Source: Rickettsiales bacterium | Lineage (GTDB): Bacteria; Pseudomonadota; Alphaproteobacteria; Rickettsiales; UBA998 | Reading direction: 5' to 3' | Assembly (NCBI GenBank): GCA_024304995.1 | Contig: JAMWZD010000001.1 | Coordinates: 641,472-705,471, forward strand | DNA: 64,000 bases | Shown: positions 1-64,000 of the stretch, one piece after another | How positions within the stretch are numbered: position 1 is the first letter of the stretch | Layout: the number at the start of each line of letters is the position of its first letter | Position numbers and translations under genes: made by a program | Notes under the pieces: generated by a model | Database searches by the model: none | What the model was told of the DNA's origin: nothing | What the model saw: only the letters and a program-made list of their open reading frames with translations

Positions 1-174
1 CCGTGCCTATACATGTCATTAACCAAAAAGCGCGTTTGCGCTTTGCTATTATATCCATCACTTAATGTTCATAAAATTTCAAGCGCAATAGTAACCTATA
101 TTAAGAATAAGATAAACAAAAAAAACGCGCCTCGTTTTCCCCAAGACGCGTTCCTAAATAAACGTGCAGACAAA

Positions 175-582
175 TTAATGACTAACCATCGGCTCCATCT
201 TTTTTGCCTGATCAATCCAGCCCTGCACTTTGGATTCGCTGAGCAACCCTTTTGTCAGCTTGCGCTCATCATTGTGCTTTTTCATCGCTTCCGCCAGATT
301 GGCAGCGTTGCGGTTGCGCAGTTCTTTGACCGTGTCCACGCCAGCTGCTTCCAGTAACTCTGAGAATTGCCCGCCAATGCCAGAGATGCGCATCAAATCT
401 GCATGGTTCACCCATGTCAGCAAATGCTTTTCATTTATTCCTGTGCTTTCTGCTGTCGCTTTGCGACCTGCTTTGGTCGCGCATTTCGCCAGAAGCTCTT
501 CTGTGGTTTTAATGCCCGCATCTTTTAGTTTTGCCGCATAAGACTCACCAATGCCTTCCACTTCAATAATATCATAAGCCAT
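175..582 (-). CDS. DUF4332-type helix-hairpin-helix protein
   Basis: ORF 175..657 trimmed to the ATG at 582, which is preceded by AAGGAGAA. Two HhH-like repeats: GIGESYAAKLKDAGIKTTEELL and ISGIGGQFSELLEAAGVDTVKEL. Confidence 0.6.
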   Translation of the reverse strand: MAYDIIEVEGIGESYAAKLKDAGIKTTEELLAKCATKAGRKATAESTGINEKHLLTWVNHADLMRISGIGGQFSELLEAAGVDTVKELRNRNAANLAEAMKKHNDERKLTKGLLSESKVQGWIDQAKKMEPMVSH

Positions 583-604
583 GTTTTTCTCCTTTAGATG
601 TTTT

Positions 605-686
605 GTCATACTGAGCGAAAGCGAAGTATCCATGCCACCGCATACACCCAACCGCAAGATGGACCCTTCGCTTTGCTCAGGATGAC
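605..686. repeat. ~82-bp palindromic MITE-like element, copy 1
   Basis: Arms GTCATACTGAGCGAAAGCGAAGTATCCAT and ATGGACCCTTCGCTTTGCTCAGGATGAC are near-perfect inverted repeats. Related copies lie at 47107 and 60527. Sits between two tandem minus-strand genes. Confidence 0.75.
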
Positions 687-697
687 GGGATTATAAT

Positions 698-1108
698 TTA
701 CGCCGCGTTTTTGCTTAATAACGCAGGTAGAATATCGTTGATCTTTGCACCTGCCAGATCGCCAATATTTTCTTTCAGGTAATTGATCAACAAATCACCG
801 AAAGACGATAGCTGACCTGCATCCAAATCCGTTTTGGACAAAATGCCTGCAATGGCTGCCGCGCCGCCCATAGCACCGCCAGAACCGCCAAGCAGGCTGC
901 TTGCCATGCCCAGCAAACCGCCGCCAGAACTTTCGCCACCAAACTTTGAAATCAAGTCCTCCGCACCAGGGATGGCTGCTGCCACTTCATCAAACTGACC
1001 TTTTTCCAGCTGGTCTTTCAACAATGACATGATGCCACCTGTTGCCGTTTTTGCGTCATCCGCACCAATACCTAATTGTTGAACGGCTAAATCTATAAAT
1101 TGTTGCAT
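698..1108 (-). CDS. DUF2780-like protein
   Basis: ORF trimmed to the ATG at 1108 (MQQFIDLAVQQLGIGADDAKTATGGIMSLLKDQL...). Has the Gly-rich middle and layout I associate with DUF2780. Confidence 0.6.
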   Translation of the reverse strand: MQQFIDLAVQQLGIGADDAKTATGGIMSLLKDQLEKGQFDEVAAAIPGAEDLISKFGGESSGGGLLGMASSLLGGSGGAMGGAAAIAGILSKTDLDAGQLSSFGDLLINYLKENIGDLAGAKINDILPALLSKNAA

Positions 1109-1178
1109 GACGCACTCCTTAATGTAGTTTATAACTTTAGGCGTACCAGAGCGAAGAGAAATTACAAGCAGAAAAATT

Positions 1179-2675
1179 ATGACAGACACATTACTTGACC
1201 CCGAAGGAAAATTATTAATTGGTAAAGGCGAATTGCTGCAAATGCTGGATCTGGGCTATGCGAACCGCCACGGGCTGATTGCAGGCGCAACGGGAACGGG
1301 GAAGACCGTTACGCTGCAAATTCTGGCAGAAGGCTTTTCGCGTCAGGGCGTGCCTGTGTTTGTGTCGGACGTGAAGGGGGATCTGTCTGGCGTGGCAACG
1401 GCTGGAAAAGCGCATCCGAAGGTGGATGATCGGGTGGAGAAAATTGGCATAAACAATTTTGCGTTTGACAACAACCCCGTCATTTTTTGGGATATGTTCG
1501 GCAAACAGGGACATCCCATTCGCGTCACCATTTCAGAAATGGGACCCGTGTTACTTTCTCGCCTGTTAAATCTAAGCGAGTCACAGGAAGGCGTGTTAAT
1601 GATCGCTTTTGCCTACGCCGATGATGAAGGCCTGCCCTTGCTGGACTTTGAAGATTTACGCAGCATCATTCAATATGTTGCAGAAAACCGCAAAGATATT
1701 GGCGCGGAATATGGGTTGGTGTCTACACAATCGGTCGGCGCGATTCAACGAAAATTGCTGGCATTTGAGCAGGAAGGCGGAGATCGCTTTTTCGGTGAAC
1801 CAGCGCTTGATATCACCGAATTTATGCGCACCACACGGGATGATCGTGGATATATCAACATTCTAGCCGCAGATGAGCTGATGCGCTCGCCCACACTTTA
1901 TTCCACCTTCCTGTTATGGATGCTGTCTGAACTGTTTGAAACACTGCCTGAAGTGGGCGACCCGAAGAAGCCGAAGCTGGTGTTCTTTTTTGATGAAGCA
2001 CATTTGCTGTTTGATGATGCACCCAAAGCCTTACTGGACAAAATTGAGCAGGTGTGCCGCCTGATTCGCTCCAAAGGGGTGGGTGTGTATTTCGTGACGC
2101 AAAACCCGCAGGACATCCCGACCGATGTGCTGGGGCAGCTTGGCAACCGTGTGCAACATGCGCTTCGTGCTTTCACCCCGAAAGACCAGAAAGCCGTGCG
2201 CGTTGCAGCGCAGACTTTCCGCGCCAACCCAGCCTTTGATGTGGGAGAAATTATTACGCAACTTGGCGTGGGAGAGGCATTGGTCAGCACCCTGCAGGAT
2301 GGTGGCGCACCGTCAATAGTGGATAACACCCTCATCCGCCCGCCCGCATCCCGCATAGGACCACTAAGCGAAGAAGAACGCGCCGCGATTATTGCAGATA
2401 GTCCGATTGGCACACGATATGACAAGATTATGGACAGAGAATCAGCCTCTGAAATGCTTGCCAAACGCGCTGAAGAAAACATTAAAGCGCAGGAGCAGAA
2501 AGATAATGGTGTCAACACAGTTGGTGACGAACCGTTAGACCGCCCCCGCCGCAAACCAGAAAGCACTGCAATGGAAAAAATCATTGAAAGTAGCCTGAAA
2601 TATGCGGGGCGCTCCATCATGCGCCGCCTCACCACCCGCATTGTGCGCGGTGTGTTAGGCAGCATTTTGCGGTAA
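1179..2675 (+). CDS. HerA-like/DUF853 (YjgR-type) P-loop ATPase
   Basis: 498 aa. Walker A GATGTGKT and Walker B KLVFFFDEAH, followed by VYFVTQNPQDIP, typical of the DUF853 family. Confidence 0.85.
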   Translation: MTDTLLDPEGKLLIGKGELLQMLDLGYANRHGLIAGATGTGKTVTLQILAEGFSRQGVPVFVSDVKGDLSGVATAGKAHPKVDDRVEKIGINNFAFDNNPVIFWDMFGKQGHPIRVTISEMGPVLLSRLLNLSESQEGVLMIAFAYADDEGLPLLDFEDLRSIIQYVAENRKDIGAEYGLVSTQSVGAIQRKLLAFEQEGGDRFFGEPALDITEFMRTTRDDRGYINILAADELMRSPTLYSTFLLWMLSELFETLPEVGDPKKPKLVFFFDEAHLLFDDAPKALLDKIEQVCRLIRSKGVGVYFVTQNPQDIPTDVLGQLGNRVQHALRAFTPKDQKAVRVAAQTFRANPAFDVGEIITQLGVGEALVSTLQDGGAPSIVDNTLIRPPASRIGPLSEEERAAIIADSPIGTRYDKIMDRESASEMLAKRAEENIKAQEQKDNGVNTVGDEPLDRPRRKPESTAMEKIIESSLKYAGRSIMRRLTTRIVRGVLGSILR

Positions 2676-2787
2676 GTCCAAAGCTTCACTTGCGTTTAAA
2701 TGCTGTTTGCGCTACAGAAACTGCTGAATCTGCAATAATCGTTATTGCTTCATTCATGTAGTGTCGTTTTTAGGAGATGTCTCCCTT

Positions 2788-3036
2788 ATGGCTCCAGAAT
2801 ATACCGTGGGTCAGTATGTAAGGATCGGTAACGTTAAAAATACTGATCTTATTGGAAAATTAGCGGAAATTGTTGAAGATAGCTACGCTCAAAGCAGCTC
2901 AAATAACAATATGTATAGCCTTAGCAGCGTACAACGTGTCCGCGTAAAAATAATCGAAGGAAAAAGAAGAGGCAGCCTGATTTCAGTTGAAAAAAGCGAT
3001 ATCTCTCCAATATCCTTAGACGAAATATTTAACTAG
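2788..3036 (+). CDS. hypothetical small protein
   Basis: ATG at 2788, about 10 nt after AGGAGA. Followed by a terminator-like hairpin. No recognisable domain. Confidence 0.4.
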   Translation: MAPEYTVGQYVRIGNVKNTDLIGKLAEIVEDSYAQSSSNNNMYSLSSVQRVRVKIIEGKRRGSLISVEKSDISPISLDEIFN

Positions 3037-3066
3037 CGCTCCCCTTGTGTGAGTGCTTTTTTTTTG
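3035..3066 (+). terminator. rho-independent terminator candidate
   Basis: AGCGCTC / GAGTGCT stem (one G-U pair) followed by a T9 run. Confidence 0.5.
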
Positions 3067-3094
3067 CTAGCGTGCGCAAAAAAGGAAATTGCTT

Positions 3095-3526
3095 ATGTTA
3101 TTTGTCTCTGCGGTGGCGCTCTATAATTCCGAAGGGCAGATTTTGTTGCAACAACGCCCCGAAGGAAAACCAATGGCAGGCTTGTGGGAATTTCCTGGTG
3201 GCAAAGTGGAAGCTGGTGAAACGCCCGAAGCCGCACTGATTCGTGAATTGCGGGAGGAGTTAAATATTGAGGTTGAACCACAAAATTTAGAACCGCTCAG
3301 CTTCGTCACCCACGCTATCAACCCCGCAAGCAACCAGCCAGATGATGCGGATGCGTTTTATACGGATGATGCAAACAATCAGTTATTGCTATTGCTTTAT
3401 CGCTGCCATATCTGGCGCGGGGATATGAAACCACTGGAAGGGCAGCACGTGCAATATTTCACGCAGATGGCTATGCACAGATTGCCCATGCCCCCTGCTG
3501 ACAGACCATTACTTGGGTTTATATAA
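3095..3526 (+). CDS. mutT: NUDIX hydrolase, MutT-like 8-oxo-dGTP diphosphatase
   Basis: Nudix box GLWEFPGGKVEAGETPEAALIRELREELNI. First ATG at 3095. Confidence 0.85.
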   Translation: MLFVSAVALYNSEGQILLQQRPEGKPMAGLWEFPGGKVEAGETPEAALIRELREELNIEVEPQNLEPLSFVTHAINPASNQPDDADAFYTDDANNQLLLLLYRCHIWRGDMKPLEGQHVQYFTQMAMHRLPMPPADRPLLGFI

Positions 3527-3907
3527 TGCATCACCGTAAATGCATCTTTATGAAACAAAACCAGAAAAATCAGTCAGAATTCTCCCTAATTTTTATAAAA
3601 AAAACTCTTTTCAGCAATAAATTGTAAAGAAAACCTGCCAAAACTATACGTTCGTACAGGTGCATATACAGAATATTTATCCTATACTTGAAATATAACC
3701 GCTAGCTTAAACTTTCTTTGATTACTGGACATGTCAAAGAGAATATCATGCAGAAGATACAAGCTTCAAAATTGTATCTTACGCGCATCATGTGGGGAAG
3801 TCAGGTTGTGGGATAGTGATGTTGGTTATGCATATATCCCCTTCCCCCCACACACGGCGAATATCATGGGTAAGAAATTTTCTTGCAGTTAGTTGAAAAA
3901 AGAAAAT

Positions 3908-6013
3908 TTACTCACTCAGCCCCTTCAGCCCCACGCGGACTGTAATGCTGGTATCAGGCTCAAAGTCCCTATCCCTCGTAAACTCTCGTGTCACTTGGGG
4001 GTAAAACGTCACACAGTCATAATTGATAATCGCGCCTGCTCCTGCAATGATCATATCATTATTGAGCAAATCACGCCGTCCGAATGCGCTGAGGGAGAAA
4101 TCGTCTGTGAAGCGCACTGACGCTCCACCTGTGATTTCGTTTCGGTCGCTCAATACCACATCATCCTGAATGCGCAAATGGTCTATGCTGAGTGAACCGC
4201 GCTTGTAATTTGCCAATGCGCGCACTTCGCTTCGGCGGAGTTCTGCATCGTCCGTATCATAACGATAACGATAATCCAGATTGTAAATCCTGTCCTGATA
4301 GCCTACGCGCCCCACCACATCTGAGAAATCGCGTGCAGGTTCATTGCTCAGCGGGAACGGATTGTTGCCGTCAATCTGGAAATTCTGCCCAATCATCCCG
4401 CTGATTTCGCGTCCGTCAGACAGATTCATATGTGCATTGACACCCACCACAGCTCGGCTGCCTTCTTCAATGCGGTCTAAGCCTGCATAACGATTTAAAT
4501 CATACAGATTCAAATCTGAAAATTCAGGCGTCTGGCTGTCTTCATTGCTGATATTTCGGGAGTTATGGCCGCGTGTGCTGGCAATCACCTGCGCCATAGG
4601 CTCCACCACCAAAGACGCGCTGCCCACCTGCGTCATCAACGGGTAGCGCCAGCCAAGTGATGCATGGGGTACAACACGACTTTCCGTGCCGCTAAATTCT
4701 TCTGTGGCGCTCACAGATAAATCACTCTGATTATACACATCCACCCGCGCACCCACTTCACCTTCAAACACATGCCCGCCATCCGTCACATGCGGCACGG
4801 TGTACGCCGCCTGCGTGATTAGGCGGCGCGTATCTGCTCCCAAATCCCGCGTCAGCGACATGGCGTTCATATCTAGTGTCGCTCGCCCGCCGCCTGCTGC
4901 TTTAATCGGGTCACTTTCCAGATGCAGCTTGGCCTGTGGCAGCACAATCGGTTCGCGGTCGGGGTCATCCTGTTCTTCCAGACCCTGAAATGCCAGCCCT
5001 TCCACCACGGCATAATTGCGCCCTTCAATGCGCTCCGTGTAGGCGCGTGAAATGAGCGTATCGAAAAAGCCGAAACGATAGCGCCGTAAATAGGTGTCAT
5101 CCGACGCGCGGTTAATATCAAAGCCCCAGTCCCAATGTTCGCTGAGCTGTTTTTTCCCATCCGCAAAAATATGCCCGCGAAACTCACTTCCTGCAATAAT
5201 GTCGCCTGTGGTTTCATCGCGCTTGTCTGTCACGGTGGCACTGCCTGAAAAATTCATGTAGCCATCATCAAATAGCTGACGATATTCCCCCAGCACCACC
5301 AGCCCTTCTTTGGAGGTCCACCACGGGGTGATAGTGGCATCTTTGTCAGGTGCGATGTTCCAGTAATAAGGCACGCGAATGCTTGCCCCAAGATTGGTGG
5401 ACTGCCCATATTCAGGCATCAGCACCCCGCTTTTTCGGTCTGCATCTGGTGTGGGGTGTGTGAAGTATGGCGTGTAAGCAATCGGCACACCTTCCACTTC
5501 AAACGTGGCATCGCGGTACGTTACGGATTGCTCCTTATCATCAATCGTCACCTTATCAGACTTTATCTGCCATAATGGCGTATCGTCTTCACTACAGATC
5601 TTGCACGGTGAATAAACCGCTTTACTCAGTTGAATTTCTGTTTCCGAAATGCGGCGCGCTTCTGCGGCAGCAAAGGCAGAATTATCTGCCAGTCGTGCGC
5701 GGAACTGTTTTATCACGCCGCGCTTAAACGCATCTTCCAGTTCGACATTATCAGCAAATAATACGTTGCCGTCTGGCTGCATCAGTGAGACATTTCCTGT
5801 TGCTTTCACAACGTCCTGTTGCTGATAATAATATATGGTGTCTGCCAGCAAAATGCGCTCCCCGCGCATGATTTCCACATTCCCTTTGGCGACCACGATT
5901 GCATTATTATTATCATACGCGATCTTATCTGCTTCCATATATACCGCAGGCTCCGCCTGCTGCGCAAACGCAGGCACGGAAAGGGCAAGAAGTGACAGGA
6001 ACAGGGCTTTCAT
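3908..6013 (-). CDS. lptD: LPS-assembly outer membrane protein LptD
   Basis: 701 aa. Signal peptide MKALFLSLLALSVPAFAQQ, OstA-like N-terminus and a long beta-barrel region. Confidence 0.9.
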   Translation of the reverse strand: MKALFLSLLALSVPAFAQQAEPAVYMEADKIAYDNNNAIVVAKGNVEIMRGERILLADTIYYYQQQDVVKATGNVSLMQPDGNVLFADNVELEDAFKRGVIKQFRARLADNSAFAAAEARRISETEIQLSKAVYSPCKICSEDDTPLWQIKSDKVTIDDKEQSVTYRDATFEVEGVPIAYTPYFTHPTPDADRKSGVLMPEYGQSTNLGASIRVPYYWNIAPDKDATITPWWTSKEGLVVLGEYRQLFDDGYMNFSGSATVTDKRDETTGDIIAGSEFRGHIFADGKKQLSEHWDWGFDINRASDDTYLRRYRFGFFDTLISRAYTERIEGRNYAVVEGLAFQGLEEQDDPDREPIVLPQAKLHLESDPIKAAGGGRATLDMNAMSLTRDLGADTRRLITQAAYTVPHVTDGGHVFEGEVGARVDVYNQSDLSVSATEEFSGTESRVVPHASLGWRYPLMTQVGSASLVVEPMAQVIASTRGHNSRNISNEDSQTPEFSDLNLYDLNRYAGLDRIEEGSRAVVGVNAHMNLSDGREISGMIGQNFQIDGNNPFPLSNEPARDFSDVVGRVGYQDRIYNLDYRYRYDTDDAELRRSEVRALANYKRGSLSIDHLRIQDDVVLSDRNEITGGASVRFTDDFSLSAFGRRDLLNNDMIIAGAGAIINYDCVTFYPQVTREFTRDRDFEPDTSITVRVGLKGLSE

Positions 6014-6157
6014 ACTGCATCTGTTGTAAATGCAGTAGGCGGCAAAGGCAAGCCTGTATCAGTGCCGCATCAGCTATTTATTGCGTTTGACAGTTTAATG
6101 TTGTATAATTTTGTTAATCAATTTTATCATACGTATTTTTGATGCGTACTAACTCTC

Positions 6158-6532
6158 ATGAATATATCTGTAATAGATACATTCGGCTATATGATCGGCA
6201 TTATTATAATGCTAACAGGAAATTGCATTCTTAGTGCAAAAGAATATGACTTAAAAATAATAAGAAGATTTCCTGCGTGGTATAAAGACCTGGAAACTTT
6301 TTTGATTGTCTCTGGAGCTATAGCAGTTTTGATTATCTTACTGCAAAACAGATACGGCTTCTGGATTGGAGTATTATTTGGGTTCACTCATTTCATTGCT
6401 GTTTATGCTTTAATGTACATCAAACTTAGACGCATGGGTTACAAAAACTATAATGCTTTATACAACGCCATAGAATACAAAACCCTATACCCTGTTTCTG
6501 AAGAGGAAATAGATGAAGAGTTACACAAGTAA
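6158..6532 (+). CDS. hypothetical small membrane protein (AT-rich orphan)
   Basis: 124 aa with about 3 hydrophobic segments. AT-rich. Followed by a terminator. Confidence 0.5.
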   Translation: MNISVIDTFGYMIGIIIMLTGNCILSAKEYDLKIIRRFPAWYKDLETFLIVSGAIAVLIILLQNRYGFWIGVLFGFTHFIAVYALMYIKLRRMGYKNYNALYNAIEYKTLYPVSEEEIDEELHK

Positions 6533-6546
6533 CACTACCAACATTA

Positions 6547-6576
6547 AAAGTTCGCCATATGCGAACTTTTTTTCTT
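6547..6576 (+). terminator. rho-independent terminator
   Basis: AAAAGTTCGC-atat-GCGAACTTTT followed by a T-run. Confidence 0.65.
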
Positions 6577-6721
6577 TTCCCCACCAAAATCGCTTTACAG
6601 AGTTTTCAATATATAATAATATACAAAGTATCGCACATGCCTATGTCTCTTCGTAGTTATGCAATGACGGAAATTTGTTGTTAACCCTTGGGCGTTGCCC
6701 TATTAACCATAGGTTTGTGTT

Positions 6722-7966
6722 ATGGAAAACTATTCACTGGGCGTGAACGCGCCCGTAGCTTCCCCAACTTCTTTTTCACCTGCGTCTGAGCCTCAGCGCA
6801 ACAATACGTTCGGATTGAGCGATGCGACTATTCGCAAGCTGAACCCTACCGTTCCTGTTGCCGTACTGGAGCCTGCCCTGGTGAGAAAAAACGCAGAAAT
6901 CTTCACTTACAGCTTCCCTGGCACCGTGATGTATGCGGTTAAATGTAACCCTGATAAAGCGTTCCTGCAGGCTATTTATGCTGGCGGCGTGACGCATTTT
7001 GATGTTGCATCGTTAGCAGAAGTCAAACTGATTCGCACATTGCTGCCATTTGCCAGCATTTACTTCATGCACCCGATCAAAGCGCCAGAAGCCATCATTT
7101 CTGCCTATCATGATTATCAGGTGCGTGCTTTCGTGCTGGATCATATGTCAGAGCTGGACAAAATCATCCACACACTGCCAGACGCTACAGACCTTGAGTT
7201 GTTCGTGCGCATTGCCGTGCCAAAAGGCAAAGTGGCGACAGATTTTTCAACCAAATTCGGCGCACATTTCGATGATGCAGTAGAATTGTTGAAAGCCACT
7301 GCGCCACATTGCGCAAAGCTGGGAGTTAGCTTCCATGTTGGCACGCAATGCACAGATGCGGATGTTTATTATAATGCCGTAATCTATGCGAAAAAAGTGA
7401 TTGATGCTGCAGGTGTGGATGTATCTGCAGTGGATGTAGGCGGCGGTTTCCCAGCCATATTAGACCCTGAAAACCCTCCTCCAACCGTGCAGGAATATTC
7501 CATGCAAATCAAACGCGCATCAAAAGCATGTGGGCTTGAAGGCACTCAGCTTCTGTGTGAAGTGGGGCGCGGCATGGTAGCAAGTGGTGGTTCACTGGTC
7601 GTGCGTGTAGAAGGCCGCAAAGGTGACCTGCTATACCTGAACGACGGCACATATGGCGGGTTGTTTGAAGCGGGCGGTTCTATCGGTCTGCCTTATCCTG
7701 TCCGTCTGGTGCGCAAAATTGAATATAATTCAGCAGCACCTGTTAAACCATTCCGCTTTGCAGGCCCAACCTGCGATTCAGTGGATATGATGAAAGGCCC
7801 GTTCATGCTGCCAGATGACGTGGCTGTGGGTGACTGGATTGCCATCAACCAGCTTGGTGCTTATGGCGAAGTGTCTCGCACAAACTTTAACGGCTTTGGC
7901 AAAGTGATCCGCAAAGTGATCCGCGCGGCTCGCAAACGTCCTACCCTGAAACTTATCGCCAGCTAG
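6722..7966 (+). CDS. type III PLP-dependent (Orn/DAP/Arg) decarboxylase, ornithine decarboxylase-like
   Basis: 414 aa. PLP-lysine context YAVKCNPD, plus FHVGTQ and GGGFP motifs. Confidence 0.85.
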   Translation: MENYSLGVNAPVASPTSFSPASEPQRNNTFGLSDATIRKLNPTVPVAVLEPALVRKNAEIFTYSFPGTVMYAVKCNPDKAFLQAIYAGGVTHFDVASLAEVKLIRTLLPFASIYFMHPIKAPEAIISAYHDYQVRAFVLDHMSELDKIIHTLPDATDLELFVRIAVPKGKVATDFSTKFGAHFDDAVELLKATAPHCAKLGVSFHVGTQCTDADVYYNAVIYAKKVIDAAGVDVSAVDVGGGFPAILDPENPPPTVQEYSMQIKRASKACGLEGTQLLCEVGRGMVASGGSLVVRVEGRKGDLLYLNDGTYGGLFEAGGSIGLPYPVRLVRKIEYNSAAPVKPFRFAGPTCDSVDMMKGPFMLPDDVAVGDWIAINQLGAYGEVSRTNFNGFGKVIRKVIRAARKRPTLKLIAS

Positions 7967-7971
7967 CGCCT

Positions 7972-9414
7972 ATGACGCAACTTGCCATCTTCATCATCCT
8001 GTATCTCATAGTATCTGCAGGCATTGGTGTCTATGCTGGGTTGCGCGTTAAGAACGCCTCGGACTTTCTGGTCGCGGGGCGTTCTTTGCCTGCTGGAGTG
8101 ACGATTGCCACCGTCTTTGCGACATGGTTTGGCTCCGAAGCAGTGCTGGGCATTCCCGCCACATTCATGGAAGAAGGGCTGGGAGGCATTATTGCAGACC
8201 CGTTTGGCGCGGGGCTGTGTCTGGTGTTTGTGGGTATATTCTTCGCACGCAGACTATACCGCATGAAATTGCTCACCATTGGTGATTTTTTCCGCCAGCG
8301 TTACGGCGCGAAAGTGGAATTGCTGGTGGCACTTGCCATCTGCATCAGCTATCTGGGCTGGGTGTCTGCACAGGTGATTGCGCTTGGTCTGGTGATTAAT
8401 ATCGTCTCCGCAGGAGCGATTTCTGTGTCACTGGGAATGATTCTCGGCATTAGCGCCGTCATGCTCTATACCATCTTCGGGGGCATGTGGTCTGTTGTGA
8501 TAACGGACATGGTGCAAATGCTGATGATTCTTGTTGGGTTGATGGTCGTTGCATTTCTGGTCGCTGATCGTATGGATGGCGGGGCAGAGGCAATCATCCT
8601 CCATGCTCAGGCACAGCAGAAATTTGTGGTGCTTCCAGAGGTCACCTTTGCATCTGCACTGGCGTTATTTGGCAGCTTTATTACACTGGCATTGGGGTCT
8701 ATTCCGCAGCAGGACGTGTTTCAGCGTGTCATGTCTGCCAAAAATGAAGATGTGGCGATGAAAGCCACCGTCACAGGCGGCGCATTTTATATGCTGTTTT
8801 GCTTTATCCCGATTTTCATCACTTACGGTGCGTTATTGCTGGAACCTGAACTGGCGCAGATGCATTTGGGCGAAGATGGTGATGCGCAACGCATTCTACC
8901 AGAATTTATCCTCAACACCACGCCTCTGCCCGTGCAGGTGATTTTCTTTGGTGCATTACTGTCTGCCATCATGTCCACCGCATCAGGCACATTGCTTGCG
9001 CCATCTGCCATTATTGCAGAAAACATCATCAAACCCGCTTTTAATTTAAGTGACACAGCGTTGCTTGTCGCTTTACGAGTGTGCGTTTTTGTTTTTGGAT
9101 TGGTGGTAACGCTCTATGCATATCTCAGCCACAGTGCAGGCTTAAGCATTTTTGAAATGGTGGAAAATGCGTATCTCGTCACTCTATGTGGGGCATTCGT
9201 GCCGCTGGCATTCGGAGTATATTGGAAACATGCCAACACCAGCGGTGCATTATGGTCTATCGCTTTGGGGGTTGGAAGCTGGGTCTGCATGGAAGTCTGG
9301 CAGATTCGTACTGAAGAAACATTGCTCGTGCCACCGCAAGTGACCGGCTTATGCTTTGCGATTATTGGGATGATGGCAGGAAGTTTTCTCAGCAAAAAAC
9401 AAACAATTCGATAA
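7972..9414 (+). CDS. sodium:solute symporter family transporter
   Basis: 480 aa, polytopic. N-terminal VAGRSLP motif typical of the SSF family. Confidence 0.85.
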
Positions 9415-9469
9415 AAATTACATTGCTCGTCGCTTGTCATTTATTGGTGAGCGGCGTATAAGCAATATT

Positions 9470-12034
9470 ATGAGCAATACTGATTTTTTAAACCAATCTG
9501 ACTATGACGCAAAAGCGGCAGAAGCGCATTGGCAGCAGGCATGGGACGAAGCAAAATGCTTTGCCTATAATGATACTGAAACTGACAAGAAGCCGTATTA
9601 CGTGCTGGAAATGTTTCCGTACCCTTCAGGCAATATCCATATGGGTCATGTGCGAAACTACACGCTGGGAGATGTGACCGCACGGTATAACCGCGCCAAA
9701 GGCAATGAGGTGCTGTATCCTATGGGGTGGGACGCGTTTGGTTTGCCAGCAGAAAATGCCGCCATTCAGCGCGGTGCGCACCCTGCAGATTGGACGTATA
9801 ATAATATAGAATCCATGCGTGAACAGCTGAAATCTATGGGGCTATCTTATGACTGGTCACGCGAAGTTAAAACCTGCCACCCTGATTATTATCAGCATGA
9901 ACAGCGTTTCTTTCTGGAGTTTTTAAAACAGGGTTTAGCCTATCGCAAAGAATCGTTTGTAAACTGGGATCCTGTGGACAACACCGTGCTTGCGAATGAG
10001 CAAGTGGTGGACGGCAAAGGCTGGCGCTCTGGTGCGCCTGTGGAGCGCCGCAAGCTGACACAATGGTTTTTGAAGATCACTGAATTTGCAGATGATCTGA
10101 TTGAAGGATTGGACGAACTTTCTGGCTGGCCTGAAAAAGTCCGCATCATGCAGGAACACTGGATTGGTCGTTCTTATGGCTGTGAGATTGATTTCGCGCT
10201 AACTGGTAGTAATGAAGAAATTAAAGTTTATACCACCCGCCCCGATACACTCTTCGGTATGAGTTTTCTTGCTATTTCCGCCAATCACCCATTGGCAGAA
10301 GCGCTTGCAAAAGACAATCCTAAGGTGGCAACTTTCATCGAAGAATGCGCCGCACTGGGAACATCCGAAGAAGCATTGGAAACAGCAGAGAAGAAAGGGC
10401 TTGATACAGGGCTGAAAGTCACCAATCCCTTTAACAATAAAGAATACCCTGTCTATATCGCTAATTTCGTATTGATGGATTATGGCACAGGCGCAGTGTT
10501 TGGCTGCCCTGCACATGACCAGCGCGATTTGGATTTCGCGCGCAAATATGATTTGGAGGTGACGCCTGTTATTGCATCTGATGATGACATTACCGACACC
10601 GCCTTTACAGGCGACGGAACGCTTATCAATTCAGAGTTTCTCAACGGCATGAAAGTGGAGGCTGCCAAAGACGCAGCCATCAAGCGCCTGGAAGAAATGA
10701 GCATTGGCACGCGCAAAACGAATTATCGCCTGCGCGACTGGGGCATTTCGCGCCAGCGTTACTGGGGCTGCCCGATTCCTATTATTTACTGTGACGATTG
10801 CGGTGCAGTACCCGTGCCAGATGATCAGCTTCCTGTTGAACTGCCGAAGGATGTATCATTTGACAAACCTGGCAACCCGCTTGACCATCATCCCACTTGG
10901 AAGCATGTGGACTGCCCAGGTTGCGGCAAAGCGGCTGTGCGCGAAACAGACACATTTGATACCTTCTTTGAATCATCATGGTATTTCGTGCGCTATTGCT
11001 CACCGAATAGTGAGCGCGGCATTGACAAAGCACGCGCGAATCAATGCCTGCCAGTGGATATGTATATTGGCGGCGTGGAACATGCGGTGTTGCATCTGCT
11101 GTATGCTCGCTTTTTCACACGTGCGCTGAATAAGTGCGGATATCTGGATGTGAAAGAACCATTCAAAGGCTTGAAAACGCAAGGCATGGTCACGCATGAG
11201 ACGTACCAAAATGAGCATGATGAGTGGTTATACCCTGAAGATATTGAAAAAGATGATGCTGGGAAATGGCGTTTAACTGCTGAATATTTAGCGAAGCACC
11301 ATATGCGTGATAAGCTGAAAAATTCAAATGTAAATGTTGGACGCATCATTAAAATGAGCAAGTCCAAACATAACACGGTGGACCCGAAACACATCATCGC
11401 AAAATATGGTGCAGATACGGCGCGCCTGTTCATGATGTCAGACTCCCCACCTGAACGTGATATGGAATGGACGGATGCAGGTGTGCAAGGCGCATGGCGA
11501 TATGTCAATAAGCTCTGGCGCATGGTGCAGGCAATTGAACCTGAGAAAGGCGCAGCAAATGCAGAAGTAACCAAGCTGGCGCACAAAACCATCACATTGG
11601 TGGAAGACGCGATCACGCAATTCCAACCTAACAAAGCGGTTGCCTATATTCGTGAACTCACCAATGCGGTGAGTGGCTGCACACCAAATGATCCTGCCTA
11701 TCATTTTGGGCTGAAGATCATCACGCAACTGGTTGCCCCTATCATGCCCCATCTGGCAGAAACCTTATGGCAGAAAATGGGATATGACGGGTTGGTGGCG
11801 CAAACCGCATTCCCCGTTGCAGACCCCGCCATGCTGGTGGATGATACTGTCACCATTGCTGTGCAGGTGAACGGGAAACTGCGCGATACGCTGAATGTGA
11901 AGGCGGATGCAGGCAAGGATGAAATTGAACAGCAGGCACTGGCATTGCCGAAAATTCAGCCTTTCACCGAAGGCAAAACCATTCGCAAAGTGATTGTCGT
12001 ACCAGGGAAGATTGTTAATGTCGTGGCTGCGTAG
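9470..12034 (+). CDS. leuS: leucine--tRNA ligase
   Basis: HIGH-type motif PSGNIHMGH and KMSKS motif. Start trimmed to the ATG at 9470. Confidence 0.97.
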
Positions 12035-12497
12035 CATAATCGTTTGTATCGCGCTAGGCGCTTGTGGTTTTATGCCAGTTTACAAAAAGGGTACGTCACA
12101 GGAAGCATTGCAACATGTGAAAGTGGAAGCCGCGCGTGACCGCAATGCGCAGCTATTTGCAACTGCTCTGGAAGATAAATTACAATATAAAGCGCTGCAG
12201 GCTGCGGAATATACACTCACGCCCATTATCACTACCAGTTCCTTGCCACTCAGTATTGAGCAGGACGGAACGGCGCTACGTTACCGCATTACAGGCAAAG
12301 CGATCTATAGCCTGCGCGATGCAGCAGGAAAAACTGTGCATCAGGGCAGCGTGGAACGGCTTGGCAGTTATAACATCTCCGAAGCGGATTTTTCACGCTA
12401 TGTCAGTGAACAGGACGCACGCGAACAGGTGATTGAAGGACTCGCCGAAGCCATGCGCATGGAGTTAATACAATTTTTCCAAAATCGTGATACATAA
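12018..12497 (+). CDS. lptE: LPS-assembly lipoprotein LptE
   Basis: Lipobox IALGAC after the ATG at 12018. Overlaps the leuS 3' end. Occupies the canonical leuS-lptE-holA position. Confidence 0.75.
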
Positions 12498-12503
12498 GAG
12501 AGT

Positions 12504-12890
12504 ATGAACGGAGAAGAAACCAGACGCTTCATAGGCAGAATTATTATGTGTTTATTCGCAGGAATGCTCTTTTGGGTCTATTCCCAGCGCAATATCCCCA
12601 CAGGGTCATTTTCGCAAATGGGACTGTTTCTATTTACCTTCTTTCTGAATTTCTGCACTCAGTGGGCAATTTATAAATTGCAGGTACTGTGCGGAAAATG
12701 GATGCAGATGGTGCTGCTGGCACTGCAATGCATCTTTTTTTACTGGACATGGGAACACTCAAAATTTGTGTTTGTCGCACATGGATACAGGGAATATGAA
12801 AATTTTCTCTATACTCCATTAGAACAATTCGGCTTCATCTTTCCCTTATTTATTGTGATGCTGATTGTGCATACGGTGCGTAGCCGATAA
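12504..12890 (+). CDS. hypothetical polytopic membrane protein
   Basis: 128 aa with about 4 TM segments. Starts 7 nt after the lptE stop. No recognisable family. Confidence 0.45.
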   Translation: MNGEETRRFIGRIIMCLFAGMLFWVYSQRNIPTGSFSQMGLFLFTFFLNFCTQWAIYKLQVLCGKWMQMVLLALQCIFFYWTWEHSKFVFVAHGYREYENFLYTPLEQFGFIFPLFIVMLIVHTVRSR

Positions 12891-12950
12891 GTCACCATAT
12901 AGCATAGTGAAACTGTTGCGTTTTGCGCAAACCCCTTCTACATTTGTTTT

Positions 12951-13973
12951 ATGCAACTTAAACCCCGTGACCTTCCAGCATATCTCAAAAACCCCGCTGC
13001 CTATAAAGCCGTGCTGATTTACGGCCCGGATGAAGGGCTGGTGCGTTCACGAAAAGATGCGATCTTAAAAACGATGGGGGTGAGCAAGGATGACCCGTTT
13101 GCCTATAATGCATATGACAGCCCGCAAATTGCTGATGAACCCTCATTGTTGCATGAAGGGTTAAGTGCCACCACATTGATGGGAGATGCACCCGTCATTG
13201 CCATTGCGCAGGCAACAGACAAAATTACTGCGCATGTGAAATCTGCACTGGAAAGCATCACCCAACCCAACCCGCTCATCATCACGGCAGGGGATTTGCA
13301 GAAACGTTCATCCCTTCGCAGTTTTTTTGAAGATGCTAAAGCGCGGGATGTTGCGAGCATTCCATGTTATCGTGACGAAGGCGCAAGCCTTGCGCAATTG
13401 GTGCGCAGCTTTCTGCAGGCACGCAAAATTGAAGCCTCCCCCCAACTGATAACCTTGCTGAGCGAACAGCTTGGCAATGACCGCGCAGTGACTGTCAGCG
13501 AACTGGAAAAACTGGATTTATATCTGGGAGAACGTCGCAGATTAAGCGAAGATGATATTGAAAAGATTCTTGCCAACAACCAGCACAGAGAAAGCAGTGA
13601 TGCATTGCTGGATGGATTATGTGGCAATCAGGCTAATTTTTATGAAAAATATGATGCGCTGATCGCTGCAGGAGAACAGCCCATTGCGCTGCTTCGTCTG
13701 CTTGGGCGGATTATGCAACAATTGCTGGATGCCAAAGCCATGCAGCAGCAGGATCAGCTTTCCCCTGCATCCGCTGTGGAACGATTGCGCCCATTTGTGT
13801 ATTTCAAAGATAAGCCGCGATATATAAACATCCTTAGCCGCATGGATATGCCACATCTGCTCAGCCTCATGTGCAATGTGCAGGATGCTGAACTGCAAAT
13901 TAAGCGAGGAGCATTACACCACGAACTGATTATATCGCAGATGCTTATGTTAAGGAGAACACTTCCTAACTAA
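12951..13973 (+). CDS. holA: DNA polymerase III delta subunit
   Basis: 340 aa with the synteny position after lptE. N-terminal LIYGPDEGL motif. Confidence 0.85.
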   Translation: MQLKPRDLPAYLKNPAAYKAVLIYGPDEGLVRSRKDAILKTMGVSKDDPFAYNAYDSPQIADEPSLLHEGLSATTLMGDAPVIAIAQATDKITAHVKSALESITQPNPLIITAGDLQKRSSLRSFFEDAKARDVASIPCYRDEGASLAQLVRSFLQARKIEASPQLITLLSEQLGNDRAVTVSELEKLDLYLGERRRLSEDDIEKILANNQHRESSDALLDGLCGNQANFYEKYDALIAAGEQPIALLRLLGRIMQQLLDAKAMQQQDQLSPASAVERLRPFVYFKDKPRYINILSRMDMPHLLSLMCNVQDAELQIKRGALHHELIISQMLMLRRTLPN

Positions 13974-14021
13974 AACCATAAGTATTATTCAGTATATTAA
14001 ATTGATTTTTAGTTATATATA

Positions 14022-14048
14022 TTGACTTTAATAAATTTGAAATATAAT
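14022..14048 (+). promoter_or_regulatory. sigma70-like promoter candidate for the PanA-like operon
   Basis: TTGACT, a short 15-nt spacer, then TATAAT. GGAGGG RBS lies 7 nt before the TTG start at 14083. Confidence 0.25.
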
Positions 14049-14082
14049 CACATTATTAATTTATAATGAGGGAGGGAACAAA

Positions 14083-14670
14083 TTGACTAACAATTCCAAA
14101 AACTTTCATTATACAATAAGTAATATCTTTGAAAACGAATTAAAGATAGATGATCCTGCGTACACTCCAGGAAGTGTGGTAAATTGGATCTTTGAACAAG
14201 CTCGTTTAGACAATATACGTGATATATCAGCAATGAAGTTACAAAAATTACTTTATTTTATGCATGGAAATTATTTAAGATCTTTTAATAAACCTCTAGT
14301 TAATGAATATGCTCAAGCTTGGGACTATGGTCCTGTTTTTCCATCTGTTTATCATGAATATAAAACCAATGGATCTAAAGCTATTCCACTCAATGATATA
14401 AATTTAATGAGAGAATATGACACAAATATCAAAAAGTTTGTTCCGCTAATAGTAAACCGTAATGACAAAGAAACCATAACTATTTTACGAAATACATGGG
14501 AAAAATATAAAGATAAAAGCGCTAGTTATTTATCTGATCTAACTCATAGACCTGATGATGATAACCCTTGGATTATAATAAGAAATATATCTAAAGAAGA
14601 GAAAATATCGAACATATCAACTCCCAATAGCATTATCAAAAAATATTTTGATGAAAATAACGACTTATAG
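14083..14670 (+). CDS. Panacea (DUF4065) domain protein, PanA/SocA-like antitoxin
   Basis: MKLQKLLYFMHGNYL...AQAWDYGPVFPSVYHEYK matches the DUF4065 core. TTG start with a strong RBS. Very AT-rich (13/60 GC in the first 60 nt). Confidence 0.8.
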   Translation: MTNNSKNFHYTISNIFENELKIDDPAYTPGSVVNWIFEQARLDNIRDISAMKLQKLLYFMHGNYLRSFNKPLVNEYAQAWDYGPVFPSVYHEYKTNGSKAIPLNDINLMREYDTNIKKFVPLIVNRNDKETITILRNTWEKYKDKSASYLSDLTHRPDDDNPWIIIRNISKEEKISNISTPNSIIKKYFDENNDL

Positions 14671-14679
14671 TTCAATGTG

Positions 14680-15240
14680 ATGGATGATGAGGAAATAAGA
14701 TTAGAAGAAGAGGCGAAGAAAAATGTTGCTATTGCTTATGGTAATGCACATAGAAACAGAGCTATCACTTTAGGTAAAAGACTAAAATGCTGGTATTATA
14801 TAATTGTTGGTGAAGTAATCTTATTAATTGCATCTTTTTTTGTATATAACTGTTTGTTCACAAAAAGCATTAACACAATTAAAGAAAGTCTATGCGAAGC
14901 AAAGTATTGTTACTTAGAAGCATCACAGATTCTCACAGTTTACTATATAGGGAAAGCTAGTTTTGTAAGTACTTTTATAATAATATTAATATGGACACTT
15001 AAACGTGTTACTCGTTTACAAGCTATGAGAATGATTCACTCAGACAAAGCCGTCATGGCAAACACTTTACAAACACTATTAGGTACAGAATTAGATAAAA
15101 ATTCAATTTTACGTCAAGCAACCAAAAATATGTTTAGCTCTTCTTTCGAAGTCATAAATACAAAAAAGAAAAACAAATCTTCTGAAATTATAGAATTAAA
15201 GGAATTATTGAATACTTTACTAAAAGAAAAAGAGGATTAA
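14680..15240 (+). CDS. hypothetical two-TM protein, candidate toxin partner of the Panacea protein
   Basis: Starts 10 nt after the upstream stop. Two TM helices (WYYIIVGEVILLIASFFVY and FVSTFIIILIWTL) and a charged coiled-coil-like tail. No recognisable family. Confidence 0.5.
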   Translation: MDDEEIRLEEEAKKNVAIAYGNAHRNRAITLGKRLKCWYYIIVGEVILLIASFFVYNCLFTKSINTIKESLCEAKYCYLEASQILTVYYIGKASFVSTFIIILIWTLKRVTRLQAMRMIHSDKAVMANTLQTLLGTELDKNSILRQATKNMFSSSFEVINTKKKNKSSEIIELKELLNTLLKEKED

Positions 15241-15255
15241 CTATCTACGACACAT

Positions 15256-15690
15256 TTAATACAGCGCCATCATCACGCTGTGCAGGGTAATGACTAATGC
15301 AGTCATCACTGCACGCATATCCATAAACCACATTAGCGTAGCATCATAAATGCGTCTTTCTATCAGATAATGCACTCCAAATGCAGTCATATAAAGCAGC
15401 AGGCAGACTGTATCTGGCAGCGTAATTCCGAACAATGCCACCAGCGAGGGCATCACCGAATAACTCAGCCACCAGCATTTCGGTTTGTGGGAGGTCAGAC
15501 TATAGATCCAGATAACACCTCCCAGAAAAGAGAGTATGATCGCACTGTAAAAACGGAATATCTGCACGGGCGGCACGTCCAGCAGGGTGAGTCCCATATA
15601 ATGCAATATGATACATATGATAAACGGGGTCATGCCAGAGGCTGACAACACCCAGCTTTGTTTTTTGATGCTCTGTTCCATAGGTTGCAT
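15256..15690 (-). CDS. DUF3429-like membrane protein
   Basis: 144 aa with about 4 TM segments. YSAIILSFLGGVIW motif. Confidence 0.55.
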   Translation of the reverse strand: MQPMEQSIKKQSWVLSASGMTPFIICIILHYMGLTLLDVPPVQIFRFYSAIILSFLGGVIWIYSLTSHKPKCWWLSYSVMPSLVALFGITLPDTVCLLLYMTAFGVHYLIERRIYDATLMWFMDMRAVMTALVITLHSVMMALY

Positions 15691-15745
15691 ATAAGACGAA
15701 TTTACGTAATAACAATATTATTTCTGGCAAATTATGCCCTGCCCC

Positions 15746-15774
15746 TTCACAACCGCTTCAAATTCACTTATATT
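15746..15774 (+). promoter_or_regulatory. sigma70-like promoter candidate for ssrA
   Basis: TTCACA, 17-nt spacer, then TATATT. Lies about 85 nt upstream of the acceptor-piece 3' end. Confidence 0.4.
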
Positions 15775-15780
15775 AAAAGG

Positions 15781-16180
15781 GTTGGTAACAACTATGGTAA
15801 TAGAGCTGAAACTGGAATAAGCGACCTGGACCCGGGGGCAGTACCCGGCATCTCCACCTGATGAGTTGGTGGTTGGTAGTGATTCGTTGGTAGATTGCAA
15901 ACCACCAACTACATACTAACCGACTCCTCAGGTGGGGATGACACAGCTTCGACAGGCGTAATAAAGAGTGGATGTTTACCCGGTATGAGCAATACCGATT
16001 GCCCACAAGGCAACAACATGCTCACATTCAATAAGTGCAAACGATAACAACGCACTTGTTGCTGCTAACGACAACAACGTCGTAGCTGCTTCTATTGCTG
16101 CCTAAGGGACGCAATAAATAAGCACTAGCAGTGAACGCGGTCTGGGGGGCGCCGGGCAACAGAATGCCTCCCGCTTGATT
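15781..16180 (+). ncRNA. ssrA: two-piece (circularly permuted) tmRNA
   Basis: T-arm CCGGG-GGCAGTA-CCCGG plus CATCTCC-ACC ends at 15858. The 5' acceptor strand GGGGATG...CTTCGAC starts downstream at 15934, and the two strands pair with a G3-U. Tag ORF 16037-16105 starts with GCA and ends in ..IAA-TAA. The outer ends are approximate. Confidence 0.8.
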
Positions 16181-16363
16181 TTCCTTGCTTTTATCCTGAT
16201 GTTTATCTATGACTATTATTGATTAATCAATTTATATGCATGTCTGCAGCATCCATATAGATCTTTTTACGGTCGCTCCGTAAATCATTTCAACTTTTAG
16301 TCGTTTTTAATAAAACGATTTTTCGAAAGTCTACCCTAGTATTTTATTTCATTTTTTCTAATC

Positions 16364-17503
16364 ATGAAAATTCAAAAAATAGGTCAATTTTTCGCGTCCG
16401 CTTCTTTGATTCTTGGTTTGAGCCTGTCTGCTTCCGAAGCAGTTAATGCTCAAAATCTGCAAATTGAGAAATTTGGTACGCCTGTGCAATTTCAAACCCC
16501 TGAAGGGTTTGCTGATACGATAGACAGAAAAACGCAGTTAGAGCAGGAAACAACTGACAAATTGCCAGAGAACACTGAATATACATTTGATGATGTTGAA
16601 CCTGTCAACACGCCCTCGCGTGAAGACACAAACAGTATTATCAGGCAACAATTTCAGAATGACACTGGCAAGCCAGATGATGTTTATGTAGAGCCTTCTC
16701 TGCCTGAACGCACTCGCACTCGCAAAAGACAACCTGTTGATGAAATTCGCCCCGCCCCTCGGCGTGAACGGATTTATCGTCAACCTGTTGTGGCGCGCGA
16801 AACTGTTGTAGAAGGCTTTGTAGAATCGTCAGCAGCAGCGCTTGGAGGTAAGATTACTTCCGACGTTGCGGCAGGTAACAATTGGCGTGTTGGCGCAAGC
16901 GGTGGCATCATTTACTATAATGATGCAGCTAACGGCGCTGAATTGGATGTTAATTTAGGAGTAAATGGAACCTATGAAGTTTCTCCAAGACTTGACATTA
17001 ATGCGGCTATTGACGTAACTGCCAGAAACCAGAATGATGACATTGAAGCGATAAGAACTCTCACACTCAACCCAGAGTACAATGCAGGGTCTAATCGAAA
17101 CAATGACATTCTTGTGGGTGGCAAACTCGTTAATCAAAGTGGCGGAATAGATGCTTATCAGGACTTTAACCGAAGCACTGTATATGCAACTTATGCAACA
17201 GATAATCTGACGGCAACTGTTTCTGCCTATCCTTTCATATCCTCTGCCTCCCTTGATGCAGAATATGAAGTTCAGGAAGGAACGAAGTTATCAGCTTATT
17301 TGGAAACCCCTCATACAGCCGATGCTGTCGAGGTCAACACTCAGCTTGATGCAAGTGTTGCTCAAGATGTAGCTAATAACGTTTTCAGCAATAATGACGT
17401 TATCACTCTTACAGGTGGATACCGCTCAGGCGCAGACTCCTTAGGAAACAACACCGTCTCAGATGGTGTTTACATTGGAGGCAGCTACCAACTACAGTTA
17501 TAA
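16364..17503 (+). CDS. secreted, possibly outer-membrane beta-rich protein
   Basis: Signal peptide ...LSASEAVNAQ. A charged low-complexity region is followed by an alternating beta-like C-terminal half. Confidence 0.5.
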   Translation: MKIQKIGQFFASASLILGLSLSASEAVNAQNLQIEKFGTPVQFQTPEGFADTIDRKTQLEQETTDKLPENTEYTFDDVEPVNTPSREDTNSIIRQQFQNDTGKPDDVYVEPSLPERTRTRKRQPVDEIRPAPRRERIYRQPVVARETVVEGFVESSAAALGGKITSDVAAGNNWRVGASGGIIYYNDAANGAELDVNLGVNGTYEVSPRLDINAAIDVTARNQNDDIEAIRTLTLNPEYNAGSNRNNDILVGGKLVNQSGGIDAYQDFNRSTVYATYATDNLTATVSAYPFISSASLDAEYEVQEGTKLSAYLETPHTADAVEVNTQLDASVAQDVANNVFSNNDVITLTGGYRSGADSLGNNTVSDGVYIGGSYQLQL

Positions 17504-17521
17504 AAAGCGCCTTCGCTTTTT
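17503..17521 (+). terminator. terminator hairpin 1
   Basis: AAAAGCG-cctt-CGCTTTTT, immediately after the stop codon. Confidence 0.5.
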
Positions 17522-17548
17522 ATAACTGACTAAAACCTTAAACCTTAT

Positions 17549-17582
17549 AAGACATTGCCTGATCAGCAATGTCTTTTTTTTG
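17549..17582 (+). terminator. rho-independent terminator 2
   Basis: AAGACATTGC-ctgatca-GCAATGTCTT followed by a T8 run. Confidence 0.75.
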
Positions 17583-17651
17583 TCATATTGCATCAACACA
17601 AATTTAAGATAGTTATGTAAAACTGCAGATAAATAATAAAAATATATCATT

Positions 17652-18398
17652 ATGCAGACATATGAAGTAGCCGCAGGAGACGTATTATTCCGAGAGGGGG
17701 ACAAGGGAGAGTTTGCCTGTGTGATCCGCAAAGGCAGGGTGCAGATTCTTAAATCCACCAAACAGGGAGAGGTGGAGCTTGCCATATTGGAAGAAGGCGA
17801 GGTATTTGGCGAAATGGCACTGTTTGAGCCGAAGGACACACGTTCCGCCACGGCGCGCGCTTTAGATGATCTAATAGTCGATGTGATTGGTGAAGATGAA
17901 ATGCACGCATTAATACGCCAGTCTCCACAAATGTTGCAGCCTTTCGTCTCCGCGCTGGTGACGCGGCTTCGTGAAATCAACATTCGCCTGGCAGAAAAAG
18001 AACGTGCCACAATGATTCTGGGCAGGCAGATAAACAGTTTTACAATTACAGCGAAAAATGCCATTGAAGGGCTGGTGGACACTGCACAGATCACCATAGC
18101 TGATTTGCCCTTCACCGTTGGCGGTTACAATAAAGATGAAAAACGTCCTTATCGCGAAGCTATGGAAATCCCCTGCCCGCCTCAGAACATGAATGTCAGC
18201 TTCCTGCATTGCGCCATTGAGCGCCATGAAGATGGGATTTATGTGGTGGATAAAGGCTCACGCTTTCAGACACATGTGAACGGGCGTTCCATCGGGCGCG
18301 GAGAAGCCTCAACCAAAGCGCTGCTGACGCCAGGTGAAAATCAGGTGATTCTGGGCAAGCGCGAAGCCAGCATGGAACTGGAAATCGTCTGCAGTTAA
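17652..18398 (+). CDS. cyclic nucleotide-binding domain + FHA domain protein
   Basis: N-terminal cNMP beta-roll (FGEMALF...RSATARAL). C-terminal FHA-like region (FTVGG...HCAIERHEDGIYVVDKGSRFQTHVNG). Confidence 0.7.
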   Translation: MQTYEVAAGDVLFREGDKGEFACVIRKGRVQILKSTKQGEVELAILEEGEVFGEMALFEPKDTRSATARALDDLIVDVIGEDEMHALIRQSPQMLQPFVSALVTRLREINIRLAEKERATMILGRQINSFTITAKNAIEGLVDTAQITIADLPFTVGGYNKDEKRPYREAMEIPCPPQNMNVSFLHCAIERHEDGIYVVDKGSRFQTHVNGRSIGRGEASTKALLTPGENQVILGKREASMELEIVCS

Positions 18399-18488
18399 TC
18401 GGCAAAAACACAGCATTGTCACTTGACCCTTACGGCAAAAAACCTTATTCTTCCCAGAATTTGCCTAGAACCTAACTTTTGGACGTGT

Positions 18489-19655
18489 ATGACTGATTCT
18501 TCTTCATTCCTGCCCCCGTATAATGCCATACTAGTAATGGAAAACGGGGATGAGTTTTACGGATATGGTATTGGGCGTGAGGGAACCGTGTATGGTGAGT
18601 TATGCTTTAACACTGCCATGAGCGGCTATCAGGAAATTCTGACTGACCCGTCTTATTACGGGCAGATTATCAATTTCACCACACCGCATATCGGCAATGT
18701 AGGCTGCAATCTGGAAGATATTGAATCTCAGGTAAAATCAGCGCGTGGCTGCGTGATACGTGAAGCCATCACCTCCCCTTCCAGCTGGCGCTCAAGAGGC
18801 AACTTTAATCTCTGGCTGGATAATCAGGGAATTACAGGGATCAGCGGTATCGACACTCGCGCATTAACCTCCTTCATCCGCACACATGGTCATCCGAAAA
18901 TCGCCATAGCCTATCATGCAGATGGGCTGGATGCGATTGACATCAGCACCATTCACGCAGATCTGGCAGAAACAGACTCACTCAAAGGTGCAGAACTCAC
19001 CGAATTTGTGACCGAACCCGAAAAACGCAACTGGTCAGAAAGCATCTGGGAACTGGAACATGGATATGGCGAGAATGCCAATACATCCTTCCACGTGGTG
19101 GCGATTGATTATGGCGCGAAAATGAACATTCTGCGCCTGCTGACGGCGAAAGGCTGCAAGGTGACGGTTGTGCCAGGCAATACAGATGCAAAAACCATTA
19201 TGAAGCTGAATCCTGACGGAGTATTTCTTTCCAATGGCCCAGGTGACCCGTCTGCCACAGCGCATTTTGCACTCCCTGTCATTAAAGAATTATTACATGC
19301 CAACATGCCCATTTTTGGCATTTGTCTTGGGCATCAGCTGCTTGCACTGGCGCTGGGCGCAAAGACTGAAAAAATGTATCAGGGGCATCGCGGTGCAAAC
19401 CATCCTGTAAAAAATCTTCTAAGCAACAAAGTGGAAATCACCAGCCAGAATCATGGTTTTGTGGTGCATAGTGATTCCCTGCCTTCCAACGTGGAAATCA
19501 CCCATCTTTCGCTATTTGATGGCACGATTGAGGGCATCAAAAGCAAAGAAAAACCTGCCTTCTCTGTGCAATATCACCCCGAATCCTCCCCTGGCCCGCA
19601 TGACAGCGAATATCTCTTCCAGCAATTTGTAGACATGATGCAGGGGCGTGCGTGA
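18489..19655 (+). CDS. carA: carbamoyl-phosphate synthase small subunit
   Basis: GATase motif ICLGHQLL and the HGFVV/HPE triad region. Start trimmed to the ATG at 18489. Confidence 0.95.
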   Translation: MTDSSSFLPPYNAILVMENGDEFYGYGIGREGTVYGELCFNTAMSGYQEILTDPSYYGQIINFTTPHIGNVGCNLEDIESQVKSARGCVIREAITSPSSWRSRGNFNLWLDNQGITGISGIDTRALTSFIRTHGHPKIAIAYHADGLDAIDISTIHADLAETDSLKGAELTEFVTEPEKRNWSESIWELEHGYGENANTSFHVVAIDYGAKMNILRLLTAKGCKVTVVPGNTDAKTIMKLNPDGVFLSNGPGDPSATAHFALPVIKELLHANMPIFGICLGHQLLALALGAKTEKMYQGHRGANHPVKNLLSNKVEITSQNHGFVVHSDSLPSNVEITHLSLFDGTIEGIKSKEKPAFSVQYHPESSPGPHDSEYLFQQFVDMMQGRA

Positions 19656-20017
19656 TGGATGCAATCCATAATGATAGCTCTGCACCTCCCGCCATCCATC
19701 ATGCGTTGCTAAAAGATGCTGATATTGATGATACGGATTTCTTGCGCGATATTGCCGCCCTGCCTTATGTGGAGCGTATCCTGTTATTTGGTTCGCGCAC
19801 AACACAGGATTATATGGAAGGCGCGGATCTGGACATCGCCGTAGACTGCCCTGATGCAAGCGATGAAGAATGGCATCATATCACGGACATAGCAGAACGT
19901 GCCTATACCTTGCTTTCCATAGATTGCGTCCGACTGGACACCCTAAAAGATGGGTTTTTCAAAGAACAGATTTTGCAGCACAGCAAAGTGATTTGCGATA
20001 AGCGTGGCGGTGCGTGA
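19655..20017 (+). CDS. minimal nucleotidyltransferase (MNT, HI0073-like antitoxin)
   Basis: ILLFGSRTTQDYMEGADLDIAVD (GS...DxD). Its ATG overlaps the carA TGA (TGATG). Confidence 0.85.
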   Translation: MDAIHNDSSAPPAIHHALLKDADIDDTDFLRDIAALPYVERILLFGSRTTQDYMEGADLDIAVDCPDASDEEWHHITDIAERAYTLLSIDCVRLDTLKDGFFKEQILQHSKVICDKRGGA

Positions 20018-20433
20018 TGACAGACATCACACTGGTAACCCATGCCGTCACGCAAACGCGCAACGCGCTGAACCGTTTAGACGAAGCGATTGGCGAACCG
20101 CTGGATTCTCATGCGTTCATGCTGGATGCCACTTTGCAGCGCTTTGAATATAGCTACGAAATGCTGTGGAAAACGCTTCGCAAATTGTTTGCGCTCAAAC
20201 ATATCCGCGTGAGTAACGCATGGGATGCCTTTAAAGAAGCCTATGCGCAACAGCTTATCAGTGATAAAGTCCTATGGAAACGCATTATAGAAGACCGCAA
20301 CCGCACGGTGCATCATTATTCTAACGAAGATGCCACCGCCATTTATCACCGCGTGTGCGATGAATATTTTTTGGCGATGACCGCGTTATTAGATGTGATT
20401 GAACGAGAACTGCAACATGAGTTTGTGGGGTGA
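20017..20433 (+). CDS. HEPN-domain protein, HI0074-type nucleotidyltransferase substrate-binding family (toxin)
   Basis: LQRFEYSYEMLWKTLRK and the Rx4H motif RNRTVHHY. Its ATG overlaps the MNT TGA (TGATG). Confidence 0.85.
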   Translation: MTDITLVTHAVTQTRNALNRLDEAIGEPLDSHAFMLDATLQRFEYSYEMLWKTLRKLFALKHIRVSNAWDAFKEAYAQQLISDKVLWKRIIEDRNRTVHHYSNEDATAIYHRVCDEYFLAMTALLDVIERELQHEFVG

Positions 20434-20458
20434 TGTAACGCTGGAGAGTAAATAGCAA

Positions 20459-21562
20459 ATGGCTTTTGATAAACCAACATTAATTATAATTGGTGCTGGA
20501 GCAAGTTTACCTTACAACTATCCTCTTGGTGATGATTTGATTAATGAGATAATCACGGCAAGCGATGAAGTTATTCATCGTGGGAAAATTACTGAAGCAT
20601 ATAGTCACTTAAAAGATATGCTATTGTTGCATGACCCTACTAGTATTGATACGTTTATGAAAAATCATGCAACAACTGGGGCAAATAGCGATTATAATAT
20701 ACAGAGTATATGCAAACAATTGATTGCAGAAATTATATTAAAAAAAGAAAACGCAGAATATTTTGATAAAAATAAACAGGTAGGAGGCAATCTAAATTGG
20801 TATCGTTACCTTGCACACGCTATTTTAGAAGATATTGATTCATTAAAAGACCCTAATGCTGCGCTTCCATTTAGAATTATTACCTTCAATTATGACGTAT
20901 CTCTAGACTATTATCTATTGACACGTATTTTAGCTGCTCCGCTACTATCCGATGAAGAAAAGCAAATTATATTAAAGAAGCTAGGCAATAATATTATACA
21001 TGTATATGGTGCTGTGAGAAACGTACCATGGGAAGATACAACATCACATGAAACAATTATTAGACATCTAATTAATAAACAACTAATAAAACCATCTAGC
21101 AATGCAATGACGATAAACGGTTCTGAGCAATATCTTGGTAGAGAAGACATTGAAATTCTTTATGGCATTGCAAATTTAAAAACTCAAAATTCTAAAAGCG
21201 TATTTTCTCCTTGTAAGGCGCAGGACAGCCATGACTTCAAGAACTTTTGCAATCAAGCTGCATCAAATTTACGCATCATTGGTGAAGAAAGAGCTTCAGG
21301 CAAGCAATCGCTTGCACCTTACTATGAGTTTATGCTAAATGAAATGAAGAAAATTATGTTTCTTGGGTTTGGCTTTGACAAAACTAATATGGAACTTGTT
21401 TTTTTATCACACAGACTATCTTCTCTGGAAACTATTGAATATACCAATTATGGAAACAAAAAGAAAATAAACGATTTTGTGCATTCGTACTTTGAGGTTG
21501 TTGACATTTCTTGTTCAACCAAAGACGTATATAATGCACTAGTTAATGACTTTAACTTATAG
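20459..21562 (+). CDS. stand-alone SIR2-like (SIR2_2-type) protein
   Basis: Motifs IIIGAGASLPYNYPLG, ITFNYDVSLD, IIHVYGAV and IMFLGFGFDKTN in SIR2-family order. AT-rich (20/60 GC in the first 60 nt). Confidence 0.6.
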   Translation: MAFDKPTLIIIGAGASLPYNYPLGDDLINEIITASDEVIHRGKITEAYSHLKDMLLLHDPTSIDTFMKNHATTGANSDYNIQSICKQLIAEIILKKENAEYFDKNKQVGGNLNWYRYLAHAILEDIDSLKDPNAALPFRIITFNYDVSLDYYLLTRILAAPLLSDEEKQIILKKLGNNIIHVYGAVRNVPWEDTTSHETIIRHLINKQLIKPSSNAMTINGSEQYLGREDIEILYGIANLKTQNSKSVFSPCKAQDSHDFKNFCNQAASNLRIIGEERASGKQSLAPYYEFMLNEMKKIMFLGFGFDKTNMELVFLSHRLSSLETIEYTNYGNKKKINDFVHSYFEVVDISCSTKDVYNALVNDFNL

Positions 21563-21603
21563 CTACATAGTGATAGCTTGAATACCTGAATAAGAGATAC
21601 ATC

Positions 21604-24600
21604 ATGCCTAAAAGAACCGACATACATTCCATCCTCATCATTGGCGCGGGGCCTATTGTTATTGGGCAGGCGTGTGAATTTGATTATTCTGGAACGCAGG
21701 CGTGCAAGGCATTGCGGGAGGAAGGGTATCGGGTGATTCTGGTGAATTCCAACCCTGCCACCATCATGACAGACCCTGACATGGCGGATGCGACCTATAT
21801 TGAGCCCATCACACCTGAATTTGTGGAAAAAATTATCGCCAAGGAAAAGCCAGATGCTCTGCTGCCCACGATGGGTGGGCAAACGGCGTTGAATTGCGCC
21901 AAAGCGCTGGCAGAACGTGGCGTGCTGGATGCACATGGTGTGGAACTGATTGGTGCAAAGTTGGAAGCCATCAACATGGCGGAAGACCGTCAGCTTTTTG
22001 CAGATGCCATGAAGCGCATTGGGTTGCAATGCCCTAAACAAGCTACGGCACATTCGATGGATGAAGCATTTAAAGTGCTGGATGAAGTCGGTCTGCCTGC
22101 CATTATCCGCCCATCATTCACCATGGGTGGCGCAGGCGGCGGGGTTGCCTATAACCGTGAAGAATTTGAGCAGATCGTTAAAAGCGGGCTGGAAGCCTCT
22201 CCCACCACAGAAGTGCTGATCGACGAGTCTATTCTTGGCTGGAAAGAGTTTGAAATGGAAGTGGTGCGTGACCATGCGGATAACTGCATCATCATCTGCG
22301 CGATTGAAAATATAGACCCGATGGGCGTACATACAGGCGATTCCATGACCGTTGCACCTGCGCTGACGCTGACCGACAAAGAATATCAGATTATGCGTGA
22401 TGCTTCCATTGCGGTGCTACGTGAAATTGGCGTGGATACGGGTGGTTCCAACGTGCAGTTCGCTGTAAACCCTGAAAATGGACGCATGATCGTGATTGAG
22501 ATGAATCCGCGTGTGTCACGTTCCTCTGCGCTGGCATCCAAAGCGACAGGTTTCCCGATTGCTAAGGTGGCGGCAAAACTGGCAGTGGGCTATACGCTGG
22601 ATGAAATCACCAACGATATTACCCGCGCCACACCTGCGTCTTTTGAGCCAAGCATTGATTATGTCGTGACGAAAATCCCGCGTTTTGCATTTGAAAAATT
22701 CCCAGAAGCAGAAAATTCACTGACCACGTCTATGAAATCCGTCGGTGAAGCGATGGCGATGGGGCGCAATTTTGCGGAATCCATGCAAAAAGCATTGCGT
22801 TCGCTGGAAACTGGACTGACTGGCTTCAATGAAGTGGTCAAAAATTCAAAGAACCCTACGGATGAAATTAAGAGCCGTCTGGCGCAACCAACACCAGACC
22901 GTCTGCTTATAGTGGCTGATGCGTTCCGCCATCATTTCAGTCTGGAAGATATTGCAGCCATCACCAAATATGACCCGTGGTTTTTAGAACAAATCCGCAA
23001 TATTGTGGAAATGGAACAGCAACTGAAAGTGAAAGGGCTGCCAACTGACAAACGCTCATTACTGCACATCAAAAAAATGGGCTTTAGTGACGACCGTCTG
23101 GCAGAACTCACGCAGCATGAAACCAAAACTGTGGCATCACTACGCGAAAATCTTGGTGTGTTCCCCGTTTACAAACGGATTGATACCTGCGCAGGCGAAT
23201 TTGATGCACTGACACCCTATATGTATTCCACCTATGAAGGGGATGGCGTTCATGATGGAATGTGTGAGTCTGACCCGACAGACAAGGAAAAAATCATCAT
23301 TTTAGGCGGCGGACCGAACCGAATTGGGCAGGGGATTGAGTTTGATTATTGCTGCGTTCATGCGGCCTATGCCCTTTCTGAAGCGGGTTTTGAAACCATC
23401 ATGGTGAATTGCAACCCTGAAACAGTCTCTACCGATTATGACACATCTGACCGTCTGTATTTCGAACCACTGACTGCCGAAGATGTGATCAATCTTATCC
23501 GCAAAGAGCAGGAAAATGGTTTTGTACGTGGTGTGATTGTGCAGTTTGGCGGGCAAACGCCACTGAAACTGGCGCGCGCACTGGAAGCAGCGGGCATCCC
23601 GATTATCGGCACATCACCCGATGCGATTGACCTGGCGGAAGACCGTGAGCGCTTCCAGAAGCTACTTTATTCTTTGGAGTTGAAGCAACCTGCCAACACT
23701 ATCTGCCATAGTGAAGAAGAAGTGCTGGAACAGGCTGACGTGATGGGATACCCCGTGGTGGTGCGCCCATCTTACGTGCTTGGCGGGCGGGCGATGGCAA
23801 TTATTTATGATTCTGAGCGTCTCAAAAAATATTTGCATGACGTATTGCGTGAATTTCAGGACAACCCGATTTTGCTGGATTCATTCTTAAAAGATGCGAT
23901 TGAAATTGATGTGGATGCACTCTCAGACGGGCAGCATGTGCATGTTTGTGGCATCATGGAACATATTGAGGAAGCAGGGATTCACTCAGGTGATTCCGCC
24001 TGTTCCCTGCCGCCACATACGCTCAGTGATGAATTGATAGATGACATTAAGATTCAAACCATTCAGCTTGCACGCGCACTGAACGTGGTTGGATTGCTCA
24101 ACATTCAGTTTGCCGTGAAAGATGGCGATATCTTCATTATTGAAGTGAACCCACGCGCCAGCCGCACTGTACCGTTCGTGGCAAAAACGATTGGCATTCC
24201 TGTAGCAAAATATGCATCCCGCCTGATGGCAGGTGAAAAACTTGCGGATCTGGGGCTGTCGCATGACAGCATCATTGACATGGAAGCATTAGGGCATGTG
24301 GCTGTGAAGGAAGCGGTATTGCCATTCAAACGCTTCCCTGGCAGTGATGCTATTTTAGGTCCTGAAATGAAATCCACAGGTGAAGTGATGGGCATTGACA
24401 GCTCATTCGGACGCGCCTTTGCCAAAGCCTATATGGCGACGGGCAGCAAACTTCCTAATGAAGGCAATGTGTTCGTGTCCGTTAAGGACAGTGACAAACA
24501 TGCGCTGATAGACATTTGCACCTCGCTGCGTGAACTGGGCTTCAGCATTGTTGCGACCAAAGGAACGCAGGAGTTTCTGGCAGGGCATGATATTGCTGCA

Positions 24601-24861
24601 TCGGTTGTGAACAAGGTTCGTCAGGGGCGGCCACATATTGTTGATAGTCTGAAGGATGGTAAAATTCAGTTTGTGATTAATACGACCGAAGGCGCAAAAT
24701 CCATCAGCGATAGCGCATCCATTCGAAAAACATCATTGCAGCAGAATATCCCATATTGCACGACTATCGCAGGGACGCGCGCCTTGATTGAAGCCATGAA
24801 GTTTATTCACAAGGAACGTGGCATGAGCGTGAAAGCCATTCAGGAGTACTTCACCGCGTGA
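21604..24861 (+). CDS. carB: carbamoyl-phosphate synthase large subunit
   Basis: 1085 aa with duplicated ATP-grasp halves and an MGS-like C-terminus. Confidence 0.97.
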
Positions 24862-24920
24862 GTATGCTAAGCTAATCATAATTATAAATATGTTAAGGTT
24901 TTCATGCGATACTATAGCGT

Positions 24921-27900
24921 ATGAAATTAGCCGACTTGTATACAACAACCTGCCTTAGTGCCGTTCTGCTCAGCATGACATGTGCAGGCACGGTGCTGGC
25001 TGCCCCTGAAGGCGCGCAGGTTGCTGCTGGTTCAGCCAATATAAGTTCACCCCAGTCAGGGCATGTGGTAATTCAACAGCACACAGATAAAGCTGTAATC
25101 AACTGGAACCAGTTTGATATTAAGGCAGGAGAACATACAGAATTTCGCCAGCCCTCTCAAAATGCATCCACCTTAAACCGAATTAAAGGGAACGCACCAA
25201 GCAACATCAATGGCAGATTAACTGCCAATGGCAATATTGTTGTGGTGAATCCTCATGGTGTGGTGTTTGGAAAGAATGCCAAAGTGGATGTGGGCGGGCT
25301 GGTTGCCAGCACAGCCGACATTGCTGATGAGAATTTCATGAAAGGCACACTGGGTTTTGACCGCCCTGGCAAAGCAGATGCAGCCATCATCAATCATGGT
25401 GTGATTACCGCAAAAGATGCAGGACTGGTAGGGTTGGTAGCACCGCACGTGGAAAATCATGGTACGATACAGGCAAGATTAGGAAAAATAGTTTTGGCAT
25501 CAGGTGAAACAGCAACAGTTGATATGCACGGAGACGGGTTAATTCAGGTTGCTGCAAGCGGAGACAGCAAAAAACTGCTTGTTTCGCAGCAGGGAACGTT
25601 ACTTTCAGAAGGCGGCACTATTGCATTGACTGCAGCAGATGGCCGCAACATGCTTGACAGCCTGATTCAGGCAGATGGAGCATTATCAGCTGCTTCTATC
25701 CAGCATTCTGGTGGCAGAATTGTGATTACAGGTCAGGATAGCGATATAGAAGTAAATGCTGATATGGATGTTTCTGGTATGGATAAGGCTGGAAGCCTAT
25801 ATATTGGCGGGGATTTTAAGGGCAATGGCACATTACCCACCGCCAGAAATGTAACGCTAAACAAGGATGCTGTCATACGCGCAAATGTGAGAGGCGATGG
25901 CAAAGGCGGCACGGTGATCGTCTGGTCAGACGAACAGACAAGATTTGCTGGCACAATTGAAGCAAAAGGGAGCGCAGGCGGTTTTGTTGAAACATCAGGT
26001 AAACAAAAGCTGAACATTGCTGATTCTGCATCTGTGGATACGCAAAATGGCACATGGCTCCTGGATCCTCAGGATTTTACCATCGCAGATTCTGGTGGAG
26101 ACATGACGCCAGCTGCATTGCAGACCAATCTGGCAAGTAACAATGTCACCATTACCAATGCAGCAGGTGCAGGGAACGGTGACATCACCATATCAGATGC
26201 AGTTAGCTGGAGCAGCAGCAACACGCTGACACTGGATGCCATCCGCCACGTTCAGGTGGATGATGCCATCAGCAACAGCGCAGGGGGTAATCTGATTTTG
26301 CGAGCAGATAAGAATGGCACTGGCACGGGAACAGTCAATTTTGGTGGCGGTGGGTCTGTCAGCATGAATACGGGGCGTAGTGATATATATTATAATCCCA
26401 CCAGCTACACCACACCAACCAATTATGCAGCGAATGTGACAGGCACGTTTGATGCATGGATGTTAGTGCATGATGTGAATGATTTGCAGGATATCAGTGG
26501 CAATAAAAGCGGTAATTATGCACTCAGCAAAGATATTGATGCCAGCGCAACAACGGGTTGGAATGGTGGTTTAGGGTTCAATGCGATTGGGTTCAGCGGT
26601 AGCGAATTTACTGGAAAATTTAACGGTCAGAATTTTGCTATTAATAACTTATTTATCAACCGTCCTTCTCAGGGCAATCTGGGTATGTTTGGCGGCATTG
26701 ACAGCGCAGAAATTAAAAATGTGCGTGTATTATCCGCAAACATTACTGGTCAGGATGATACTGGCATATTAGCGGGCGATGTTGAGCAATCCACCATAAC
26801 TAACGTGCATACCTCAGGTAATGTTACTGGAAACATTAGTGTTGGCGGTCTTATTGGTGAAGCTTCAGACAGCACCACTATCACTCAGTCATCTTCCGCA
26901 GCAAATGTTTCAGGCAATGGTGAAGTGGGCGGACTTATTGGTGACCACGAAATGGCATCTTCAACCAGCAATAGTTTTGCCACAGGAAACGTAACATCCG
27001 CAGGAGATAATATCGGCGGACTCATTGGTAATAATGACAGCGTTACCGTGTCCGATAGTTATTCTACGGGATCTGTTACAGGAAATTACCGCGTTGGTGG
27101 TTTGGTAGGTGAAAACAGCACAAATTCCACAATAACCAATAGCTATTCTACATCCAATGTAAATGCCGATAGAAATGTAGGCGGTTTAACAGGAGACAAT
27201 AACAATAACTCCACCATTACGAACAGTTATGCAACAGGCATCATTACAGCAGGCGACGACAACGCAGGAGGGTTGGTGGGTCTCTTAAGTGGCAATTCAA
27301 CCATTACTACCAGCTATGCAACTGGTAATGTAAGCGGAGAAGATGATGTTGGCGGTTTGGTTGGGGATTCAGAAGGCACCATTTCCAACAGCTACGCTAC
27401 GGGAAGCGTTACTGCAAGAGACAATGTGGGTGGTTTTGCAGGAAGACATGATAATGGGGCAACAACGTCAAATAGTTATGCACTCGGCAATATATCTGGA
27501 AGAGATAATGTTGGCGGGTTTATAGGTCTTAATGACAGCGCAACGTCTACGAATAATTACGCCACGGGTACGGTATCTGGAAGAAATTCAGTTGGCGGTC
27601 TGGTTGGTAGCAACGCTGGCACGTCCTCAGTCACTCAAAGTTATGCAACTGGCAATATCACTGCCACTGCTGGCTCACTGAGTATTGGAGGGTTAGTAGG
27701 GGAACATAAAGATAACGCAACCATAACTTCCAGTTATGCGACGGGAGACATTTCGGGTGATGGTGACTGTGTAGGTGGATTGGTTGGTTGGGCAATGGAC
27801 AATGCACGCACAGAAACAAGTTTCTCAACAGGTAACATTACAATAGGAGCGGGAAGAAATATTGGTGGCCTAACAGGGTTAGTTTCGAACGATACTGTCA

Positions 27901-28907
27901 CGCTCAACAGTTACGCAACAGGTATAGTGAATGGTGATGATGATGTTGGCGGACTAGTTGGGGAAATGAGAGAAAATGCAGTTTTAAACTTTGTATATTC
28001 AACTGGGCAGGTTTCAGGGAATACAGATGTTGGTGGCTTAATCGGGCTACGCGCCAATGCATCCAGTGTCACCAATGGATATTGGAATGTGACCACATCA
28101 GGGCAGGCAACCAGCAACGCAGGTACGGAAACAGGGCTGACCACAGCACAAATGATGGACGCGGCATCTTTCACAGGATTTGACATTGCCACAACAGGTG
28201 GCAGCTCCAATGTATGGCGCATTTATGAAGGTAACACTGCCCCATTACTGCGATCTTTTTTAACGCCGCTTAACGTAAAAGCGAATGATGCTACAATGAC
28301 ATTCAATGGCAGTGCTTACAATGGTAGCGAAGGGGTAACTTATACCACCTTCAACACGGGCGATAATAGCAGCAATTTACTGGGAACACTAGATTATGGC
28401 AGCTCTGATACAGATATTGGAACGTATGTTTTAACGCCAAGCGGTTTGTATGATGACCAATTCGGATATGATATTAGTTACAGCACAGGAACATTAAACA
28501 TTACTGTTGCACCACCTGCACCTTCTGCACCAACAATACAGCCAACATCACCAAAAACCAAAGTGCCGACAACTGTTCCAGAAACCACTCCTCCATCATC
28601 ACCTCAGACATTACCAGCGCCTGAGACTCCTGTGGTTCAAACGCCCCCCACTTCCAAACCAGAATCAAAGCCTCGCTCCACATCAATTCCCACAACGGTA
28701 GAAATTGTATCGCAAAAGCCAGCCCCTGAAAGCAACGGAACTGCTTCAGTTGCAAAAGGCACGCAGCGTTCACCCCAGCACACTTCGTCAAATAAGATGA
28801 TTTTTGTTGAAACAGATGAGACCAGCAATGCAACCTCTAAAGGGGATATTATAATCAGCAAACCGCTTGCAAAAATGCTTAATCTGACCCGCTCATTATT
28901 TGATTAA
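24921..28907 (+). CDS. TPS-domain (filamentous haemagglutinin N-terminal) exoprotein with GLUG repeats and a Pro-rich tail
   Basis: Signal peptide. TPS motifs INWNQFDI and VVNPHGVVFG. About 16 GLUG-type repeats (VGGLVG). C-terminal P/T/S-rich segment. Confidence 0.85.
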   Translation: MKLADLYTTTCLSAVLLSMTCAGTVLAAPEGAQVAAGSANISSPQSGHVVIQQHTDKAVINWNQFDIKAGEHTEFRQPSQNASTLNRIKGNAPSNINGRLTANGNIVVVNPHGVVFGKNAKVDVGGLVASTADIADENFMKGTLGFDRPGKADAAIINHGVITAKDAGLVGLVAPHVENHGTIQARLGKIVLASGETATVDMHGDGLIQVAASGDSKKLLVSQQGTLLSEGGTIALTAADGRNMLDSLIQADGALSAASIQHSGGRIVITGQDSDIEVNADMDVSGMDKAGSLYIGGDFKGNGTLPTARNVTLNKDAVIRANVRGDGKGGTVIVWSDEQTRFAGTIEAKGSAGGFVETSGKQKLNIADSASVDTQNGTWLLDPQDFTIADSGGDMTPAALQTNLASNNVTITNAAGAGNGDITISDAVSWSSSNTLTLDAIRHVQVDDAISNSAGGNLILRADKNGTGTGTVNFGGGGSVSMNTGRSDIYYNPTSYTTPTNYAANVTGTFDAWMLVHDVNDLQDISGNKSGNYALSKDIDASATTGWNGGLGFNAIGFSGSEFTGKFNGQNFAINNLFINRPSQGNLGMFGGIDSAEIKNVRVLSANITGQDDTGILAGDVEQSTITNVHTSGNVTGNISVGGLIGEASDSTTITQSSSAANVSGNGEVGGLIGDHEMASSTSNSFATGNVTSAGDNIGGLIGNNDSVTVSDSYSTGSVTGNYRVGGLVGENSTNSTITNSYSTSNVNADRNVGGLTGDNNNNSTITNSYATGIITAGDDNAGGLVGLLSGNSTITTSYATGNVSGEDDVGGLVGDSEGTISNSYATGSVTARDNVGGFAGRHDNGATTSNSYALGNISGRDNVGGFIGLNDSATSTNNYATGTVSGRNSVGGLVGSNAGTSSVTQSYATGNITATAGSLSIGGLVGEHKDNATITSSYATGDISGDGDCVGGLVGWAMDNARTETSFSTGNITIGAGRNIGGLTGLVSNDTVTLNSYATGIVNGDDDVGGLVGEMRENAVLNFVYSTGQVSGNTDVGGLIGLRANASSVTNGYWNVTTSGQATSNAGTETGLTTAQMMDAASFTGFDIATTGGSSNVWRIYEGNTAPLLRSFLTPLNVKANDATMTFNGSAYNGSEGVTYTTFNTGDNSSNLLGTLDYGSSDTDIGTYVLTPSGLYDDQFGYDISYSTGTLNITVAPPAPSAPTIQPTSPKTKVPTTVPETTPPSSPQTLPAPETPVVQTPPTSKPESKPRSTSIPTTVEIVSQKPAPESNGTASVAKGTQRSPQHTSSNKMIFVETDETSNATSKGDIIISKPLAKMLNLTRSLFD
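26673..28080 (+). repeat. coding tandem repeats (~28-30 aa GLUG units)
   Basis: Units of the form NSYATGNVSGxxxVGGLVGxxxxxSTIT recur about 16 times. Confidence 0.8.
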
Positions 28908-28916
28908 GATGTGCAT

Positions 28917-29441
28917 TTAATTGTGATTTGCGATTGCATATAATCCAATAAAAATCTTAGGGTCTATATGTATTCCGCGCTGCTGCATCTCGTTTAACGT
29001 GGTTGTTACATTTTCAACAGACACTTCATGCACGGTGATATTTTCTGTCTCATCACCACCGCCTTCAGCAATTTTTTTAATATGGTGAGCTACGAAAAAA
29101 TGCATCATTTCATTGCTCATGCCAGATGATATTGGGCCATGCGTAATGCGTTCCATACGCTCTGCCTGATAGCCTGTTTCTTCAAGCAGTTCTCGCATTG
29201 CGGCTGCTTCTGCGCCCTCCCCTTTGAAAGCGGCTTCGTCACCAATCAGCCCTGCAGGCAATTCCAGCGTATTTGCGTTCAGTGAGGCACGATATTGTTC
29301 CACCAGAATCAGTTTCCCTTCATCATTTACCGCCGTAATAATCGCAGCTTCCATGCCTGAATTGCGCGTGATAAATTCAAACGTGCCGCGTTTTTCAAGC
29401 GTCAGCCAGTCACCAGCATACAGTGTCTTTTTGTCTGTCAT
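28917..29441 (-). CDS. NUDIX hydrolase (ADP-ribose pyrophosphatase-like)
   Basis: Nudix box LPAGLIGDEAAFKGEGAEAAAMRELLEETG. Start trimmed to the ATG at 29441. Confidence 0.8.
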   Translation of the reverse strand: MTDKKTLYAGDWLTLEKRGTFEFITRNSGMEAAIITAVNDEGKLILVEQYRASLNANTLELPAGLIGDEAAFKGEGAEAAAMRELLEETGYQAERMERITHGPISSGMSNEMMHFFVAHHIKKIAEGGGDETENITVHEVSVENVTTTLNEMQQRGIHIDPKIFIGLYAIANHN

Positions 29442-29445
29442 AATC

Positions 29446-32400
29446 TTAATGCAATAATTCCATATTGCCACCAATGGCAACAATATTTTCAGTGATCACC
29501 TGTTCATTCATGAAGGCTTTCAAGTAATTCGCGCCGCCTGCCTTTGGCCCAGTGCCAGAAAGACCCATCCCCCCAAATGGCTGCACGCCAACCACTGCAC
29601 CTGTCATGGAGCGGTTAATATAAAGATTTCCCGCTTTTACACCCGCTTTCAGCCTCGCAATGCGGGTGGATACACGGCTATGCATTCCAAAGGTCAATCC
29701 ATATCCAGTGCTGTTAATCTGCTCGATCAATGTGTTAAATTCTTTCACTCGGAATGGCACAATATGCAGTATTGGTCCAAAATGTTCCTTCTTCAGCTCG
29801 TCTATTGCATCCAGCCTGCATAAAGCAGGCGCAACAAACAGCCCTTCTTTTGCATGTTCTGGCATCTCACACTGATATATGAGCTTTCCTTGTGTGCGCA
29901 TCTCATCAATATGTGCCTGCAAGCCATCATACGCAGTTTTGGAAATCACAGGGGGCACGTCTGTATCATAACTCAGTGGATCGCCTATATGCAGCAGCTT
30001 CATTGCCCCTGTGATCATCGGTACTAATGTGTCCATGATCTCATCCTGAATGAAAAGCACTCGCAAGGCACTGCAGCGCTGCCCCGCGCTGCCAAATGCG
30101 GAATGGATGATGTCATCTGTTGCCTGCTCCAGCAAAGCGGAGCTATCCACCACCATGCAATTCTGCCCGCCTGTTTCCGCAATAAGCTTTGGCAATGCGC
30201 CTTCCCGCGCTGCCAGCGTGCGGTTGATGGTGCGCGCCACCTGAGTAGAGCCTGTAAATGCGACGACAGAGACAGCATCATCTGCAATCACTTGCTTGCC
30301 AAAATCTGCGCCTTCAGCAATCACATATTGCAATGCACCGTAAGACACGCCTGCTTCGTGCAGCAGTCGCACTGCTTCATAGGCAATGATGGCAGTATGT
30401 TCAGAGGCTTTGGCAACCACGCTGTTGCCTGCCACCAAAGCAGCCACCACTTGCCCCACAAAAATGGCGAGCGGAAAATTCCACGGGCTGATGCAGGCTG
30501 CCACCCCTTTGGGGCGATAGTGCAGGAGATTGGTTTCACCCGTATAGCTTTCACATAATTCACCCTGCGCCAGCGCACGCGCCTGCACAGCATAATATCG
30601 GCAGAAATCTTCTGCTTCTCGCACTTCAGCAATCGCATCTTCAATGGTTTTTCCAGCCTCACGCGCCAGCAAAGTGTAAAACAGGTGGCGGCGTTCATAA
30701 AGCAGTTCTGCCGCTTTTTCCAATGTGGTTGCACGCAGCTCAGCGTCCTGCTTTGCCCATTCAGTCGCACCAGCCTTTGCAGCGCTGACAACATGTTTGA
30801 GCATCTCAGAAGTTGCCATGCTGCACTCGCCTATCACATCATCCAGGTTGGCGGGGGACACGCTTTTCAACGTTACATCACTGCGGGTCACCTCACCATT
30901 GATGATGCAATGCGCTTCGTAAGTAGCATTTAAAAACGGGGAGCGTTCCTTATGCAACGCATCATAATGCGCACGCAGTCCCAATTCATAACCCAGTGAA
31001 TTTTTACGGTTCGAAAAAATGTCCTGTGGCAGCGGGATTGGCGGATTTTTTTCAAGCGCGGCTTTTGCCAGTTCCAGAGGGTTCTGCGTCAGTTCAGAAA
31101 TGGAGGTGTGTGGATTCATCACCTGATTGACGAAATTCCCATTCGCGCCATTTTCCATTAAACGACGAATCAGATAGGGCAGTAGCGCGTCAAACGCACC
31201 CACGGGGGCATAGATGCGGCAGGGATAACCCCCTATCAACTGATTATATAAACTCACTCCCATGCCAAACAGACGCTGAAATTCAAACTCTTTTTCACGT
31301 CCTTTTTGCTTCGCCAGCGCTTTCACTGCCATCGCGCTCATCACATTGTGCGTGGCAAATTGTGGGAAGATGGCATCTCCTGCATCCAGCAAGGTTGCTG
31401 CGCAGGCAAGGTAGCTCACGTCGGTATATTCCTTATTGGTGAATACGGGGTAAGATGGTAACCCGTCCATCTGCGCCCAGGTAATTTCACTGTCCCAATA
31501 TGCCCCTTTCACCAGACGCACAGGAATGCGACGGTTGGTATTTTTTGCGATCTTTTTCAGCAATGCTATAACAGGCAAGGCACGTTTTTGATAGGCCTGC
31601 AATACAAACCCAATATCAGGACAATCTTTCAGTGCCTCATCATGCAGCAATGCCGCGAATAATTCACATTGTAAGTCCAGCCTGCGCGCCTCTTCACTGT
31701 CTATCGACAAAGCAATATTATGCTTGCCTGATAGCAGACACAAATCCCGCACGCGGGGATATAGCTCAGCCATAACCTGCGCTTTGTGGGCATATTTATA
31801 TCGGGCATGGAGTGCCGACAATTTAATGGAAATAGAGTGGCGCTTGCTGCCTTCCTGCTTTGCGATTTCGGTGATTGCGCGTTCATATTTTTCATAATAG
31901 GCATCTGCCTGCGCCTGCGTGCGCGCACCCTCGCCCAGCATATCAAACGAGAAATCATACCCCTTTTTCGCTTCCGCTGACAGGTGCGAAAATGCATCTT
32001 TAATCGTCTTGCCTGCCACAAAGGAGTTGCCCAGCACATGCATCGCCGCTTTGAGCGCTTTGCGCAGCACAGGCTCACCCAGTGAATAGACCATCTTTTC
32101 AAAAATGCCATCATTGCCGCGCAAAGATGCAATCTCGCTGGACATGCGCAAGCCTGTAATTTGAGCATGGTCAAACAGGCTTGTATGCTCATCATAAAAT
32201 TTGCGCCAGTTTGCGCCTTTGAGTTTGTCATTAATCAGTGAATCCGCCGTGCGGCTGTCTGGAATGCGCAGCAGTGATTCTGCCAGACAGAGCAACGCAA
32301 TCGCTTCTTTTTCCTTCAGCCCGAATTGCTGGATAAACTGTTCCACCCCCATATGCGGCGGGTGAGAGCGCATGGTTTTAATCGCCTCAGCAGCATCCTG

Positions 32401-32526
32401 CTGAATCGCATCCTGCAATGGGTCGTAAGCGGTTGCAAGCGCACATAATTCATGCATCAATTCGGTTTCATCCACCAGTGCTTGCTGGCTGATCTGGTCT
32501 AATTGGGGGTTATAATCAAAGCTCAT
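29446..32526 (-). CDS. putA: bifunctional proline dehydrogenase / P5C dehydrogenase
   Basis: 1026 aa. PRODH barrel plus an aldehyde dehydrogenase domain (ETGGQNCMVV). No N-terminal RHH domain is apparent. Confidence 0.95.
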   Translation of the reverse strand: MSFDYNPQLDQISQQALVDETELMHELCALATAYDPLQDAIQQDAAEAIKTMRSHPPHMGVEQFIQQFGLKEKEAIALLCLAESLLRIPDSRTADSLINDKLKGANWRKFYDEHTSLFDHAQITGLRMSSEIASLRGNDGIFEKMVYSLGEPVLRKALKAAMHVLGNSFVAGKTIKDAFSHLSAEAKKGYDFSFDMLGEGARTQAQADAYYEKYERAITEIAKQEGSKRHSISIKLSALHARYKYAHKAQVMAELYPRVRDLCLLSGKHNIALSIDSEEARRLDLQCELFAALLHDEALKDCPDIGFVLQAYQKRALPVIALLKKIAKNTNRRIPVRLVKGAYWDSEITWAQMDGLPSYPVFTNKEYTDVSYLACAATLLDAGDAIFPQFATHNVMSAMAVKALAKQKGREKEFEFQRLFGMGVSLYNQLIGGYPCRIYAPVGAFDALLPYLIRRLMENGANGNFVNQVMNPHTSISELTQNPLELAKAALEKNPPIPLPQDIFSNRKNSLGYELGLRAHYDALHKERSPFLNATYEAHCIINGEVTRSDVTLKSVSPANLDDVIGECSMATSEMLKHVVSAAKAGATEWAKQDAELRATTLEKAAELLYERRHLFYTLLAREAGKTIEDAIAEVREAEDFCRYYAVQARALAQGELCESYTGETNLLHYRPKGVAACISPWNFPLAIFVGQVVAALVAGNSVVAKASEHTAIIAYEAVRLLHEAGVSYGALQYVIAEGADFGKQVIADDAVSVVAFTGSTQVARTINRTLAAREGALPKLIAETGGQNCMVVDSSALLEQATDDIIHSAFGSAGQRCSALRVLFIQDEIMDTLVPMITGAMKLLHIGDPLSYDTDVPPVISKTAYDGLQAHIDEMRTQGKLIYQCEMPEHAKEGLFVAPALCRLDAIDELKKEHFGPILHIVPFRVKEFNTLIEQINSTGYGLTFGMHSRVSTRIARLKAGVKAGNLYINRSMTGAVVGVQPFGGMGLSGTGPKAGGANYLKAFMNEQVITENIVAIGGNMELLH

Positions 32527-32712
32527 AGCGTGAGCCTATAGGACATCAGCGCGTCTGTCTATGCTAGGTCCTTACTATTATAATTTGACAGCAAATAAAT
32601 AATGTAACATTTATGTATCTCCCAACTATACATCAACAGTGCTAACTTGCTTGCAACATGGCTGCATAATATTACATTAGCTTTTTCAAACATAATAGTA
32701 TTCAATAATAAT

Positions 32713-33846
32713 ATGAGATTAAATTCGCTTTACATAAATAACTTCAAATGCCTACAAGATTTCACCATTGAGCAGCTGGGCAATGTGAATCTCATTGTAG
32801 GTCAAAATAATATTGGTAAGACTACAATCCTTGAAGCTATACGCTTATATGCAACGAATCCACGAGGTGGTTTGAGGAATTTAATTGCGAAAATAAGTGA
32901 AGAACATGATGAGTTTCTTTATGAAGAAGACCCTGAATATAATCGGCGTTATCGAGCAATAAATTTTGAGTCCCTTTTTTACAATCGATGCTTCCCCGAA
33001 TCAAACGAAGATTCTATTGAAATTGGCTCAGTAAGAAACGGTCAAGACTCTCTGATCATAAAAGAAGCATTCCAGCGTGTCTATGTTAAAGCTGATGAAC
33101 CTGATACGATAGTCAAAGAAATTATTGAGAAAGAGGAGATCGATAATATAATTGATGATGCTGTTGAGCAGAATATTTTAGCAACAAAAAATGGGAAATC
33201 CGTAATATTAAACGTAGTTGAACGTTTACTCCCCATGAGGCACAGGCTAAGTACTATCTCACATTTTGATGATATTCCTTGTAAATATATTCCTACACAG
33301 CTTCTACACCAAAATGATTTAGCTAACGAATGGGATGACATTGTCATTACTTCGTATGAAGAAAAAATACTCAATGCTATAAAAATTCTCGAAAATAATC
33401 TTGAGCAAATTGCGGCAATTAAAAATCATCGTGATGACAGAACCTTCAAATTAAAAACAAAACAGAGTGAAAACATTCCTCTAGCTAGTATGGGAGATGG
33501 CGTTTTTAGAATTTTGCAGTTAGCAATTAAAGCGGTAAAAGCGCAAGATGGCTTTTTACTTGTTGATGAATTTGAGAATGGACTACATTACAAAACTCAA
33601 TATAAAGTCTGGAAATGGTTGTTTGAGCTATCTCAAGAACTCAACATTCAAATCTTTGCAACCACACATAGTTGGGACACCATAGAAAGCTTTTCAAAGG
33701 CTGCTCACGATAATACTAATGTACAAGGAAGTTTGTTCAGAATAGCTAAAAGTTTGAAAGAGGCAGATAATAATAAAATTATAGCTACTACTTTTAATGA
33801 AGACAGCTTAAAAACCATTACTCAACAACAAGTTGATGTAAGATGA
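32713..33846 (+). CDS. ABC/SMC-type AAA ATPase (AAA_15/21-like)
   Basis: Walker A GQNNIGKTT, signature-like SMGDG, Walker B LLVDEFENGLH and H-loop ATTHS. AT-rich (18/60 GC in the first 60 nt). Confidence 0.8.
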   Translation: MRLNSLYINNFKCLQDFTIEQLGNVNLIVGQNNIGKTTILEAIRLYATNPRGGLRNLIAKISEEHDEFLYEEDPEYNRRYRAINFESLFYNRCFPESNEDSIEIGSVRNGQDSLIIKEAFQRVYVKADEPDTIVKEIIEKEEIDNIIDDAVEQNILATKNGKSVILNVVERLLPMRHRLSTISHFDDIPCKYIPTQLLHQNDLANEWDDIVITSYEEKILNAIKILENNLEQIAAIKNHRDDRTFKLKTKQSENIPLASMGDGVFRILQLAIKAVKAQDGFLLVDEFENGLHYKTQYKVWKWLFELSQELNIQIFATTHSWDTIESFSKAAHDNTNVQGSLFRIAKSLKEADNNKIIATTFNEDSLKTITQQQVDVR

Positions 33847-34493
33847 TTAATAATCCCAAATTGCTTATTGTCGAAGGAAGTTCAGATAAAGCATTTTTCA
33901 AAAGCGTATTAAAAAGTATAGAAATTGACGCCGAAATTATGGTTGCATACCCATCCGAAACGGGGACAGTTGACGGTAACGGGAAAGGCAATGCTATAAA
34001 AACGCTAGTGTTAAGAGCAAAACTTCATAATATTGAACCTGTGCAAACAGGCATAATTTTAGATGCTGATCTCACAACAAAAAAACAAGGATTTGAAAAA
34101 ACCAAATATGCCGTTAAATCTGCCATAGAACCATTCTTTAATATTACCAATGAAACCACTACTGACGGAATTATCTTTCATGGTGAAGCAGGCATTACAC
34201 CGATTGGTTTGTGGATAATGCCTTCAAATAGTGAAGACGGCAATTTAGAAGATTGGATTGTGAAGAATCTTAACAACACTGAAATAAGCAAACACCAAAT
34301 TGCTAAAAAATTGTTAGATGACTTGGATGACTCAATCAAAGAATTTCAATTACATCATCTGAGCAAAGCAGAGCTACTTACTATGCAGGCTTGGAAAAAC
34401 AGACCCAAAAGCACATGTTCAGTCAATCAGATTAATACGCAAAATCAGGATTACAAAAGTCTGGTCACTTGGTTTAAGAAGATCTTTGACTAA
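33843..34493 (+). CDS. TOPRIM-like (DUF4435/RloB/DUF3226-type) protein
   Basis: ATGA overlap with the ATPase gene. N-terminal LLIVEGSSDKAFF and GIILDADL resemble the TOPRIM Glu and DxD motifs. Confidence 0.55.
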   Translation: MINNPKLLIVEGSSDKAFFKSVLKSIEIDAEIMVAYPSETGTVDGNGKGNAIKTLVLRAKLHNIEPVQTGIILDADLTTKKQGFEKTKYAVKSAIEPFFNITNETTTDGIIFHGEAGITPIGLWIMPSNSEDGNLEDWIVKNLNNTEISKHQIAKKLLDDLDDSIKEFQLHHLSKAELLTMQAWKNRPKSTCSVNQINTQNQDYKSLVTWFKKIFD

Positions 34494-34759
34494 TACTGAA
34501 GCTCATCCTCATCTTCTGCCGCGCCTTCATCTTCCACGTCGATTTCGCGCAGCATCACTTCGCCAAGGGCGCGGGCGGTGGCGTTTCTGGGGTTGCCGTC
34601 CATCGGGCCCATCTCACCAAACATCTGCCCAATCCCCAATATGGCAAGCACGCCTTCCCCTTTACGGCTGATCTCCACGCGCCCGCTTTCAATAACGTAG
34701 GCTTTTTCAGCCTTGTCACCTTCATAAAAGATGATATCACCATAAAAGAACTGCACCAT
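34490..34759 (-). CDS. stand-alone minimal cyclic nucleotide-binding domain protein with acidic tail
   Basis: 89 aa from the ATG at 34759. FGEMGPM...RNATARAL, then DVEDEGAAEDEDELQY. Confidence 0.5.
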   Translation of the reverse strand: MVQFFYGDIIFYEGDKAEKAYVIESGRVEISRKGEGVLAILGIGQMFGEMGPMDGNPRNATARALGEVMLREIDVEDEGAAEDEDELQY

Positions 34760-34772
34760 AGGCCTGCCCTCT

Positions 34773-35741
34773 TTATGCCACCAGCATAGACAGAGATGAA
34801 GCCGACCGCGCGCCAAGCTGCGCAATGATGTGCGCTGCCATACGATGCCCAAGCCTTGCGCTCTGATCCAGCGACATGGCGTTGGTAATGCCATATAAAA
34901 ACCCTGCGGCAAACAAGTCACCTGCGCCTGTGCTGTCCACCAGATTCACAGGCACAGTTTCAACATTATGCTCCTGTCCACCTGCATATATGGTTGCAGG
35001 GTGCGCACTATGGGTTACCACCGCAATATCCAGATGGCGCATCAGATTATCCACGATATTCGCACCATATAGCGCCTGAATTTCTCCGCCATTGGCAAAT
35101 AATATGTCAATATGATCTGCTATCAGCTCCTGAAATTCTGTTTTGTGGCGATCTACGCAGAACGTGTCAGAAAGGGTAAATGCTACTTTTACACCTGCTT
35201 CCTTGGCGCTGTGCATGGCATATAAAATAGCATCTTTTGCCTGTGGTGCATCCCATAAATATCCTTCAATATAGAGAATTTTCGCGGCTGCAATCATCTC
35301 TGCATCAATATCATCGCGGGAGAGTTCTGCACATGCACCAATATGCGTATTCATGGTGCGTTGTCCGTCTGGCGTAACGCAGACCACGCAACTGGCTGTT
35401 GGCTCACCATCAGTAGCAGGTGTTGTGTGATATGCCACACCAATATTGCGCATGTCATCTGCAAATATTGCGCCTAAATCATCATCTGCAACGCGTCCGA
35501 TGTAACCGCAATGCGCTCCCAGATCTGCCAGTCCTGCCATCGTGTTTGCCACCGAGCCACCTGAACATACGCGCGCGCCGTTTAGTTCTCCGCGCAGTGC
35601 AGCACTTTGTGATGCGTCTATCAGCTGCATTCCCCCTTTGGGCATATTGTTGCGTTTTAAGAAGCCTTCATCCACATGCACCAGATAATCAACGATGGCA
35701 TTGCCTATGCCCACTACGTCATATTGTGAATGTTGAGCCAT
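34773..35741 (-). CDS. PfkB-family carbohydrate/adenosine kinase
   Basis: VVGIGNAIVDY N-terminus and DSTGAGDLFAAGFLYG C-terminal motif. Confidence 0.85.
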   Translation of the reverse strand: MAQHSQYDVVGIGNAIVDYLVHVDEGFLKRNNMPKGGMQLIDASQSAALRGELNGARVCSGGSVANTMAGLADLGAHCGYIGRVADDDLGAIFADDMRNIGVAYHTTPATDGEPTASCVVCVTPDGQRTMNTHIGACAELSRDDIDAEMIAAAKILYIEGYLWDAPQAKDAILYAMHSAKEAGVKVAFTLSDTFCVDRHKTEFQELIADHIDILFANGGEIQALYGANIVDNLMRHLDIAVVTHSAHPATIYAGGQEHNVETVPVNLVDSTGAGDLFAAGFLYGITNAMSLDQSARLGHRMAAHIIAQLGARSASSLSMLVA

Positions 35742-35866
35742 ATCTTACCTCGCGTGACTGATGTTATTTTAAGTTCAACTAGCTATCATACACATCAAAC
35801 CATACTAATGTGTTAATTACATGCAATAATCTGCATATGAATGCGAATTAAATTGCTATTGTGACT

Positions 35867-38197
35867 TTACGATGAAACCAGAGCTTTCTTTTTGGCTTTT
35901 CCTTTTGGGGCTGGCTTTTTGCTGCCATTAATGTTGAAGGCAAGTTTGTCTTCTTCCACAATCACCTGCACGTCTCCACCTTTCACCAGCTTGCCGAACA
36001 GCACTTCTTCTGCCAGAGGTTTTTTGATATGCTCTGCAATCAGGCGGCTCATAGGGCGTGCGCCATTGCTGCGGTCATAGCCACGGTCAATCAGCCAGTT
36101 CAGCGCTTCATCAGACAGGCTTATAGTGATATTTCTGTCTGCCAATTGCGCTTCCAGCTTGGCAATGAATTTTTCAGCCACCTGTGCAATGACTTCCTCA
36201 TCCAGATGTGCGAATGGCACGATAGCGTCAAGACGGTTTCTGAATTCTGGCGTGAACATGCGTTTGAGCGCTTCCGTGTCTTCCCCCTCGCGCTTATCAC
36301 GATTAAAGCCAATCGGCGCACGTTCCATATCTGCTGCACCTGCATTGGATGTCATGATAATAATCACATTGCGGAAATCAATGGTGCGTCCATTATGGTC
36401 TGTCAGCTTGCCGTAATCCATCACCTGCAGCAGGATGCTGTATATATCAGGATGGGCTTTTTCAATTTCATCAAGCAACACAATCGCATATGGCGTTTTG
36501 CTGACGCGGTCTGTCAGCACGCCGCCATCCTCATGCCCCACATACCCTGGAGGCGCACCAATGAGCGAGGCAACCGAATGTTTTTCCATATATTCGGACA
36601 TATCAAAGCGGAGCAATTCCATGCCCAATGCTTTTGCAAGCTGATTGGCGACTTCGGTTTTCCCTACGCCAGTTGGCCCTGTCAGCAGATAATTTCCGAT
36701 TGGTTTTTCAGGGTCACGCAAGCCAGCGCGGGAGACTTTAATGGCAGACGCAAGTTGTGAGACAGCATTATCCTGCCCGAACACAGTCAGTTTCAGCGTG
36801 TCTTCCAGTGCGCGCAGCATATCAGCATCATCTGTGGAGACGGTTTGTGAGGGCATCCGTGCGATGGCAGAAATAATCAGCTCCACATCTTTTGGTGTAA
36901 TGGTCTTTTTGCGGCGAGACTCTGGCAGCAGCATCTGCGCTGCGCCTGCTTCATCCAGCACATCAATCGCCTTGTCTGGCAACTGGCGGTCATGAATGTA
37001 ACGCGCGGATAGTTCCACCGCTGCTTTCAACGCTGCTGGGGTGTAGCGCACTTTATGGTGGTCTTCATAATAAGGCTTTAAGCCACGCAGAATTTTAATA
37101 GTCGTTTCAATATCAGGCTCATTCACATCCACTTTCTGGAAACGACGTGCGAGCGCTCGGTCTTTTTCAATATTGTTTTTATATTCTTTGAAGGTGGTTG
37201 ACCCCATGCATTTAAACAATCCACGCGCCAATGCAGGTTTGAGCAGGTTACACGCATCCAGCGCCCCGCCAGAGGTGGATCCTGCCCCCATGATCATGTG
37301 GATTTCATCAATAAATAAAATCGCACCTGGCAGGCGTTCCACTTCCTGAATCACTGCTTTCATGCGTTCTTCAAAATCACCACGGTAACGCGTTCCCGCC
37401 ATAAGCGAACCCATATCGAGTGAGAAAATGACAGATTTTTGCAGCACATCAGGCACTTCCTTGCGAGTAATACGCAGCGCAAGCCCTTCAGCGATTGCCG
37501 TTTTGCCAACCCCTGCTTCCCCCACATAGAGTGGGTTATTTTTGGTGCGGCGGCACAGTATCTGCACAGTGCGTTCAATTTCTTCTTCACGCCCGACTAA
37601 AATATCAGTTTTTCCCTGTTTGGCTTTTTCATTCAGATTCACACAATATTGTGAGAGTGCTTCATTTTCATCCGTTTCCGTTTTTGGTTCAAAGCCCAGT
37701 TCTGCTTCGGCTGTGTCACCTGAATCCTTATTTATGCCCTTCACCCCAATGCGCATATAGTCACCATTTTTTACAATGCCGTGGGAAATGTAATTTACAA
37801 TATCCAAACGCGCGATTTTTTGCTCCGTCAGGAAATACACCGCATGAGAATCTTTTTCTGAAAAGAGCGCCACCAACACATTTGCGCCCGTAATTTCATT
37901 CTTCCCCGCAGACTGCACATGAATTGCCGCGCGATGCACGGCGCGTTGGAAGCCTGCCGTTGGTTTGGCTTCCTCCAGCCCATCCACCACAAGTGAGCGC
38001 AGATCATGCTCAAGAAACTGAATAATATCACGCTTTAAATCATGCAGGTTCACTCCACATCCGCGCAGCACGGCAGACGCATCAGGATCATCTGAAAGTG
38101 CGAATAATAAATGCTCCAGCGTGGCAAATTCGTGACGGTTTACTTTTGCAATCGCCAATGCCCGATGCAGCGTAGATTCCAGATTTTTAGACAACAT
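35867..38197 (-). CDS. clpA: ATP-dependent Clp protease ATP-binding subunit ClpA
   Basis: 776 aa. Two AAA+ modules (GEAGVGKT and GPTGVGKT) and a Clp N domain. Confidence 0.95.
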   Translation of the reverse strand: MLSKNLESTLHRALAIAKVNRHEFATLEHLLFALSDDPDASAVLRGCGVNLHDLKRDIIQFLEHDLRSLVVDGLEEAKPTAGFQRAVHRAAIHVQSAGKNEITGANVLVALFSEKDSHAVYFLTEQKIARLDIVNYISHGIVKNGDYMRIGVKGINKDSGDTAEAELGFEPKTETDENEALSQYCVNLNEKAKQGKTDILVGREEEIERTVQILCRRTKNNPLYVGEAGVGKTAIAEGLALRITRKEVPDVLQKSVIFSLDMGSLMAGTRYRGDFEERMKAVIQEVERLPGAILFIDEIHMIMGAGSTSGGALDACNLLKPALARGLFKCMGSTTFKEYKNNIEKDRALARRFQKVDVNEPDIETTIKILRGLKPYYEDHHKVRYTPAALKAAVELSARYIHDRQLPDKAIDVLDEAGAAQMLLPESRRKKTITPKDVELIISAIARMPSQTVSTDDADMLRALEDTLKLTVFGQDNAVSQLASAIKVSRAGLRDPEKPIGNYLLTGPTGVGKTEVANQLAKALGMELLRFDMSEYMEKHSVASLIGAPPGYVGHEDGGVLTDRVSKTPYAIVLLDEIEKAHPDIYSILLQVMDYGKLTDHNGRTIDFRNVIIIMTSNAGAADMERAPIGFNRDKREGEDTEALKRMFTPEFRNRLDAIVPFAHLDEEVIAQVAEKFIAKLEAQLADRNITISLSDEALNWLIDRGYDRSNGARPMSRLIAEHIKKPLAEEVLFGKLVKGGDVQVIVEEDKLAFNINGSKKPAPKGKAKKKALVSS

Positions 38198-38259
38198 ATG
38201 GTGTGTCCCTCATGCGTGTTGTGTTGATAATGCTATTATGCATGAAAGGTGTTAAAAAA

Positions 38260-38574
38260 TTATTCACGCTCCAACAAACATTGCAGTGGAAATTCCGCTT
38301 CTCGCGCCATTTGCTGCACAATGTCTATTTTTGTCTCCGCCACATCCCGCGTGAACACCCCGCAGACGCCTTTTCCTTTATGGTGGATTTGCAGCATAAT
38401 GTCCGTTGCATCTTCTGCATTTAATCGAAACACAGTTTGCAACACCGCCACCACAAAATCCATCGGCGTATAGTCATCATTTACCATCACCACTTTAAAA
38501 AGTGGTGGACGCTTGGTTTTCACCTTCGCTTCTGGCTCAGCAACGAGCGTTTCAAAATCAGCTTCATGACTCAT
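38260..38574 (-). CDS. clpS: Clp protease adaptor ClpS
   Basis: LFKVVMVNDDYTPMDFVVAVL motif. Located upstream of clpA. Confidence 0.9.
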   Translation of the reverse strand: MSHEADFETLVAEPEAKVKTKRPPLFKVVMVNDDYTPMDFVVAVLQTVFRLNAEDATDIMLQIHHKGKGVCGVFTRDVAETKIDIVQQMAREAEFPLQCLLERE

Positions 38575-38668
38575 ATAGGCGTATATAGCATGTTTTGCGG
38601 TGTTTGCTAATGTGAAATTTAAATGACTTAGTATAATTTGTTTTTATTTTAATACTTTGTATAGTAAT

Positions 38669-39496
38669 ATGAATATTATGGTAGAGTTTTTAAATTACAG
38701 AAGTCTTGAGCAATTGCGTGACGGCACGCTGGAATTGCTTGAATATGGCTCGAACACGCAGAGTTTAGCCGATAAACTAGACATTGCTAATCTCTCTATA
38801 GATTATGCACAGCTTGCAGGAAAGCAGCTGCAATCTTTGCCGATACGTCAGGAAGCGCTGAAAGAAAACCCAGATCCAACCATGCAACAACAACTTGTGA
38901 TGGAACAAGGTGTGTCCAAAGTGATAATCAACCAAGTAGCAGAATTTCGCACCGCTTCAATTGCCGAATTGCTGCATAATGTTGATGATTTTCTGAATGC
39001 GGAAACAATTGAATCAGAATACCGACAGACTGACCCCGCCATTGCAGATGCGTTACAAAAGGTGCGAGCAACACTTGAGGAAAATGGACACTTACCTCCG
39101 AGAAACGAAGCAGACATGCAAGCGGTAACAGCAAATATGCAAGATTTTATGCAAGAACATTATATTGCATTAAAAGAACGCGCCGTGCGCAAGGTAAATG
39201 AAGGCGAATATCCATCTTTATTGCATGATAATGCAACGTATGAAAAAACAGATGAGAATAAAAAAGAACAACCCGAACAGGACATCAAAACTGCACCTTC
39301 ACGCAGCGAAACCAATGAACGTATTCAGCAAAATAACGAGATTTTGGGTTATGACCCATCTAAAGACCCAGATTTACCAGATTTGACACCTTACGTTACT
39401 GAGCAGGATAAAAGCTTCAATCAGTCTGAGGAACAAACCGTAATACCGAGTTCAGTACATACAGAGCGGCAATCGGTTCAAGGGCGCGGCGCATAA
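38669..39496 (+). CDS. hypothetical protein
   Basis: Long ORF with Q/E-rich sequence and no recognisable domain. Start uncertain (ATG at 38669 or 38678). Confidence 0.45.
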   Translation: MNIMVEFLNYRSLEQLRDGTLELLEYGSNTQSLADKLDIANLSIDYAQLAGKQLQSLPIRQEALKENPDPTMQQQLVMEQGVSKVIINQVAEFRTASIAELLHNVDDFLNAETIESEYRQTDPAIADALQKVRATLEENGHLPPRNEADMQAVTANMQDFMQEHYIALKERAVRKVNEGEYPSLLHDNATYEKTDENKKEQPEQDIKTAPSRSETNERIQQNNEILGYDPSKDPDLPDLTPYVTEQDKSFNQSEEQTVIPSSVHTERQSVQGRGA

Positions 39497-39500
39497 AAAA

Positions 39501-40235
39501 CTACACCAACATCCACGCCCCCATCAGCACCATCATCACATTTTCGGTGAGTGAGATGGCGCCGAGCGGCACATCGCTATTGCCGCCCACACAGGCGCAT
39601 TTCAGGTCTCGCTTGTCAATGTAAACAGCTTTGGCAACCGACACCGCACCAACACCACCAATGAATAACGCGATTAAAGCTGCCAGCGGCGTGGCGATGT
39701 AACCCAGCATCCCAATTCCCGCGATTGCTTCTGCGAAGGGATAGATATAAGCATATGGCACGAAACGCCTGCCGAGCAGATCATAGGTGATGAACATGGT
39801 GGAAAATGATTCTAAATCCCGCAATTTCAGCACTGCAAGCACGCACATGCTGATGGCCACAAAAAGCGGAATCAGGTAAAACCCGTTCATCGCTTCCAAT
39901 GGGCGCGCAATCAACGCGATTGCCATTAAAAACGTTACGGAAAACAACGCAATAATCGGCTGATACTTTTCCAGCCATTCGGGCTTGTCTTTCGTGTCAA
40001 AACGCTCTTTCAATGCGTCATACCCGCCAACGCGCTCCCCATCAATAAACGTTTGCGGTGTCGTTTTCACATCATGCTTTTCTTTGAACTGATCGGTTTC
40101 ATATCGGCTTGTCAAATGGTGATCCTCTACTTTGAATCCCTGCCGTTTGAGCAGATACTTGGATTTGATGCCATATGGACAAATATGTTTATCCATCACC
40201 ATACGATATAAAATAGCTGTTTTTTCTGTATTCAT
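39501..40235 (-). CDS. glutaredoxin-like domain fused to a MauE/DoxX-type membrane domain
   Basis: N-terminal CPYG with Grx-like TFIDGERVGGYD. The C-terminal half has about 4 TM segments. Confidence 0.65.
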   Translation of the reverse strand: MNTEKTAILYRMVMDKHICPYGIKSKYLLKRQGFKVEDHHLTSRYETDQFKEKHDVKTTPQTFIDGERVGGYDALKERFDTKDKPEWLEKYQPIIALFSVTFLMAIALIARPLEAMNGFYLIPLFVAISMCVLAVLKLRDLESFSTMFITYDLLGRRFVPYAYIYPFAEAIAGIGMLGYIATPLAALIALFIGGVGAVSVAKAVYIDKRDLKCACVGGNSDVPLGAISLTENVMMVLMGAWMLV

Positions 40236-40285
40236 AGGATTATGATGTAAGTGAAAATATAAAAACGCTATCAGGAATTTTCATT

Positions 40286-40633
40286 ATGAGCATCACACGT
40301 TATCAGACAGGAAAAAAACTCAGCCGCATTGTGGAACATAATAGTGTGGTATATTTATGCGGTCAGGTGGCGATGGATTATAATGGTGACATTGTGCAGC
40401 AAACGCAGGAAGTGCTGGCACGTATTGATGTGCATCTGGCGGAAGCAGGCACTGACAAAAGCAAGATGCTGGCAGCAACAGTCTATGTGAAAGATACAGA
40501 TGATATTCCCGCCATAAATGACATCTGGTGCAAATGGCTGGAAGATTGTACCCCACCAAGCCGCACCTGCGTGCGCGCGGATATGGCGAATAAGGATATT
40601 TTAGTGGAAATCACGGTGACGGCGGCGCTTTAA
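40286..40633 (+). CDS. RidA/YjgF family protein
   Basis: 115 aa with R..C..V.....LVEI-type C-terminus (SRTCVRADMANKDILVEITVTA). Confidence 0.75.
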   Translation: MSITRYQTGKKLSRIVEHNSVVYLCGQVAMDYNGDIVQQTQEVLARIDVHLAEAGTDKSKMLAATVYVKDTDDIPAINDIWCKWLEDCTPPSRTCVRADMANKDILVEITVTAAL

Positions 40634-40686
40634 AGCGTATCACTCCTTTTATGTATCTTTAACCATACAGTATTATAATCGGTGTT

Positions 40687-41661
40687 ATGGGTGCGGACAG
40701 AATTACTAGCTTTGCGGACGCAGCGCAACAGACGCAAATTGTGCTTATCGGAGATACGGATCACCGCAAGGCAGAAGGGTTTGATGCTGAAATATCGTCT
40801 GAATTTGCACAATTGTCAGAAGTTGGCGTAAAGCATTATTTTGTGGAATCATCAACATATTCGCAATTCGCTATCGACACCTATTATGATCACCTCGATG
40901 GCAATATTACATTAGAAGAATTTAAAGAAAAAATACTTGCGAACGAAGAAACCTCCCCTGCTAAAGATGCGCGTTATCCGAAACATAGCGGCACATATGT
41001 GCCTGAAGATGATTTCAGCTTCCTTGATTTTATGAAAGAAGCCCATGCACATGGCATTCAGGTACATGCCGTAGATGATATTCCTCCGCCACTGTTCGAA
41101 GCTGCGGCTGATAAATATATCCCCCTGCTGGAAGCAGCAGCGAAAGAAGGCGGCGCAGATACTGCAAAAGCAGAAATGTTGCTTGAAGAAAAGGTCAATC
41201 AGCTTCCAGAAGCGCAGCGCCAGGAAGCAACCGATTTTTTTGACCGTCTGGAACAATCACGCATAGATGTGAATCATCGCGTGGCACAGCGAGTGCATGA
41301 GATTGCGGGAAATGACAAAGCTATCATAGAATTTGGGTTTGGGCATATGGACAGCATATTTGACCTGAATGAAATGATTGAGACAGAATATGGTCACCGT
41401 AACACTATGGTGATTGCAGTTGATCATGACGGCACAGGGCTGCAATATTACAACGCCAAGGGAGAATTTGAGAAAGAAGATTTGCCAGAATATGTTTATA
41501 CCAGACCGCTGGGGCATCAGGATAATGCATTTGAAGCGCTGGATTTGAACGAGATTCCAAAAGATATGAATCTGGAAGTATTAAATATCGACGCTTCTGA
41601 CGCTCCATCACCACTTAATGCAGGCGACAAAGACAGAGACAGTTCTTTGCCTGATCGCTAA
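40687..41661 (+). CDS. hypothetical protein
   Basis: 324 aa, acidic. No family recognised with confidence. Confidence 0.5.
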   Translation: MGADRITSFADAAQQTQIVLIGDTDHRKAEGFDAEISSEFAQLSEVGVKHYFVESSTYSQFAIDTYYDHLDGNITLEEFKEKILANEETSPAKDARYPKHSGTYVPEDDFSFLDFMKEAHAHGIQVHAVDDIPPPLFEAAADKYIPLLEAAAKEGGADTAKAEMLLEEKVNQLPEAQRQEATDFFDRLEQSRIDVNHRVAQRVHEIAGNDKAIIEFGFGHMDSIFDLNEMIETEYGHRNTMVIAVDHDGTGLQYYNAKGEFEKEDLPEYVYTRPLGHQDNAFEALDLNEIPKDMNLEVLNIDASDAPSPLNAGDKDRDSSLPDR

Positions 41662-41749
41662 ATTACAATGTAAATTTTAAAGATTTTCATCATTCTGTCA
41701 CAAATATTAGTTATTATTAACCTTAAAACAAAATACACTAATCACGCTC

Positions 41750-42274
41750 ATGACCGAAACACCAAAAACAGTTCCTGTTAGCAAAGTTTTTGAAACCTAC
41801 AGACAAATGTTTGCTGAGTTAGAAGAAAACGGAAAGAAGGGTACAGATGAATATTCCAAGCTGGAAGAAAGCTATAATAATTTCATTAAATCCCGTGCAG
41901 AACAAGCCGCAGCTACTCCGATTAATGCGGAGGCGGCAGTCACCTCTGCTCAGCCTGCCAATAATGGCACGTCACTAACTCCCGAAAACACTGAGAAGAT
42001 CAATCAGGCAACGGGATCACTCAAAAGCCATCTGGTTGGGGTGGGCGAATTTATTGGTGGTGTGTCACTGCTGAGCAATGCGAATCATAATATTAAAAAT
42101 GAAACGGAACAAACCAGCGGGTTTGACTGGTTGACGAACCGACTTCAATTTGCAGGAGGCGCCGCCCTTTCTACAGATGGCGCATTGCGCGCCACTACAG
42201 GAAAAGGTGCGGGCTATTGGGTACAAAAGGTCACAGAAGGCGCACAATCTGCTGCACAGGGAATCAGCAAATAA
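41750..42274 (+). CDS. hypothetical protein
   Basis: 174 aa with no recognisable domain. Confidence 0.45.
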   Translation: MTETPKTVPVSKVFETYRQMFAELEENGKKGTDEYSKLEESYNNFIKSRAEQAAATPINAEAAVTSAQPANNGTSLTPENTEKINQATGSLKSHLVGVGEFIGGVSLLSNANHNIKNETEQTSGFDWLTNRLQFAGGAALSTDGALRATTGKGAGYWVQKVTEGAQSAAQGISK

Positions 42275-42308
42275 ACGTCATCTCCTGTTTCAGGTGAACC
42301 ATAAAAAG

Positions 42309-42683
42309 TTATCTTCGATTAGTGTTACGAGACTGAATGTTGCTTTTGCGCTGTGCAACATTTGTCTGTATAGTGCTTTTTCGATTATCCATTCTGTGCT
42401 GAATATTTGATTTCCGCGTTTCAGCATTGTGCTGCATTTTTGCTCTGCGACCTTCGACATTGGATTGAATAGTGGCTTTCCGCTCTTCCACTTTGCCCTG
42501 TAAATGCTCTTTTTGTTCTGCCATACGAGCTTTAAAGTTGGTACGGCGCTGTTCTTTTACCTGCTCAAAATGCATCTTTCGTTTTTCAATGCGTGCTTCT
42601 CGGTTTGTTAATGTATCATCCGCATGAGTTGAAAATGATGCTAATAAGATAGTTACCACGGCGCTGAGAGTAATATATTTCAT
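42309..42683 (-). CDS. secreted protein with 11-residue repeats
   Basis: Signal peptide ...SFSTHA. Repeats EERKATIQSNV / EGRRAKMQHNA / ETRKSNIQHRM / DNRKSTIQTNV / AQRKSNIQSRN. Confidence 0.55.
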   Translation of the reverse strand: MKYITLSAVVTILLASFSTHADDTLTNREARIEKRKMHFEQVKEQRRTNFKARMAEQKEHLQGKVEERKATIQSNVEGRRAKMQHNAETRKSNIQHRMDNRKSTIQTNVAQRKSNIQSRNTNRR

Positions 42684-42728
42684 GGGATGATCCTTTTAAA
42701 TTACATCAAACATAATATACTGGTTTGA

Positions 42729-43502
42729 TTAATTTTTTTCTAACTTGTGGCGGTTCGTCACATAATATACCAGCATTAACACACCATAAGATGCGGCAAT
42801 ATGTTTCAGCGCATGACCGCTTACCACTTCAGATGTCAGCACATAAATTGCTGCATCATAATGTTCCAGTAATTTCGCTAATGCATAAAATGCTATCGTA
42901 TAGACAATATATTTTGCATGTGAATATCGTGCTTCATATTGCCACAAAATAAACGGTATCAGCAGCAAAGGCAGAAATTGCACTAATACATAAAGTCGCA
43001 GATCCCCCTCACCCATCTGTTCGGTGTGATGCCAGTATATCACACTGATAATGCCTATAAAGCTCAGCAATGGAAAAAGGTGTTTTCCTGCGCGAAGGCT
43101 GATACGCTCTATTATGACTAATGTGAAAAAACTCATGAAAGCGAGCGTCATGGGGAGCCTGTCCCATAGCAACGTGTCATTATTCGGGTTCATATGGTAA
43201 TATGCCGACCCTACCCCCACCATTGCCGAACTCAGAAAAAACCATATCCATAATAACTGCTCAAACGGGTCAGCATATACATAACGCCGCTTCACACAGC
43301 ACCACACGCCAACCCCGCCAAACACCAGAAACAACATGTTGCTAAACACATTTGCCATATGCGGCAGCGCGAATGTGCGCTGATCTGCAAATTGGTGATA
43401 GGTGGCATCCTGTGGGATGGGTGGTAGCAGGAAGATAATAGCAATAACGGTGAGTGATATAGCAAGGATGCACTGCGCTCTGTAACGATGAATATATGTC
43501 AT
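42729..43502 (-). CDS. ceramidase-family-like 7-TM membrane protein
   Basis: NVFSNMLFLVFGGVG and YYHMNPNNDTLLWDRLPM resemble the alkaline ceramidase-like family. Confidence 0.5.
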   Translation of the reverse strand: MTYIHRYRAQCILAISLTVIAIIFLLPPIPQDATYHQFADQRTFALPHMANVFSNMLFLVFGGVGVWCCVKRRYVYADPFEQLLWIWFFLSSAMVGVGSAYYHMNPNNDTLLWDRLPMTLAFMSFFTLVIIERISLRAGKHLFPLLSFIGIISVIYWHHTEQMGEGDLRLYVLVQFLPLLLIPFILWQYEARYSHAKYIVYTIAFYALAKLLEHYDAAIYVLTSEVVSGHALKHIAASYGVLMLVYYVTNRHKLEKN

Positions 43503-43610
43503 TCCAGCACTATAACATTATGTTTAGCAATGTTACAGTTCAGTGAACTTTTGCTTCATTACACCGTATTACATTGAGAAAAACCAATCTTTTCGGTATG
43601 CTGAATAGTA

Positions 43611-44432
43611 ATGTCTCATAAAAATTCGGCGAAACTCAGCGCGCGGGAGCGTCAGCAAAATAAAACAGCACAGGATCACCTCAATGATCTTGCGTTTCTG
43701 TTGACCCATACTATCACTTGCACACTGACAGACCCTTTGACAGGACCAGTCTCGGAATGGGCTGAAAATCATATTGATATGTCAATGAATAAACAAAATG
43801 GTTTTCAACTTAAGATAGATCCATTTCGTAAAGTTCCCGAAGAAGATCACACATTGACAGAATGGGTATTAGCTGAAGTGATAGCTGACGCGGCATCTGT
43901 TCCCGCCACTATGGCAGTGCAGCATTTTGCACCTGAAGTGATGGAAGCCATCCGCAAGCCACTGGAAATGGCGTTTGGTGGAATGTATGAGAAATCTGCT
44001 GAAAAAGCAGCTACTGTCTGGGCAGATAAACACCATGTTCGTGTTGGCTCAGAAGAATTTCAGGAATATAAAGAAGCGCATTATGAAAAAGAAATGGCTC
44101 ATGCGCCGCAGGCATTTATGTGGTCTGCTTTATCCATCGCCGCGAATGTTGCCATTCAAAAAACAGTGTTGCCAGCAGTGAGTAATAATACGCTGGGCAA
44201 TGATAAACCAACGGGTAAACTGGTTGCATCCAATATGTTCGGCACTGCGATTACGGGGTTGATTGCCAACGGACTGCGTCTCGCCGCACCACAAACGATT
44301 GACCATATTGAACATGAAATAGGTGAGTTTGCCGAGAAGAAAATTTCCAGACCTGCGACAAAAATTATTGGGAATAGTATTGGCGTGGATCGTGATACGG
44401 TGAAAGCGGAGCAAAGCGAAGTGCGTTTATAA
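43611..44432 (+). CDS. hypothetical protein
   Basis: 273 aa with hydrophobic stretches in the C-terminal half. No family recognised. Confidence 0.45.
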   Translation: MSHKNSAKLSARERQQNKTAQDHLNDLAFLLTHTITCTLTDPLTGPVSEWAENHIDMSMNKQNGFQLKIDPFRKVPEEDHTLTEWVLAEVIADAASVPATMAVQHFAPEVMEAIRKPLEMAFGGMYEKSAEKAATVWADKHHVRVGSEEFQEYKEAHYEKEMAHAPQAFMWSALSIAANVAIQKTVLPAVSNNTLGNDKPTGKLVASNMFGTAITGLIANGLRLAAPQTIDHIEHEIGEFAEKKISRPATKIIGNSIGVDRDTVKAEQSEVRL

Positions 44433-44498
44433 AACATAGACAAATTTCAGTCTTCTGTTATTATATCATTATTCTTTAGGCTTTCGCCATATAACGCC

Positions 44499-44819
44499 AT
44501 GCAGCTCCACACTTTTGCAAACAGAATTGGTAAGGGTTTATGCTTACCTGATGGAACAACCATAGTGTATTTTAAAGATATTCGTGAAGAATATAATCTT
44601 GTGTTCCCTGTAGAAAAAAATAAAAAATCATTTCGCACCAAAAAACAAAAAAGAGTGAGCGAGGCAGATGTAGCTTTGAAGTTAGGCATAACTACAAATA
44701 GTGTTCAGAGTCTTGAGAAACTTGAGATGGATTTTAAATATTGTAAATTTATTTATCTGGAGTTTTACTGGAGGCTATATAATGCGATTGAGAAAAACAC
44801 ACCGCTTAAAGACTTCTAA
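44499..44819 (+). CDS. hypothetical small protein with a possible HTH
   Basis: SEADVALKLGITTNSVQSLEK looks Xre-like. AT-rich. Followed by a strong hairpin. Confidence 0.3.
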   Translation: MQLHTFANRIGKGLCLPDGTTIVYFKDIREEYNLVFPVEKNKKSFRTKKQKRVSEADVALKLGITTNSVQSLEKLEMDFKYCKFIYLEFYWRLYNAIEKNTPLKDF

Positions 44820-44842
44820 ACACTTTTAGAGGTCTTTTTTTT
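44808..44842. terminator. bidirectional terminator hairpin
   Basis: AAAGACTTCTAAA-cact-TTTAGAGGTCTTT plus a T-run. Sits between convergent genes. Confidence 0.6.
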
Positions 44843-46379
44843 AGCCCCCAATACGCTCTGGCATATAATCATCTTCTATCAAGTCGTCAAAGCGCGTTTG
44901 ATCACCATAAAACTGCATGGTAACGGTGCCAATCGGGCCGTGGCGTTGCTTGGCGATGATGGCATCCGCCTTGCCGTATACCCGCTCCATTGCCTGTTGC
45001 CATTCTTCAAATTTTGGTGAGTCTTCATCTGGCTTTGCCCGAGCCACGTAATATTCTTCGCGGAAGACGAACATCACCACGTCCGCATCCTGCTCAATCG
45101 ACCCCGATTCGCGCAAATCGGAGAGTTGCGGGCGTTTATCTTCGCGCGCTTCCACCTGACGGGAAAGCTGAGAGAGCGCCAGCACAGGCACATTCAGTTC
45201 TTTTGCCAGCGCTTTCAGACCTTGCGTAATCTCGCTCACTTCCTGCACGCGGTTGACATTGCTGCCTTTGCTGCTGCCCACCAGAAGCTGGAGATAATCC
45301 ACAATAATCAGCCCCAGATTGCTGACGCGTTTTAAACGGCGCGCGCGGGTGCGCACGGCGGAAATGCTGAGTGCTGGTGTATCATCCACAAAGAATGGCA
45401 GACTGGACAGTTCTTCATTCGCCTGAATCAGTTGTGAAAACTCATCATCCGTCAAATCACCACGCATAATGCCTGCGCTGTTTACGCCCGCACGAGCAGA
45501 GAGAATCCGCGTGGCGAGCTGCTCGGCTGACATCTCCAAAGAGAAAAAACCAACGGATTTTGGGATGGTATCTTCTGGCTTGGCATCGGCGCTTTTCGCC
45601 GCATCTTCAGCTTCACGCTGAAAATGTAGCGCAGCTTTATATGCAATGGTTGTGGCAAGCGCTGTTTTCCCCATGGAAGGTCGCCCCGCCAGAATCAGCA
45701 AATCTGAATCCTGCAGGCCGCCAAGCAATTTGTCCAGATCCTTCAAACCCGTGGAAACGCCCACCACGTCGCCCTTGCGTTTAAACGCCAGTTCTGCCAT
45801 CTGCACGGCTTTCGCACCAGAGACTTTAAATGCCTGAAAGTCTGTCTTGGTGTTGCCTTCTTCAGCAAGTTTATATAGCTGCCCTTCTGCATCTCCAATC
45901 TGCTGGAATGCAGGGTTGTGAATATCTGGCTTATAGGCGGTATTCACAATTTCTTCACCTAAACGAATTAATTCACGCTTCAGATGCAAATCATACAGAA
46001 TCTCAGAATATTCGCGCACATCAATGATGATGGCAGCTGCCACCGCCAATTCTTCCAGATAATTTGGGGTGGGCAGATGCACATCTCCCATATTGCTGAA
46101 ATAATGCTTTAACGTGGTGTAGCTGGAAATATTCCCACGGTCATAGAATGTTTTGATGGTGGAATATATTAAACGGTGGATCGGTTCATAAAAATGCTCT
46201 GGCTGCAAACGGTCATCCACATATTGCAACGCTGCGTTATTGACGAGTATCGTACCCAACAGCGCCTGCTCCACATCCACATTATGCGGCACCACGCGCA
46301 ACCCTTCCGCCACTTTTTGTGGAGACTCATCAGATGCAAACACATCATCATTATCGTTTAATTCGTCAGCTAAAGGCAT
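44841..46379 (-). CDS. dnaB: replicative DNA helicase
   Basis: 512 aa. Walker A GRPSMGKT and the DnaB C-terminal RecA-like motifs. Confidence 0.95.
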   Translation of the reverse strand: MPLADELNDNDDVFASDESPQKVAEGLRVVPHNVDVEQALLGTILVNNAALQYVDDRLQPEHFYEPIHRLIYSTIKTFYDRGNISSYTTLKHYFSNMGDVHLPTPNYLEELAVAAAIIIDVREYSEILYDLHLKRELIRLGEEIVNTAYKPDIHNPAFQQIGDAEGQLYKLAEEGNTKTDFQAFKVSGAKAVQMAELAFKRKGDVVGVSTGLKDLDKLLGGLQDSDLLILAGRPSMGKTALATTIAYKAALHFQREAEDAAKSADAKPEDTIPKSVGFFSLEMSAEQLATRILSARAGVNSAGIMRGDLTDDEFSQLIQANEELSSLPFFVDDTPALSISAVRTRARRLKRVSNLGLIIVDYLQLLVGSSKGSNVNRVQEVSEITQGLKALAKELNVPVLALSQLSRQVEAREDKRPQLSDLRESGSIEQDADVVMFVFREEYYVARAKPDEDSPKFEEWQQAMERVYGKADAIIAKQRHGPIGTVTMQFYGDQTRFDDLIEDDYMPERIGG

Positions 46380-46413
46380 AAGATGTAATCTACTCTAGTT
46401 TTGTGAGATAGGC

Positions 46414-46453
46414 AAAAAGAAACCGCTATGAAACGATAGTTTCATGAGCGGTT
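46414..46453 (-). terminator. rho-independent terminator candidate
   Basis: On the minus strand: AACCGCTCATGAAAC-tatc-GTTTCATAGCGGTT followed by TCTTTTT. Confidence 0.5.
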
Positions 46454-46471
46454 AAAAGACAAGAAAATATA

Positions 46472-46942
46472 TTAGCCTAGTTCATCTAAAGAATCTATCG
46501 ACTCTACACTTTCATCATGTGCTATAGCATCAAGTTGTGATTGCAAAACCTCTTCACGATCATACTCTATATAAGCGTGAAAAAAGACTTTAATCAGACT
46601 ACCTGACCCTAAATAAATATTATCCTGATAATCAACGGTAACGATACCGTTAGCTATCAGTTTTCTCAGTTCTATCATAGCTAGTTCAACTTCCCATTCA
46701 GAAAAACTTGAGACTAACTGTTTCAACAAAACAAAGCGTGGTATTCTTATCAACCAACCCCTTTTTTCTGGTTCAATTCCAACTACAGCATCTTTGCAAA
46801 TAGTAAGAATTGAAGAATACAAGCTCAGCAGAGAAGGAAATTCTCTAAACTGCTTTTCAAGTATTTCAAAGCCAAAATTGTCAGGTGATGGTGCTCCACC
46901 CATTTGAACAAACTGTTTTTCGTTTTCTGGCAAAATGCTCAT
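46472..46942 (-). CDS. hypothetical protein (AT-rich orphan, acidic C-terminus)
   Basis: ATG at 46942 (MSILPENEKQ...). No recognisable domain. Confidence 0.45.
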   Translation of the reverse strand: MSILPENEKQFVQMGGAPSPDNFGFEILEKQFREFPSLLSLYSSILTICKDAVVGIEPEKRGWLIRIPRFVLLKQLVSSFSEWEVELAMIELRKLIANGIVTVDYQDNIYLGSGSLIKVFFHAYIEYDREEVLQSQLDAIAHDESVESIDSLDELG

Positions 46943-47106
46943 AAGAATGTTTAGCAAACTATGTCTGCTTAAAGAATAGGATCAATTTTTATTGTACCCC
47001 ATTTTTACATCTTAGTAAACAATCTCTTAAAACACATCTCCTTATCGCATCTTGAACTAAAACTGGTTTTAGTTCATATCTAAAAAGAATTGTAACAACA
47101 GTATCG

Positions 47107-47188
47107 CGTCATTCTGAACGCAGTGAAGAATCCAGAACCACATGCTCAATCGGAGAGATGGATTCTTCGGCTACGCCTCAGAATGACG
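47107..47188. repeat. ~82-bp palindromic MITE-like element, copy 2
   Basis: CGTCATTCTGAACGCAGTGAAGAATCC ... GGATTCTTCGGCTACGCCTCAGAATGACG. Confidence 0.75.
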
Positions 47189-47220
47189 AACACGTATAAT
47201 ATTTTAAAGGAGCATAGATC

Positions 47221-48003
47221 ATGGTTGCAGGGAAAAACGTGGTGGTAACAGGGTCAACCAGTGGCATTGGGCAGGGCATTGCGCAGGAATTGGCGAAAAA
47301 GGGAGCAAACATCATGCTCAATGGCTTTGGTGACAAAGACCAGATTGAAAAAGACCGCGCTGCACTGGAAAATGTCGCAGGAGTAAAAGTGCGCTATCAC
47401 GGCGCGGATATGACCAAACCAGATGAAATTAAAGATTTGATAGACACCACTATCAAAGAGTTTGGCTCGGTGGATGTGGTCGTGAATAATGCAGGCATTC
47501 AGCATGTTGCACCGATTGAAGAATTTCCTGCTGGCAAGTGGGATGCGATTATTGCAATTAATCTGTCTTCCGCCTTCCACACCATGCAACACGCCATCCC
47601 CTGCATGAAAGAAAAAGGCTGGGGGCGCGTCATTAACATTGCCTCCGCTCATGCACTGGTCGCCTCACCCTATAAATCCGCCTATGTGGCAGCGAAGCAC
47701 GGCATTGCAGGGCTGAGCAAAACTGTGGCGCTGGAAACCGCGAAAGACGGAATTACGGTGAATGCCATTTGCCCAGGTTACGTGTGGACACCGCTCGTGG
47801 AAGGGCAAGTGGCGGACACAGCAAAGGCACGCGGCATTTCTGAAGAAGAAGTGAAACAGGATGTATTGCTGAAAGCACAACCCACCAAACAATTCACCAC
47901 TATCGAGCAGTTGGGCGAGCTGGCAGCATTTTTATGTTCTGATGCAGCAGCGAACATCACAGGCAGCATGTTGCCTGTGGATGGCGGCTGGACGGCGCAG
48001 TAA
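47221..48003 (+). CDS. 3-hydroxybutyrate dehydrogenase (SDR)
   Basis: TGSTSGIG, NNAG and YxxxK (YVAAKHG) motifs, with BdhA-like length and termini. Confidence 0.8.
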   Translation: MVAGKNVVVTGSTSGIGQGIAQELAKKGANIMLNGFGDKDQIEKDRAALENVAGVKVRYHGADMTKPDEIKDLIDTTIKEFGSVDVVVNNAGIQHVAPIEEFPAGKWDAIIAINLSSAFHTMQHAIPCMKEKGWGRVINIASAHALVASPYKSAYVAAKHGIAGLSKTVALETAKDGITVNAICPGYVWTPLVEGQVADTAKARGISEEEVKQDVLLKAQPTKQFTTIEQLGELAAFLCSDAAANITGSMLPVDGGWTAQ

Positions 48004-48009
48004 CATCTG

Positions 48010-48477
48010 ATGAAGGTGGTGAAGTTTTTGAAGATTGTTGCGGCTGTTTTGTTGCAGACTGGTCTGTTCGTTGCGATGACGCTTGCGTTTTATTCTGTTG
48101 TACCGTTGGATTTTAATTATAAAGCAAACAGTGAAATCATTATAATTGACCTTAATTATGTGATGATTCAGGTCGTAATGTTATCGCTTGTCTATATCTC
48201 GACTTATATAGTTGCAATGCTGTATTTCAGGAATGTAAGCGATAGTGTCATAAAACGAATTTACGTCAAAAATACGATTATCTTTGCTGTTGTCATTAAT
48301 AGCGTATCAATTCTAGGAGATGTCATGTTTACAGGCAAATCAAGTCCAGCTATTACTTTAGGAGTCACTCTTGGAATTGCAGTTGGTGCTTTTAAAAATT
48401 TCAAAGAGCAATCAAAAAAAGAGGTGTTTGAATATAAAAATAACTTAACCAACCGCCCCGAAATAAACACGGACTAA
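48010..48477 (+). CDS. hypothetical membrane protein (AT-rich orphan)
   Basis: 155 aa with about 4 TM segments. Confidence 0.45.
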   Translation: MKVVKFLKIVAAVLLQTGLFVAMTLAFYSVVPLDFNYKANSEIIIIDLNYVMIQVVMLSLVYISTYIVAMLYFRNVSDSVIKRIYVKNTIIFAVVINSVSILGDVMFTGKSSPAITLGVTLGIAVGAFKNFKEQSKKEVFEYKNNLTNRPEINTD

Positions 48478-48481
48478 CCGC

Positions 48482-50200
48482 ATGAACACCAACGTAGAAC
48501 ACCTCCAGCAAGAACAACTCAGCGCATCCGACCCCTATCGCAGGACAGAGCAGACCTACCCGCATTTGGATGATGCGATGATAGACCGCATCCGCGCTTA
48601 TGGTACTGAATGCAATTACAGCAAAGGCGATATTCTGTTTGAGCGCGGTGAATGTGAGGTGGATTTTTTCGTGGTGCTGGACGGTAGCATTGAGATTTAC
48701 GAACATCAGAGTGGTGGCACGCGCGTTATCACCTCCCATTGTGAAAAGCAATTTACGGGTGAACTGGATTTGTTCAATGCACGGCAGATTCTGGTCGGTG
48801 GACGCATGGGCAAGGACGGGCGCGTGATTCGTGTGAACCGTGCAGCGTTCAAACGCATGTTGGCATCTGAAGCAGATATTAGCGAGATCATCACCCGCGC
48901 CTTCATTTTGCGTCGTGTGGGGTTGATTTCTCATAAGCAAGGCTCGGTCACCTTGCTGCGCAATTCAGAAAATTCGGATGCGATTCGCATTGAACGCTTC
49001 ATCAAACGCAATGGTTACCCTGTGGAAGTGGTGGATTGCTCAAGCGAGGAATGTCAGGATTATTACGAGAAATATGATCTGGATGAAAGCGCGCTGCCTG
49101 CGGTGATTATTCATCTGGGTGAGCGTGTGGTTTCCAACCCTACCAATTTCCAACTGGCGGAATGTCTGGGCTTGGTCGAGCCGATTGATTCTGACCATCT
49201 CTATGATGTGGCAATTGTCGGCGCAGGGCCAGCGGGCTTGTCTGCTGCGGTTTATGCTGCGTCCGAAGGGCTGGACACGATCGTGCTGGAAAATGAAGCA
49301 GCTGGCGGGCAAGCCAGCACCAGCTCGAAGATTGAGAATTATCTTGGTTTCCCCACAGGCATTTCTGGGCAAGCGCTGGCTGGGCGTGCGCAGGTGCAGG
49401 CGATGAAGTTCGGCGCGAAAATTGCGCTGCCTCATAAAATCAAAGAACTCACCTGCACAGGCGCAGGGTACGCGCTGCATTTGTGCAATGGCTCCACCAT
49501 CCGCGCCAAAGCCGTGGTGGCTGCCACAGGCGCAAGCTACCGCACATTGAATCTACCCAACGCTCGGGAATATGACAATATCGGTGTATATTACGGCGCA
49601 ACAGGCATGGAAGCAGGACTTTGCGCTGGTCAGGAAGTGATTGTGGTTGGCGGAGGCAACTCGGCGGGGCAAGCAGCAGTCTATCTCTCCCAACACGCAA
49701 AACATGTCTATATGCTGATTCGTGGAGAATCCTTAGCGAGCAGCATGTCTTCTTACCTGATTGAGCGGATTGAGAACTCGAAACATATCACCTTACTGAA
49801 CCACACCGAAATCACCAAGCTGGAAGGTGACCACCATTTGAGCCATGTGACGTGGACGAACAATCAGACCAAACAATCTGAACGTAAGGATATTCGTCAC
49901 GTATTTTTGATGATTGGGGCAACACCCAATTCAGACTGGATTGCACATCAGGTGATGTGTGATGAAAAAGGGTTTATTCTCACTGGTGAAGGCGTAACCA
50001 AACATGGCGAATGTTTTGACGGACGCGCACCAATGGCGCTGGAAACCAGTAAGGCTGGCATTTTTGCGGCAGGTGATATACGCTCAGGTTCTACCAAACG
50101 GGTGGCATTTGCTGTAGGCGATGGTTCACTCAGCATCACACAAGTGCATCAATATCTGGCAGATTTCAACCTGCGCCAGAATGCAAAGGAGGCAGCATGA
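48482..50200 (+). CDS. cNMP-binding domain + thioredoxin-fold linker + thioredoxin-reductase-like flavoprotein lacking CxxC
   Basis: cNMP roll at the N-terminus. GAGPAGLSAA and GGGNSAGQAA dinucleotide motifs. GATGMEAGLC occupies the position of the canonical CATC. Confidence 0.8.
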   Translation: MNTNVEHLQQEQLSASDPYRRTEQTYPHLDDAMIDRIRAYGTECNYSKGDILFERGECEVDFFVVLDGSIEIYEHQSGGTRVITSHCEKQFTGELDLFNARQILVGGRMGKDGRVIRVNRAAFKRMLASEADISEIITRAFILRRVGLISHKQGSVTLLRNSENSDAIRIERFIKRNGYPVEVVDCSSEECQDYYEKYDLDESALPAVIIHLGERVVSNPTNFQLAECLGLVEPIDSDHLYDVAIVGAGPAGLSAAVYAASEGLDTIVLENEAAGGQASTSSKIENYLGFPTGISGQALAGRAQVQAMKFGAKIALPHKIKELTCTGAGYALHLCNGSTIRAKAVVAATGASYRTLNLPNAREYDNIGVYYGATGMEAGLCAGQEVIVVGGGNSAGQAAVYLSQHAKHVYMLIRGESLASSMSSYLIERIENSKHITLLNHTEITKLEGDHHLSHVTWTNNQTKQSERKDIRHVFLMIGATPNSDWIAHQVMCDEKGFILTGEGVTKHGECFDGRAPMALETSKAGIFAAGDIRSGSTKRVAFAVGDGSLSITQVHQYLADFNLRQNAKEAA

Positions 50201-51258
50201 CCAAGAAAATCAACCTTGCCCTGCAAGGCGGCGGCGCACATGGCGCGTTCACATGGGGCGTGATTGACAAAATCCTCGAAGATGGAAGGCTGGAAATTGA
50301 TGGACTTTCTGCCACTTCTGCAGGCGCAATGAATGCCGCAGTCTATGCATATGGCAAAATGCAGGGCGGCAATGACGGCGCACGGCAGGCATTGCATGAT
50401 TACTGGTCAGATATTGCAAGCGCGGGAAAGATATATTCTCCCATAAAACGCAGTCCATTCGAAGCGATGATATTTGGCTGGCATGATCTGGATCATTCGC
50501 TCAGCTATCAGGCGTTTGACAATTTTGTGCGTATGTTCTCACCTTATCAGTTCAACCCGCTGAACATCAATCCGCTGAAAGAGATTATTCAGAAACATGT
50601 GGATTTTGATGCGCTACATGAATGTGAATGCGTAAGATTATTCATCTGCGCCACTAATGTGAAAACCAATCGCATCAAAGTGTTCAAGAACGAAGAAGTC
50701 AGTGCAGACGCTGTGATGGCATCTGCGTGTTTGCCAACATTGTTTCAGGCGGTGGAAGTGGATGGTGAATATTACTGGGATGGCGGCTATATGGGCAACC
50801 CCGCCATATATCCATTATTTTATCATACCAGCACGGATGATATGGTGGTGGTGCATATTAACCCGATTGAACGGAAAGACATCCCCACCGAACCGCATGA
50901 TATTTTAAACCGCGTTAATGAAATCAGCTTTAATTCGTCGTTGCTGCGTGAGTTCCGCGCCATTGCATTTATTCAGAAAATGCTGGATGAAGGCTGGATT
51001 AAAGATGAATTTCGTGACCAGATCACGCATCAGAAATTCTTTATGCATTCCATCCGTTCAGACAACGCCATGTCTGGCTACACCGTTGCATCAAAATTCT
51101 CCCCCGACTGGGACTTCCTCACCCATCTGCGTGACAAAGGGCGGCAGGAAGCAGAGTGCTGGCTGGACAAGAATTATGACTGCATCGGCAAGCGTTCCAC
51201 GGTGGATTTAAAATCAGATTATGTGGATGAAGAAAAGCGCACGGTGAAAGCTGCATAA
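50197..51258 (+). CDS. patatin-like phospholipase
   Basis: GGGAHGAF oxyanion motif, ATSAG nucleophile elbow and DGGYMGN Asp motif. ATGA overlap with the upstream gene. Confidence 0.85.
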   Translation: MTKKINLALQGGGAHGAFTWGVIDKILEDGRLEIDGLSATSAGAMNAAVYAYGKMQGGNDGARQALHDYWSDIASAGKIYSPIKRSPFEAMIFGWHDLDHSLSYQAFDNFVRMFSPYQFNPLNINPLKEIIQKHVDFDALHECECVRLFICATNVKTNRIKVFKNEEVSADAVMASACLPTLFQAVEVDGEYYWDGGYMGNPAIYPLFYHTSTDDMVVVHINPIERKDIPTEPHDILNRVNEISFNSSLLREFRAIAFIQKMLDEGWIKDEFRDQITHQKFFMHSIRSDNAMSGYTVASKFSPDWDFLTHLRDKGRQEAECWLDKNYDCIGKRSTVDLKSDYVDEEKRTVKAA

Positions 51259-51429
51259 AAAGAAACCCTTGTGACACAAGGGAATGTCAAAGTCACGCAA
51301 GATGATGCGTTTTCTAATCGGTGATTTTATATCTGCCACATCATCACAATATCTGAGATATTGATATTGTCACGAAACAGCAATAAACCATTGTTATAAT
51401 ATGATTGAATAAACAATCAGGCAACATTG

Positions 51430-52131
51430 ATGACAACGGCAATTGAATCCTCAAACACCCAGAATCAAGGGCTTTCTGATTTTGATAGAAAAATGCAAGA
51501 GAAGCTGAAGCAAGACGAGAAGTTTATATTGATGTCTGAAGAAATGCAAAAAAGTCTTCTTGAATCACTCTCAGGAGCTTTCAACATTGGTGACAATTTT
51601 TTGCCATACCCAGCAGGCGATGAAGACATATACTCAATGCCAATGAACCAGAATGGCAATATAATACCATCAAAAGATGGTGTGATTTCTGAAATTAATC
51701 TGGAAGAAGGATTTGTAACAGTTACTCATGAGGATGGCACAACGAGTCGTTATTCTGGATTGGAAGATATTAATTCTGATATGAGCATTGGTGATGGCGT
51801 TGACCGCAACACAATCATTGCAAATGCTGCAAGCGATGATTTTTTATATCAGAGATATTTTGAGAATGACAATGGTAGCAAAGATTATGTAGTTCCAGGG
51901 CGCAACCTTTATTTAGTCGCTGAAGAGTATAATTTCCATTATGGGCAAGATATTCCAGAACCGCCTGTTGAAAAACCGTTAGAACCCATGCAAAAGGCTT
52001 TAAGTGACGTAAAAGAATCTGGGATTGATGCGCATTACGATTTTACATCAATGTCTTTAGAATCTGTAACGCCAATGCAATCAGGAGATAATGAAAAGTC
52101 ACGTTCCGATACTCTGGCTATGATGCCGTAA
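51430..52131 (+). CDS. hypothetical protein, possibly a degenerate LytM/M23-like fold
   Basis: GFVTVTHEDGTTSRYSGLEDINSDMSIGDGV resembles the M23 core, but with Ser-Gly where the His is expected. Confidence 0.4.
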   Translation: MTTAIESSNTQNQGLSDFDRKMQEKLKQDEKFILMSEEMQKSLLESLSGAFNIGDNFLPYPAGDEDIYSMPMNQNGNIIPSKDGVISEINLEEGFVTVTHEDGTTSRYSGLEDINSDMSIGDGVDRNTIIANAASDDFLYQRYFENDNGSKDYVVPGRNLYLVAEEYNFHYGQDIPEPPVEKPLEPMQKALSDVKESGIDAHYDFTSMSLESVTPMQSGDNEKSRSDTLAMMP

Positions 52132-52170
52132 ATTGGGAAACTTTGGGTTAGATTAATTCAGTAAAGCATA

Positions 52171-52199
52171 AAAAAACCCTCTCAGAATTGAAAGGGTTT
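52171..52199 (-). terminator. rho-independent terminator
   Basis: On the minus strand: AAACCCTTTCA-attc-TGAGAGGGTTT followed by T7. Confidence 0.6.
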
Positions 52200-52210
52200 A
52201 AGTCTGTGCA

Positions 52211-52891
52211 TCACAGAGGTTTGTGGCTGATACGGGCTTGCATGAAATTGCCGAATGTGGCAATGGATGCAGCGCCGAGCAACCAGACATCTCCTATTGG
52301 TCCAATAATGCCAATAGTCTGGAAATATTCCACCCAGCAGGATGCGGTGGCAATGAACAAAGCTGCTACAGCGACTTTGACCTTGTCATCATCCCCGTGA
52401 ACAAACCAGAAGCCTGCCCAACACATGCATAATGCCAGAAGTGAACGCCCCCATGCAGATGCATGACCAGCTATTCCCCAGAAAATAGCACTGCATAACA
52501 GCAATATACCGCATAAAATCATATGCAACCCTTCTGTTTTCGTTGGAAAATGAAGGGGGTATAATGCACGTTTCCACGGGTTGCGCGCTTTAACGGTTTT
52601 GGGATAGCCAATCTTGCACAAAAATCCTATGCATGGTTTAATAACTTTTTTCCCGCGACCTAAAACACTCCAATCAAGTATATTTTTACACATTCCAAGC
52701 ACACCAACACATTGTCTGATTAAGCCAGATAACACGGCAAAACCCGACATACTTCCCAGCACCATAATTTCAGTAGCTCCTGACCGATATTGACAATAGT
52801 CATAAATCAAGAACAATAATCCTGAAGATGCCAGAGGCGAACAGAATGTAAATTGTAGCAATTCCTGAACGAATCTTTTTGCTTTAAGCAT
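52211..52891 (-). CDS. hypothetical polytopic membrane protein
   Basis: 226 aa with about 5 TM segments. Confidence 0.45.
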   Translation of the reverse strand: MLKAKRFVQELLQFTFCSPLASSGLLFLIYDYCQYRSGATEIMVLGSMSGFAVLSGLIRQCVGVLGMCKNILDWSVLGRGKKVIKPCIGFLCKIGYPKTVKARNPWKRALYPLHFPTKTEGLHMILCGILLLCSAIFWGIAGHASAWGRSLLALCMCWAGFWFVHGDDDKVKVAVAALFIATASCWVEYFQTIGIIGPIGDVWLLGAASIATFGNFMQARISHKPL

Positions 52892-52990
52892 AATAGTTGC
52901 TGAAATAGTTCAGCGATATAATAAGAACAAAAAGAGGGTCTCAAATATTATTGCTTATGTCAATCTTTCTTTCAAAAAGACTAACGCGGC

Positions 52991-53152
52991 TTATTTCATA
53001 CCAGGCGAAATGCTCACCATTGGCGAATTGATGCTGGCATAATTGCCATAATTCATAGAATCCCAGGCTGCGCCATAATTAACGGTTTTTGGAACAGAAC
53101 CGCACGCTGTCAGCATCATGGAACATAGAATTAAAACTAGTGATATACGCAT
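52991..53152 (-). CDS. small lipoprotein (53 aa, below the ORF-track cut-off)
   Basis: My own translation: MRISLVLILCSMMLTACGSVPK... with lipobox LTAC. GGAG lies 8 nt upstream of the ATG. Confidence 0.4.
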   Translation of the reverse strand: MRISLVLILCSMMLTACGSVPKTVNYGAAWDSMNYGNYASINSPMVSISPGMK

Positions 53153-53497
53153 CGAAAGACTCCGTTTTGATGGTGTATGTCGTTATGTCTGTGAGTATAA
53201 AGAGGAATTTTATTTGAGAAATAGCGGCAACGCTTGCGCTGCCATGCACTCTTTGCATAGCTTGTTTATGGGAAAATAAAACGGCCCAGAATGAAAAACC
53301 CAGTTGAGATATAATCAGTAACGCCAGTTTTTTTAGCTTATTGATGGCATGTTTTATAGTGGTTTGATATTCTCATATCATACGACCCATACCAGCTTAG
53401 CTTCATTTTCACTGGAGTGATAAACTTCTGAATCAGAAACAGCTTCAGCACGGATTATAGTTTCACACTGGGCTTGAAGGGAGCGTTTTAATATATG

Positions 53498-53521
53498 AAA
53501 AAACGCATATAAATTATGCGG
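53498..53521 (-). terminator. rho-independent terminator candidate
   Basis: On the minus strand: CCGCATA-atttat-ATGCG followed by T6, directly after the kinase gene stop. Confidence 0.5.
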
Positions 53522-53523
53522 TT

Positions 53524-55113
53524 TTACTCCGTAATATCCTTAATCTTCGCTGCGAGTTGTTTCAGTGTGAATGGCTTGGCGAGGAAGTTGAAATTGCGGT
53601 TGCCGTCATACCCGTCCACAAATGCGTCTTCCGCATAACCTGAGATGAAGATCACTTCCACATGCTGCATGGTGTCCGAATGGTTCTCGTCCAGCGTTTC
53701 TATCATTGTAGGGCCATTTATGCCAGGCATGACCACATCAGAAATAATCACTTCAATTTTGTCTTTATGCTCAGCATAAACCTCCAGCCCGCTTTCGCCA
53801 CAATCAGCTTCCAGCACTTCATAGCCTTTATTTTGCAAGGCACGTGCTGCAAACAGGCGCACAGGCGTTTCGTCTTCCACCAGCAAAATGGTGGCTGCTC
53901 CTGTTAAATCCTGCGCTGTTACAGATTCTTTGGCAGGCGCGGCTTCCTTTTCTTCCGCATTCATCATGCGCGGCACAAATACAGAAAAACTCGTACCTCT
54001 GCCTTCTTCCGTTTTGAGATAAATATAACCGCCCGTCTGTTTGATAATGCCATAGACCGTTGCCAGACCAAGCCCAGTGCCGCTGCCCACTTCCTTTGTG
54101 GAAAAGAATGGCTCAAAAATGCTGCCTATCACTTTTTCGGGAATCCCCGTTCCCGTATCGGAGATGGTAATCACCACATAATCCCCAGGGGTGATAGTAT
54201 CTTCCTGAGGGGGGATGCGCAAATCTGCGTCAAGTGAATCACGACTATCCACAGTCATATTCTTGGTTTCGATTTTCAAGCGGCCGCCCTTTTCTTTCAT
54301 GGCATCACGCGCATTCACGGCAAGGTTGATAATTACCTGCTCCAGCTGCCCCTGATCCACTTTCACTGCCCAAACGTCTCTTTGGTGCGCAATATTCAAT
54401 TCAATATTTTCACCGATCAAACGGCGTATCAGGTCAGATAATTCTGCCAGCAAATCTGTCAGGTTAATACGCTTTGGCTGCAGGGTCTGCCTGCGTGAGA
54501 ATGCCAGCAGCTGGCGCACCAGATTGGCAGCACGGTTCGCATTTTGCTTAATCTGCATAATATCCGCAAAAGACGGGTCGCCTGCAGGGTGACGCATCAG
54601 CAGCAAGTCACAAAAACCGATCATAGCTGTCAGCAAATTGTTAAAGTCATGCGCAACACCACCTGCAAGCTGCCCTACTGCCTGCATCTTCTGCGAGTGT
54701 GCAAAACGCATTTCCAGATTTTTCTGTTCGGTCACATCATTCAAAAACAGAAAAATGCGCGGTTCAGACGTTTCATGCAGCTTCATAATCGCAATATCAA
54801 CTGTGATATTTTTGGCTTCATGATGTTTATGTGCTTTCATCGTCAGATGCATATGGTGTGACGAATCTTTATGTGCGCGTTCAATAGCGGGTAAAATAAA
54901 TTCTTCAAAGGTGGTGATGCTGCTGGCATCTATAAAGTCAGAAAAGGTTGTGTTAATCACACCAGAACATTCATTGCCAAGCAGGCTGCAGCAGGCTTCA
55001 TTACAGTCAATAATCACCAGATCCTTATTCAGTTCTGCCAGTGCCACAGGCGAGAGCTTCATAAAAGAATTAAGTAATTCACCAGGTTTTGTTTTCTGCA
55101 GAAATCCGAACAT
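53524..55113 (-). CDS. cckA: CckA-like hybrid histidine kinase (PAS-DHp-CA-REC)
   Basis: SQKMQAVGQLAGGVAHDFNNLLTAMIGFCDLLL H-box, G-boxes, and C-terminal receiver ILLVEDE...DVVMPG. Confidence 0.8.
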   Translation of the reverse strand: MFGFLQKTKPGELLNSFMKLSPVALAELNKDLVIIDCNEACCSLLGNECSGVINTTFSDFIDASSITTFEEFILPAIERAHKDSSHHMHLTMKAHKHHEAKNITVDIAIMKLHETSEPRIFLFLNDVTEQKNLEMRFAHSQKMQAVGQLAGGVAHDFNNLLTAMIGFCDLLLMRHPAGDPSFADIMQIKQNANRAANLVRQLLAFSRRQTLQPKRINLTDLLAELSDLIRRLIGENIELNIAHQRDVWAVKVDQGQLEQVIINLAVNARDAMKEKGGRLKIETKNMTVDSRDSLDADLRIPPQEDTITPGDYVVITISDTGTGIPEKVIGSIFEPFFSTKEVGSGTGLGLATVYGIIKQTGGYIYLKTEEGRGTSFSVFVPRMMNAEEKEAAPAKESVTAQDLTGAATILLVEDETPVRLFAARALQNKGYEVLEADCGESGLEVYAEHKDKIEVIISDVVMPGINGPTMIETLDENHSDTMQHVEVIFISGYAEDAFVDGYDGNRNFNFLAKPFTLKQLAAKIKDITE

Positions 55114-55114
55114 A

Positions 55115-56104
55115 TTATTGTTCTACAACATCAAAACTGACAATGCCAATCATATCCGTTGTGCCTGTAACAGCTTGCTGGGAAATGTGGCAATGAAGCA
55201 ACTCTCCATCTTTGGTGCGCATGTCCACTGGCTTCTGGTCAAATTCTTTTGTGCCGACTGTGGATATAAATTCAGTATCAGGATAATGCAGGAGCGAGCT
55301 TAACATCACATTTTCAAGCTCTGACACTTTATATCCCATTTTCTGTGCAAATGCTTCGGTAACTTCAGTAACAATGCCATATTGATTCAGTGAATAGGCA
55401 GATATTTCACTGTAGGATTCCAGCAATGACTCCTTCGACACAGGGCTATAATGCATCTCATCATTTTTCATAGGCACATAATGAGGGCGCGAGACGCGAT
55501 CTTCATGATAAAGACGACCTGTGACAAAGAAATATCCTTTAGGACGGCTGATAGGCGAGACTTTCAGCCGTGCCTTCACCTTTTCGCCGTTCATGTCAAT
55601 GTAAACATTGAAAGAATCCGTGCCGTAATGCAGCAGCGTATCGTTCAGGCGATGCAGATTTTCTTCAGGATGTTCACTGTTAGTGACAATCGAATCCAGA
55701 ATCTGCACTTTGCGCTTTAGCAGATTAGGGAACAGTTCTCCAAAGCCCTGATCGGCATAAAAAAGCTGGTCATCATGACTGACGATCAATGAAAACAGAT
55801 TGCCCTGTTTGAATGCTGATGAAAATAAGGCATTCTGAAATTCTATGGATAACACTAAATCCAGATGTTTCTGCACCGTGATGATGGAATGAAAGGTAAG
55901 CACACCAATCACCAGCAAGGTCATTAATATAAATGGAATATCCCCACCAAGCACTTCACGATAAAGTGACGCGATGATAATAAAGACAGCGCCCACACAA
56001 TAAAGCCCTAAACTCATCCATAAACCGCCATTGCGCTTGCGATGGACAAAATCTGTTTCTGCCTTTCGGGCAGCATCTATATTCAGCTCATAATATCGTG
56101 TCAT
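55115..56104 (-). CDS. membrane-anchored PAS-like sensor protein (possible detached CckA N-terminus)
   Basis: Two TM helices followed by about 250 aa of PAS-like sequence. Its stop lies 1 nt before the kinase ATG. Confidence 0.6.
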   Translation of the reverse strand: MTRYYELNIDAARKAETDFVHRKRNGGLWMSLGLYCVGAVFIIIASLYREVLGGDIPFILMTLLVIGVLTFHSIITVQKHLDLVLSIEFQNALFSSAFKQGNLFSLIVSHDDQLFYADQGFGELFPNLLKRKVQILDSIVTNSEHPEENLHRLNDTLLHYGTDSFNVYIDMNGEKVKARLKVSPISRPKGYFFVTGRLYHEDRVSRPHYVPMKNDEMHYSPVSKESLLESYSEISAYSLNQYGIVTEVTEAFAQKMGYKVSELENVMLSSLLHYPDTEFISTVGTKEFDQKPVDMRTKDGELLHCHISQQAVTGTTDMIGIVSFDVVEQ

Positions 56105-56330
56105 GTCATGTCGTACCGTATTTAAGCCGATAGTACGCGAGAACTCCTAATATTTATTTAAAATGCAAAATAATTTTTAGCAAAATATTGGTTAATTTTC
56201 AGAATCACAGTTTTATTACAGTTTTATGACGGTTTTATGTTTTTTTGATGAAAATCACATTTTTCGCTTTTGCATTGCACAATTTTATGGTATGTTACAC
56301 GTCATTTTAAATTATACAAGGAGTGACGAC

Positions 56331-56588
56331 ATGAAACAGAGCCTCCGACTATTTAGTAGCCGTGCCATAATATTATTTTTAACTGCGTCCATGCTTGCCG
56401 CATGTACCAGCAATGTAGGCGGTCGCCGCGGTTCCGTGTGGGATACATATGATTATCGTCATCCAGTTCCAGGCGGGGTGGGTCTGCCAACATACGGAAA
56501 TGATTATTATTATTCAGATAATGATAGCACTTACACTAATCCAGATAGTTTTGGCTGCTCGCCAGACAATCTGCATATGTGTGAATAA
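56331..56588 (+). CDS. small lipoprotein
   Basis: AAGGAG RBS before the ATG at 56331. Lipobox MLAAC. Confidence 0.5.
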   Translation: MKQSLRLFSSRAIILFLTASMLAACTSNVGGRRGSVWDTYDYRHPVPGGVGLPTYGNDYYYSDNDSTYTNPDSFGCSPDNLHMCE

Positions 56589-56594
56589 CGTTAA

Positions 56595-58520
56595 TTACGG
56601 CGTAATTGCTTCACGCGCATTCAGTGGCGCTTTCCCACCTGAAAGTATATGACGGTACACATGGTAATTTTCCAAAACCCGTTGCACATAATTGCGTGTT
56701 TCTGAAAACGGAATCATTTCCATCCACTGAATATTGCGTGACGCATCTTTGCTCAAACGTCCGAAACGTTCCTGCCATTGCACAGAACGCCCTGGTCCTG
56801 CGTTATATCCCGCAATAGCCAGAATCTTAGCGCCGCCAAATTTGTTCAGCAACCCATTCATATAATGGGAGCCGAGCAGAATATTATAGCGTGGTTCATA
56901 TAATTTGCTCAGACTATAATCCACTCCATGCTGACGCGCTGTCAGACGCGCGGTAGATGGCAGCAGCTGCATCAGACCGCGCGCATCTGCGGAAGAGCGT
57001 GCGGTGCGCTCAAAACGGCTTTCCTGCCGTGCAATGGCAAGCGCGAATGCAGGGTCAATCGCCAGCGGTGATGGTGTACTTACGATCGGGAAGAGCTGCG
57101 GCAGATAGATACCTTTATTTAATGCTTCCTGCGCAATTTTAATGCCCGTGCTATGCGCATTCAGTTTGCTGGAAAGCGCCCCAAGCTTTGCGGCAAAAGC
57201 GGGGTCATTATTGCGTTTAAGTTCATACATTAAAATAGGCATTAATAATTCAGACTGTTCTGTCTTTGCCATTTCCTTAAAATATTTCGCCAGCACATGC
57301 GTTTTGGCAAACTCCGTAACTTCCGCGTCACTCACCTGCACCATGCGTGGCAGTGGCAGCGGTGTTCCAGGGTTAATGGTCTGATGCGCTAACTGCCCGT
57401 AAAACGTGGTTGGGAAATTGGCTGCAATCTGATACCATCTGCGAGCATCCGCCGTTTTCCCTGCATCATCTGCCGCACGCGCCGCCCAATACGCACCACG
57501 GGAACGGCTGATAGGATATTTTGCCGTGTCATAAATATTCTTAAATGCTTCATGCGCAACGGCAGGCTGTTTTAAAAATGCATGATAGAGCCAGCCTCGC
57601 AGCCACTCCCCTTCCACGCGCGGCAAGGGCGTAATCTGGCTGTGCTTGTCCAGCAGCATTTTAGCAAGTTTATAATCCCCATCTTCGATAGCGTCACGGA
57701 TAATGCGTTTTTGTGTCTCCCACCATAATTCGGCATGTGGCAGAGAGCGCGGTGCAATTTTGAGCATTTCAGCCGCCCCTGCATAGTCTCTTGCGCGGGC
57801 GCGAAACTTCATACGCTCATAAATCAACCCAGGATGCTTTTTCAAATGTGATGGCACTGCATCCACCAACCCGTCCACACCTGCACGGCGGTGGCGCAGA
57901 GCGATACGCGCCTTAGACAAGGTTGCAATATCCTTATTGACGTAAGATAGCAGCCTCTCTGCCTGCGCTGTCTCCCCGTCCCAGAGCAATCTATCCACGC
58001 GTTTGGCGTGGTCATTGGCATCCAGTTGCGTGCCATATTGCGCGATAATGCGCGATTGTTCATCACGGCTGAGCGCCGCTTCTGGCCACAATGTTTTAAG
58101 CAGGGTTGCATCAACACGTCCGCTAGCGACCTGATTCATCAACTGCCCGCGGGCAGAGCGTGGCGGGTGCTGCGCAAACCATGTGCGAATTGCCTCATCT
58201 GACGGATTGCCACTTAAAAACGATACTTCCATGCGCTTAAGCAACCGCGCCCCTTCTGGCCAGTGGCTGTTATGCTTCAGAAAATTCTGAAATAAACGGT
58301 AATCCGGAATCTGCGAATTATTACGCAGATAATACCACGTCGCCAGACGCGTCACAAAGTCATCCTTTGCGCCGCGCGTGCGTTCATACGCCGTCTCCCA
58401 CTGCCCTTTATCCAGCGCCGAGAGGATTTCTGAATGGCGAGAGGCATAAGTTGGCTGGGTGAACAGGATGAATGCAAGAAGCAGGAATGAAAAGCGGAAG
58501 TAAGTCATGCTTCCACTCAT
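56595..58520 (-). CDS. soluble lytic murein transglycosylase (Slt70-like)
   Basis: SLT motif ARQESRFERTARSSADARGLMQLLPSTA with a long superhelical N-terminal region. Confidence 0.85.
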   Translation of the reverse strand: MSGSMTYFRFSFLLLAFILFTQPTYASRHSEILSALDKGQWETAYERTRGAKDDFVTRLATWYYLRNNSQIPDYRLFQNFLKHNSHWPEGARLLKRMEVSFLSGNPSDEAIRTWFAQHPPRSARGQLMNQVASGRVDATLLKTLWPEAALSRDEQSRIIAQYGTQLDANDHAKRVDRLLWDGETAQAERLLSYVNKDIATLSKARIALRHRRAGVDGLVDAVPSHLKKHPGLIYERMKFRARARDYAGAAEMLKIAPRSLPHAELWWETQKRIIRDAIEDGDYKLAKMLLDKHSQITPLPRVEGEWLRGWLYHAFLKQPAVAHEAFKNIYDTAKYPISRSRGAYWAARAADDAGKTADARRWYQIAANFPTTFYGQLAHQTINPGTPLPLPRMVQVSDAEVTEFAKTHVLAKYFKEMAKTEQSELLMPILMYELKRNNDPAFAAKLGALSSKLNAHSTGIKIAQEALNKGIYLPQLFPIVSTPSPLAIDPAFALAIARQESRFERTARSSADARGLMQLLPSTARLTARQHGVDYSLSKLYEPRYNILLGSHYMNGLLNKFGGAKILAIAGYNAGPGRSVQWQERFGRLSKDASRNIQWMEMIPFSETRNYVQRVLENYHVYRHILSGGKAPLNAREAITP

Positions 58521-58553
58521 AGCATTTTGGATGCAAATAGCTAGTGGGAAAGT

Positions 58554-59159
58554 TTAGAAGGTGTTTAGCCACTCTTCTTTTTTAACAAGTGTCATTAATT
58601 CGTCCATAAGTGGGCTGGTTTTGTAACTTACCCCGCTTACTCTTACTTCAAATAATATTAATCCTGTGCGCAATAATCTGCCTTCCGCAGCTAAAAGCGC
58701 ATCTCTATTATTATATTTGTTTGGAACATAATCATGTATCATATCTGAATAAAGATAACGTACTTCTTCTAATGAAACTTTGTATAAGGAAATTAATAGC
58801 TCCATTTCACTTTCAGATAATTCGGCAACTATATCCATAAGATATTTACATCTATCGCCCGCAATATCGTCTCCTGCTTCAAATGTACCACGAATTATCT
58901 TAGCCATGATGGCTAAATTCTTTTTGGAAGCACCATCTCGCAGTGCTTTGTTATATCTGAAAATAATCTCAAACTGAGCATCTTCACGAACCGCTTCAGG
59001 GTTGATATTGCCTTGCCCTAATTCTTCGAGAAGAATGTTTCTTGCTTCTTCTCCTCTTCTTTCAAACCATTCTGTTATTTTTCTATCAACGCCAGTGGTC
59101 ACAACTGCACCTGCAGTTGTAATTCCAATAGTTTGAATAAGTGGTATAAGCTCCATCAT
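58554..59159 (-). CDS. hypothetical protein (AT-rich orphan)
   Basis: 201 aa with a hydrophobic N-terminus. Starts 1 nt after the bioA stop. No recognisable domain. Confidence 0.45.
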   Translation of the reverse strand: MMELIPLIQTIGITTAGAVVTTGVDRKITEWFERRGEEARNILLEELGQGNINPEAVREDAQFEIIFRYNKALRDGASKKNLAIMAKIIRGTFEAGDDIAGDRCKYLMDIVAELSESEMELLISLYKVSLEEVRYLYSDMIHDYVPNKYNNRDALLAAEGRLLRTGLILFEVRVSGVSYKTSPLMDELMTLVKKEEWLNTF

Positions 59160-59160
59160 A

Positions 59161-60501
59161 TTAATTCTCCAGCAATGCCCTCACCCCATCCGTCAACGTC
59201 TGCAACTCCTCTTCACTCACCACAAAAGGCGGGGTGATGTAGATAATATTACTATACGGACGCAGCCATACACCAAGCTCCACGCATTTTGGTCGGAGGT
59301 CAAAGGGGTTAATGTGATTGGTGTCTATCTGCACCACGCCAATCGCGCCTCTTACACGCACATCTTGAACATGCGGATGCTCTAGCAAGGCGGGTAGGGT
59401 TGCGTTGAAATGCGCCCCAATTGCCGCCACCTGTTCCAAGCGTGGCTCATTCTCATACAAATCAAGCGATGCATTTGCCACCGCACATGCCAGCGGATTC
59501 GCCATAAAAGTAGGACCATGCATGAGCGCTTTCATCATGTCATCATCATAAAATGCATCATATATATGCGCTTGGGTGAGCGTGGCTGCCAGCGTCATGA
59601 TGCCGCCTGTCAACCCTTTGCCAATGCAGAGAATATCTGGCACGATGTCTGCCGTCTCACACGCAAACATATCGCCTGTGCGCCCGAAGCCTGTCATAAT
59701 TTCATCGACGATGAATAACACCTCATGACGTTTGCAACAGTTGCGCATGAAATGCAGGGATTCTGGCGGATAAAACAACATCCCTCCCGCCCCTTGCACC
59801 AGCGGTTCAACAATGAGCGCAGCGAGTTCTTGGCTGTGCGCTTTTAAGGTTGCTTCAAATGCATCATAGTCATTGGGGTGTTGTGGCACATCCAGCGCTA
59901 AGGCTTCAATCACATTCGGGCGATATGCCGAATGCATCCCCCGCGCGGGGTCGCTCACGCCCATTGCACCGAACGTATCCCCGTGATAGCCATGCTTTAA
60001 ACATGCAAAACGCGTTTTTTGTGTATTGCCCTGATTGCTCCAATATTGCAGCGCCATTTTCAGCGCTACTTCCACAGAGGTTGAGCCAGAATCAGAAAAA
60101 AACACACGCTCCATAGATTCATTTTTAGTGCGCGGGGCAATCTCTACCAGCCGTTTGGCAAGACGGTATGCAGGCGCGTGTGCCAGCCCTGCAAACATCA
60201 CATTCGGCATGACATCAAGCTGCGCTTTTGCTGCTTCCACCAAGTGCGGGTGATTATGCCCATGCGGCGTACACCACCATGAGCTGATGCCGTCTATCAA
60301 TTCACGCTCATCTTCCAGAATAATCCTGCACCCTTCCGTGCGCGCTACAGGCAACGGTAACGGTGCAATTTTCGCCTGAGCGTATGGCTGCCAAATATGC
60401 GGAAAGCCTTCGTCGAACCAGGCGGGAGATGCTTCGCGCTGCTCATCATGATGCGTGTTGTAATCGTCATGCTGAACCGCAGTTGAAGCATCTTTTTCCA
60501 T
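59161..60501 (-). CDS. bioA: adenosylmethionine-8-amino-7-oxononanoate aminotransferase
   Basis: Class III aminotransferase. WQPYAQ, SDSGSTSVE and DEIMTGFGRTG motifs. Confidence 0.9.
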   Translation of the reverse strand: MEKDASTAVQHDDYNTHHDEQREASPAWFDEGFPHIWQPYAQAKIAPLPLPVARTEGCRIILEDERELIDGISSWWCTPHGHNHPHLVEAAKAQLDVMPNVMFAGLAHAPAYRLAKRLVEIAPRTKNESMERVFFSDSGSTSVEVALKMALQYWSNQGNTQKTRFACLKHGYHGDTFGAMGVSDPARGMHSAYRPNVIEALALDVPQHPNDYDAFEATLKAHSQELAALIVEPLVQGAGGMLFYPPESLHFMRNCCKRHEVLFIVDEIMTGFGRTGDMFACETADIVPDILCIGKGLTGGIMTLAATLTQAHIYDAFYDDDMMKALMHGPTFMANPLACAVANASLDLYENEPRLEQVAAIGAHFNATLPALLEHPHVQDVRVRGAIGVVQIDTNHINPFDLRPKCVELGVWLRPYSNIIYITPPFVVSEEELQTLTDGVRALLEN

Positions 60502-60526
60502 TGAGACTATTGCAAATTCTGGCTTG

Positions 60527-60608
60527 CGTCATGCTGAACGCGGTGAAGCATCCAGAGACTCTTGCGCAAGAGTTGAAATGGATTCTTCGGCTTCGCCTCA
60601 GAATGACG
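60527..60608. repeat. ~82-bp palindromic MITE-like element, copy 3
   Basis: CGTCATGCTGAACGCGGTGAAGCATCC ... GGATTCTTCGGCTTCGCCTCAGAATGACG. Confidence 0.75.
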
Positions 60609-60649
60609 GTGGCTTACGTTATGCAATGGTCTTATTATGATACAGACGA

Positions 60650-60675
60650 GATGTTTCACTTCGTTCAGCATGACG
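60650..60675. repeat. solo arm of the palindromic element
   Basis: The reverse complement CGTCATGCTGAACGAAGTGAAACATC matches the copy-3 left arm at 23 of 26 positions. Confidence 0.65.
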
Positions 60676-60683
60676 GTTTGCCG

Positions 60684-61160
60684 CTAATATTGTTCTGGAC
60701 GTTTGATATACTCACTCTCACCCGTAGCAAATGGCACTTGCTGCGGCATTGATGGTGCGGCAACGGGTGCGGGTTGCGCCATCATGGGAAGCTGCGACGC
60801 GCCCACCTGTTCATATTCATTTACTGCGCCTGTGGTCATGTCAATCGCCAGTGTCAGCGGAGCGACAGGACCCCATAAAATATTGCCCCATACCCAATCT
60901 TCAGTGCCAGATTTCAGCATGGCAGATTTCGGTGCATATCCTGCTTTGGTGCATTGCATTTCAATATCATGAATAGTTCTGTTCACTTTCACCATTTCTG
61001 GCGTGCAGGCAACGCGTTGCACTACCTTGCCTTCCTGCGTTAAAATGCATTGCGCACATTCTGGTTGCGTCTCCACGTATATATCCTGCGTTTTACCTTC
61101 CACAACATACGCGCAGGATGGCAAGGTGATAAGTAGGGCAAGTGCTAATAATGGTTTCAT
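60684..61160 (-). CDS. lipoprotein, function unknown
   Basis: Lipobox LPSC. C-terminal Pro/Ala-rich tail. Confidence 0.55.
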   Translation of the reverse strand: MKPLLALALLITLPSCAYVVEGKTQDIYVETQPECAQCILTQEGKVVQRVACTPEMVKVNRTIHDIEMQCTKAGYAPKSAMLKSGTEDWVWGNILWGPVAPLTLAIDMTTGAVNEYEQVGASQLPMMAQPAPVAAPSMPQQVPFATGESEYIKRPEQY

Positions 61161-61173
61161 ATGAATCTCTCTT

Positions 61174-62208
61174 TTATGCTTCGTTTCTTGGCTTCAGCCC
61201 AAAATCCGCAATCAGCTTTTCAGCAATCTGCACGGCATTTAGCGCTGCGCCCTTGCGAAGATTATCTGACACAACCCACATATTTAATCCATAAGGAACT
61301 GTTGGGTCTTTGCGAAGACGTGAGACATACACCCCATCTTCCCCAGCCGTATCCAGCGGTGTGGCATATCCACCATCTTCACGGCGATCCTGCACCACCA
61401 CGCCATCTGCTTCATTCAACGCATCATACGCATCTGATTCAGTCACTTCATCTGCAAATTCGACATTGATAGACTCTCCATGCCCTACAAACACAGGGAC
61501 ACGAACGCAGGTGGCGCTCACAGGAATTTCCGCACCCATGATCTTTTTGGTTTCCTGCACCATTTTCCATTCTTCTTTCGTGTCGCCAGACCCCATGAAC
61601 ACGTCAATATGTGGAATCACGTTAAACGCGATGCGCTTGGTGAAGCATTCTGGCTCTGAATGTTCATGCACATAAAGGCGCTTTGTTTGTTGATATAGCT
61701 CATCCATCGCATCTTTCCCCGCACCAGAGACAGACTGATAGGTCGAGACGACCACGCGCTTAATCTCTGCCAAATCTTCCAGCGGTTTCAGCGCCACGAC
61801 CATCTGAATGGTGGAACAATTCGGATTGGCAATAATATTGCTTTTCGCATAATCCTTTAAATCATGCGGGTTCACTTCTGGCACCACCAAAGGCACATCG
61901 TCCTTCATGCGAAATTCTGAGGTGTTGTCAATCACCACACATCCCTGCTCTGCCGCACGCGGGGCATGAATTTTAGACACTGCTCCGCCAGGGGAAAATA
62001 ATGCAATATCCGTATCCGAGAAATCATATTCCGCCAGATCCTGACATTTGAGCGTTTTGCTTTCCCCGTAACTCACTTCCTTGCCAATGGATCGACTGCT
62101 TGCCAGCGCCACCACTTTTGAAGCAGGAAAATTGCGCTCTGCCAATGTTGCTAATATCTCACGCCCAACATTTCCTGTTGCGCCAACGACTGCGATTTTA
62201 TACGCCAT
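61174..62208 (-). CDS. asd: aspartate-semialdehyde dehydrogenase
   Basis: VVGATGNVG N-terminus and NCSTIQ active-site Cys context. Confidence 0.95.
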   Translation of the reverse strand: MAYKIAVVGATGNVGREILATLAERNFPASKVVALASSRSIGKEVSYGESKTLKCQDLAEYDFSDTDIALFSPGGAVSKIHAPRAAEQGCVVIDNTSEFRMKDDVPLVVPEVNPHDLKDYAKSNIIANPNCSTIQMVVALKPLEDLAEIKRVVVSTYQSVSGAGKDAMDELYQQTKRLYVHEHSEPECFTKRIAFNVIPHIDVFMGSGDTKEEWKMVQETKKIMGAEIPVSATCVRVPVFVGHGESINVEFADEVTESDAYDALNEADGVVVQDRREDGGYATPLDTAGEDGVYVSRLRKDPTVPYGLNMWVVSDNLRKGAALNAVQIAEKLIADFGLKPRNEA

Positions 62209-62435
62209 ATACTATATCTCATAATCTAGTGTGAATGAATGGTTGCACCATAACGCAAAGCCGTTGCAGTGAAAACAGAAAATAAACTGTTTTGTTGTGG
62301 AAACCATGAATCTTTGCTATATGAAGCCTGTTTCTTTCATGTTCCAATTTGGGAATATGGCTATACAGGGTTTCCTGTACCTGATTTTTCCCGCTTAAGG
62401 GCAGATAGAAACATTGTTGTTTCTAATTATATTAT

Positions 62436-62759
62436 ATGACATTTTTGTCTAGCAACCGCCAGAGAAACGATGCACGTCGCACCATGTGCCGTGCAGGATT
62501 ACGTGATAAAAACAAAAAAATTCAGGATTATGGACGCAATAAAAGTGAACGCCGCTGGCTGAACTTTTATCGAAAATATAGTTGCTGGGGCAGAGTACAT
62601 TACGAATTTGTCAGCAAGTCATTCAGCAATCGCGCTGCAATGAATCGCTATATTCGTAAATATTCTCACACATTTTATCATGGCGACTATGTTATATCAG
62701 AGACAAAACTAACGCCTCCCGAAAGCCCGCACAGTCAATGGCTGCAACAGCTTGGGTAA
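62436..62759 (+). CDS. hypothetical basic protein
   Basis: 107 aa, followed directly by a strong terminator. No recognisable domain. Confidence 0.35.
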   Translation: MTFLSSNRQRNDARRTMCRAGLRDKNKKIQDYGRNKSERRWLNFYRKYSCWGRVHYEFVSKSFSNRAAMNRYIRKYSHTFYHGDYVISETKLTPPESPHSQWLQQLG

Positions 62760-62776
62760 GGCTTTATTTTGCATTT

Positions 62777-62806
62777 AAACCACGTCTTGCGTGGTTTTTC
62801 TTTTTT
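62777..62806 (+). terminator. rho-independent terminator
   Basis: AAACCACG-tcttg-CGTGGTTT followed by TTCTTTTTT. Confidence 0.65.
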
Positions 62807-63236
62807 AAAGCAGCCCTGCCTCTTTCAGCCCTGCCAGAATATCTGCTTCGTCATCGACTGCACCGCCAGTATATATCCCCATATCATCTGGTGCATCCTT
62901 ATCTTTCAAATATCGCCATCCCTGAAATGCTTTGCGCGGCAACGGCACAGTGCGCATCATGTTGGCATCCTGCATAATCGCGCACATCGTGCCTTTATAG
63001 GTTTCCACCTGCTCAAAACCGAGGATTTTGTGACGGCAGGCAATGCGCTTGTTAATCACGCGGTAAATGCTCCCGCCACTTTTCAACATCGCCTCTGCTT
63101 CACGTGGCTGATACCGCGTCAAACACGGCGTTGCCAATATGCCGCGATAATCCATCAACTGATGCTGCTGATGCGCATAATATTCCTGCAAGGATTTAAT
63201 GCCGACAACAAGTTTTATCATGTGGATGGGGGTCAT
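62805..63236 (-). CDS. DUF1489 family protein
   Basis: MIKLVVGIKSLQEY...GGSIYRVI... pattern of the alphaproteobacterial DUF1489 family. Confidence 0.65.
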   Translation of the reverse strand: MTPIHMIKLVVGIKSLQEYYAHQQHQLMDYRGILATPCLTRYQPREAEAMLKSGGSIYRVINKRIACRHKILGFEQVETYKGTMCAIMQDANMMRTVPLPRKAFQGWRYLKDKDAPDDMGIYTGGAVDDEADILAGLKEAGLL

Positions 63237-63448
63237 ATACTATATATGAGGACCTTATGGTATTTTCTCAACCATCATAACGCAATCGTAATTTTTATTG
63301 ATTTGTTATTGTTGATTAACCTCATTAATTTTGGTATATTAAGAGTAATCCATCCTGCTTTTTGTAGCTGCAAGCATATTTATTATATGCCTCGAACATT
63401 TTAACGCCTCTGTTTATTCAAGCGTCTAAATGGTTTGTTGAGCCAAAA

Positions 63449-64000
63449 ATGATGGAGCTATCCTTTATCTCTTTTTCAAAGACCGTGAACAATAACAAAA
63501 TTTTCGGAACAATCGCTGCTTCTTTCATTGTTTCTTCTGGTTTATTTGCATTTAACCAAAAAACACTTGGTTGCTTTACTTTTTTAAGTGGTGTCGCTGC
63601 AACGTCCTATGGCTGGACTAAAGCCAAGAAGGAACAGCAAAAAATTGCAGAAACACTTAATTGCACCATAGCAGAAGCTGAGAACACTGCGAAAACAGTT
63701 GCAGATGTTCAAGAAAGCTTGAAGAAATCAAGAGAGCATAACACAAAGCTCAAAGATGAAAACGAAGCACTTGAACGAGCTAACGCACTATATCGCAATA
63801 TGGTAGGCATTGAAGGTAATGCAGCTCGTCTTGTTACCAAAGACGAAGACGGTTATTTAACGTCTGTGCCTGTTTTGTATAATGGGTTTCCATACCCGAT
63901 AAAAAACAAAGTTACAGGGGTCATATTAGGCGGAATGTTTCATCCTTCTGACAATGTCGAGACTGAAACCGCTTTAGACTATTCCAACACAGCATACATA
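63449..64000 (+). CDS. hypothetical membrane-anchored coiled-coil protein (3' partial, runs off the window)
   Basis: My own translation from the ATG at 63449 has no stop for 184 codons. TM segments are followed by a heptad-like region. Absent from the ORF track because it is open-ended. Confidence 0.45.
   Translation, partial: MMELSFISFSKTVNNNKIFGTIAASFIVSSGLFAFNQKTLGCFTFLSGVAATSYGWTKAKKEQQKIAETLNCTIAEAENTAKTVADVQESLKKSREHNTKLKDENEALERANALYRNMVGIEGNAARLVTKDEDGYLTSVPVLYNGFPYPIKNKVTGVILGGMFHPSDNVETETALDYSNTAYI

Follow-up and report, generated by a model that had tools for sequence, protein, structure and literature searches.

Antitoxins of the Panacea family pair with dozens of unrelated toxins, and with every further partner family more ways of arresting bacterial growth become known. 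SocB, one such toxin, is soluble and binds the sliding clamp of DNA polymerase. Membrane-acting partners are also found among the validated ones, in the systems of E. coli STEC O31 (T3), Bartonella apis/choladocola (T12, NetFlax D11) and Helicobacter sp. (T4). Nine PanA-PanT pairs have been validated, with three transmembrane (TM) segment-containing toxins that depolarise E. coli, all encoded antitoxin-first; neutralisation in the validated pairs is direct, PanA forming a complex with its toxin (Kurata et al. 2022, PMC8832971). A stand-alone Panacea protein neutralises a Bartonella membrane toxin directly, and Panacea has been proposed to act primarily as a sensor (Ernits et al. 2023, PMC10440598). 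The Panacea pairings tested experimentally in these two papers were all studied as toxin-antitoxin (TA) systems.

In this study, we analysed a locus with a Panacea gene (gene 1) and a gene of no named family directly downstream (gene 2), which lie together in an AT-rich islet. The islet probably represents a self-contained two-gene TA cassette of the PanA-PanT type (type II-like) with a membrane-acting toxin. Throughout, the window is the whole stretch of DNA analysed, 64,000 nucleotides in length. The features of the locus are as follows.

12951-13973: holA, upstream of the pair, with a weak match to Pfam DNA_pol3_delta_C
13974-15255, no strand: AT-rich islet holding the whole cassette, GC 0.28, from the holA stop to the DUF3429 stop
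14022-14048, plus strand: promoter-like site TTGACT-15 nt-TATAAT, read from the sequence and putative in function
14070-14076, plus strand: Shine-Dalgarno-like GGGAGGG, read from the sequence, 6-7 nt before the TTG start
14083-14670, plus strand: gene 1, stand-alone Panacea-domain protein (PF13274) and PanA-like putative antitoxin, 195 aa, TTG start
14680-15240, plus strand: gene 2, two-TM helical-hairpin protein and candidate PanT toxin, 186 aa, ATG start with an alternative GTG start at 14677
15256-15690, minus strand: DUF3429 gene (Pfam), downstream of the pair and convergent with it
15742-16175: alpha-type permuted tmRNA (ssrA), downstream of the DUF3429 gene

Gene 1, its arrangement with gene 2, and the AT-rich islet

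The original prediction had recognised a DUF4065/Panacea core in gene 1, and an HMM search bore this out. Gene 1 contains KLQKLLYF...AWDYGPVFPSVYHEY and matches Pfam PF13274 (SocA_Panacea, DUF4065) at residues 53-157, covering profile positions 1-109 of 113, with an E-value of 2.8e-20 and 73.7 bits, well above the gathering threshold of 25.7 bits. Its N-terminal extent is backed by the alignment with the orthologue from a syntenic relative (locus L001, see below), which begins at residue 2. No other domains (HTH, PAD1 or zinc-binding/ZBD) were found in gene 1, which therefore encodes a stand-alone Panacea protein. Strong matches were obtained to two PHROG families without an assigned function (PHROG 1281 at 1.2e-35), and a PDB sequence search with the PanA profile returned no solved relative.

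In NCBIfam, gene 1 best matches the SocA antitoxin model NF047745 (101.5 bits, E-value of 4e-29, residues 28-192), and the Pfam family itself is named after SocA. These matches would suit a type VI system like SocAB, in which the Panacea protein would serve as a proteolytic adaptor that hands the gene 2 protein to ClpXP for constant degradation. We consider this very improbable here. The score of gene 1 is far under the curated equivalog cut-off of 190 bits, which makes gene 1 a relative of SocA but no orthologue, and the predicted membrane hairpin of gene 2 differs in kind from the clamp-binding SocB. Adaptor-mediated degradation also departs from the direct neutralisation established for the validated PanA antitoxins (PMC8832971).

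Gene 2 lies on the same strand as gene 1, its ATG separated by 9 nt from the TAG that ends gene 1, confirming the predicted start 10 nt past gene 1 and the length of 186 aa. The two reading frames are in phase, separated by the TAG plus three codons, and we considered a read-through fusion of both genes; L001 and five other loci do not preserve this phasing, and we therefore rejected the idea. At the composition of the islet, stop codons are expected about every 11 codons, which puts the chance of a run without stops at about 1e-8 for 195 codons and likewise for 187. Hence, gene 1 and gene 2 are not chance open reading frames.

Of the two expression signals proposed originally, the strong ribosome-binding site with a TTG start is readily visible as GGGAGGG 6-7 nt before the TTG. 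The case for a promoter of the pair's own is mixed. The site at 14022-14048 was not listed in a consensus scan that required a spacer of 16-18 nt, its own spacer being 15 nt, and promoter-like matches in the AT-rich stretch were not above those in shuffled sequences (8 found and 10.9 expected), which makes the prediction weak when the window is taken alone. The spacers upstream of the pair in the window and in L001 align around a common TTGAC, however, and the L001 pair has an 11/12 promoter match (TTGACA-16-TAAAAT) that is aligned with the -35 element of the window, lending some weight to TTGACT-15-TATAAT.

The islet (13974-15255) has a GC content of 28.0%, compared with 47.5% in the 2.9 kb to its left and 44.2% in the 2.9 kb to its right, and the lowest-GC 600-nt segment of the entire 64 kb is inside it. 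Recounting the first 60 nt gave exactly the 13 G or C residues that had been reported. The GC content at third codon positions (GC3) is 0.21 in gene 1 and 0.22 in gene 2, compared with about 0.5 in the adjoining genes. The same holds in L001, where the pair has GC3 values of 0.28 and 0.26 and the flanking genes are near 0.5. The overall GC content of the pair is lower than that of the flanks in every locus with usable flanks, and of the five other loci in which GC3 was measured, all but L008 show a lower value for the pair as well. A second AT-rich islet of defence type is present in the same window, with matches to the candidate defence system PDC-M38 and to AbiLi (2e-120 and 8e-48).

The flanks were as described in the original prediction, with holA on one side, the DUF3429 gene and ssrA on the other, and no integrase among the flanking proteins of the window that were scanned against Pfam; the other flanking open reading frames were named by eye only. 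The alpha-type permuted tmRNA identifies the host as an alphaproteobacterium. We considered and rejected an integrase-borne island targeted to ssrA. The scanned flanks have no integrase, the islet has no flanking direct repeats of note, the DUF3429 gene lies between the islet and ssrA, and the syntenic pair of L001 has no tmRNA within the 18.5 kb available, indicating that the closeness to ssrA in the window is incidental.

A survey of the interval after holA in a relative had been proposed, and L001 has the same pair at the same site. The gene order leuS, lptE, x128, holA, PanA, gene 2 is the same in L001 and the window. Thus, the holA side of the predicted holA-ssrA setting is shared by both genomes and the association with ssrA is not conserved. 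Identities between L001 and the window are 78% for LeuS, 67% for lptE, 58% for x128 and 60% for holA, and fall to 49% for PanA and 43% for gene 2; the pair therefore evolves faster than its neighbours. Downstream of the pair, L001 has a gene of 400 aa followed by genes for a 77-aa cNMP-binding protein, PfkB, ClpA and ClpS. In the window, the counterparts of the last four are at 34529-38574, and the downstream regions thus differ. The shared synteny suggests that the pair is either old at the site after holA or was replaced in place. A fixed site in two genomes, among housekeeping genes and, as in the other loci read, with no mobile-element gene seen next to the pair, is more stable than the patchy spread typical of TA modules and counts against the TA reading. 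The low GC3 of a pair at a fixed site is puzzling, because simple vertical inheritance should have erased the difference. It is possible that AT-rich donor alleles replaced the pair in place through the conserved flanks, or that AT-rich sequence is selected for.

The gene 2 family and its predicted structure

Gene 2 had originally been placed outside any known family, and our searches agree with this. None of the families in Pfam, NCBIfam, PADLOC or PHROGs matched it, and among 5.8 billion proteins a word-indexed search returned only gene 2 itself and one relative (43% identity). A HMMER profile built from these two sequences identified 21 family proteins with E-values of 1e-3 or better in a full pass over 1.84 billion cluster representatives, most of them 184-253 aa in length and matching over their full length; the word-indexed search with the family profile yielded at least four proteins. 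When 19 members of the family were compared with Pfam at E-values up to 10, only scattered weak matches were obtained, and SLATT was not among them. There was no match to gene 2 by tblastn in phage records and plasmid records, and no relative in a viral scan with the family alignment. Judged by these searches, gene 2 is the founding member of a small, rare and unnamed family.

The alignment of the family shows one common architecture. Well-kept positions are G21, R27, W38, F60, L85, Y88, Y89, K92, W105, L113, D122, K123, A127, T129, A147 and F152. Conservation is highest in TM2, in the helix that follows it (108-134) and in a short helix with the motif FSSSFE; the acidic N-terminus, the Lys/Glu-rich tail and the periplasmic turn are the least conserved parts. 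Two motif subgroups can be told apart, one with RLQxLRxIHxDK and the other with QLRRLxITYRDK.

All three elements that had been read from the sequence of gene 2 were found: the acidic N-terminus (MDDEEIRLEEE), two hydrophobic helices (about residues 37-60 and 84-107) and a C-terminal tail rich in Lys and Glu. The AlphaFold2 model of gene 2, computed with the family alignment as input, is confident (mean pLDDT of 86) and shows a long helical hairpin with helices at 2-73, 81-134, 140-151 and 155-185. The hydrophobic tip of this hairpin (about 37-60 and 84-107) would be embedded in the membrane. Basic residues flank the TM segments, with GKRLK before TM1 and KRVTRLQAMR after TM2. By the positive-inside rule, both ends of gene 2 are thus predicted to be cytoplasmic (N-in/C-in). 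Just past TM2 there is a conserved basic helix with the pattern R-x-x-R-L-Q-x-x-R-x-x-H-x-D-K.

Fold comparisons agreed with the sequence searches in placing gene 2 in no known family. A search of the PDB and BFVD with the AlphaFold2 model gave only generic long-helix matches, none with an E-value below 0.06, and a PDB sequence search with the family profile gave nothing meaningful. Among the weak Foldseek matches to viral models were SLATT proteins, two-TM suicide effectors, with E-values of 0.1-0.4 and probabilities of up to 0.97; these matches are not significant, and we take the modelled resemblance to SLATT as a lead only.

This lead bears on the question of whether the main role of the pair could be abortive infection, with PanA sensing a phage cue and releasing a membrane effector, a role that would be compatible with a TA cassette. 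TA systems, including those linked to PanA, are increasingly tied to defence, the proposal of Panacea as a sensor (PMC10440598) fits such a role, and the window has the second AT-rich islet with matches to PDC-M38 and AbiLi. On the other hand, no PADLOC model matches gene 1 or gene 2, the Foldseek matches to SLATT stay below significance and find no counterpart among the 19 members compared with Pfam. The pressure from phages is itself uncertain if the host is an intracellular symbiont, as is hinted at by the best PanA match of gene 1 in a one-genome-per-species scan, which comes from a Candidatus Paracaedibacteraceae genome. We regard abortive infection as a possible main role, albeit a doubtful one. 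For a TA or defence function in general, the lack of matches in PADLOC defence models, phage records and plasmid records is a point on the opposite side.

Strict and ancient linkage of the Panacea and gene 2 families

The genes around members of the gene 2 family could be read at nine loci (the window, L001, L008, L009, L010 in part, L011, L012, L013, which is labelled Candidatus Paracaedibacteraceae, and L059). At all nine, the family member directly follows a Panacea-type gene of the same strand, the spacing between the two ranging from -4 to +20 nt. PF13274 is also present in the upstream partners of L001, L008, L009, L011, L013 and L059; the partner in L012 misses the Pfam threshold yet carries the core KLQ...AW..G...PS.YHEY. 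The locus criterion of Kurata et al. (2022), a recurring two-gene arrangement of a Panacea gene and a conserved partner, thus describes all nine loci.

The neighbouring housekeeping genes differ from locus to locus and include genes for malic enzyme and S20, sulfatase and UPRTase, PNP oxidase and asd, or RNase PH and HemN, and only L001 has the upstream neighbours of the window. The conserved unit is therefore exactly gene 1 plus gene 2. No integrase or transposase was present next to the pair among the genes read, which were taken from called-gene tables for six loci and from open reading frames around the pair in L013.

PanA and gene 2 have co-diverged: across the loci, the pairwise identities of one correlate with those of the other (r = 0.44, Mantel p of about 0.017). 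In a crude neighbour-joining tree of PanA, the sequences linked to gene 2 form two main groups that correspond to the motif subgroups of gene 2, with the PanA of L012 beside one group and not inside it. Hence, the pairing that the original prediction had proposed for the window extends to the whole readable family, and the linkage between the Panacea and gene 2 families is strict and ancient. Because gene 2 is adjacent to a Panacea gene at every readable locus, its family is, from sequence and gene order, most likely a new candidate partner toxin family within an already known TA class.

Related Panacea proteins usually have other partners. The one-genome-per-species scan identified 46 loci with related Panacea proteins, and a member of the gene 2 family was present downstream in only one of them, from a Paracaedibacteraceae genome. 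Behind most of the other related PanAs comes a gene for a protein of 110-147 aa, charged in its N-terminal half and with two TM helices in its C-terminal part; the two genes often overlap by 1-4 nt. The closest metagenomic homologues of PanA have the same short two-TM partner pattern, and some of these adjoin phage-type integrases. Five groups of these short partners of neighbouring PanAs were compared with the gene 2 family by hhalign. Several of the groups match each other at 93-98%, and their probabilities with the gene 2 family stayed below 30%; as no homology to them could be detected, a remote relationship was rejected. Together with the greater length of gene 2 relative to most short partners, this is a point against the TA reading. 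Different partners behind related PanAs are an instance of the partner swapping described for Panacea, and put the PanA of the window into a group that pairs mostly with membrane hairpins.

The linkage of the two families would also be expected if the pair were a domesticated, non-toxic module, in which gene 2 is a membrane-anchored signalling or scaffold protein and Panacea its regulator, sensor or chaperone, with no role in addiction or suicide. Such a module would agree with the same position after holA in two genomes that have diverged at the species level (LeuS differs by 22%), with the placement of all nine loci among housekeeping genes free of integrases and transposases in the genes read around the pair, and with the proposal that Panacea is primarily a sensor (Ernits et al., PMC10440598). 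The conservation of gene 2, concentrated in polar cytoplasmic helices, is unlike that expected for a simple pore-forming peptide; the strongest conservation in the cytoplasmic helices, and not in the TM segments, would also fit a regulated non-toxic function at the membrane. Nevertheless, we think that domestication without toxicity is unlikely. The gene 2 family, with 21 representatives in a set of 1.84e9 proteins, is patchy and extremely rare, and the pair evolves rapidly and has a strongly foreign-like composition, properties typical of accessory conflict genes and not of housekeeping genes. Moreover, all Panacea pairings tested experimentally in the two papers above were approached as TA systems (PMC8832971, PMC10440598).

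Proposed mode of action and comparison with described systems

We favour the TA cassette because several observations support it in combination: gene 1 encodes a stand-alone Panacea protein, its linkage to gene 2 is strict, both proteins diverge together, membrane PanT toxins have been validated, the nearest other PanAs mostly have two-TM partners, gene 2 is predicted to form a hairpin, and the pair resembles a foreign accessory module in its composition, its faster divergence and the presence of the second AT-rich defence-type islet in the window. By analogy with the validated systems, we infer the toxicity of gene 2, its direct neutralisation by PanA, its membrane target and the existence of a trigger. 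Both genes would be co-transcribed from a promoter in the spacer between holA and gene 1, and they are probably translationally coupled. Gene 2 would be an inner-membrane protein consisting of a charged N-terminal helix, the two-TM hairpin, the basic helix, the FSSSFE helix and the Lys/Glu-rich tail. PanA may bind directly to the cytoplasmic helices of gene 2, and this binding would block either the oligomerisation of gene 2 in the membrane or its insertion into it. Loss or degradation of PanA, or a trigger acting on it such as phage infection, would set the gene 2 protein free to depolarise or permeabilise the inner membrane, and growth would stop.

A more speculative variant, to which we assign a rather low probability, is that gene 2 is a distinct effector dedicated to PanA, more than a further pore-forming peptide, and that the pair has become a domesticated, Panacea-sensed membrane switch with a conserved cytoplasmic module of its own, kept at a fixed site in probably intracellular alphaproteobacteria and held AT-rich by selection or repeated allelic replacement. 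Its mechanism would be unlike that of known PanT toxins, and it might act in abortive infection or in the interaction with a host.

The TA cassette favoured here leaves the general picture of PanAT systems unchanged. What it adds is a candidate toxin family, very rare and clearly delimited, with a confident model and with conserved cytoplasmic motifs that provide targets for mutagenesis. The cassettes of the window and L001 form a natural pair of diverged orthologues for cross-neutralisation, and their lasting AT-richness at a fixed chromosomal site poses a small puzzle about how such cassettes persist.

Among the described systems, SocA-SocB of Caulobacter (type VI TA, NF047745) shares the Panacea/SocA fold family with our locus, and its host is also an alphaproteobacterium. 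It differs in that gene 1 scores 101.5 bits against the 190 bits set for SocA, and in that gene 2 is a predicted membrane hairpin and not a SocB-type protein. The two-TM SLATT effector domains have a similar overall shape, with cytoplasmic helices flanking a two-TM hairpin, as reflected in the weak Foldseek matches (E-values of 0.1-0.4). They differ from the gene 2 family, in which Pfam detected no SLATT in 19 members, and there was no nucleotide-signalling gene seen beside the pair in the loci read. The toxFtsL(D9):PanA system of Gelidibacter mesophilus (PMC10440598) provides an example of a larger (281 aa) helical TM toxin that is neutralised by a stand-alone Panacea protein; toxFtsL has a GAF domain and an FtsL-like region, to which gene 2 has nothing comparable by Pfam. 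The closest resemblance is to the PanA-PanT systems with membrane toxins, in which a stand-alone Panacea antitoxin like gene 1 is likewise encoded ahead of its toxin, with very little space or an overlap between the genes; the cassette described here agrees with this class in each of the features compared. Relative to these, gene 2 appears to belong to a separate sequence family, with no homology detected to the short two-TM partners of the nearest PanA relatives, and it carries about 80 extra cytoplasmic residues with conserved motifs after TM2.

Composition and reading frame of the pair

The pair formed by gene 1 (Panacea domain, candidate antitoxin) and gene 2 (two-TM protein, candidate PanT toxin) has a clearly lower overall GC content than its flanks in the window (14083-15240), in L001, the relative's locus with the same pair at the same site after holA, and in the gene-2-family loci L009, L011, L012, L013 and L059. 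GC at third codon positions (GC3) is also lower wherever it was measured in these loci, with a value of 0.21 versus about 0.5 in the window. The exception is L008, another locus of the gene-2 family, where the overall GC of the pair is lower but GC3 is not. In the lineage of the window and L001, the low GC persists despite an apparently long stay of the pair at a fixed site.

Genes 1 and 2 share a reading frame in the window, where they are separated only by a TAG and three codons (14668-14682). The same holds for L009, which has an ATG directly after the stop codon, while in the remaining pair loci the two genes are not in a common frame. The shared frame is probably incidental.

Gene order around the cassette and other features of the window

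Comparison of window 15256-34493 with L001 8540-14220 revealed that gene order diverges immediately past the cassette. Downstream of the pair, L001 has one unrelated 400-aa gene and then cNMP77-PfkB-ClpA-ClpS; the window counterparts of these last four genes lie 19 kb off, at 34529-38574. The intervening window segment has one AT-rich islet at each end, the cassette islet and a second islet listed here with other features.

Further features of the window
12504-12890, +, hydrophobic ORF of 128 aa between lptE and holA
15742-16175, +, tmRNA (Rfam alpha_tmRNA model, 188.8 bits)
20459-21562, +, low-GC ORF of 367 aa lying between carA and carB
32647-34493, +, second AT-rich islet, two genes, flanked by putA and a small gene for a cNMP-binding protein

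The second islet encodes a 399-aa ATPase (AAA_15/AAA_21) with PADLOC matches to PDC-M38A (2e-120) and AbiLi (2e-52), and a 216-aa DUF3226 protein matching PDC-M38B (8e-48). The two genes are a candidate phage-defence pair. The 367-aa ORF matched no Pfam family and had a weak PADLOC match to SIR2 (8.7e-5). The 128-aa ORF also matched no Pfam family; because it is conserved in place in L001 (58% identity), it is a real gene without assigned function. ARAGORN reported neither tmRNA nor tRNA in the whole window, and probably missed the tmRNA because of its permuted two-piece gene form.

Relatives of gene 2 and partners of related Panacea genes

A longer relative of gene 2, the 365-aa protein P0049, is encoded on a short contig (L060, 147-1244; gene-2 profile match, E 2.7e-4). 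It contains the TM hairpin and post-TM2 helix of gene 2, and the roughly 220 aa that precede them at the N-terminus are unrelated.

One widespread protein family, its members 119-147 aa long, is encoded directly behind related Panacea genes; it lies just downstream of the Panacea match in L016, L018, L025, L027, L029, L032-L037, L039, L041, L043 and L048, with hosts among Chitinophagaceae, Bdellovibrionales and Latescibacterota. These partners are mutually homologous (profile-profile comparison with hhalign, 96-98%) and combine a charged N-terminus with two TM helices, as in ...LSDGVLIALITTTTANVFGFF.... The family probably represents membrane PanTs.

Follow-up and report, generated by a model that had tools for sequence, protein, structure and literature searches.

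Defence-type genes between carA and carB in a Rickettsiales bacterium: a probable small variable hotspot inside an operon

Three genes separate carA from carB in this bacterium, and the evidence makes it reasonably probable that the carA|carB junction is a small variable hotspot, holding promoter-less cargo of defence type in the orientation of the operon, with the five genes likely co-transcribed. On the + strand of the window, the whole 64,000-nt stretch of DNA that was analysed, the order is carA, a minimal nucleotidyltransferase (MNT) gene, a HEPN gene, a 367-aa ORF (ORF4) and carB (Table 1). We propose that carA and carB ancestrally overlapped or almost abutted, that all five genes would now be transcribed from the carA promoter with translation coupled at two TGATG overlaps, and that the junction might tolerate only co-oriented inserts without terminators.

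Gene content of the junction

Re-reading of the coordinates confirmed to the base the gene order, strand, overlaps and 25- and 41-nt gaps given in the first-pass annotation, and its labels MNT, HEPN and SIR2-like were all borne out by profile searches, motifs and a fold match. The insert measures 1,948 nt from the carA stop to the carB start. TGATG stop/start overlaps join carA to MNT (19653-19657) and MNT to HEPN (20015-20019); the spacer between HEPN and ORF4 has no stable structure (RNA structure z +1.3), and 41 nt separate ORF4 from carB. Given the strong profile matches, the genes identified are not chance ORFs. The carA start is the ATG at 18489, which is kept in two relatives; a longer carA ORF beginning with TTG at 18423 was rejected, its start lacking conservation in those same relatives. 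The C-terminal tail of carA (ending in MMQGRA) differs from the tails of relatives and thus appears to have been remodelled at the insertion point.

Table 1. Features of the carA-carB region, in coordinates of the window
Feature	Position	Strand	Description
Promoter-like site upstream of carA	18423-18451	+	TTGACC, 17 nt, TATTCT; pattern scan
carA	18489-19655	+	Glutamine-hydrolysing carbamoyl-phosphate synthase small subunit, 388 aa; TIGR01368, 442.7 bits vs cut-off 307; PF00988 and PF00117
MNT (minimal nucleotidyltransferase), putative antitoxin	19655-20017	+	120 aa; ATG overlaps carA stop
Left repeat copy	19666-19716	+	Degenerate copy of pre-carB spacer and carB start; now N-terminal extension of MNT
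HEPN, HI0074 / NTase_sub_bind type, putative RNase toxin	20017-20433	+	138 aa; ATG overlaps MNT stop
HEPN-ORF4 spacer	20434-20458		25 nt; GGAGAG upstream of ORF4 start; sequence reading
ORF4, stand-alone SIR2-like gene	20459-21562	+	367 aa
Right repeat copy	21565-21615	+	41-nt spacer and carB codons 1-4
carB	21604-24861	+	Carbamoyl-phosphate synthase large subunit, 1085 aa; NF003671, 1754.8 bits; TIGR01369, 1529.9 bits

The metagenome-type source assembly and the sharply different composition of ORF4 might suggest a chimeric assembly, or a degenerating locus whose cargo genes are pseudogenes. We regard this as extremely improbable. A second, 9-kb contig, separately assembled from run SRR19707674, carries the five-gene arrangement at 100% identity, making a mis-join unlikely; all ORFs are intact, with catalytic motifs and every family-invariant residue kept; and the junctions of two relatives, L002 and L121, are occupied in an analogous manner.

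Variability of the site

The genes had been described as accessory from the window alone, and the comparison of the carA-carB interval among relatives then called for upholds this: the five-gene order is not universal and the content varies, the junction being empty (L122/L123), filled with other cargo (L121) or occupied by the SIR2-like gene alone (L002). Four relatives have carB proteins at least 80% identical to that of the window; they are different species (77-81% nucleotide identity), and the differences among them can be read as gain or loss. A cNMP-binding/FHA gene is conserved upstream, which identifies the same locus in the relatives. In L122/L123 (carB protein 94.5% identical), carA overlaps carB by 8 nt. 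L121 (90%) carries a type II methyltransferase gene (PADLOC MTase_II, 331 bits) and an unknown 195-aa ORF, with GC contents of 42% and 35% vs 48-49% for the flanks; every junction overlaps, including both flanks, and the stop of the last ORF falls on the ATGCCTAA overlap of the original junction. In the more distant L002 (80%), a SIR2-like homologue is the sole insert, followed by a 224-nt gap before carB with GC-rich hairpins and a MITE-like element. Two more distant genomes, L008 and L009, have carA|carB without an insert, and no integrase or transposase gene was found in any carA|carB insert. The suggestion that such a position makes the genes hard to lose is not supported: three genomes with carB proteins 90-94.5% identical have three different contents at this site, which points to turnover, not fixation.

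The insert of the window lies between the two copies of an imperfect direct repeat, about 50 nt long, that includes the carB start (local alignment score 30 vs 14.8 +/- 2.6 for shuffles, 0 of 1000 reaching 30). From ATC-ATGCCTAAAAGA on, the right copy is near-identical to the unoccupied L122 junction. MNT may originally have started at 19706, an in-frame TTG in the left copy.

This single repeat brackets all three cargo genes, which are contiguous, co-oriented and tightly spaced, and HEPN and SIR2 domains are each common among defence effectors (PMC3710099). One might thus imagine a single acquisition of all three genes, their products working as one three-component system, but this is very unlikely, as the GC content is 48% in MNT/HEPN vs 33% in ORF4, the SIR2-like gene of L002 occupies this junction without MNT/HEPN, and no relatives of MNT/HEPN occur at the other SIR2-like loci that were examined. 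MNT/HEPN are host-like in GC content, whereas ORF4 (32.7%, GC3 25%, vs 48-49% for the flanks) gives the cargo a foreign-looking composition. This difference in base composition, together with the occurrence of the SIR2-like gene, but not of MNT/HEPN, at the junction of another genome, indicates that the two modules may well have arrived separately. Elsewhere in the window, two further small low-GC islets of defence or toxin-antitoxin genes are found.

The MNT/HEPN pair

In profile searches, MNT matches PF18765 (E 1.4e-10) and PADLOC PDC-S09 (E 2e-9), and reaches 38.8 bits against NF047752 MntA, under the cut-off of 60. The HEPN protein falls in the HI0074 subfamily, with matches to PF08780 (E 3.9e-23) and TIGR01987 (80.9 bits vs cut-off 55.8); its score against NF047751 HepT is just 21.2 bits vs a cut-off of 60. 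Both motifs that define type VII MNT/HEPN pairs (PMC13000451) are complete here: GSx10DxD spans residues 46-60 of MNT (nt 19790-19834), and RNRTVHHY in HEPN (residues 94-101, nt 20296-20319) fits RφxxxHxY. By analogy, the two genes would constitute a type VII toxin-antitoxin pair, in which MNT might AMPylate the tyrosine that adjoins the RNase motif RφxxxH in HEPN, keeping HEPN inactive.

The SIR2-like protein

ORF4 had no Pfam match at E < 0.01, SIR2_2 included, in the Pfam profile search, and matches the PADLOC SIR2 profile PDLC04087 at E 8.7e-5. Its AlphaFold2 model (pLDDT 80.4, pTM 0.84) predicts a SIR2 fold: nearly all of the Foldseek matches listed (the best 50 of 313, E <= 10) are SIR2-family chains, the best being E. 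coli SIR2-HerA (8sub_F, E 8.6e-6, TM 0.45), at TM-scores of only 0.40-0.46 and 10-14% identity to solved SIR2 proteins. The motifs GAGAS (12-16), TFNYD (142-146), HVYG (181-184) and FLGFGFD (301-307) are present. HVYG replaces the usual HG, with Tyr at the position of the catalytic His of HG and an invariant His two residues earlier, which makes the NADase activity of ORF4 uncertain. ORF4 is one of a large family of stand-alone SIR2-like proteins that is so far uncharacterised, and it retains 34 of the 34 family-invariant residues; it is thus probably functional. It would most likely be an NAD+-consuming abortive-infection effector, with its hypervariable middle segment as a possible sensor. 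In the literature examined, none of the validated defence systems was a stand-alone SIR2 protein of comparable size. The family resembles defence genes, which suggests a defence role: its genes lie 9-16 GC points under their flanks in 5 of 5 contexts measured, its distant members adjoin HigB/HTH, AbiEii-type ATPase and RhuM genes, and its middle segment is hypervariable. In L005 and L113, the downstream DNA is 95% identical, yet the middle segments of the SIR2-like proteins cannot be aligned.

Alternatively, the SIR2-like protein might serve not defence but pyrimidine or nucleotide metabolism, for example as a modifier or regulator of CPSase or OPRTase or as a link between the NAD and pyrimidine pools, which would account for its position inside carAB. 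Among its closest homologues, that of L002 shares the carA|carB position seen in the window, those of L005, L113 and L007 immediately precede pyrE (TIGR01367, 211 bits) and that of L115 lies one gene from pyrH (TIGR02075, 331 bits); the pyrE link is kept in L007 although both outer flanks are unlike those of L005. Taking about 10 pyrimidine genes, the probability that 2 or more of 5 independent contexts would touch one by chance comes to about 1e-3, as a rough estimate before post hoc correction, but this is a post hoc test on only 2-3 independent events. Moreover, other close homologues are flanked by UDG and trpE or follow an aldehyde dehydrogenase gene, carA, carB and pyrE occur at none of 80 loci of more distant homologues, and the closest relatives of the window have no SIR2-like gene at the junction. 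Low GC content, a hypervariable middle segment and toxin-antitoxin, Abi or RhuM neighbours are, for their part, typical of defence genes. We consider a pyrimidine role unlikely and favour a defence role for this protein.

Transcription of the five genes

The five genes share one orientation, meet at overlapping or short junctions, show no terminator-like sites between them and follow a conserved promoter-like site ahead of carA, a pattern that fits one likely transcription unit. The counterpart of this site in L121 (TTGACG, 17 nt, TAAACT) lies at the same distance from carA, and alignment of the upstream regions of the window, L121 and L122 shows conserved hexamers followed by conserved AGAATTTGCCT. 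In a pattern scan of 17500-26000, no promoter-like site was called on the + strand in 18451-25114 and no terminator-like site in 19322-21976; such scans are crude, sigma-70-tuned and blind to Rho-dependent termination, and the counts of both kinds of site across 17500-26000 were no higher than in shuffled sequence. Within these bounds, the earlier claim that the insert has no internal signals holds for the + strand. Apart from one hairpin lacking a T-run at the MNT/HEPN overlap, the junction regions are without notable RNA structure.

The cargo and carB might instead be driven by promoters of their own within the insert, the AT-rich 3' end of ORF4 being one candidate location; the five genes would then be adjacent without forming one operon, and carB would be independent of read-through from carA. 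We find this conceivable but doubtful. Exact matches to TTGACA (21501-21506) and TATAAT (21530-21535) occur about 70 nt (69-103 nt) upstream of the carB ATG and could make an internal carB promoter, but their 23-nt spacing is non-canonical, beyond 16-18 nt, and the scan did not call them. Promoters often arise in AT-rich foreign DNA, and five minus-strand promoter-like matches lie inside ORF4. Toxin-antitoxin pairs are usually self-regulated from their own promoter, which would also count for separate promoters; here, however, MNT starts on the carA stop codon, leaving no intergenic space for one. In L129, a more distant relative, carA is not adjacent to carB, so that carB is able to run without the carA promoter in this group, and the gap with its MITE-like element between insert and carB in L002 would likewise suit separate units. 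In contrast, such units are hard to square with L121, where 4 of 4 junctions overlap, and carA has no terminator-like site after it. If the five genes are indeed transcribed from the carA promoter, carB would need read-through of the cargo.

Comparison with known systems

Like type VII MNT-HEPN pairs, the pair described here has an MNT gene upstream of and overlapping the HEPN gene, GSx10DxD in MNT, and RφxxxHxY with its acceptor tyrosine in HEPN. Unlike them, its HEPN protein is of the HI0074 / NTase_sub_bind family (PF08780, TIGR01987) and not a HepT/DUF86 equivalog, both proteins fall under the NCBIfam MntA/HepT equivalog cut-offs, and MNT, which starts on the carA stop codon, has no promoter region of its own.

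ORF4 shares the SIR2 fold with the antiphage SIR2 NADases (SIR2-HerA/Nezha, ThsA, DSR2, Avs5, KomC) and the human FAM118 sirtuins. It also has in common with them the Rossmann GAGxS, the TxNYD asparagine and a His about 37 residues on, in a layout resembling N163/H206 of FAM118B, and the C-terminal GFGxD aligns with FIGYSLSD of KomC. In contrast to the antiphage enzymes, ORF4 is a stand-alone protein of about 370 aa that lacks HerA, ThsB, pAgo, STAND or any other fused sensor and has no conserved gene beside it; most members of its family have HxYG where those enzymes have xHG; and it falls under the Pfam SIR2_2 threshold, at 10-14% identity to solved SIR2 proteins.

Core defence hotspots between conserved chromosomal genes have been described in P. 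aeruginosa (cDHS1/2; PMC10250203) and E. coli (integration hotspots; PMC10121019). As in these, one pair of core genes flanks the carA|carB site in every relative, the content varies and can be empty, and the cargo is of defence type with a GC content lower than that of the genome; as in cDHS1, no obvious mobile-element genes lie within the insert (PMC10250203). However, the carA|carB site holds 0-2 kb and 0-3 genes vs a median of 26 kb for cDHS1 (PMC10250203). It is also situated inside an operon, between two subunit genes of one enzyme, and its promoter-less cargo overlaps the stop and start codons of the neighbours, whereas the known hotspots lie between transcription units, often beside tRNA, tmRNA or sRNA genes (PMC10250203, PMC10121019).

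Separation of carA from carB is seen in other bacteria as well. Co-oriented unrelated genes (ABC transporter) split the two in an uncultured bacterium (L013), as do co-oriented S49 and M48 peptidase genes in Nitrospirota (L014, L016-L018) and opposite-strand genes in a Rhizobiaceae MAG (L010). In Neisseria the two genes are separated by a large variable spacer, and in Pseudomonas aeruginosa by an ORF. The interposed genes of Nitrospirota are of housekeeping type and common to four different MAGs, whereas those at the junction studied here are of defence type and differ between congeners.

Layout and transcription of the carA-carB junction

Five genes in the order carA, MNT, HEPN, ORF4 and carB follow one another on the same strand of the window, with MNT and HEPN forming a putative antitoxin/toxin pair and ORF4 being a stand-alone SIR2-like gene. 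Both the ORF table and the sequence match the gene order, coordinates, overlaps and gaps proposed in the first-pass annotation. carA and MNT, like MNT and HEPN, are joined by TGATG stop/start overlaps, spacers of 25 and 41 nt separate HEPN from ORF4 and ORF4 from carB, and from the stop of carA to the start of carB there are 1,948 nt. The ATG of carA at 18489 is the start kept in two relatives, and another contig, which was assembled separately, shows the five-gene arrangement at 100% identity.

Features of the carA-carB region and of other loci discussed in the text (window coordinates unless stated)
Feature	Position	Strand	Description
SocA_Panacea-domain ORF and 187-aa ORF	14083-15240		co-oriented, 28% GC patch; PF13274, E 2.8e-20
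tmRNA gene	15742-16175		alphaproteobacterial two-piece; Rfam
Promoter-like site 5' of carA	18423-18451	+	TTGACC, 17 nt, TATTCT; pattern match only
carA	18489-19655	+	TIGR01368, 443 bits
carA/MNT overlap	19653-19657	+	TGATG
MNT	19655-20017	+	PF18765, E 1.4e-10
Direct repeat (~50 nt), left copy	19666-19716		within 5' end of MNT; degenerate pre-carB spacer and carB start, now translated
Hairpin	19985-20060		over MNT stop and HEPN start; -28.6 kcal/mol, z -2.6, no T-run
MNT/HEPN overlap	20015-20019	+	TGATG
HEPN	20017-20433	+	PF08780, E 3.9e-23
ORF4 (367 aa)	20459-21562	+	SIR2-like by fold and motifs
Hexamers at AT-rich end of ORF4	21501-21506, 21530-21535		TTGACA and TATAAT, 23 nt apart
Direct repeat (~50 nt), right copy	21565-21615		spacer and ATGCCTAAAAGA of carB
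carB	21604-24861	+	NF003671, 1755 bits
Exoprotein gene (1328 aa)	24921-28907	+	TPS secretion domain and GLUG repeats; begins 60 nt after carB
AbiL-like PDC-M38A/B islet	32647-34493		low GC; genes overlap by 4 nt
Insert of relative L121	L121, 6591-8008		methyltransferase gene and 195-aa ORF
MITE-like element of relative L002	L002, 9178-9332 (~155 nt)		between SIR2-like gene and carB; terminal inverted repeats ACTCCCCCCTTGAGGGGGAGT and ACTCCCCCTCAAGGGGGGAGT; apparently TA-flanked

As far as can be judged from sequence, carA to carB are probably co-transcribed. The first-pass annotation saw no internal signals, and our scans agree: a crude pattern search found no + strand promoter-like site within the insert, and a search for hairpins followed by T-runs, which is blind to Rho-dependent termination, found no + strand terminator-like site in 19322-21976. 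The promoter-like site upstream of carA is kept in position and sequence in the relatives L121 and L122 in a three-way alignment with the window, and in L121 it is equally far from carA as in the window. Just 3' of its putative -10 hexamer, within 18452-18488, the block AGAATTTGCCT, a possible operator or 5'-UTR element, is invariant in three relatives; mean column identity of the carA-upstream alignment is 77% overall. An Rfam scan of the whole window returned the tmRNA as its sole match, with no attenuator or riboswitch near carA. The cargo is co-oriented with the operon in all three occupied genomes, and it overlaps or almost abuts the neighbouring genes in two of them, L121 and the window. 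We counted the two hexamers at the AT-rich end of ORF4, despite their 23-nt spacing, against a single transcription unit. Moreover, carB can be expressed apart from carA in this group, since in the related locus L129 carA is not adjacent to carB. The RNAs spanning the junctions do not fold better than shuffled sequences, except for the hairpin at the MNT/HEPN overlap, which could tune the translational coupling of the toxin to its antitoxin.

If carA to carB are indeed co-transcribed, toxin and effector genes would be placed under arginine and pyrimidine control, and the supply of a key enzyme of arginine and pyrimidine synthesis would rely on foreign DNA. It would also provide a simple model for the uptake of defence genes by small genomes with few intergenic regions.

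The junction in related genomes

The relatives L121 and L122 were reached via the 90% cluster of carB and L002 via its ORF4 homologue. The window, L121 and L122 represent one locus, as they have an upstream cNMP-binding/FHA gene in common. Among the junction genomes carA and carB share 77-81% nucleotide identity, which indicates different species.

Content of the carA-carB junction in the window and in homologous loci from other genomes
Locus	carA/carB protein identity to window	Junction content
Window	100/100%	MNT, HEPN, SIR2-like gene
L122/L123	87/94.5%	empty; carA-carB overlap of 8 nt (..AATCATGCCTAA..)
L121	81/90%	CcrM-like type II methyltransferase (276 aa) and 195-aa ORF without match
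L002	66/80%	SIR2-like homologue only, then 224-nt gap with MITE-like element
L008, L009	more distant	no insert
L129	carA 67%	carB not adjacent to carA

Because the relatives differ in junction content, we class the insert as accessory and the junction as a hotspot, of which at least four states are seen. An accessory insertion had been proposed in the first-pass annotation, and the empty, other-cargo and SIR2-only junctions bear this out, the five-gene order being absent from these relatives. That annotation also held that its position makes the insert hard to lose; this part of its interpretation is not supported, as junction content turns over: at 90-94.5% identity of their carB proteins, three genomes already have three different contents. 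A simpler reading is that the junction filters its cargo, such that only co-oriented genes that bring no terminators and preserve carB translation are viable there. Genes devoid of promoters would acquire expression upon landing in the junction, borrowing the promoter and the ribosome traffic of the operon.

In L121, all junctions overlap, and the last ORF of the insert terminates on the original ATGCCTAA overlap. That 195-aa ORF has no match in Pfam, NCBIfam or PADLOC, and with the methyltransferase gene it may form a restriction-modification pair, assuming that it codes for the restriction enzyme. The first ~22 residues of the methyltransferase are an extension with the sequence ELPQKR, which resembles the MPKR start of carB. 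The L002 SIR2-like protein is 47% identical to ORF4 by BLASTP and 53% in a global alignment.

Split carA and carB genes occur in Neisseria and Pseudomonas. The literature consulted on such splits contained nothing relevant to the present case. In other phyla, carA and carB are separated by genes for S49 and M48 peptidases, which are of housekeeping type and conserved within Nitrospirota, and other loci have ABC transporter genes (L013) or opposite-strand genes (L010) between them. By carA, the nearest species representatives in the genome collection are MAGs of Rickettsiales (63%) and Micavibrio (56%), and the two-piece tmRNA marks the organism as alphaproteobacterial.

Origin of the insert

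Composition separates the cargo genes of the window. With 48% GC, MNT and HEPN are host-like (carA and carB, 48-49%), whereas ORF4 (32.7%, GC3 25%), its homologues and the L121 cargo (42% and 35%) deviate from their genomes. This difference, together with the L002 junction, where the SIR2-like gene stands alone, argues for two separate events having brought in MNT/HEPN and ORF4. A HEPN-MNT-SIR2 three-gene system was considered and rejected, as the other SIR2-like loci examined contain no relative of MNT or HEPN.

An imperfect direct repeat brackets the whole insert of the window, with an alignment score of 30 that none of 1000 shuffles reaches (14.8 +/- 2.6). As its left copy falls within the 5' end of MNT, this gene seems to have recruited its first 17 codons from a copy of the former pre-carB region, and MNT may originally have started at the in-frame TTG at 19706. 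We looked for a similar junction repeat in L121 and L002 and found none. The 10-nt repeat GTGCGTGATG, present at both TGATG junctions, brackets MNT alone; two-copy 10-mers are common in the region (14 families listed), and we treat GTGCGTGATG as chance or as convergence on an identical stop/start overlap.

Every ORF of every insert is accounted for, and none is an integrase, a transposase or another mobility gene. The sole mobile-looking feature among the inserts is the MITE-like element of L002. A candidate mechanism is the exchange of cargo by homologous recombination, for which carA and carB, both highly conserved, would provide the flanking homology. In viral contigs, ORF4 has five matches of 27-29% identity, too distant for naming a vector.

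The MNT/HEPN pair

As in type VII toxin-antitoxin systems of the HepT/MntA type, the MNT gene of the window lies directly 5' of the HEPN gene and overlaps it. In those systems, the tyrosine of the RφxxxHxY motif is oligoAMPylated, and GSx10DxD defines the MNT motif (PMC13000451). The window proteins have both signatures: residues 46-60 of MNT conform to GSx10DxD (GSRTTQDYMEGADLD), and residues 94-101 of HEPN read RNRTVHHY, which fits RφxxxHxY with its acceptor tyrosine. HEPN also passes the threshold of TIGR01987, the HI0074 subfamily (80.9 bits for a cut-off of 55.8). However, neither protein reaches the NCBIfam equivalog cut-off of 60 bits, with scores of 38.8 for MNT (NF047752, MntA) and 21.2 for HEPN (NF047751, HepT), and we have therefore not filed the pair as a HepT/MntA equivalog. 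We regard MNT/HEPN as a sister family, probably with a mode of action like that of type VII.

ORF4 and its family

Sequence searches with ORF4 were of little help. Pfam gave no match at E < 0.01, with PF13289 (SIR2_2) below its gathering score, the PADLOC SIR2 match is weak (E 8.7e-5), and ORF4 alone retrieved nothing among the solved structures. A profile of 20 sequences gave marginal KomC matches (E ~0.1) over the GAGxS and C-terminal motifs. PF13289 scores 17-21 bits on the homologues P0009 and P0011 (cut-off 24.5), and precomputed matches to it are present on other homologues, including P0016, P0019 and P0020. A fold search was thus needed. The AlphaFold2 model of ORF4, built from the 20-sequence alignment, is one compact domain (pLDDT 80.4, pTM 0.84). 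Foldseek found 17 PDB matches at E <= 1e-3, all of them chains of SIR2-HerA-type entries, the best being the SIR2 subunit of E. coli SIR2-HerA (E 8.6e-6, TM 0.45). Lower matches include SIRT2/3, DSR2, KomC, FAM118B, ThsA and Avs5, and among the PDB matches listed, with TM-scores of 0.40-0.46, nearly all are SIR2-family chains.

Motif conservation points the same way. GAGAS (residues 12-16), TFNYD (142-146) and FLGFGFD are invariant across the 20 aligned homologues, and in a set of 120 homologues the NAD-binding GAGxS is found in 110 and TxNYD, with the active-site Asn, in 119. The label SIR2-like is thus correct for ORF4, which is a putative NADase. Its active site is non-canonical, because the histidine of the HG motif is replaced by a tyrosine: the position reads H181-V-Y183-G184. 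Hx[Y/F/H]G occurs in 118 of the 120 homologues, and a His directly before the Gly in only about 16. H181 is invariant and may serve in place of the usual catalytic His.

ORF4 has neither a fused sensor nor a partner gene of the HerA, ThsB, pAgo, STAND or DSR C-terminal-domain kind, and no neighbour is conserved over nine contexts of close homologues. This stand-alone SIR2-like family with an HxYG active-site motif is essentially unannotated. It is also large, comprising proteins of ~300-460 aa for which a threshold of E <= 1e-3 gives 9,755 cluster representatives and one of E <= 1e-30 gives 1,506.

Genomic contexts of the SIR2-like gene and pyrimidine genes

In the loci L005 and L113, the ORF4 homologue lies between topA, on the opposite strand, and pyrE, which it immediately precedes and which is followed by fliK. 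In L007, it comes after an S11 peptidase gene and precedes pyrE, with overlap. In L115, it follows a methyltransferase-HNH gene and is divergent from pyrH, which is one gene away. In L004, whose source metagenome is also that of L121, it stands between UDG and trpE, and in L117 and L119 after an aldehyde dehydrogenase gene. Homologues of UDG, trpE, pyrE, pyrH and topA, looked for in the window as candidate empty sites of the L004, L005 and L115 contexts, are absent from its 64 kb.

In all five contexts measured, the GC content of the gene is 9-16 points lower than that of its flanks. Between L005 (3031-4188) and L113 (3199-4587), the DNA is 87% identical upstream of the SIR2-like gene and 95% identical over a stretch that begins in the 3' end of this gene and includes pyrE and fliK, and the middle of the gene cannot be aligned; the SIR2-like proteins are 57% identical and pyrE 96%. 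This points to a central segment that is hypervariable or a recombination mosaic, and hypervariability is what diversifying selection on a sensing surface should produce. Distant members of the family adjoin HigB/HTH, AbiEii-type ATPase or RhuM genes, or sit 1 nt 5' of uvrB. Low GC, the variable centre and the defence-type neighbours of distant members favour a defence role.

Adjacency to pyrimidine genes (carA-carB, pyrE, near pyrH) is, unexpectedly, seen in two to three of five independent contexts, with a chance probability of ~1e-3 before post-hoc correction, and the link to pyrE has been retained through local rearrangement. None of 80 metagenome loci of distant SIR2-like homologues contains carA, carB, pyrE, MNT or HEPN, and the pyrimidine link, if real, is thus limited to the close subfamily. 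We regard this adjacency as a lead rather than a result, and it is improbable that this subfamily of stand-alone SIR2-like genes is selectively built into transcription units of the pyrimidine pathway. If it were, the dose of the effector would track the pyrimidine and arginine status, with induction as phage replication drains nucleotides. Alternatively, the SIR2-like protein would act on the pathway, linking the NAD and pyrimidine pools. Its position inside operons would then be part of infection sensing and not an accident of insertion tolerance, and the carA-carB junction would be one case of operon-embedded micro-hotspots in small alphaproteobacterial genomes.

Other islets and comparison with defence hotspots

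A conserved backbone dotted with small islets seems to be characteristic of this genome, as the window contains two more low-GC islets besides the carA-carB insert. The first, flanked by a 340-aa ORF (12951-13973) and the tmRNA gene, has a SocA_Panacea-domain gene beside a 187-aa ORF that matches no family and contains hydrophobic stretches; together they are probably a toxin-antitoxin pair of the Panacea type. The second codes for an AAA_15 ATPase (PADLOC PDC-M38A, 401 bits; AbiLi, 177 bits) and a DUF3226 protein (PDC-M38B, 161 bits), and in L122 its site, between putA and cNMP-binding and PfkB genes, is unoccupied. The large exoprotein gene after carB is a further difference between the relatives, its position in L122 being taken by a NUDIX gene on the other strand.

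Core defence hotspots have been described as fixed core flanks around variable, low-GC defence cargo, with no clear mobile element (PMC10250203), and the integration hotspots of E. coli are similar to them (PMC10121019). The carA-carB junction resembles them in its constant flanks and varying content, empty sites included, and in its cargo of defence or toxin-antitoxin type (MNT/HEPN, the SIR2-like gene and, in L121, a type II methyltransferase). In contrast to those hotspots, it measures 0-2 kb and is internal to an operon, where it separates the cistrons of a single enzyme, with cargo that overlaps the adjoining stop and start codons. In the usual description, defence islands span several kilobases and lie between transcription units; here, the hotspot is as small as the overlap of two housekeeping cistrons.

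Follow-up and report, generated by a model that had tools for sequence, protein, structure and literature searches.

A SIR2-like gene encoding 367 aa lies between carA and carB in the 64,000-nt stretch of Rickettsiales DNA that was analysed here (the window), on one strand with a minimal nucleotidyltransferase (MNT) gene and a HEPN gene and separated from its neighbours by tiny gaps (Table 1). The locus raises the question of whether so small a protein could act in defence on its own or whether it belongs to a system with the two genes beside it. The initial annotation, made from the sequence alone, had proposed a partner-less candidate NADase-type defence effector of the SIR2_2 family and had left its relation to the HEPN-MNT pair undecided.

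Table 1. Features at the carA-carB site; positions are counted from the first letter of the window
Feature	Position	Strand	Basis
carA, carbamoyl-phosphate synthase small chain, upstream host gene	18489..19655	+	Pfam
MNT-type minimal nucleotidyltransferase, MntA-like putative antitoxin	19655..20017	+	Pfam Polbeta, E 1.4e-10
HEPN-fold NTase_sub_bind/HI0074-family protein, HepT-like putative toxin	20017..20433	+	Pfam NTase_sub_bind, E 3.9e-23
Shine-Dalgarno-like GGAGAG, 10 nt 5' of the SIR2-like ATG	20443..20448	+	sequence inspection
AT-rich islet, gene-sized; GC ~0.33 against a background of 0.46-0.50	20456..21585	.	composition
Stand-alone SIR2-like gene of putative SIRim class, 367 aa, ATG start	20459..21562	+	ORF, homologues, profile, predicted fold
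NAD-binding loop G12-A-G-A-S16 and family-specific P-Y-[GN]-Y-P-x-G, residues 12-24	20492..20530	+	conservation, KomC alignment
TxNYD (T142-F-N144-Y-D146), putative catalytic Asn/Asp motif	20882..20896	+	conservation, KomC alignment
H181-V-Y183-G184, His-motif region	20999..21010	+	conservation, KomC register (low confidence)
L302-G-F-G-F...N310, SIR2_2-type Rossmann beta-strand/loop motif	21362..21388	+	conservation, KomC alignment
carB, large chain, downstream host gene, 41 nt past the SIR2-like stop	21604..24861	+	ORF, Pfam

Direct searches with the SIR2-like query gave little. There were no matches at E<=1 to Pfam SIR2_2 (PF13289), DUF4917 or AbiH and no NCBIfam assignment, and the PADLOC SIR2 model, which we take to derive from SIR2-HerA, was matched with just 19.5 bits. 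Single-sequence searches of the PDB returned nothing for the query and only spurious matches for a homologue (P0064). The family as a whole behaved differently: with a threshold of E<=0.01, SIR2_2 was matched by 39 of 64 homologues (best E, 8e-7), 60 of the 64 had the PADLOC defence SIR2 model as their best HMM match, and 8 weakly matched Aga_SIR2, on the SIR2 domain only. When a family profile was searched against the PDB, the best match was KomC (E 0.007), with FAM118B marginal (E 0.66), and hhalign paired the family with KomC at 88-89% probability.

The AF2 model of the protein was confident (pLDDT 88, pTM 0.89) except for a poorly predicted insert at about residues 186-290. All 16 Foldseek matches in the PDB at E<=1e-3 were SIR2 domains, namely the SIR2 subunit of SIR2-HerA (best E 2e-5) and KomC; next came ThsA, FAM118B, SPARSA, SirTM, DSR2 and SIRT2/3. 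TM-scores were modest (0.35-0.57, best for FAM118B at 0.48/0.57), and a search of the BFVD viral structures found nothing at E<=1e-3. These results predict a SIR2-type Rossmann fold. Membership of SIR2_2 holds for the query transitively, via homologues, profile and predicted fold, but not directly, and its placement in the SIR2_2/defence (SIRim) branch of the superfamily is likewise indirect. The protein has four Cys residues (85, 252, 264 and 352), scattered and forming no CxxC pair; it therefore lacks the Zn-binding Cys tetrad, whose absence is typical of SIRims, unlike classical sirtuins (Bonhomme et al.).

The four motifs quoted in the initial annotation are all present in the translation, as LIIIGAGASLPYNYPLG (residues 8-24, NAD loop region), RIITFNYDVSLD (139-150, TxNYD region), NIIHVYGAV (178-186) and KIMFLGFGFDKTN (298-310), and a genuine family shares them as its conserved core. 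Counted over 190 distinct homologues, F143, N144, Y145 and H181 are invariant, D146 and P22 are found in 189, and G12, G14 and G184 in 188 each; in the C-terminal motif, G303 is kept in 189 and N310 in 188. Both hmmsearch and hhalign aligned the GAGAS loop with GAGVS of KomC and TFNYD with its TTNYD, and the L302-G303 motif was aligned with KomC LFIGYSLSDIN by hmmsearch and greedy hhalign.

The His motif is less certain. In local mode, hhalign with KomC or with its family confirmed the first two motifs and ended before this one, so that among the hhalign runs it was reached by the greedy one alone, with low confidence. In the low-confidence register given by hmmsearch and greedy hhalign, H181 pairs with K144, Y183 with H146 and G184 with G147 of KomC, three residues that are invariant in the KomC family (K-x-H-G). 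The motif had been described as HxHG-like; it is indeed present, with H181 and G184 conserved, but it reads H-V-Y-G. The canonical position of the SIR2 catalytic His (H146 in KomC, H206 in FAM118B) thus appears from the alignment to be occupied by Tyr183, two residues after an invariant His; across the 190 homologues residue 183 is Y in 148, H in 33 and F in 9. NADase chemistry is not guaranteed, given this substitution and its variability, although H181 may fill the catalytic site in the folded protein.

We consider a self-contained, SIRim-type, NAD-consuming abortive-infection or defence effector to be the best reading of the gene and give it a probability of about 0.5. The defence-type NADase role initially put forward stands as the best available candidate. 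What the analysis shows is the fold class, the conservation of active-site residues, the lack of any partner, a signature of horizontal transfer, rapid divergence and occasional presence on phages; NADase chemistry, trigger, oligomerization and defence phenotype are inferred. A single-gene, promoter-less cassette would have been acquired horizontally and would be co-transcribed inside the carA-carB operon, its product being kept inactive in uninfected cells. A phage-derived cue would then cause NAD+ to be consumed via the GAGAS loop, N144/D146 and the invariant H181, and activation would probably involve the formation of oligomers or filaments, as it does for other small SIRims. It counts against this reading that a partner-less NADase that is constitutively co-transcribed would require a mechanism of autoinhibition.

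It is conceivable, though unlikely, that the protein is a SIR2-fold enzyme with a chemistry other than bulk NAD+ hydrolysis, such as ADP-ribosylation of protein or nucleic acid or the processing of a signal nucleotide, still in the service of conflict with mobile elements. The residues at the canonical His position and at -2, set against K-x-H-G in the KomC family, would fit this idea, as would the presence among the fold matches of SirTM, an ADP-ribosylating sirtuin, and the minimal NADase activity of FAM118B alone (PMC12700824). However, the NAD loop and the Asn/Asp motif are canonical, the register of the His motif carries low confidence, and H181 may itself sit in the catalytic site; furthermore, the characterized bacterial SIRims among the matches are all described as NADases. 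The apparent His-to-Tyr swap, with its compensating invariant His, would offer a test of the role of the "catalytic" His in NADase sirtuins.

The initial hand counts over the first 60 nt were exact (20/60 GC for the SIR2-like gene, 27/60 for carB and 28/60 for MNT, whose start is taken as the ATG at 19655), and the greater AT-richness of the gene was borne out by whole-gene GC (0.327, against 0.463 in the flanks) and by GC3 (0.25, against ~0.50 in carA, carB and the MNT/HEPN genes). The trough in GC extends beyond the ORF by just 3 nt on one side and 23 nt on the other. The more recent acquisition that had been read from this composition is not supported: GC lies below the flanks in all 72 family loci (by 0.113, or 11 GC points, on average), and in a copy at the carA-carB site of a second genome (L002) it does so by 13 points, so that AT-richness is a hallmark of the family and not evidence of recent arrival in the window. 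GC3 is on average 0.19 lower in family genes, and the AT-rich islets are gene-sized (median 1,085 nt, against 1,031 nt for the gene). The other two AT-rich islets of the window also hold defence or toxin-antitoxin (TA) modules, a Panacea/SocA pair and PADLOC PDC-M38 A+B.

The SIR2-like gene has been horizontally acquired as a single gene. Fifteen intact copies were found on IMG/VR viral contigs, beside integrases, terminases and portal proteins; a tblastn search for plasmid copies found none. Neither direct nor inverted repeats beyond chance flank the gene, and the search for promoters and terminators gave none above shuffled expectation. In syntenic pairs the SIR2-like proteins are 27-54% identical, against 62-81% for their neighbours, and in a UvrB-linked trio the identities of UvrB and the SIR2-like gene are discordant. 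Syntenic copies thus diverge far faster than the housekeeping genes beside them, in an arms-race-like manner.

A housekeeping or regulatory role tied to carAB or to nucleotide or DNA metabolism, for instance as an NAD-dependent modifier of a neighbouring enzyme, could be suggested by where the gene sits. The order carA-X-carB is kept in two genomes, the gene is co-oriented with and tightly behind its upstream gene in 43 of 61 loci (median gap, 31 nt), and elsewhere the upstream gene is often a DNA or nucleotide enzyme (NrdA, UvrB, MutS, GyrB, DnaE or UDG), with a PRTase downstream. The neighbour changes, however, in almost every lineage; the gene is compositionally foreign everywhere and evolves much faster than the genes around it; the family is rare among species, a survey of 185,579 species with one genome each having given relatives at 306 loci; and the protein has no sirtuin Zn and substrate-binding module. 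Such a role is improbable. Homing-endonuclease-like targeting of DNA-metabolism genes was also considered for the neighbour bias and rejected, there being no nuclease domain and only a small sample.

A word-index search found 239 homologues, and a profile search gave 12,523 matches. The family comprises 6,862 or more clusters at 50% identity. Genome copies are single-domain proteins of 290-460 aa, and the best 150 of the 12,523 profile matches range from 295 to 420 aa. The closest relatives come from Rickettsiales, Holosporales, Legionellales, Coxiellaceae and Berkiella metagenome-assembled genomes, which might bring to mind an effector that an intracellular bacterium secretes into the eukaryotic cell to manipulate its NAD+, the more so as the best TM-score belongs to a eukaryotic SIRim, FAM118B. 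But a taxonomic bias among top matches is expected from the lineage of the query itself, and the bulk of the family belongs, at similar identity, to free-living Planctomycetota, Bacteroidota, Omnitrophota and others; some copies are on phages, and the protein showed neither a secretion signal nor a domain of eukaryotic type. A host-directed function is for these reasons highly improbable.

Family members stand mostly among housekeeping genes and not in recognizable defence islands, which speaks against a defence role, and they stand alone. Clustering of the neighbours within three genes on either side found no family in more than 3 of ~78 loci, a Pfam census of the 142 immediate neighbours found no domain in more than 4, and PADLOC and Pfam together revealed no recurrent partner in these 142, although PADLOC marked a few as defence-like. 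The large genes that abut the SIR2-like gene in alphaproteobacterial loci were considered as partners and dismissed, as they are MutS, NrdA, TypA, LepA, UvrB, GyrB and DnaE. The statement that no partner domain is fused or adjacent therefore extends from the window to the family. No stand-alone SIR2 system with a name of its own emerged from searches of the literature, and a look-up of the clusters gave no product names; the family is large and unnamed, and it is made of gene-sized AT-rich cassettes.

The HEPN-MNT pair in the window was correctly recognized, as matches to Polbeta, NTase_sub_bind and TIGR01987 (80.9 bits; cut-off, 55.8) bear out; the MNT gene also matched NCBIfam MntA (E 7e-10), below the cut-off. 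The MNT translation contains LFGSRTTQDYMEGADLD, a GSx10DxD motif, the HEPN translation contains RNRTVH, an Rx4H motif, and the two genes meet in a TGATG overlap. By these sequence features the pair is predicted to be a type VII HepT/MntA (HI0073/HI0074) TA module.

Of the two options first offered, an undescribed combination or two modules, the former would make the three genes one system, with the TA pair regulating or sensing for the SIR2 effector, for example. The genes are contiguous and co-oriented, with overlaps or tiny gaps, and MNT matches the PADLOC candidate PDC-S09. Yet the closest homologue (47% identity), in the other Rickettsiales genome (L002; carA 67% and carB 80% identical to those of the window), occupies the same carA-carB site, 5 nt after carA, without MNT-HEPN, which argues that the pair is an independent module. 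The co-occurrence of homologues with HEPN-MNT, whose analysis had been suggested as a check, was not seen: no similar pair was found at 86 other family loci, and neither HEPN nor nucleotidyltransferase families are among those matched by at least two of the 142 immediate neighbours. GC3 is host-like in the pair (MNT, 0.47; HEPN, 0.53) and 0.25 in the SIR2-like gene, pointing to different histories, and HI0073/HI0074-type pairs are autonomous TA modules. The three-gene system is thus largely refuted, and the alternative of two modules stands: the pair would be a separate type VII TA module, inserted into the intergenic site that the SIR2-like gene also occupies.

A decaying or functionless selfish remnant, AT-rich from relaxed selection, would agree with the low GC3, fast divergence and lack of a known partner but is very improbable, as just one of the 83 loci with a match, L060, has a split ORF and the other 82 have an intact one, ~15 positions are invariant across phyla, and the predicted fold is confident. 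The invariant residues suggest purifying selection on the family.

For the window, our analysis implies that the SIR2-like gene and HEPN-MNT are two unrelated accessory modules at one insertion site. If the SIR2-like protein works in defence, it would rank as the smallest bacterial SIR2 immune protein in our comparison that is self-sufficient, and would be a tractable model for the off/on control of a bare SIRim domain, a question that applies equally to human FAM118A/B. AT-rich, gene-sized cassettes inside essential operons, with a fast turnover of alleles at fixed sites, would be missed by discovery based on defence islands and escape notice especially in compact alphaproteobacterial genomes. 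A bolder picture, which we hold tentatively and consider doubtful in its full extent, is that at least 6,800 clusters (50% identity) constitute a very large unnamed family of minimal, partner-less SIRim immune proteins, with the present gene as its founding example, each combining sensing and killing in one domain of ~300-370 aa with a rewired catalytic centre, carried as a promoter-less, gene-sized AT-rich cassette at the 3' end of conserved housekeeping operons, with alleles exchanged at fixed sites by recombination via the conserved flanks.

Among known systems, the best structural match of the candidate effector is SIR2-HerA (Nezha; PDB 8sub, 8uae and 8j4u; Foldseek E 2e-5, probability 1.00). 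Its SIR2 subunit is of similar size (~400 aa) and has both the NAD loop and the Asn/Asp motif in common with our protein, but identity is 11-14%, the TM-score is only ~0.4, and the His motif differs. No gene for a HerA-type ATPase was found next to family members (~78 loci; families listed for 142 immediate neighbours), and in the window the neighbours are HEPN and carB, not HerA.

Of the solved structures, KomC of Kongming (PDB 8zsf) gave the best match to the sequence profile, the similarity being confined to the SIR2 core. KomC is a small, SIR2-only NADase polypeptide that works as a filament and is reported to depend on KomB and on a dITP signal from the rest of the system (PMC13454610). 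No KomA or KomB partner stands beside the SIR2-like gene and no partner recurs in the family; the protein is ~100 aa longer than KomC, with the poorly predicted insert, and its family has H-x-[YHF]-G where the KomC family has an invariant K-x-H-G. The vertebrate SIRim FAM118B (SIRanc; PDB 9r3e and 9r0p), which gave the highest TM-scores, resembles our protein in size and in being a single domain that lacks a fused sensor. It is eukaryotic, forms filaments and is appreciably active only with its paralogue FAM118A. Its catalytic Asn/His pair, N163/H206, has been mutated (PMC12700824).

Two further SIRim NADase effectors, DSR2 and ThsA, were both among the fold matches. DSR1 and DSR2 are single-protein systems, but the PDB chains of DSR2 have 946 and 956 aa with a long C-terminal sensor, whereas our protein consists of a SIR2 domain and nothing else in its 367 aa. 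In ThsA a SLOG domain is present, and TIR-made signals are described as necessary; the 367-aa protein has no SLOG, and no TIR is among the listed neighbour families. As for SPARSA, the protein has no APAZ fusion and no short pAgo among its neighbours.

The lactococcal abortive-infection protein AbiH, of ~350 aa, is encoded by one gene and confers protection by itself. Its N-terminal loop motif is unlike GAGAS, and the initially suggested HMM comparison with AbiH gave no match, as neither the query nor any of the 64 family members matched the Pfam (PF14253) or PADLOC AbiH models. AbiH has been placed in the SIRim clade (Bonhomme et al.). For a SIRim that acts without partners it provides the functional precedent.

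The 367-aa ORF and all of the motifs quoted in the initial annotation were recovered in the translation, and its hand counts of GC in the first 60 nt (20/60 for the SIR2-like gene, 28/60 for MNT, and 27/60 for carB) were exact. The HEPN-MNT identity of the upstream neighbours was borne out by Pfam matches and by intact GSx10DxD and Rx4H motifs in their translations. All three genes lie on one strand inside the carA-carB pair, a location that the annotation had underplayed. TGATG overlaps are present at both the carA/MNT and MNT/HEPN junctions; the SIR2-like gene is preceded by a 25-nt gap carrying a GGAGAG Shine-Dalgarno sequence, and carB is only 41 nt away. No promoter-like or terminator-like sites above shuffled expectation were found at this locus. 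The 10-nt sequence GTGCGTGATG, which includes the stop/start overlap, is common to the two junctions and could either signal translational coupling or be left over from the insertion of the toxin-antitoxin (TA) pair. The MNT protein matches six models of the PADLOC candidate PDC-S09 (best E value, 2.3e-9); stand-alone MNT-like genes have therefore already been flagged as defence-island-enriched candidates.

Features of the window and, where a locus is named, of homologue loci in other genomes
Feature	Position	Strand	Observation
SocA/Panacea antitoxin-domain gene and 187-aa ORF	14083-15240	+	Pfam E 2.8e-20; GC 0.28; beside tmRNA
Two-piece (permuted) alphaproteobacterial tmRNA	15742-16175	+	Rfam RF01849, 188.8 bits
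Repeat at carA/MNT junction	19646-19657		GTGCGTGATG
MNT minimal nucleotidyltransferase, upstream of SIR2-like gene	19655-20017	+	Pfam Polbeta, E 1.4e-10
Repeat at MNT/HEPN junction	20008-20019		GTGCGTGATG
HEPN-fold NTase_sub_bind/HI0074 protein, upstream of SIR2-like gene	20017-20433	+	E 3.9e-23; TIGR01987 above its cut-off
Low-GC trough	20456-21585		Matches ORF to within 3 and 23 nt
SIR2-like gene	20459-21562	+	367 aa
1,328-aa protein, N-terminal TPS secretion domain and GLUG repeats	24921-28907	+	Directly downstream of carB
AAA_15/AAA_21 ATPase and DUF3226 pair	32647-34493	+	GC 0.34; two-gene module
Palindromic motif pair	L002 11160-11335		ACTCCCCCCTTGAGGGGGAGT and ACTCCCCCTCAAGGGGGGAGT
Phosphoribosyltransferase-domain gene (~200 aa)	L005 4281-4862		After SIR2-like gene
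Phosphoribosyltransferase-domain gene (~200 aa)	L007 9212-9880		After SIR2-like gene; 4-nt overlap

The query itself matched no Pfam or NCBIfam model (SIR2_2, DUF4917, and AbiH, the families put forward for an HMM check, were all absent at E<=1) and no PDB entry by sequence; the PADLOC "SIR2" model matched its N-terminal half only (19.5 bits; E 8.7e-5). Direct evidence for the proposed SIR2-like identity is thus thin, but the indirect evidence is consistent. In an alignment of 64 homologues, the invariant columns fall exactly on the annotated motifs, and the NAD loop is conserved; 39/64 members individually match PF13289 and 60/64 match PADLOC SIR2, some matching pAgo-associated SIR2 or LmuA models. 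Against the PDB, the alignment profile matched best to KomC (E 0.007), the Kongming system's SIR2 NADase, and hhalign of the family against KomC and its family gave 88 to 89% probability over the GAGxS and TxNYD motifs. The AlphaFold model built from the alignment was confident (pLDDT 88; pTM 0.89), and all 16 Foldseek PDB matches with E<=1e-3 were SIR2 domains, in the order SIR2 of SIR2-HerA (best, 2e-5) and KomC, then ThsA, FAM118B, SPARSA, SirTM, and DSR2, and finally SIRT2/3; the highest TM score was to FAM118B (0.48/0.57). The protein has four scattered Cys residues without a Zn tetrad, whose absence, according to Bonhomme et al., sets the immune "SIRim" proteins apart from classical sirtuins. 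Since homology, profile, predicted structure, and Cys content are consistent, we accept that the protein has a SIRim-class SIR2 fold.

Among 190 distinct family sequences, N144 and H181 are invariant, and D146 and G184 are found in 189 and 188, respectively. Position 183 varies (148 Tyr, 33 His, and 9 Phe), and the motif annotated as HxHG-like, while present, actually reads H-V-Y-G. In the KomC family, K144-x-H146-G147 is invariant, H146 being the residue changed in the deposited H146N structures. Both hmmsearch and greedy hhalign pair H181, Y183, and G184 with K144, H146, and G147 of KomC, respectively; at the low alignment confidence of this region, a Tyr appears to occupy the canonical catalytic His position, with an invariant His two residues upstream. 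This apparent alteration makes it less certain that the enzyme acts simply as an NADase, and the main rival reading, which we consider unlikely, is that the altered motif marks another type of NAD-dependent reaction, for instance ADP-ribosyl transfer.

The claim that the gene has no partner domain held up across the family. Relatives are rare, being found at 306 loci in one-per-species genomes covering 185,579 species; at the 83 loci with a match, each protein was 290 to 460 aa long, bar one split copy. When 1.84 billion representatives were searched exhaustively by HMM, 12,523 clusters reached E<=1e-3 and 6,862 reached E<=1e-30, and the best 150 of the 12,523 matches were all 295 to 420 aa, with the full profile covered. 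When the three neighbours on each side were clustered, no family occurred in more than three loci. The commonest Pfam domain among 142 immediate neighbours was HTH_3 (n=4), and HerA, pAgo, TIR, SLOG, HEPN, and nucleotidyltransferase domains did not recur among them.

Whether the SIR2-like gene and the HEPN-MNT pair form an undescribed combination or two independent modules had been left undecided. The closest homologue, P0002 from a Rickettsiales MAG (locus L002), is 47% identical, and its gene occupies the same site, starting 5 nt past carA with carB next (carA, 67%, and carB, 80% identical between the loci). The MNT-HEPN pair is absent there, and a co-occurrence survey found no similar pair in any other locus compared. 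GC3 of the pair resembles that of the host genes, whereas GC3 of the SIR2-like gene does not. The two are independent modules, the carA-carB spacer having taken in two cargoes; a three-gene system, as the shared strand and spacer might suggest, is highly improbable. In the 224-nt spacer between the L002 gene and carB, a ~21-nt GC-rich palindromic motif occurs twice (ACTCCCCCCTTGAGGGGGAGT and ACTCCCCCTCAAGGGGGGAGT), the copies lying ~130 nt apart; it is reminiscent of small REP- or MITE-like elements and is absent from the window.

The foreign composition of the gene is far more marked than the 60-nt counts implied: GC is 0.327 versus 0.463 in 21 kb of flanks, and GC3 is 0.25 versus ~0.50 for carA, carB, MNT, and HEPN. 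GC was below that of the flanks in 72/72 loci (mean, -0.113), GC3 in 60/61 (mean, -0.19), and GC1+2 in 61/61. The low-GC islets are gene-sized (median, 1,085 nt, versus 1,031 nt for the gene), with only 1/52 reaching >1 kb past it, and the syntenic L002 copy shows the same trough (0.55, 0.40, and 0.57). Because low GC is common to all these loci, the syntenic copy included, AT-richness is a family hallmark that cannot date the insertion in the window, and the suggested more recent acquisition does not follow. Synteny, if anything, points to a SIR2-like gene that already occupied the carA-carB site when the TA pair arrived, or else to loss of the pair in L002.

In alphaproteobacterial relatives, the gene adjoins core genes on the same strand: those for MutS (gap, -8 nt), NrdA (twice), TypA, LepA (gap, 0), UvrB (three loci, by clustering), GyrB, and DnaE (gap, 0) and, in the close clade, carA, UDG, and PBP5 with a downstream PRTase. 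The gene shares its orientation with the upstream neighbour in 43/61 loci (median gap, 31 nt) but with the downstream neighbour in only 29/57 (185 nt); thus, the cassette typically rides the tail of a host transcription unit. The PRTases of two related alphaproteobacterial loci, L005 and L007, are 75% identical; since the pairing was seen at no other locus, this adjacency is probably synteny rather than functional pairing. No flanking repeats or recombinase genes were seen at the SIR2-like loci, and tblastn found no plasmid copies. Some phages carry the gene: 15 intact copies were located on viral contigs of IMG/VR, each with GC below its flanks, and integrases, terminases, and portal and head proteins are among their neighbours.

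SIR2-like proteins of syntenic pairs share 27 to 54% identity, versus 62 to 81% for the adjoining housekeeping proteins. Downstream of nrdA (L012/L013), NrdA is 68% and the SIR2-like protein only 27% identical; in the trio downstream of uvrB (L029/L039/L057), the most similar UvrB pair (78%) has SIR2-like proteins 39% identical, and another pair 47%. These figures point to very fast divergence or to the replacement of alleles at fixed sites, both of which typify conflict genes rather than housekeeping enzymes. A carAB-linked housekeeping role is very improbable.

Elsewhere, the alpha-type tmRNA marks the window as alphaproteobacterial. The only two other strongly AT-rich patches are both accessory conflict modules. 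The most AT-rich is an islet beside ssrA that probably encodes a PanA-type toxin-antitoxin pair, its 187-aa product being a small membrane protein with hydrophobic segments and no family match. The other is a candidate defence system, alone among housekeeping genes, whose ATPase matches PADLOC PDC-M38A (E 2e-120) and AbiLi (E 2e-52) and whose DUF3226 protein matches PDC-M38B (E 8e-48). This genome scatters conflict modules singly among core genes, not in one island. The 1,328-aa product looks like a two-partner-secretion exoprotein or adhesin.

With a probability of about 0.5, we favour a partner-less SIRim enzyme that would be kept silent in the uninfected cell and, on infection, would consume NAD+ and so abort phage replication. 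Activation may occur by self-assembly, by analogy with the filaments of KomC, ThsA, Avs5, and FAM118B (PMC12700824 for FAM118B). The only candidates for a sensor are family-specific helical regions (residues ~25-135) and an insert (~186-290) that is poorly predicted, pLDDT falling to 47-67 around 200-230. Both an effector aimed at the host cell and a functionless remnant are very improbable.

Pfam, NCBIfam, and PADLOC v2 hold no dedicated model for the family, and literature searches turned up no named system of this stand-alone SIR2 type. As judged from alignments and models, the family is large and unnamed and consists of minimal SIRims, with an unusual His motif and a distinctive single-gene cassette lifestyle. 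The mere existence of stand-alone "SIR2 family proteins" is unsurprising. SIR2-HerA supplies the structurally closest SIR2 domain, but the protein lacks the partners or fusions that define SIR2-HerA, Thoeris, DSR, SPARSA, and Kongming. AbiH offers a functional precedent, although its HMM does not match, and FAM118B and KomC are comparable as likewise small, filament-forming SIR2 domains. By analogy, the protein would work most like the single-protein SIRims.

Follow-up and report, generated by a model that had tools for sequence, protein, structure and literature searches.

A divergent PDC-M38-type ATPase-DUF3226 gene pair with a predicted anti-phage function in a Rickettsiales genome

Organization of the locus

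The window analyzed here is a 64-kb stretch (64,000 nucleotides) of a Rickettsiales genome, and all positions are counted from its first nucleotide. Two same-strand genes, referred to as gene 1 and gene 2, lie in an AT-rich island next to putA, with the following features.

32570-32712, plus strand: AT-rich leader of gene 1, where the low-GC island begins on the left; presumed promoter region
32713-33846, plus strand: gene 1, ATG at 32713 to TGA at 33846, 377 aa
32800-32826, plus strand: Walker A / P-loop GQNNIGKTT, residues 30-38; G30, N32, N33, G35 and K36 at least 95% conserved
33487-33501, plus strand: ABC signature-like SMGDG, residues 259-263; S259, G261, D262 and G263 at least 95% conserved
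33556-33588, plus strand: Walker B and D-loop LLVDEFENGLH, residues 282-292, with catalytic D285 and E286
33658-33672, plus strand: H-loop ATTHS, residues 316-320, including H319; 5/5 residues at least 95% conserved
33843-33846, plus strand: ATGA junction of genes 1 and 2
33843-34493, plus strand: gene 2, ATG at 33843 to TAA at 34493, 216 aa
33873-33887, plus strand: TOPRIM motif 1 EGSSD (E11, G12, D15), where strand beta-1 ends and helix alpha-1 begins
34062-34070, plus strand: TOPRIM motif 2 DAD (D74, D76), where strand beta-3 ends
34248-34250, plus strand: E136, fifth acidic residue, at the helix start after strand beta-4
34490-34759, minus strand: cNMP-binding ORF, 89 aa, right-hand neighbor, its stop codon overlapping that of gene 2
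34773-35741: pfkB kinase gene, beyond the cNMP-binding ORF

In the junction sequence AAGATGATTAA the ATG of gene 2 overlaps the TGA of gene 1, as the first-pass annotation of this DNA had described, and this overlap implies that the two genes are translationally coupled. A longer gene 1 ORF initiated by TTG at 32647 is not supported, because the PADLOC PDC-M38A profile starts at residue 1 of the ATG form. The leader is also the upstream region of putA, which is transcribed divergently. A promoter and terminator scan of the locus revealed no enrichment over shuffled sequences and only weak consensus matches (9/12) at 32683-32712; for this reason the promoter of the cassette is a presumed one.

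The module had been placed between putA and a kinase gene. The putA side of this description holds, and on the other side the immediate neighbor is the cNMP-binding ORF, with pfkB beyond it; Pfam scans identified no helicase among these neighbors. We dropped the idea that the cNMP-binding gene was cut short by insertion of the cassette, since the ORF matches the Pfam domain (89 positions) from position 7 to position 80 and a truncation cannot be claimed. The reported lack of a mobility gene was upheld for ORFs of at least 60 aa at 28.9-40.2 kb (Pfam) and of at least 155 aa at 40-64 kb (translations read).

Foreign composition of the gene pair

The island spans 32570-34495 (about 1.9 kb) and has a GC content of 0.341, compared with a window mean of 0.456 (sd 0.036, windows of the same size). 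Its left edge is sharp, with GC dropping from 0.48 to 0.25 between 32540 and 32580, and G or C accounts for 18 of the first 60 nt of gene 1, the figure given in the first-pass annotation. GC at third codon positions was 0.28 in gene 1 and 0.32 in gene 2, compared with 0.43-0.61 in putA, the cNMP-binding ORF, pfkB and the neighboring clpA and clpS genes. The closest homologs are only 45% (gene 1) and 37% (gene 2) identical.

We also searched for an empty insertion site. Querying the GTDB species genomes with the pfkB kinase yielded one distant relative (39% identity) that lacked synteny, a metagenome scan with PutA returned nothing, and the sole result of an exact look-up of the kinase was a 1.96-kb contig that has an identical arrangement. 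No tRNA genes were found in the 64-kb window. The search for direct or inverted repeats bracketing the island yielded none that was convincing; a single perfect 12-nt inverted pair (32554/34783) is close to chance expectation. Because none of these searches gave a relative with an empty site, it is the composition that leads us to infer that the two-gene cassette was inserted at this position after horizontal acquisition.

Gene 1 encodes an intact ABC-type ATPase

Gene 1 encodes an intact ATPase of the OLD/AAA_15-21 type in which all four motifs quoted in the first-pass annotation (Walker A, signature, Walker B and H-loop) are present. Pfam searches returned AAA_15 (2.2e-30, 106.9 bits against a cut-off of 32.1) and AAA_21 (5.9e-19, 69.7 bits against 27). 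Motif conservation was counted over 120 homologs, out of 2584 that were found; the key residues were at least 95% conserved, including 10 of the 11 residues of LLVDEFENGLH, the exception being V284. The middle region of the protein, about residues 106-189, is poorly conserved.

Comparison with the PADLOC models revealed a full-length match to PDC-M38A (PDLC04611; 1.7e-120, residues 1-377 to profile positions 1-383 of 383), followed by AbiLi (PDLC02336; 1.9e-52, residues 4-377 to positions 3-340 of 340). The best match in a sequence search of the PDB was OLD (6P74, 8.9e-6). The N-terminus also resembles RecF, Rad50 and SMC-type models (TIGR00611, 1.3e-11; RecF in the PDB, 5e-4), with NCBIfam repair-family matches that lie far under their cut-offs and cover the P-loop region only. 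Gene 1 is thus the PDC-M38A component of the pair and its presumed sensor or regulator.

Gene 2 encodes a DUF3226 protein with a TOPRIM-like core

For gene 2, DUF4435, RloB and DUF3226 had been offered as possible identities. DUF3226 was the one retained (PF11536; 1e-30, 107.5 bits against a cut-off of 27, residues 5-216 to profile positions 1-208 of 208), while DUF4435 (PF14491) and RloB (PF13707) gave no match at E<=1. The PADLOC model PDC-M38B (PDLC04623) was also matched over its full length (8e-48, residues 6-215 to positions 4-218 of 219). Homologs of gene 2 were collected by an exhaustive HMMER search, a word-seeded search having returned gene 2 itself only. Exact look-ups of gene 2, of ClpA and of a MauE-like protein matched no record. 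The length of gene 2 had been taken as a possible sign of a divergent or minimal AriB; this was refuted, as the 150 best relatives almost all measure 200-255 aa and the handful below this range look like fragments, and 216 aa is therefore a normal size for the DUF3226 family and does not mark a shortened AriB.

The motifs LLIVEGSSDKAFF and GIILDADL are both present in gene 2, and the acidic set expected of a TOPRIM domain is found, with a Glu after strand 1, DxD after strand 3 and further acidic residues. Across 61 DUF3226 family members E11, G12, D15, D74 and E136 were invariant and D76 was at least 90% conserved. From residue order, E136 may be the equivalent of AriB E122. The C-terminal part is helical and Trp-rich, with K175, W181, W184, Q185 and W210 conserved. 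An AlphaFold model built from the 61-sequence alignment (pLDDT 94.5, pTM 0.90) was used instead of a single-sequence prediction (pLDDT 37.6), and has the topology b1-a1-b2-a2-b3-a3-b4, with E11 after b1, D74xD76 after b3 and strand 68-74 ending at D74.

When this model was compared with the PDB using Foldseek, the top three matches were the OLD TOPRIM structures 6NJX and 6NJV (probability 0.91-0.92) and AriB 8UX9 (0.75), all of them globally weak (TM 0.32-0.37, E 3.5e-3 to 4e-2), and the remainder had probabilities of 0.28 or less. No meaningful match to viral structures was identified. At the sequence level none of the Pfam TOPRIM families exceeded its threshold (OLD-like_TOPRIM, E=0.066, 14.2 bits against 23.2), and gene 2 alone retrieved nothing from the PDB. 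Among the 61 family members, weak matches were recorded to OLD-like_TOPRIM in 33 (best 3e-4) and to AriB in 26, with unrelated families appearing once each. The family profile reached AriB (E=4e-4) and PH0156 in the PDB, and its alignment pairs E11, G12 and D15 of gene 2 with E26, G27 and D30 of AriB, in which the E26A substitution abolishes PARIS defence (PMC11464382). The acidic signature and the modelled fold support the TOPRIM assignment of the first-pass annotation, and suggest that the 24-kDa product of gene 2 has a TOPRIM-like core, is a putative two-metal or metal-dependent nuclease and is the presumed effector.

Relationship to known ATPase-TOPRIM systems

Judged by these profile matches, which are far stronger than chance would give, the pair is a divergent member of PDC-M38, an already catalogued candidate anti-phage family of PADLOC. 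Both component models are matched over their full length, and the family arrangement is present, with A followed by B, adjacent, coupled and on the same strand. This copy differs in its high divergence from its nearest relatives and in its stand-alone position amid the core genes of a bacterium that has been little sampled. PDC-M38 was defined through its embedding in BREX, and PDCs were presented by the source paper as candidate systems (Payne et al. 2024, bioRxiv 10.1101/2024.01.29.577857). A full-text search of the literature found no mention of DUF3226, PF11536 or PDC-M38.

The first-pass annotation had called the module PARIS/AbiL-like, a description that is apt for the architecture and does not extend to membership, as gene 2 contains no DUF4435, AbiLii or RloB. 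PARIS likewise consists of two genes, an ABC ATPase followed by a TOPRIM protein, with AAA_15/21-type ATPase motifs in common, and AriB was the third-best structural match of gene 2. However, the PARIS effector AriB is a DUF4435 protein, whereas gene 2 is reached by the AriB PADLOC model at E=0.0034 only (residues 7-83), aligns with a DUF4435 protein over just 43 columns in hhalign (probability 49%), and loses its likeness to AriB-family proteins after about 45 residues. The proteins encoded here (377 aa and 216 aa) are also smaller than AriA (55 kDa) and AriB (35 kDa). The AriA model (PDLC02979) covers residues 1-160 of gene 1 only, BLASTP with an AriA-type ATPase whose partner is a DUF4435 protein aligned just the P-loop and signature/Walker B segments, and gene 1 encodes 377 aa, whereas an AriA-type ATPase is of about 55 kDa, with insertions that build a hexameric scaffold. 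In PARIS, AriA sequesters AriB and releases it in an ATP-dependent manner upon trigger binding, and AriB then cleaves tRNA-Lys (PMC11464382); an anti-restriction trigger such as Ocr, hexameric assembly and a tRNA-Lys target characterize PARIS. We therefore rejected membership in PARIS, for want of both a DUF4435 effector and an AriA-type ATPase.

Lactococcal AbiL and RloAB share with the present pair an AbiLi-type ATPase, matched over its full length by gene 1, and a small TOPRIM/OLD-like partner. The best structural match of AbiLii, 6NJV (PMC13064643), is also among the best matches of gene 2. However, AbiLii, like RloB, gave no match to gene 2 at E<=1, and a single one of the 61 family members touched RloB (0.033); membership was rejected because an AbiLii/RloB-type partner is missing. 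OLD and GajA belong to the same ATPase superfamily (GajA and Old PADLOC models, 1e-15 to 1e-18 for gene 1), but they carry ATPase and TOPRIM on a single polypeptide, which in Gabija is joined by the helicase GajB. With two separate ORFs and no adjacent helicase at this locus, OLD/Gabija membership was likewise rejected. The matches to MAD3-MAD4 of MADS (mad3, 1.8e-16; mad4, 3.4e-4), which work within a larger methylation-associated system, are far weaker than those to PDC-M38. The same applies to HEC-01, a related ATPase and TOPRIM pair (HEC-01A, 8.6e-15; HEC-01B matched by 2 of the 61 family members) for which the assays employed showed no defence (Payne et al. 2024, bioRxiv 10.1101/2024.01.29.577857).

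Pairing and genomic contexts of relatives

To place the pair among its relatives we examined about 60 loci, the sample to which the defence association refers. Where enough upstream sequence was available, a gene-1-family ATPase lay directly upstream, on the same strand, of 67 of the 69 sampled DUF3226 genes. Junctions in related loci were a 1-nt overlap (32 cases), a 4-nt overlap (21) or a gap of 0 to +5 nt (21). The ATPase-DUF3226 pairing is thus near-obligate and translationally coupled.

Three independent lineages carry the pair inside BREX in the order PglX, pair, PglZ (loci L004, L007 and L008/9). PglZ was the downstream neighbor in 6/57 loci and PglX the upstream neighbor in 5/47, which makes them the commonest immediate neighbors, and about 90% of the sampled pairs had no BREX gene immediately adjacent (51/57 downstream, 42/47 upstream). 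Elsewhere the pair adjoined an integrase in the cargo region of a P2-like prophage, together with Mrr-like and Schlafen-like genes, occurred alone on small plasmids of 6-14 kb, including a 6.4-kb ColE plasmid of which it is the sole cargo, or was wedged into core operons such as hisG-hisD without mobility genes. HipA, PIN, Fic and Uma2 genes were among its neighbors. Insertion sites are unrelated between genomes, with 95 Pfam families among 104 neighbors, and the distribution is sporadic across bacteria, archaea, plasmids and a prophage. With these recurrent BREX, prophage and plasmid contexts, the pair does not behave as a clade-wide housekeeping locus devoid of defence association. Here and in most sampled loci the pair is surrounded by housekeeping genes and no further defence gene adjoins it, and local context alone therefore carries no defence signal.

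Predicted function and alternative explanations

We consider the pair to be an acquired, self-contained operon of the PDC-M38 type whose most likely function, and on balance a probable one, is abortive infection directed against phage or other mobile elements. [quoted passage not shown] What the analysis established is the identity and integrity of both proteins, their catalytic residue sets, their obligate pairing and coupling, the foreign composition and the recurrent defence-type contexts of relatives. In the mechanism that we infer, which extends to complex formation, trigger, nuclease activity, substrate and defence itself, the overlapping ATGA would allow the ATPase and the nuclease to be produced in fixed proportion, and a complex of the two would keep the nuclease inactive. 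The ATPase might sense an infection cue through its poorly conserved middle region, and ATP binding or hydrolysis would then release or activate the DUF3226 nuclease. The nuclease could cut host or phage nucleic acid, either RNA/tRNA, as AriB does, or DNA, as OLD/GajA does, and this cleavage would stop phage production.

An unlikely alternative is that the pair is a selfish addiction cassette resembling a toxin-antitoxin (TA) system, with the DUF3226 nuclease as toxin and the ATPase as neutralizer, which stabilizes plasmids or genomic segments and brings no meaningful anti-phage benefit. The cassette is tiny and self-contained, lies within core operons or between them with no mobility genes, and on small plasmids can make up all or most of the cargo; TA-type neighbors (HipA, PIN, Fic) are frequent, a Panacea-type putative TA cassette lies elsewhere in the window, and the behavior of PARIS in E. 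coli has been described as that of a type II TA system (PMC13064643). However, its repeated, position-specific embedding between PglX and PglZ and its placement in prophage defence cargo favor defence, and a 377-aa ATPase with intact catalytic motifs would be a costly antitoxin unless it also acts as a sensor. Since TA behavior and abortive infection are not mutually exclusive, this explanation is better seen as a special case than as a genuine rival. Somewhat less probable still is a role as an accessory or back-up effector dependent on BREX sensing, which would make the copy described here a non-functional or marginal orphan. The PglX-pair-PglZ order in three lineages and the prominence of PglZ and PglX among immediate neighbors fit such a role, as does a 2026 survey of BREX that proposes a back-up effector layer of OLD-ABC and nuclease dyads in at least 1242 taxa (PMC12839542). 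Yet most sampled pairs have no BREX gene as an immediate neighbor, and those found alone on small plasmids and in core operons argue for autonomy. At the present locus neither ORF is damaged and no catalytic residue is missing, which would be surprising for a useless orphan, and PglZ, PglX and BrxC are absent from the top PADLOC families of the 64-kb window.

We regard as very improbable a housekeeping pair for DNA repair or recombination, comparable to RecF (ABC ATPase) with RecR (TOPRIM) or to SbcCD. The resemblance of the gene 1 N-terminus to RecF, Rad50 and SMC-type models and the core-gene neighborhood speak for it, and RecR is itself a TOPRIM protein (Aravind et al. 1998, as cited in PMC11464382). 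Against it stand repair-family matches that are sub-threshold and confined to the P-loop region, the foreign composition, the sporadic distribution across bacteria, archaea, plasmids and a prophage, and insertion sites that are unrelated between genomes. Gene 2 provides no tie to RecR, because its Pfam matches are limited to DUF3226 and a sub-threshold OLD-like TOPRIM.

The defence reading turns two ORFs of the 'hypothetical / DUF3226' kind into a specific prediction, a sensor ATPase with a TOPRIM nuclease. As the class is well known and the family is already in PADLOC, the window holds no conceptual surprise, and the catalogued status of PDC-M38 lowers the novelty of the pair. The survey adds a complete five-residue acidic TOPRIM signature in the family, in which E11 and D15 align with AriB E26 and D30, and the finding that a tiny cassette spreads without mobility genes of its own into BREX, prophage cargo, small plasmids and core operons. 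If defence is confirmed, PDC-M38 would be a named addition to the ABC-ATPase/TOPRIM defence systems, and it would bear on a question raised in recent reviews, whether the sequester-and-release mechanism of PARIS is common to all ATPase and TOPRIM pairs. A more tentative, and doubtful, proposal is that DUF3226-type pairs form a mechanistically distinct minimal branch of ABC-ATPase/TOPRIM immunity, built on a TOPRIM core with a Trp-rich C-terminal helical domain, differing from PARIS, OLD and Gabija in substrate, oligomeric state and trigger, and autonomous wherever it has landed. Were this so, the very divergent copy described here would represent a deep lineage of that system that is so far unexplored.

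Apart from the gene pair and the Panacea-type cassette, the second putative TA cassette of the same 64-kb window, we observed scattered single PADLOC matches elsewhere in the window, to which no coordinates were assigned, and genes encoding ClpA and a MauE-like protein.

A foreign two-gene cassette between core genes

Analysis of the open reading frames (ORFs) placed both genes at the positions proposed in the first-pass annotation, and every peptide motif that it quoted was found in the translations. The two genes overlap by ATGA and lie in a low-GC island:

32570-34495: low-GC island with sharp borders, comprising the pair and a leader of about 140 nt
32713-33846, + strand: gene 1, ABC-type ATPase, ATG start, TGA stop, 377 aa
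33843-34493, + strand: gene 2, DUF3226 protein, ATG start, TAA stop, 216 aa
34490-34759, - strand: cNMP-binding ORF, 89 aa, between gene 2 and the pfkB kinase gene

The GC content of the island was 0.341 compared with a window mean of 0.456 (sd 0.036, equal-length windows), and GC3 was 0.28 and 0.32 for the pair compared with 0.43-0.61 in putA, the cNMP-binding ORF, pfkB, clpA and clpS. Recounting G+C over the opening 60 nt of gene 1 gave the 18 previously noted. The pair is of foreign origin in the window. One flank carries a large adhesin gene, a NUDIX gene and putA, the last as originally described. The kinase gene, which had been placed directly beside gene 2, is separated from it by the cNMP-binding ORF, a stand-alone domain with an acidic tail located directly after pfkB; this flank also contains clpA, clpS, an unknown ORF and a MauE/glutaredoxin gene. 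The TAG stop of the cNMP-binding ORF (34490-34492) overlaps the TAA stop of gene 2 (34491-34493) in a convergent arrangement, and thus the right edge of the island coincides with the last codons of the cNMP-binding gene. As the ORF spans positions 7-80 of the 89 in the Pfam profile, we do not claim that insertion cut this gene short. ORFs of 155 aa or more at 40-64 kb of the window included no integrase, transposase or obvious defence gene, and the window contained no tRNA genes.

Gene 1 encodes an ATPase with conserved motifs and a variable middle region

Gene 1 matched Pfam AAA_15 (2.2e-30) and AAA_21 (5.9e-19). Among PADLOC models, the candidate phage-defence component PDC-M38A matched end to end (1.7e-120), followed by AbiLi (1.9e-52), with partial or much weaker matches to the AriA, GajA, Old, PtuA and mad3 models; no NCBIfam model scored above its own cut-off. 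With E<=1e-5 as the limit, a search of a large protein collection identified 2584 homologs, of which the best 120 were 361-431 aa in length, came from bacteria and archaea and reached at most 45% identity. An alignment of 120 sequences revealed at least 95% conservation of the key residues in Walker A (30-38), the signature (259-263), Walker B/D-loop (282-292) and the H-loop (316-320), and almost no conservation across residues ~106-189. This pattern fits a constant ATPase engine carrying a variable insert.

Gene 2 encodes a DUF3226 protein with a TOPRIM signature

Gene 2 encodes a full-length Pfam DUF3226 protein (1e-30; 107.5 bits versus a cut-off of 27) and matched PADLOC PDC-M38B end to end (8e-48); matches to AriB (0.0034), mad4 (3.4e-4) and OLD-like_TOPRIM (0.066) were marginal. 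At E<=1e-3, an exhaustive HMMER search recovered relatives in 416 clusters formed at the 50% identity level. Of the best 150 clusters, nearly all were 200-255 aa, with the closest at 34-37% identity; 216 aa is therefore the family norm, and the earlier suggestion of a short or minimal AriB variant does not hold.

In a 61-sequence alignment, L8, E11, G12, D15, D74, E136 and W210 were invariant, and D76, G122, W124, M126, P127, K175, W181, W184 and Q185 were at least 90% conserved. A confident alignment-based AlphaFold model (pLDDT 94.5, pTM 0.90) displayed the order b1(6-9)-a1-b2(32-35)-a2-b3(68-74)-a3-hairpin-b4(121-126) and a C-terminal portion made of helices, with E11 immediately after b1 and D74/D76 at the end of b3, the TOPRIM arrangement. 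The two top Foldseek matches in the PDB were the C-terminal (TOPRIM) region of Xanthomonas OLD (6NJX and 6NJV, probability 0.91-0.92) and the third was AriB of PARIS (8UX9_A, 0.75), all others being at or below 0.28; scores for the OLD and AriB matches were modest (E 3.5e-3 to 4e-2, TM 0.32-0.37). The family profile also matched AriB by sequence (E=4e-4), aligning LLVEGesD over LLVEGRHD, so that E11 and D15 correspond to AriB E26 and D30. The acidic set of AriB comprises E26, D30, D88, E90 and E122, and its E26A mutation abolishes defence (PMC11464382). Weak matches among the 61 family members were to OLD-like_TOPRIM (33/61), AriB (26/61) and mad4 (13/61), and unrelated families were each matched by one member. 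Our conclusion is that DUF3226 represents a distant TOPRIM-type domain whose metal-binding signature is complete and whose nuclease activity is putative.

The module belongs to PDC-M38

The first-pass annotation had described an ABC-ATPase plus TOPRIM-like module of PARIS or AbiL type; the description of the module stands and the family membership does not. For comparison we used an AAA-ATPase plus DUF4435 pair from a Pseudoalteromonas replicon. The DUF3226 profile aligned to the DUF4435 protein of this pair over 43 N-terminal columns only (hhalign probability 49%, E=1.7e-4), the ATPase of the pair resembled gene 1 solely in the P-loop and in the signature/Walker B/H-loop segments, and Pfam and PADLOC models gave no RloB/AbiLii match for gene 2. 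On these profile comparisons, the module is therefore assigned to PDC-M38 and neither to PARIS nor to AbiL, although it has its architecture, and probably its logic, in common with both. The window pair is a new, very divergent representative of a known candidate family. The PDC systems are 145 candidates, recognised because their genes lie within BREX, DISARM or type I RM loci, that were later entered in PADLOC, with PDC-M38 listed in the supplementary cassette table (10.1101/2024.01.29.577857). A literature search found no main-text mention of DUF3226, PF11536 or PDC-M38 among the papers covered.

Relatives are tightly coupled and occupy mobile, BREX and core-operon settings

Related loci were collected by exact look-ups, one viral-contig scan and one metagenome scan (80 loci). 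A gene-1-family ATPase lay directly upstream on the same strand in 67/69 DUF3226 genes with at least 900 nt of upstream sequence; of the other two, one appears to reflect a start-call error and the other a frameshift. Junctions were a 1-nt overlap (32 loci), a 4-nt overlap (21) or a gap of 0 to +5 nt (21). Neighbours were heterogeneous, with 95 Pfam families in 104 proteins.

Pairs were embedded in BREX, between the PglX methyltransferase and PglZ genes, in Methylobacter psychrophilus, a Giesbergeria MAG and metagenome contigs; as immediate neighbours, PglZ was downstream in 6/57 loci and PglX upstream in 5/47. The Giesbergeria pair adjoins a second ATPase pair and HipA. This second pair (6862-8813 of that locus), immediately upstream of the AAA_15 plus DUF3226 pair, couples a 400-aa AAA_15 ATPase to a 250-aa protein without a Pfam match, with a HipA-type pair further upstream; in this locus, different ATPase-effector dyads may be arrayed in tandem within one BREX system.

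The sole viral contig with the pair in the viral-contig scan was a P2-like prophage; there the pair adjoins the integrase gene, is accompanied by genes for an Mrr-like nuclease and a Schlafen/AlbA_2 protein, and precedes gpD/gpU. The pair was absent from the GenBank phages searched. Eight plasmids, mostly small, carried it. It is the sole cargo of one of them, a 6.4-kb ColE/MOBQ plasmid of Citrobacter, and another is a 9.7-kb Acinetobacter tet(39) plasmid. In RefSeq, these plasmid genes are named 'ATP-binding protein' and 'DUF3226 domain-containing protein'.

The window copy falls in the class of core-operon insertions lacking a mobility gene. This class includes hisG|pair|hisD (4 loci have hisD immediately downstream) and guaA|pair|Fic, as well as mlaF|pair|mlaE, where the pair is a weaker, second one. 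One metagenome contig carried two ATPase plus DUF3226-type pairs 5 kb apart (2823-4420 and 9024-10666), one between mlaF and mlaE and the other between hisG and hisD, accompanied by two Uma2 genes and one PIN gene. The hisG|hisD junction is reused as an insertion site in other lineages, and both core operons seem to be hotspots for small cassettes without mobility genes.

Proposed function

In PARIS, three AriB are bound by six AriA subunits and set free when a foreign protein is detected in an ATP-dependent manner; AriB then dimerises and cuts tRNA-Lys (PMC11464382). Whether AbiL, RloAB and other non-PARIS ATPase plus TOPRIM systems act similarly is open according to a 2026 review (PMC13064643). 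We consider it probable that the pair is an autonomous abortive-infection-type module, in which the variable insert of the gene 1 ATPase would pick up a cue from infection, and ATP would serve to release or activate the putative TOPRIM nuclease of gene 2. The analysis documents what the two proteins are, their catalytic residues, their coupling and foreign origin, and the defence-type settings in which relatives occur; from these we infer the complex, trigger, nuclease activity, substrate and defence phenotype. The defence-type reading made at the outset is supported, save for its family assignment and size remark.

Carriage as only plasmid cargo would also suit a purely selfish, toxin-antitoxin-like cassette, which we regard as unlikely given the BREX-embedded relatives. 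Those same relatives raise a BREX-dependent accessory, orphaned in the window, as an explanation that is somewhat less likely still, the plasmid and core-operon copies standing on the other side. According to a 2026 survey, OLD-type ABC ATPases with TOPRIM or other nucleases occur in or beside BREX in at least 1242 taxa and are proposed to form a back-up suicidal effector layer (PMC12839542). A RecF/RecR-like housekeeping repair pair would account for an ATPase and a TOPRIM protein among core genes; with the foreign composition and varied settings, it is very improbable. The window pair is useful as a candidate for testing and as an example of cassette spread, and would not surprise a specialist.

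Other observations in the window and host

Two further loci in the window were noted:

14083-14670, + strand: SocA/Panacea antitoxin-domain protein (PF13274, 2.8e-20)
14677-15240, + strand: 187-aa ORF without a Pfam match, 7 nt after the SocA/Panacea gene
24921-28907, + strand: secreted repeat protein, 1328 aa, TPS secretion domain at the N-terminus, numerous GLUG-type repeats

The 14083-15240 pair, between leuS-lptE-holA and a DUF3429 gene, lies in the lowest-GC stretch of the window (~0.33) and looks like a Panacea-type toxin-antitoxin pair; if so, it would be a second small foreign cassette wedged among core genes. The 1328-aa protein, encoded ~4 kb upstream of the ATPase-DUF3226 pair, is a putative two-partner-secretion adhesin; the window-wide Pfam matches to TPS (1.9e-35) and Glug (2.9e-35) were assigned to it by reading its translation. 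Single-protein PADLOC matches elsewhere in the window were to PDC-M37B (5e-39), PDC-S07 (7e-32), TIR-type effector models (1e-12), HerA (Pfam HerA_C 4.7e-220), DolB and phospholipase effectors, none of them within 28.9-40.2 kb. Our guess is that the DolB match may be ClpA and the phospholipase matches the patatin-like gene at 50197-51258.

The host lineage appears very poorly sampled. Within the sensitivity of the scan, JGI metagenome contigs yielded no PutA relatives. The pfkB kinase, gene 1 and gene 2 were each singletons at 90% identity among ~15 billion proteins, all on one NCBI contig, and the best GTDB relative of the kinase, from an alphaproteobacterial MAG, had 39% identity.
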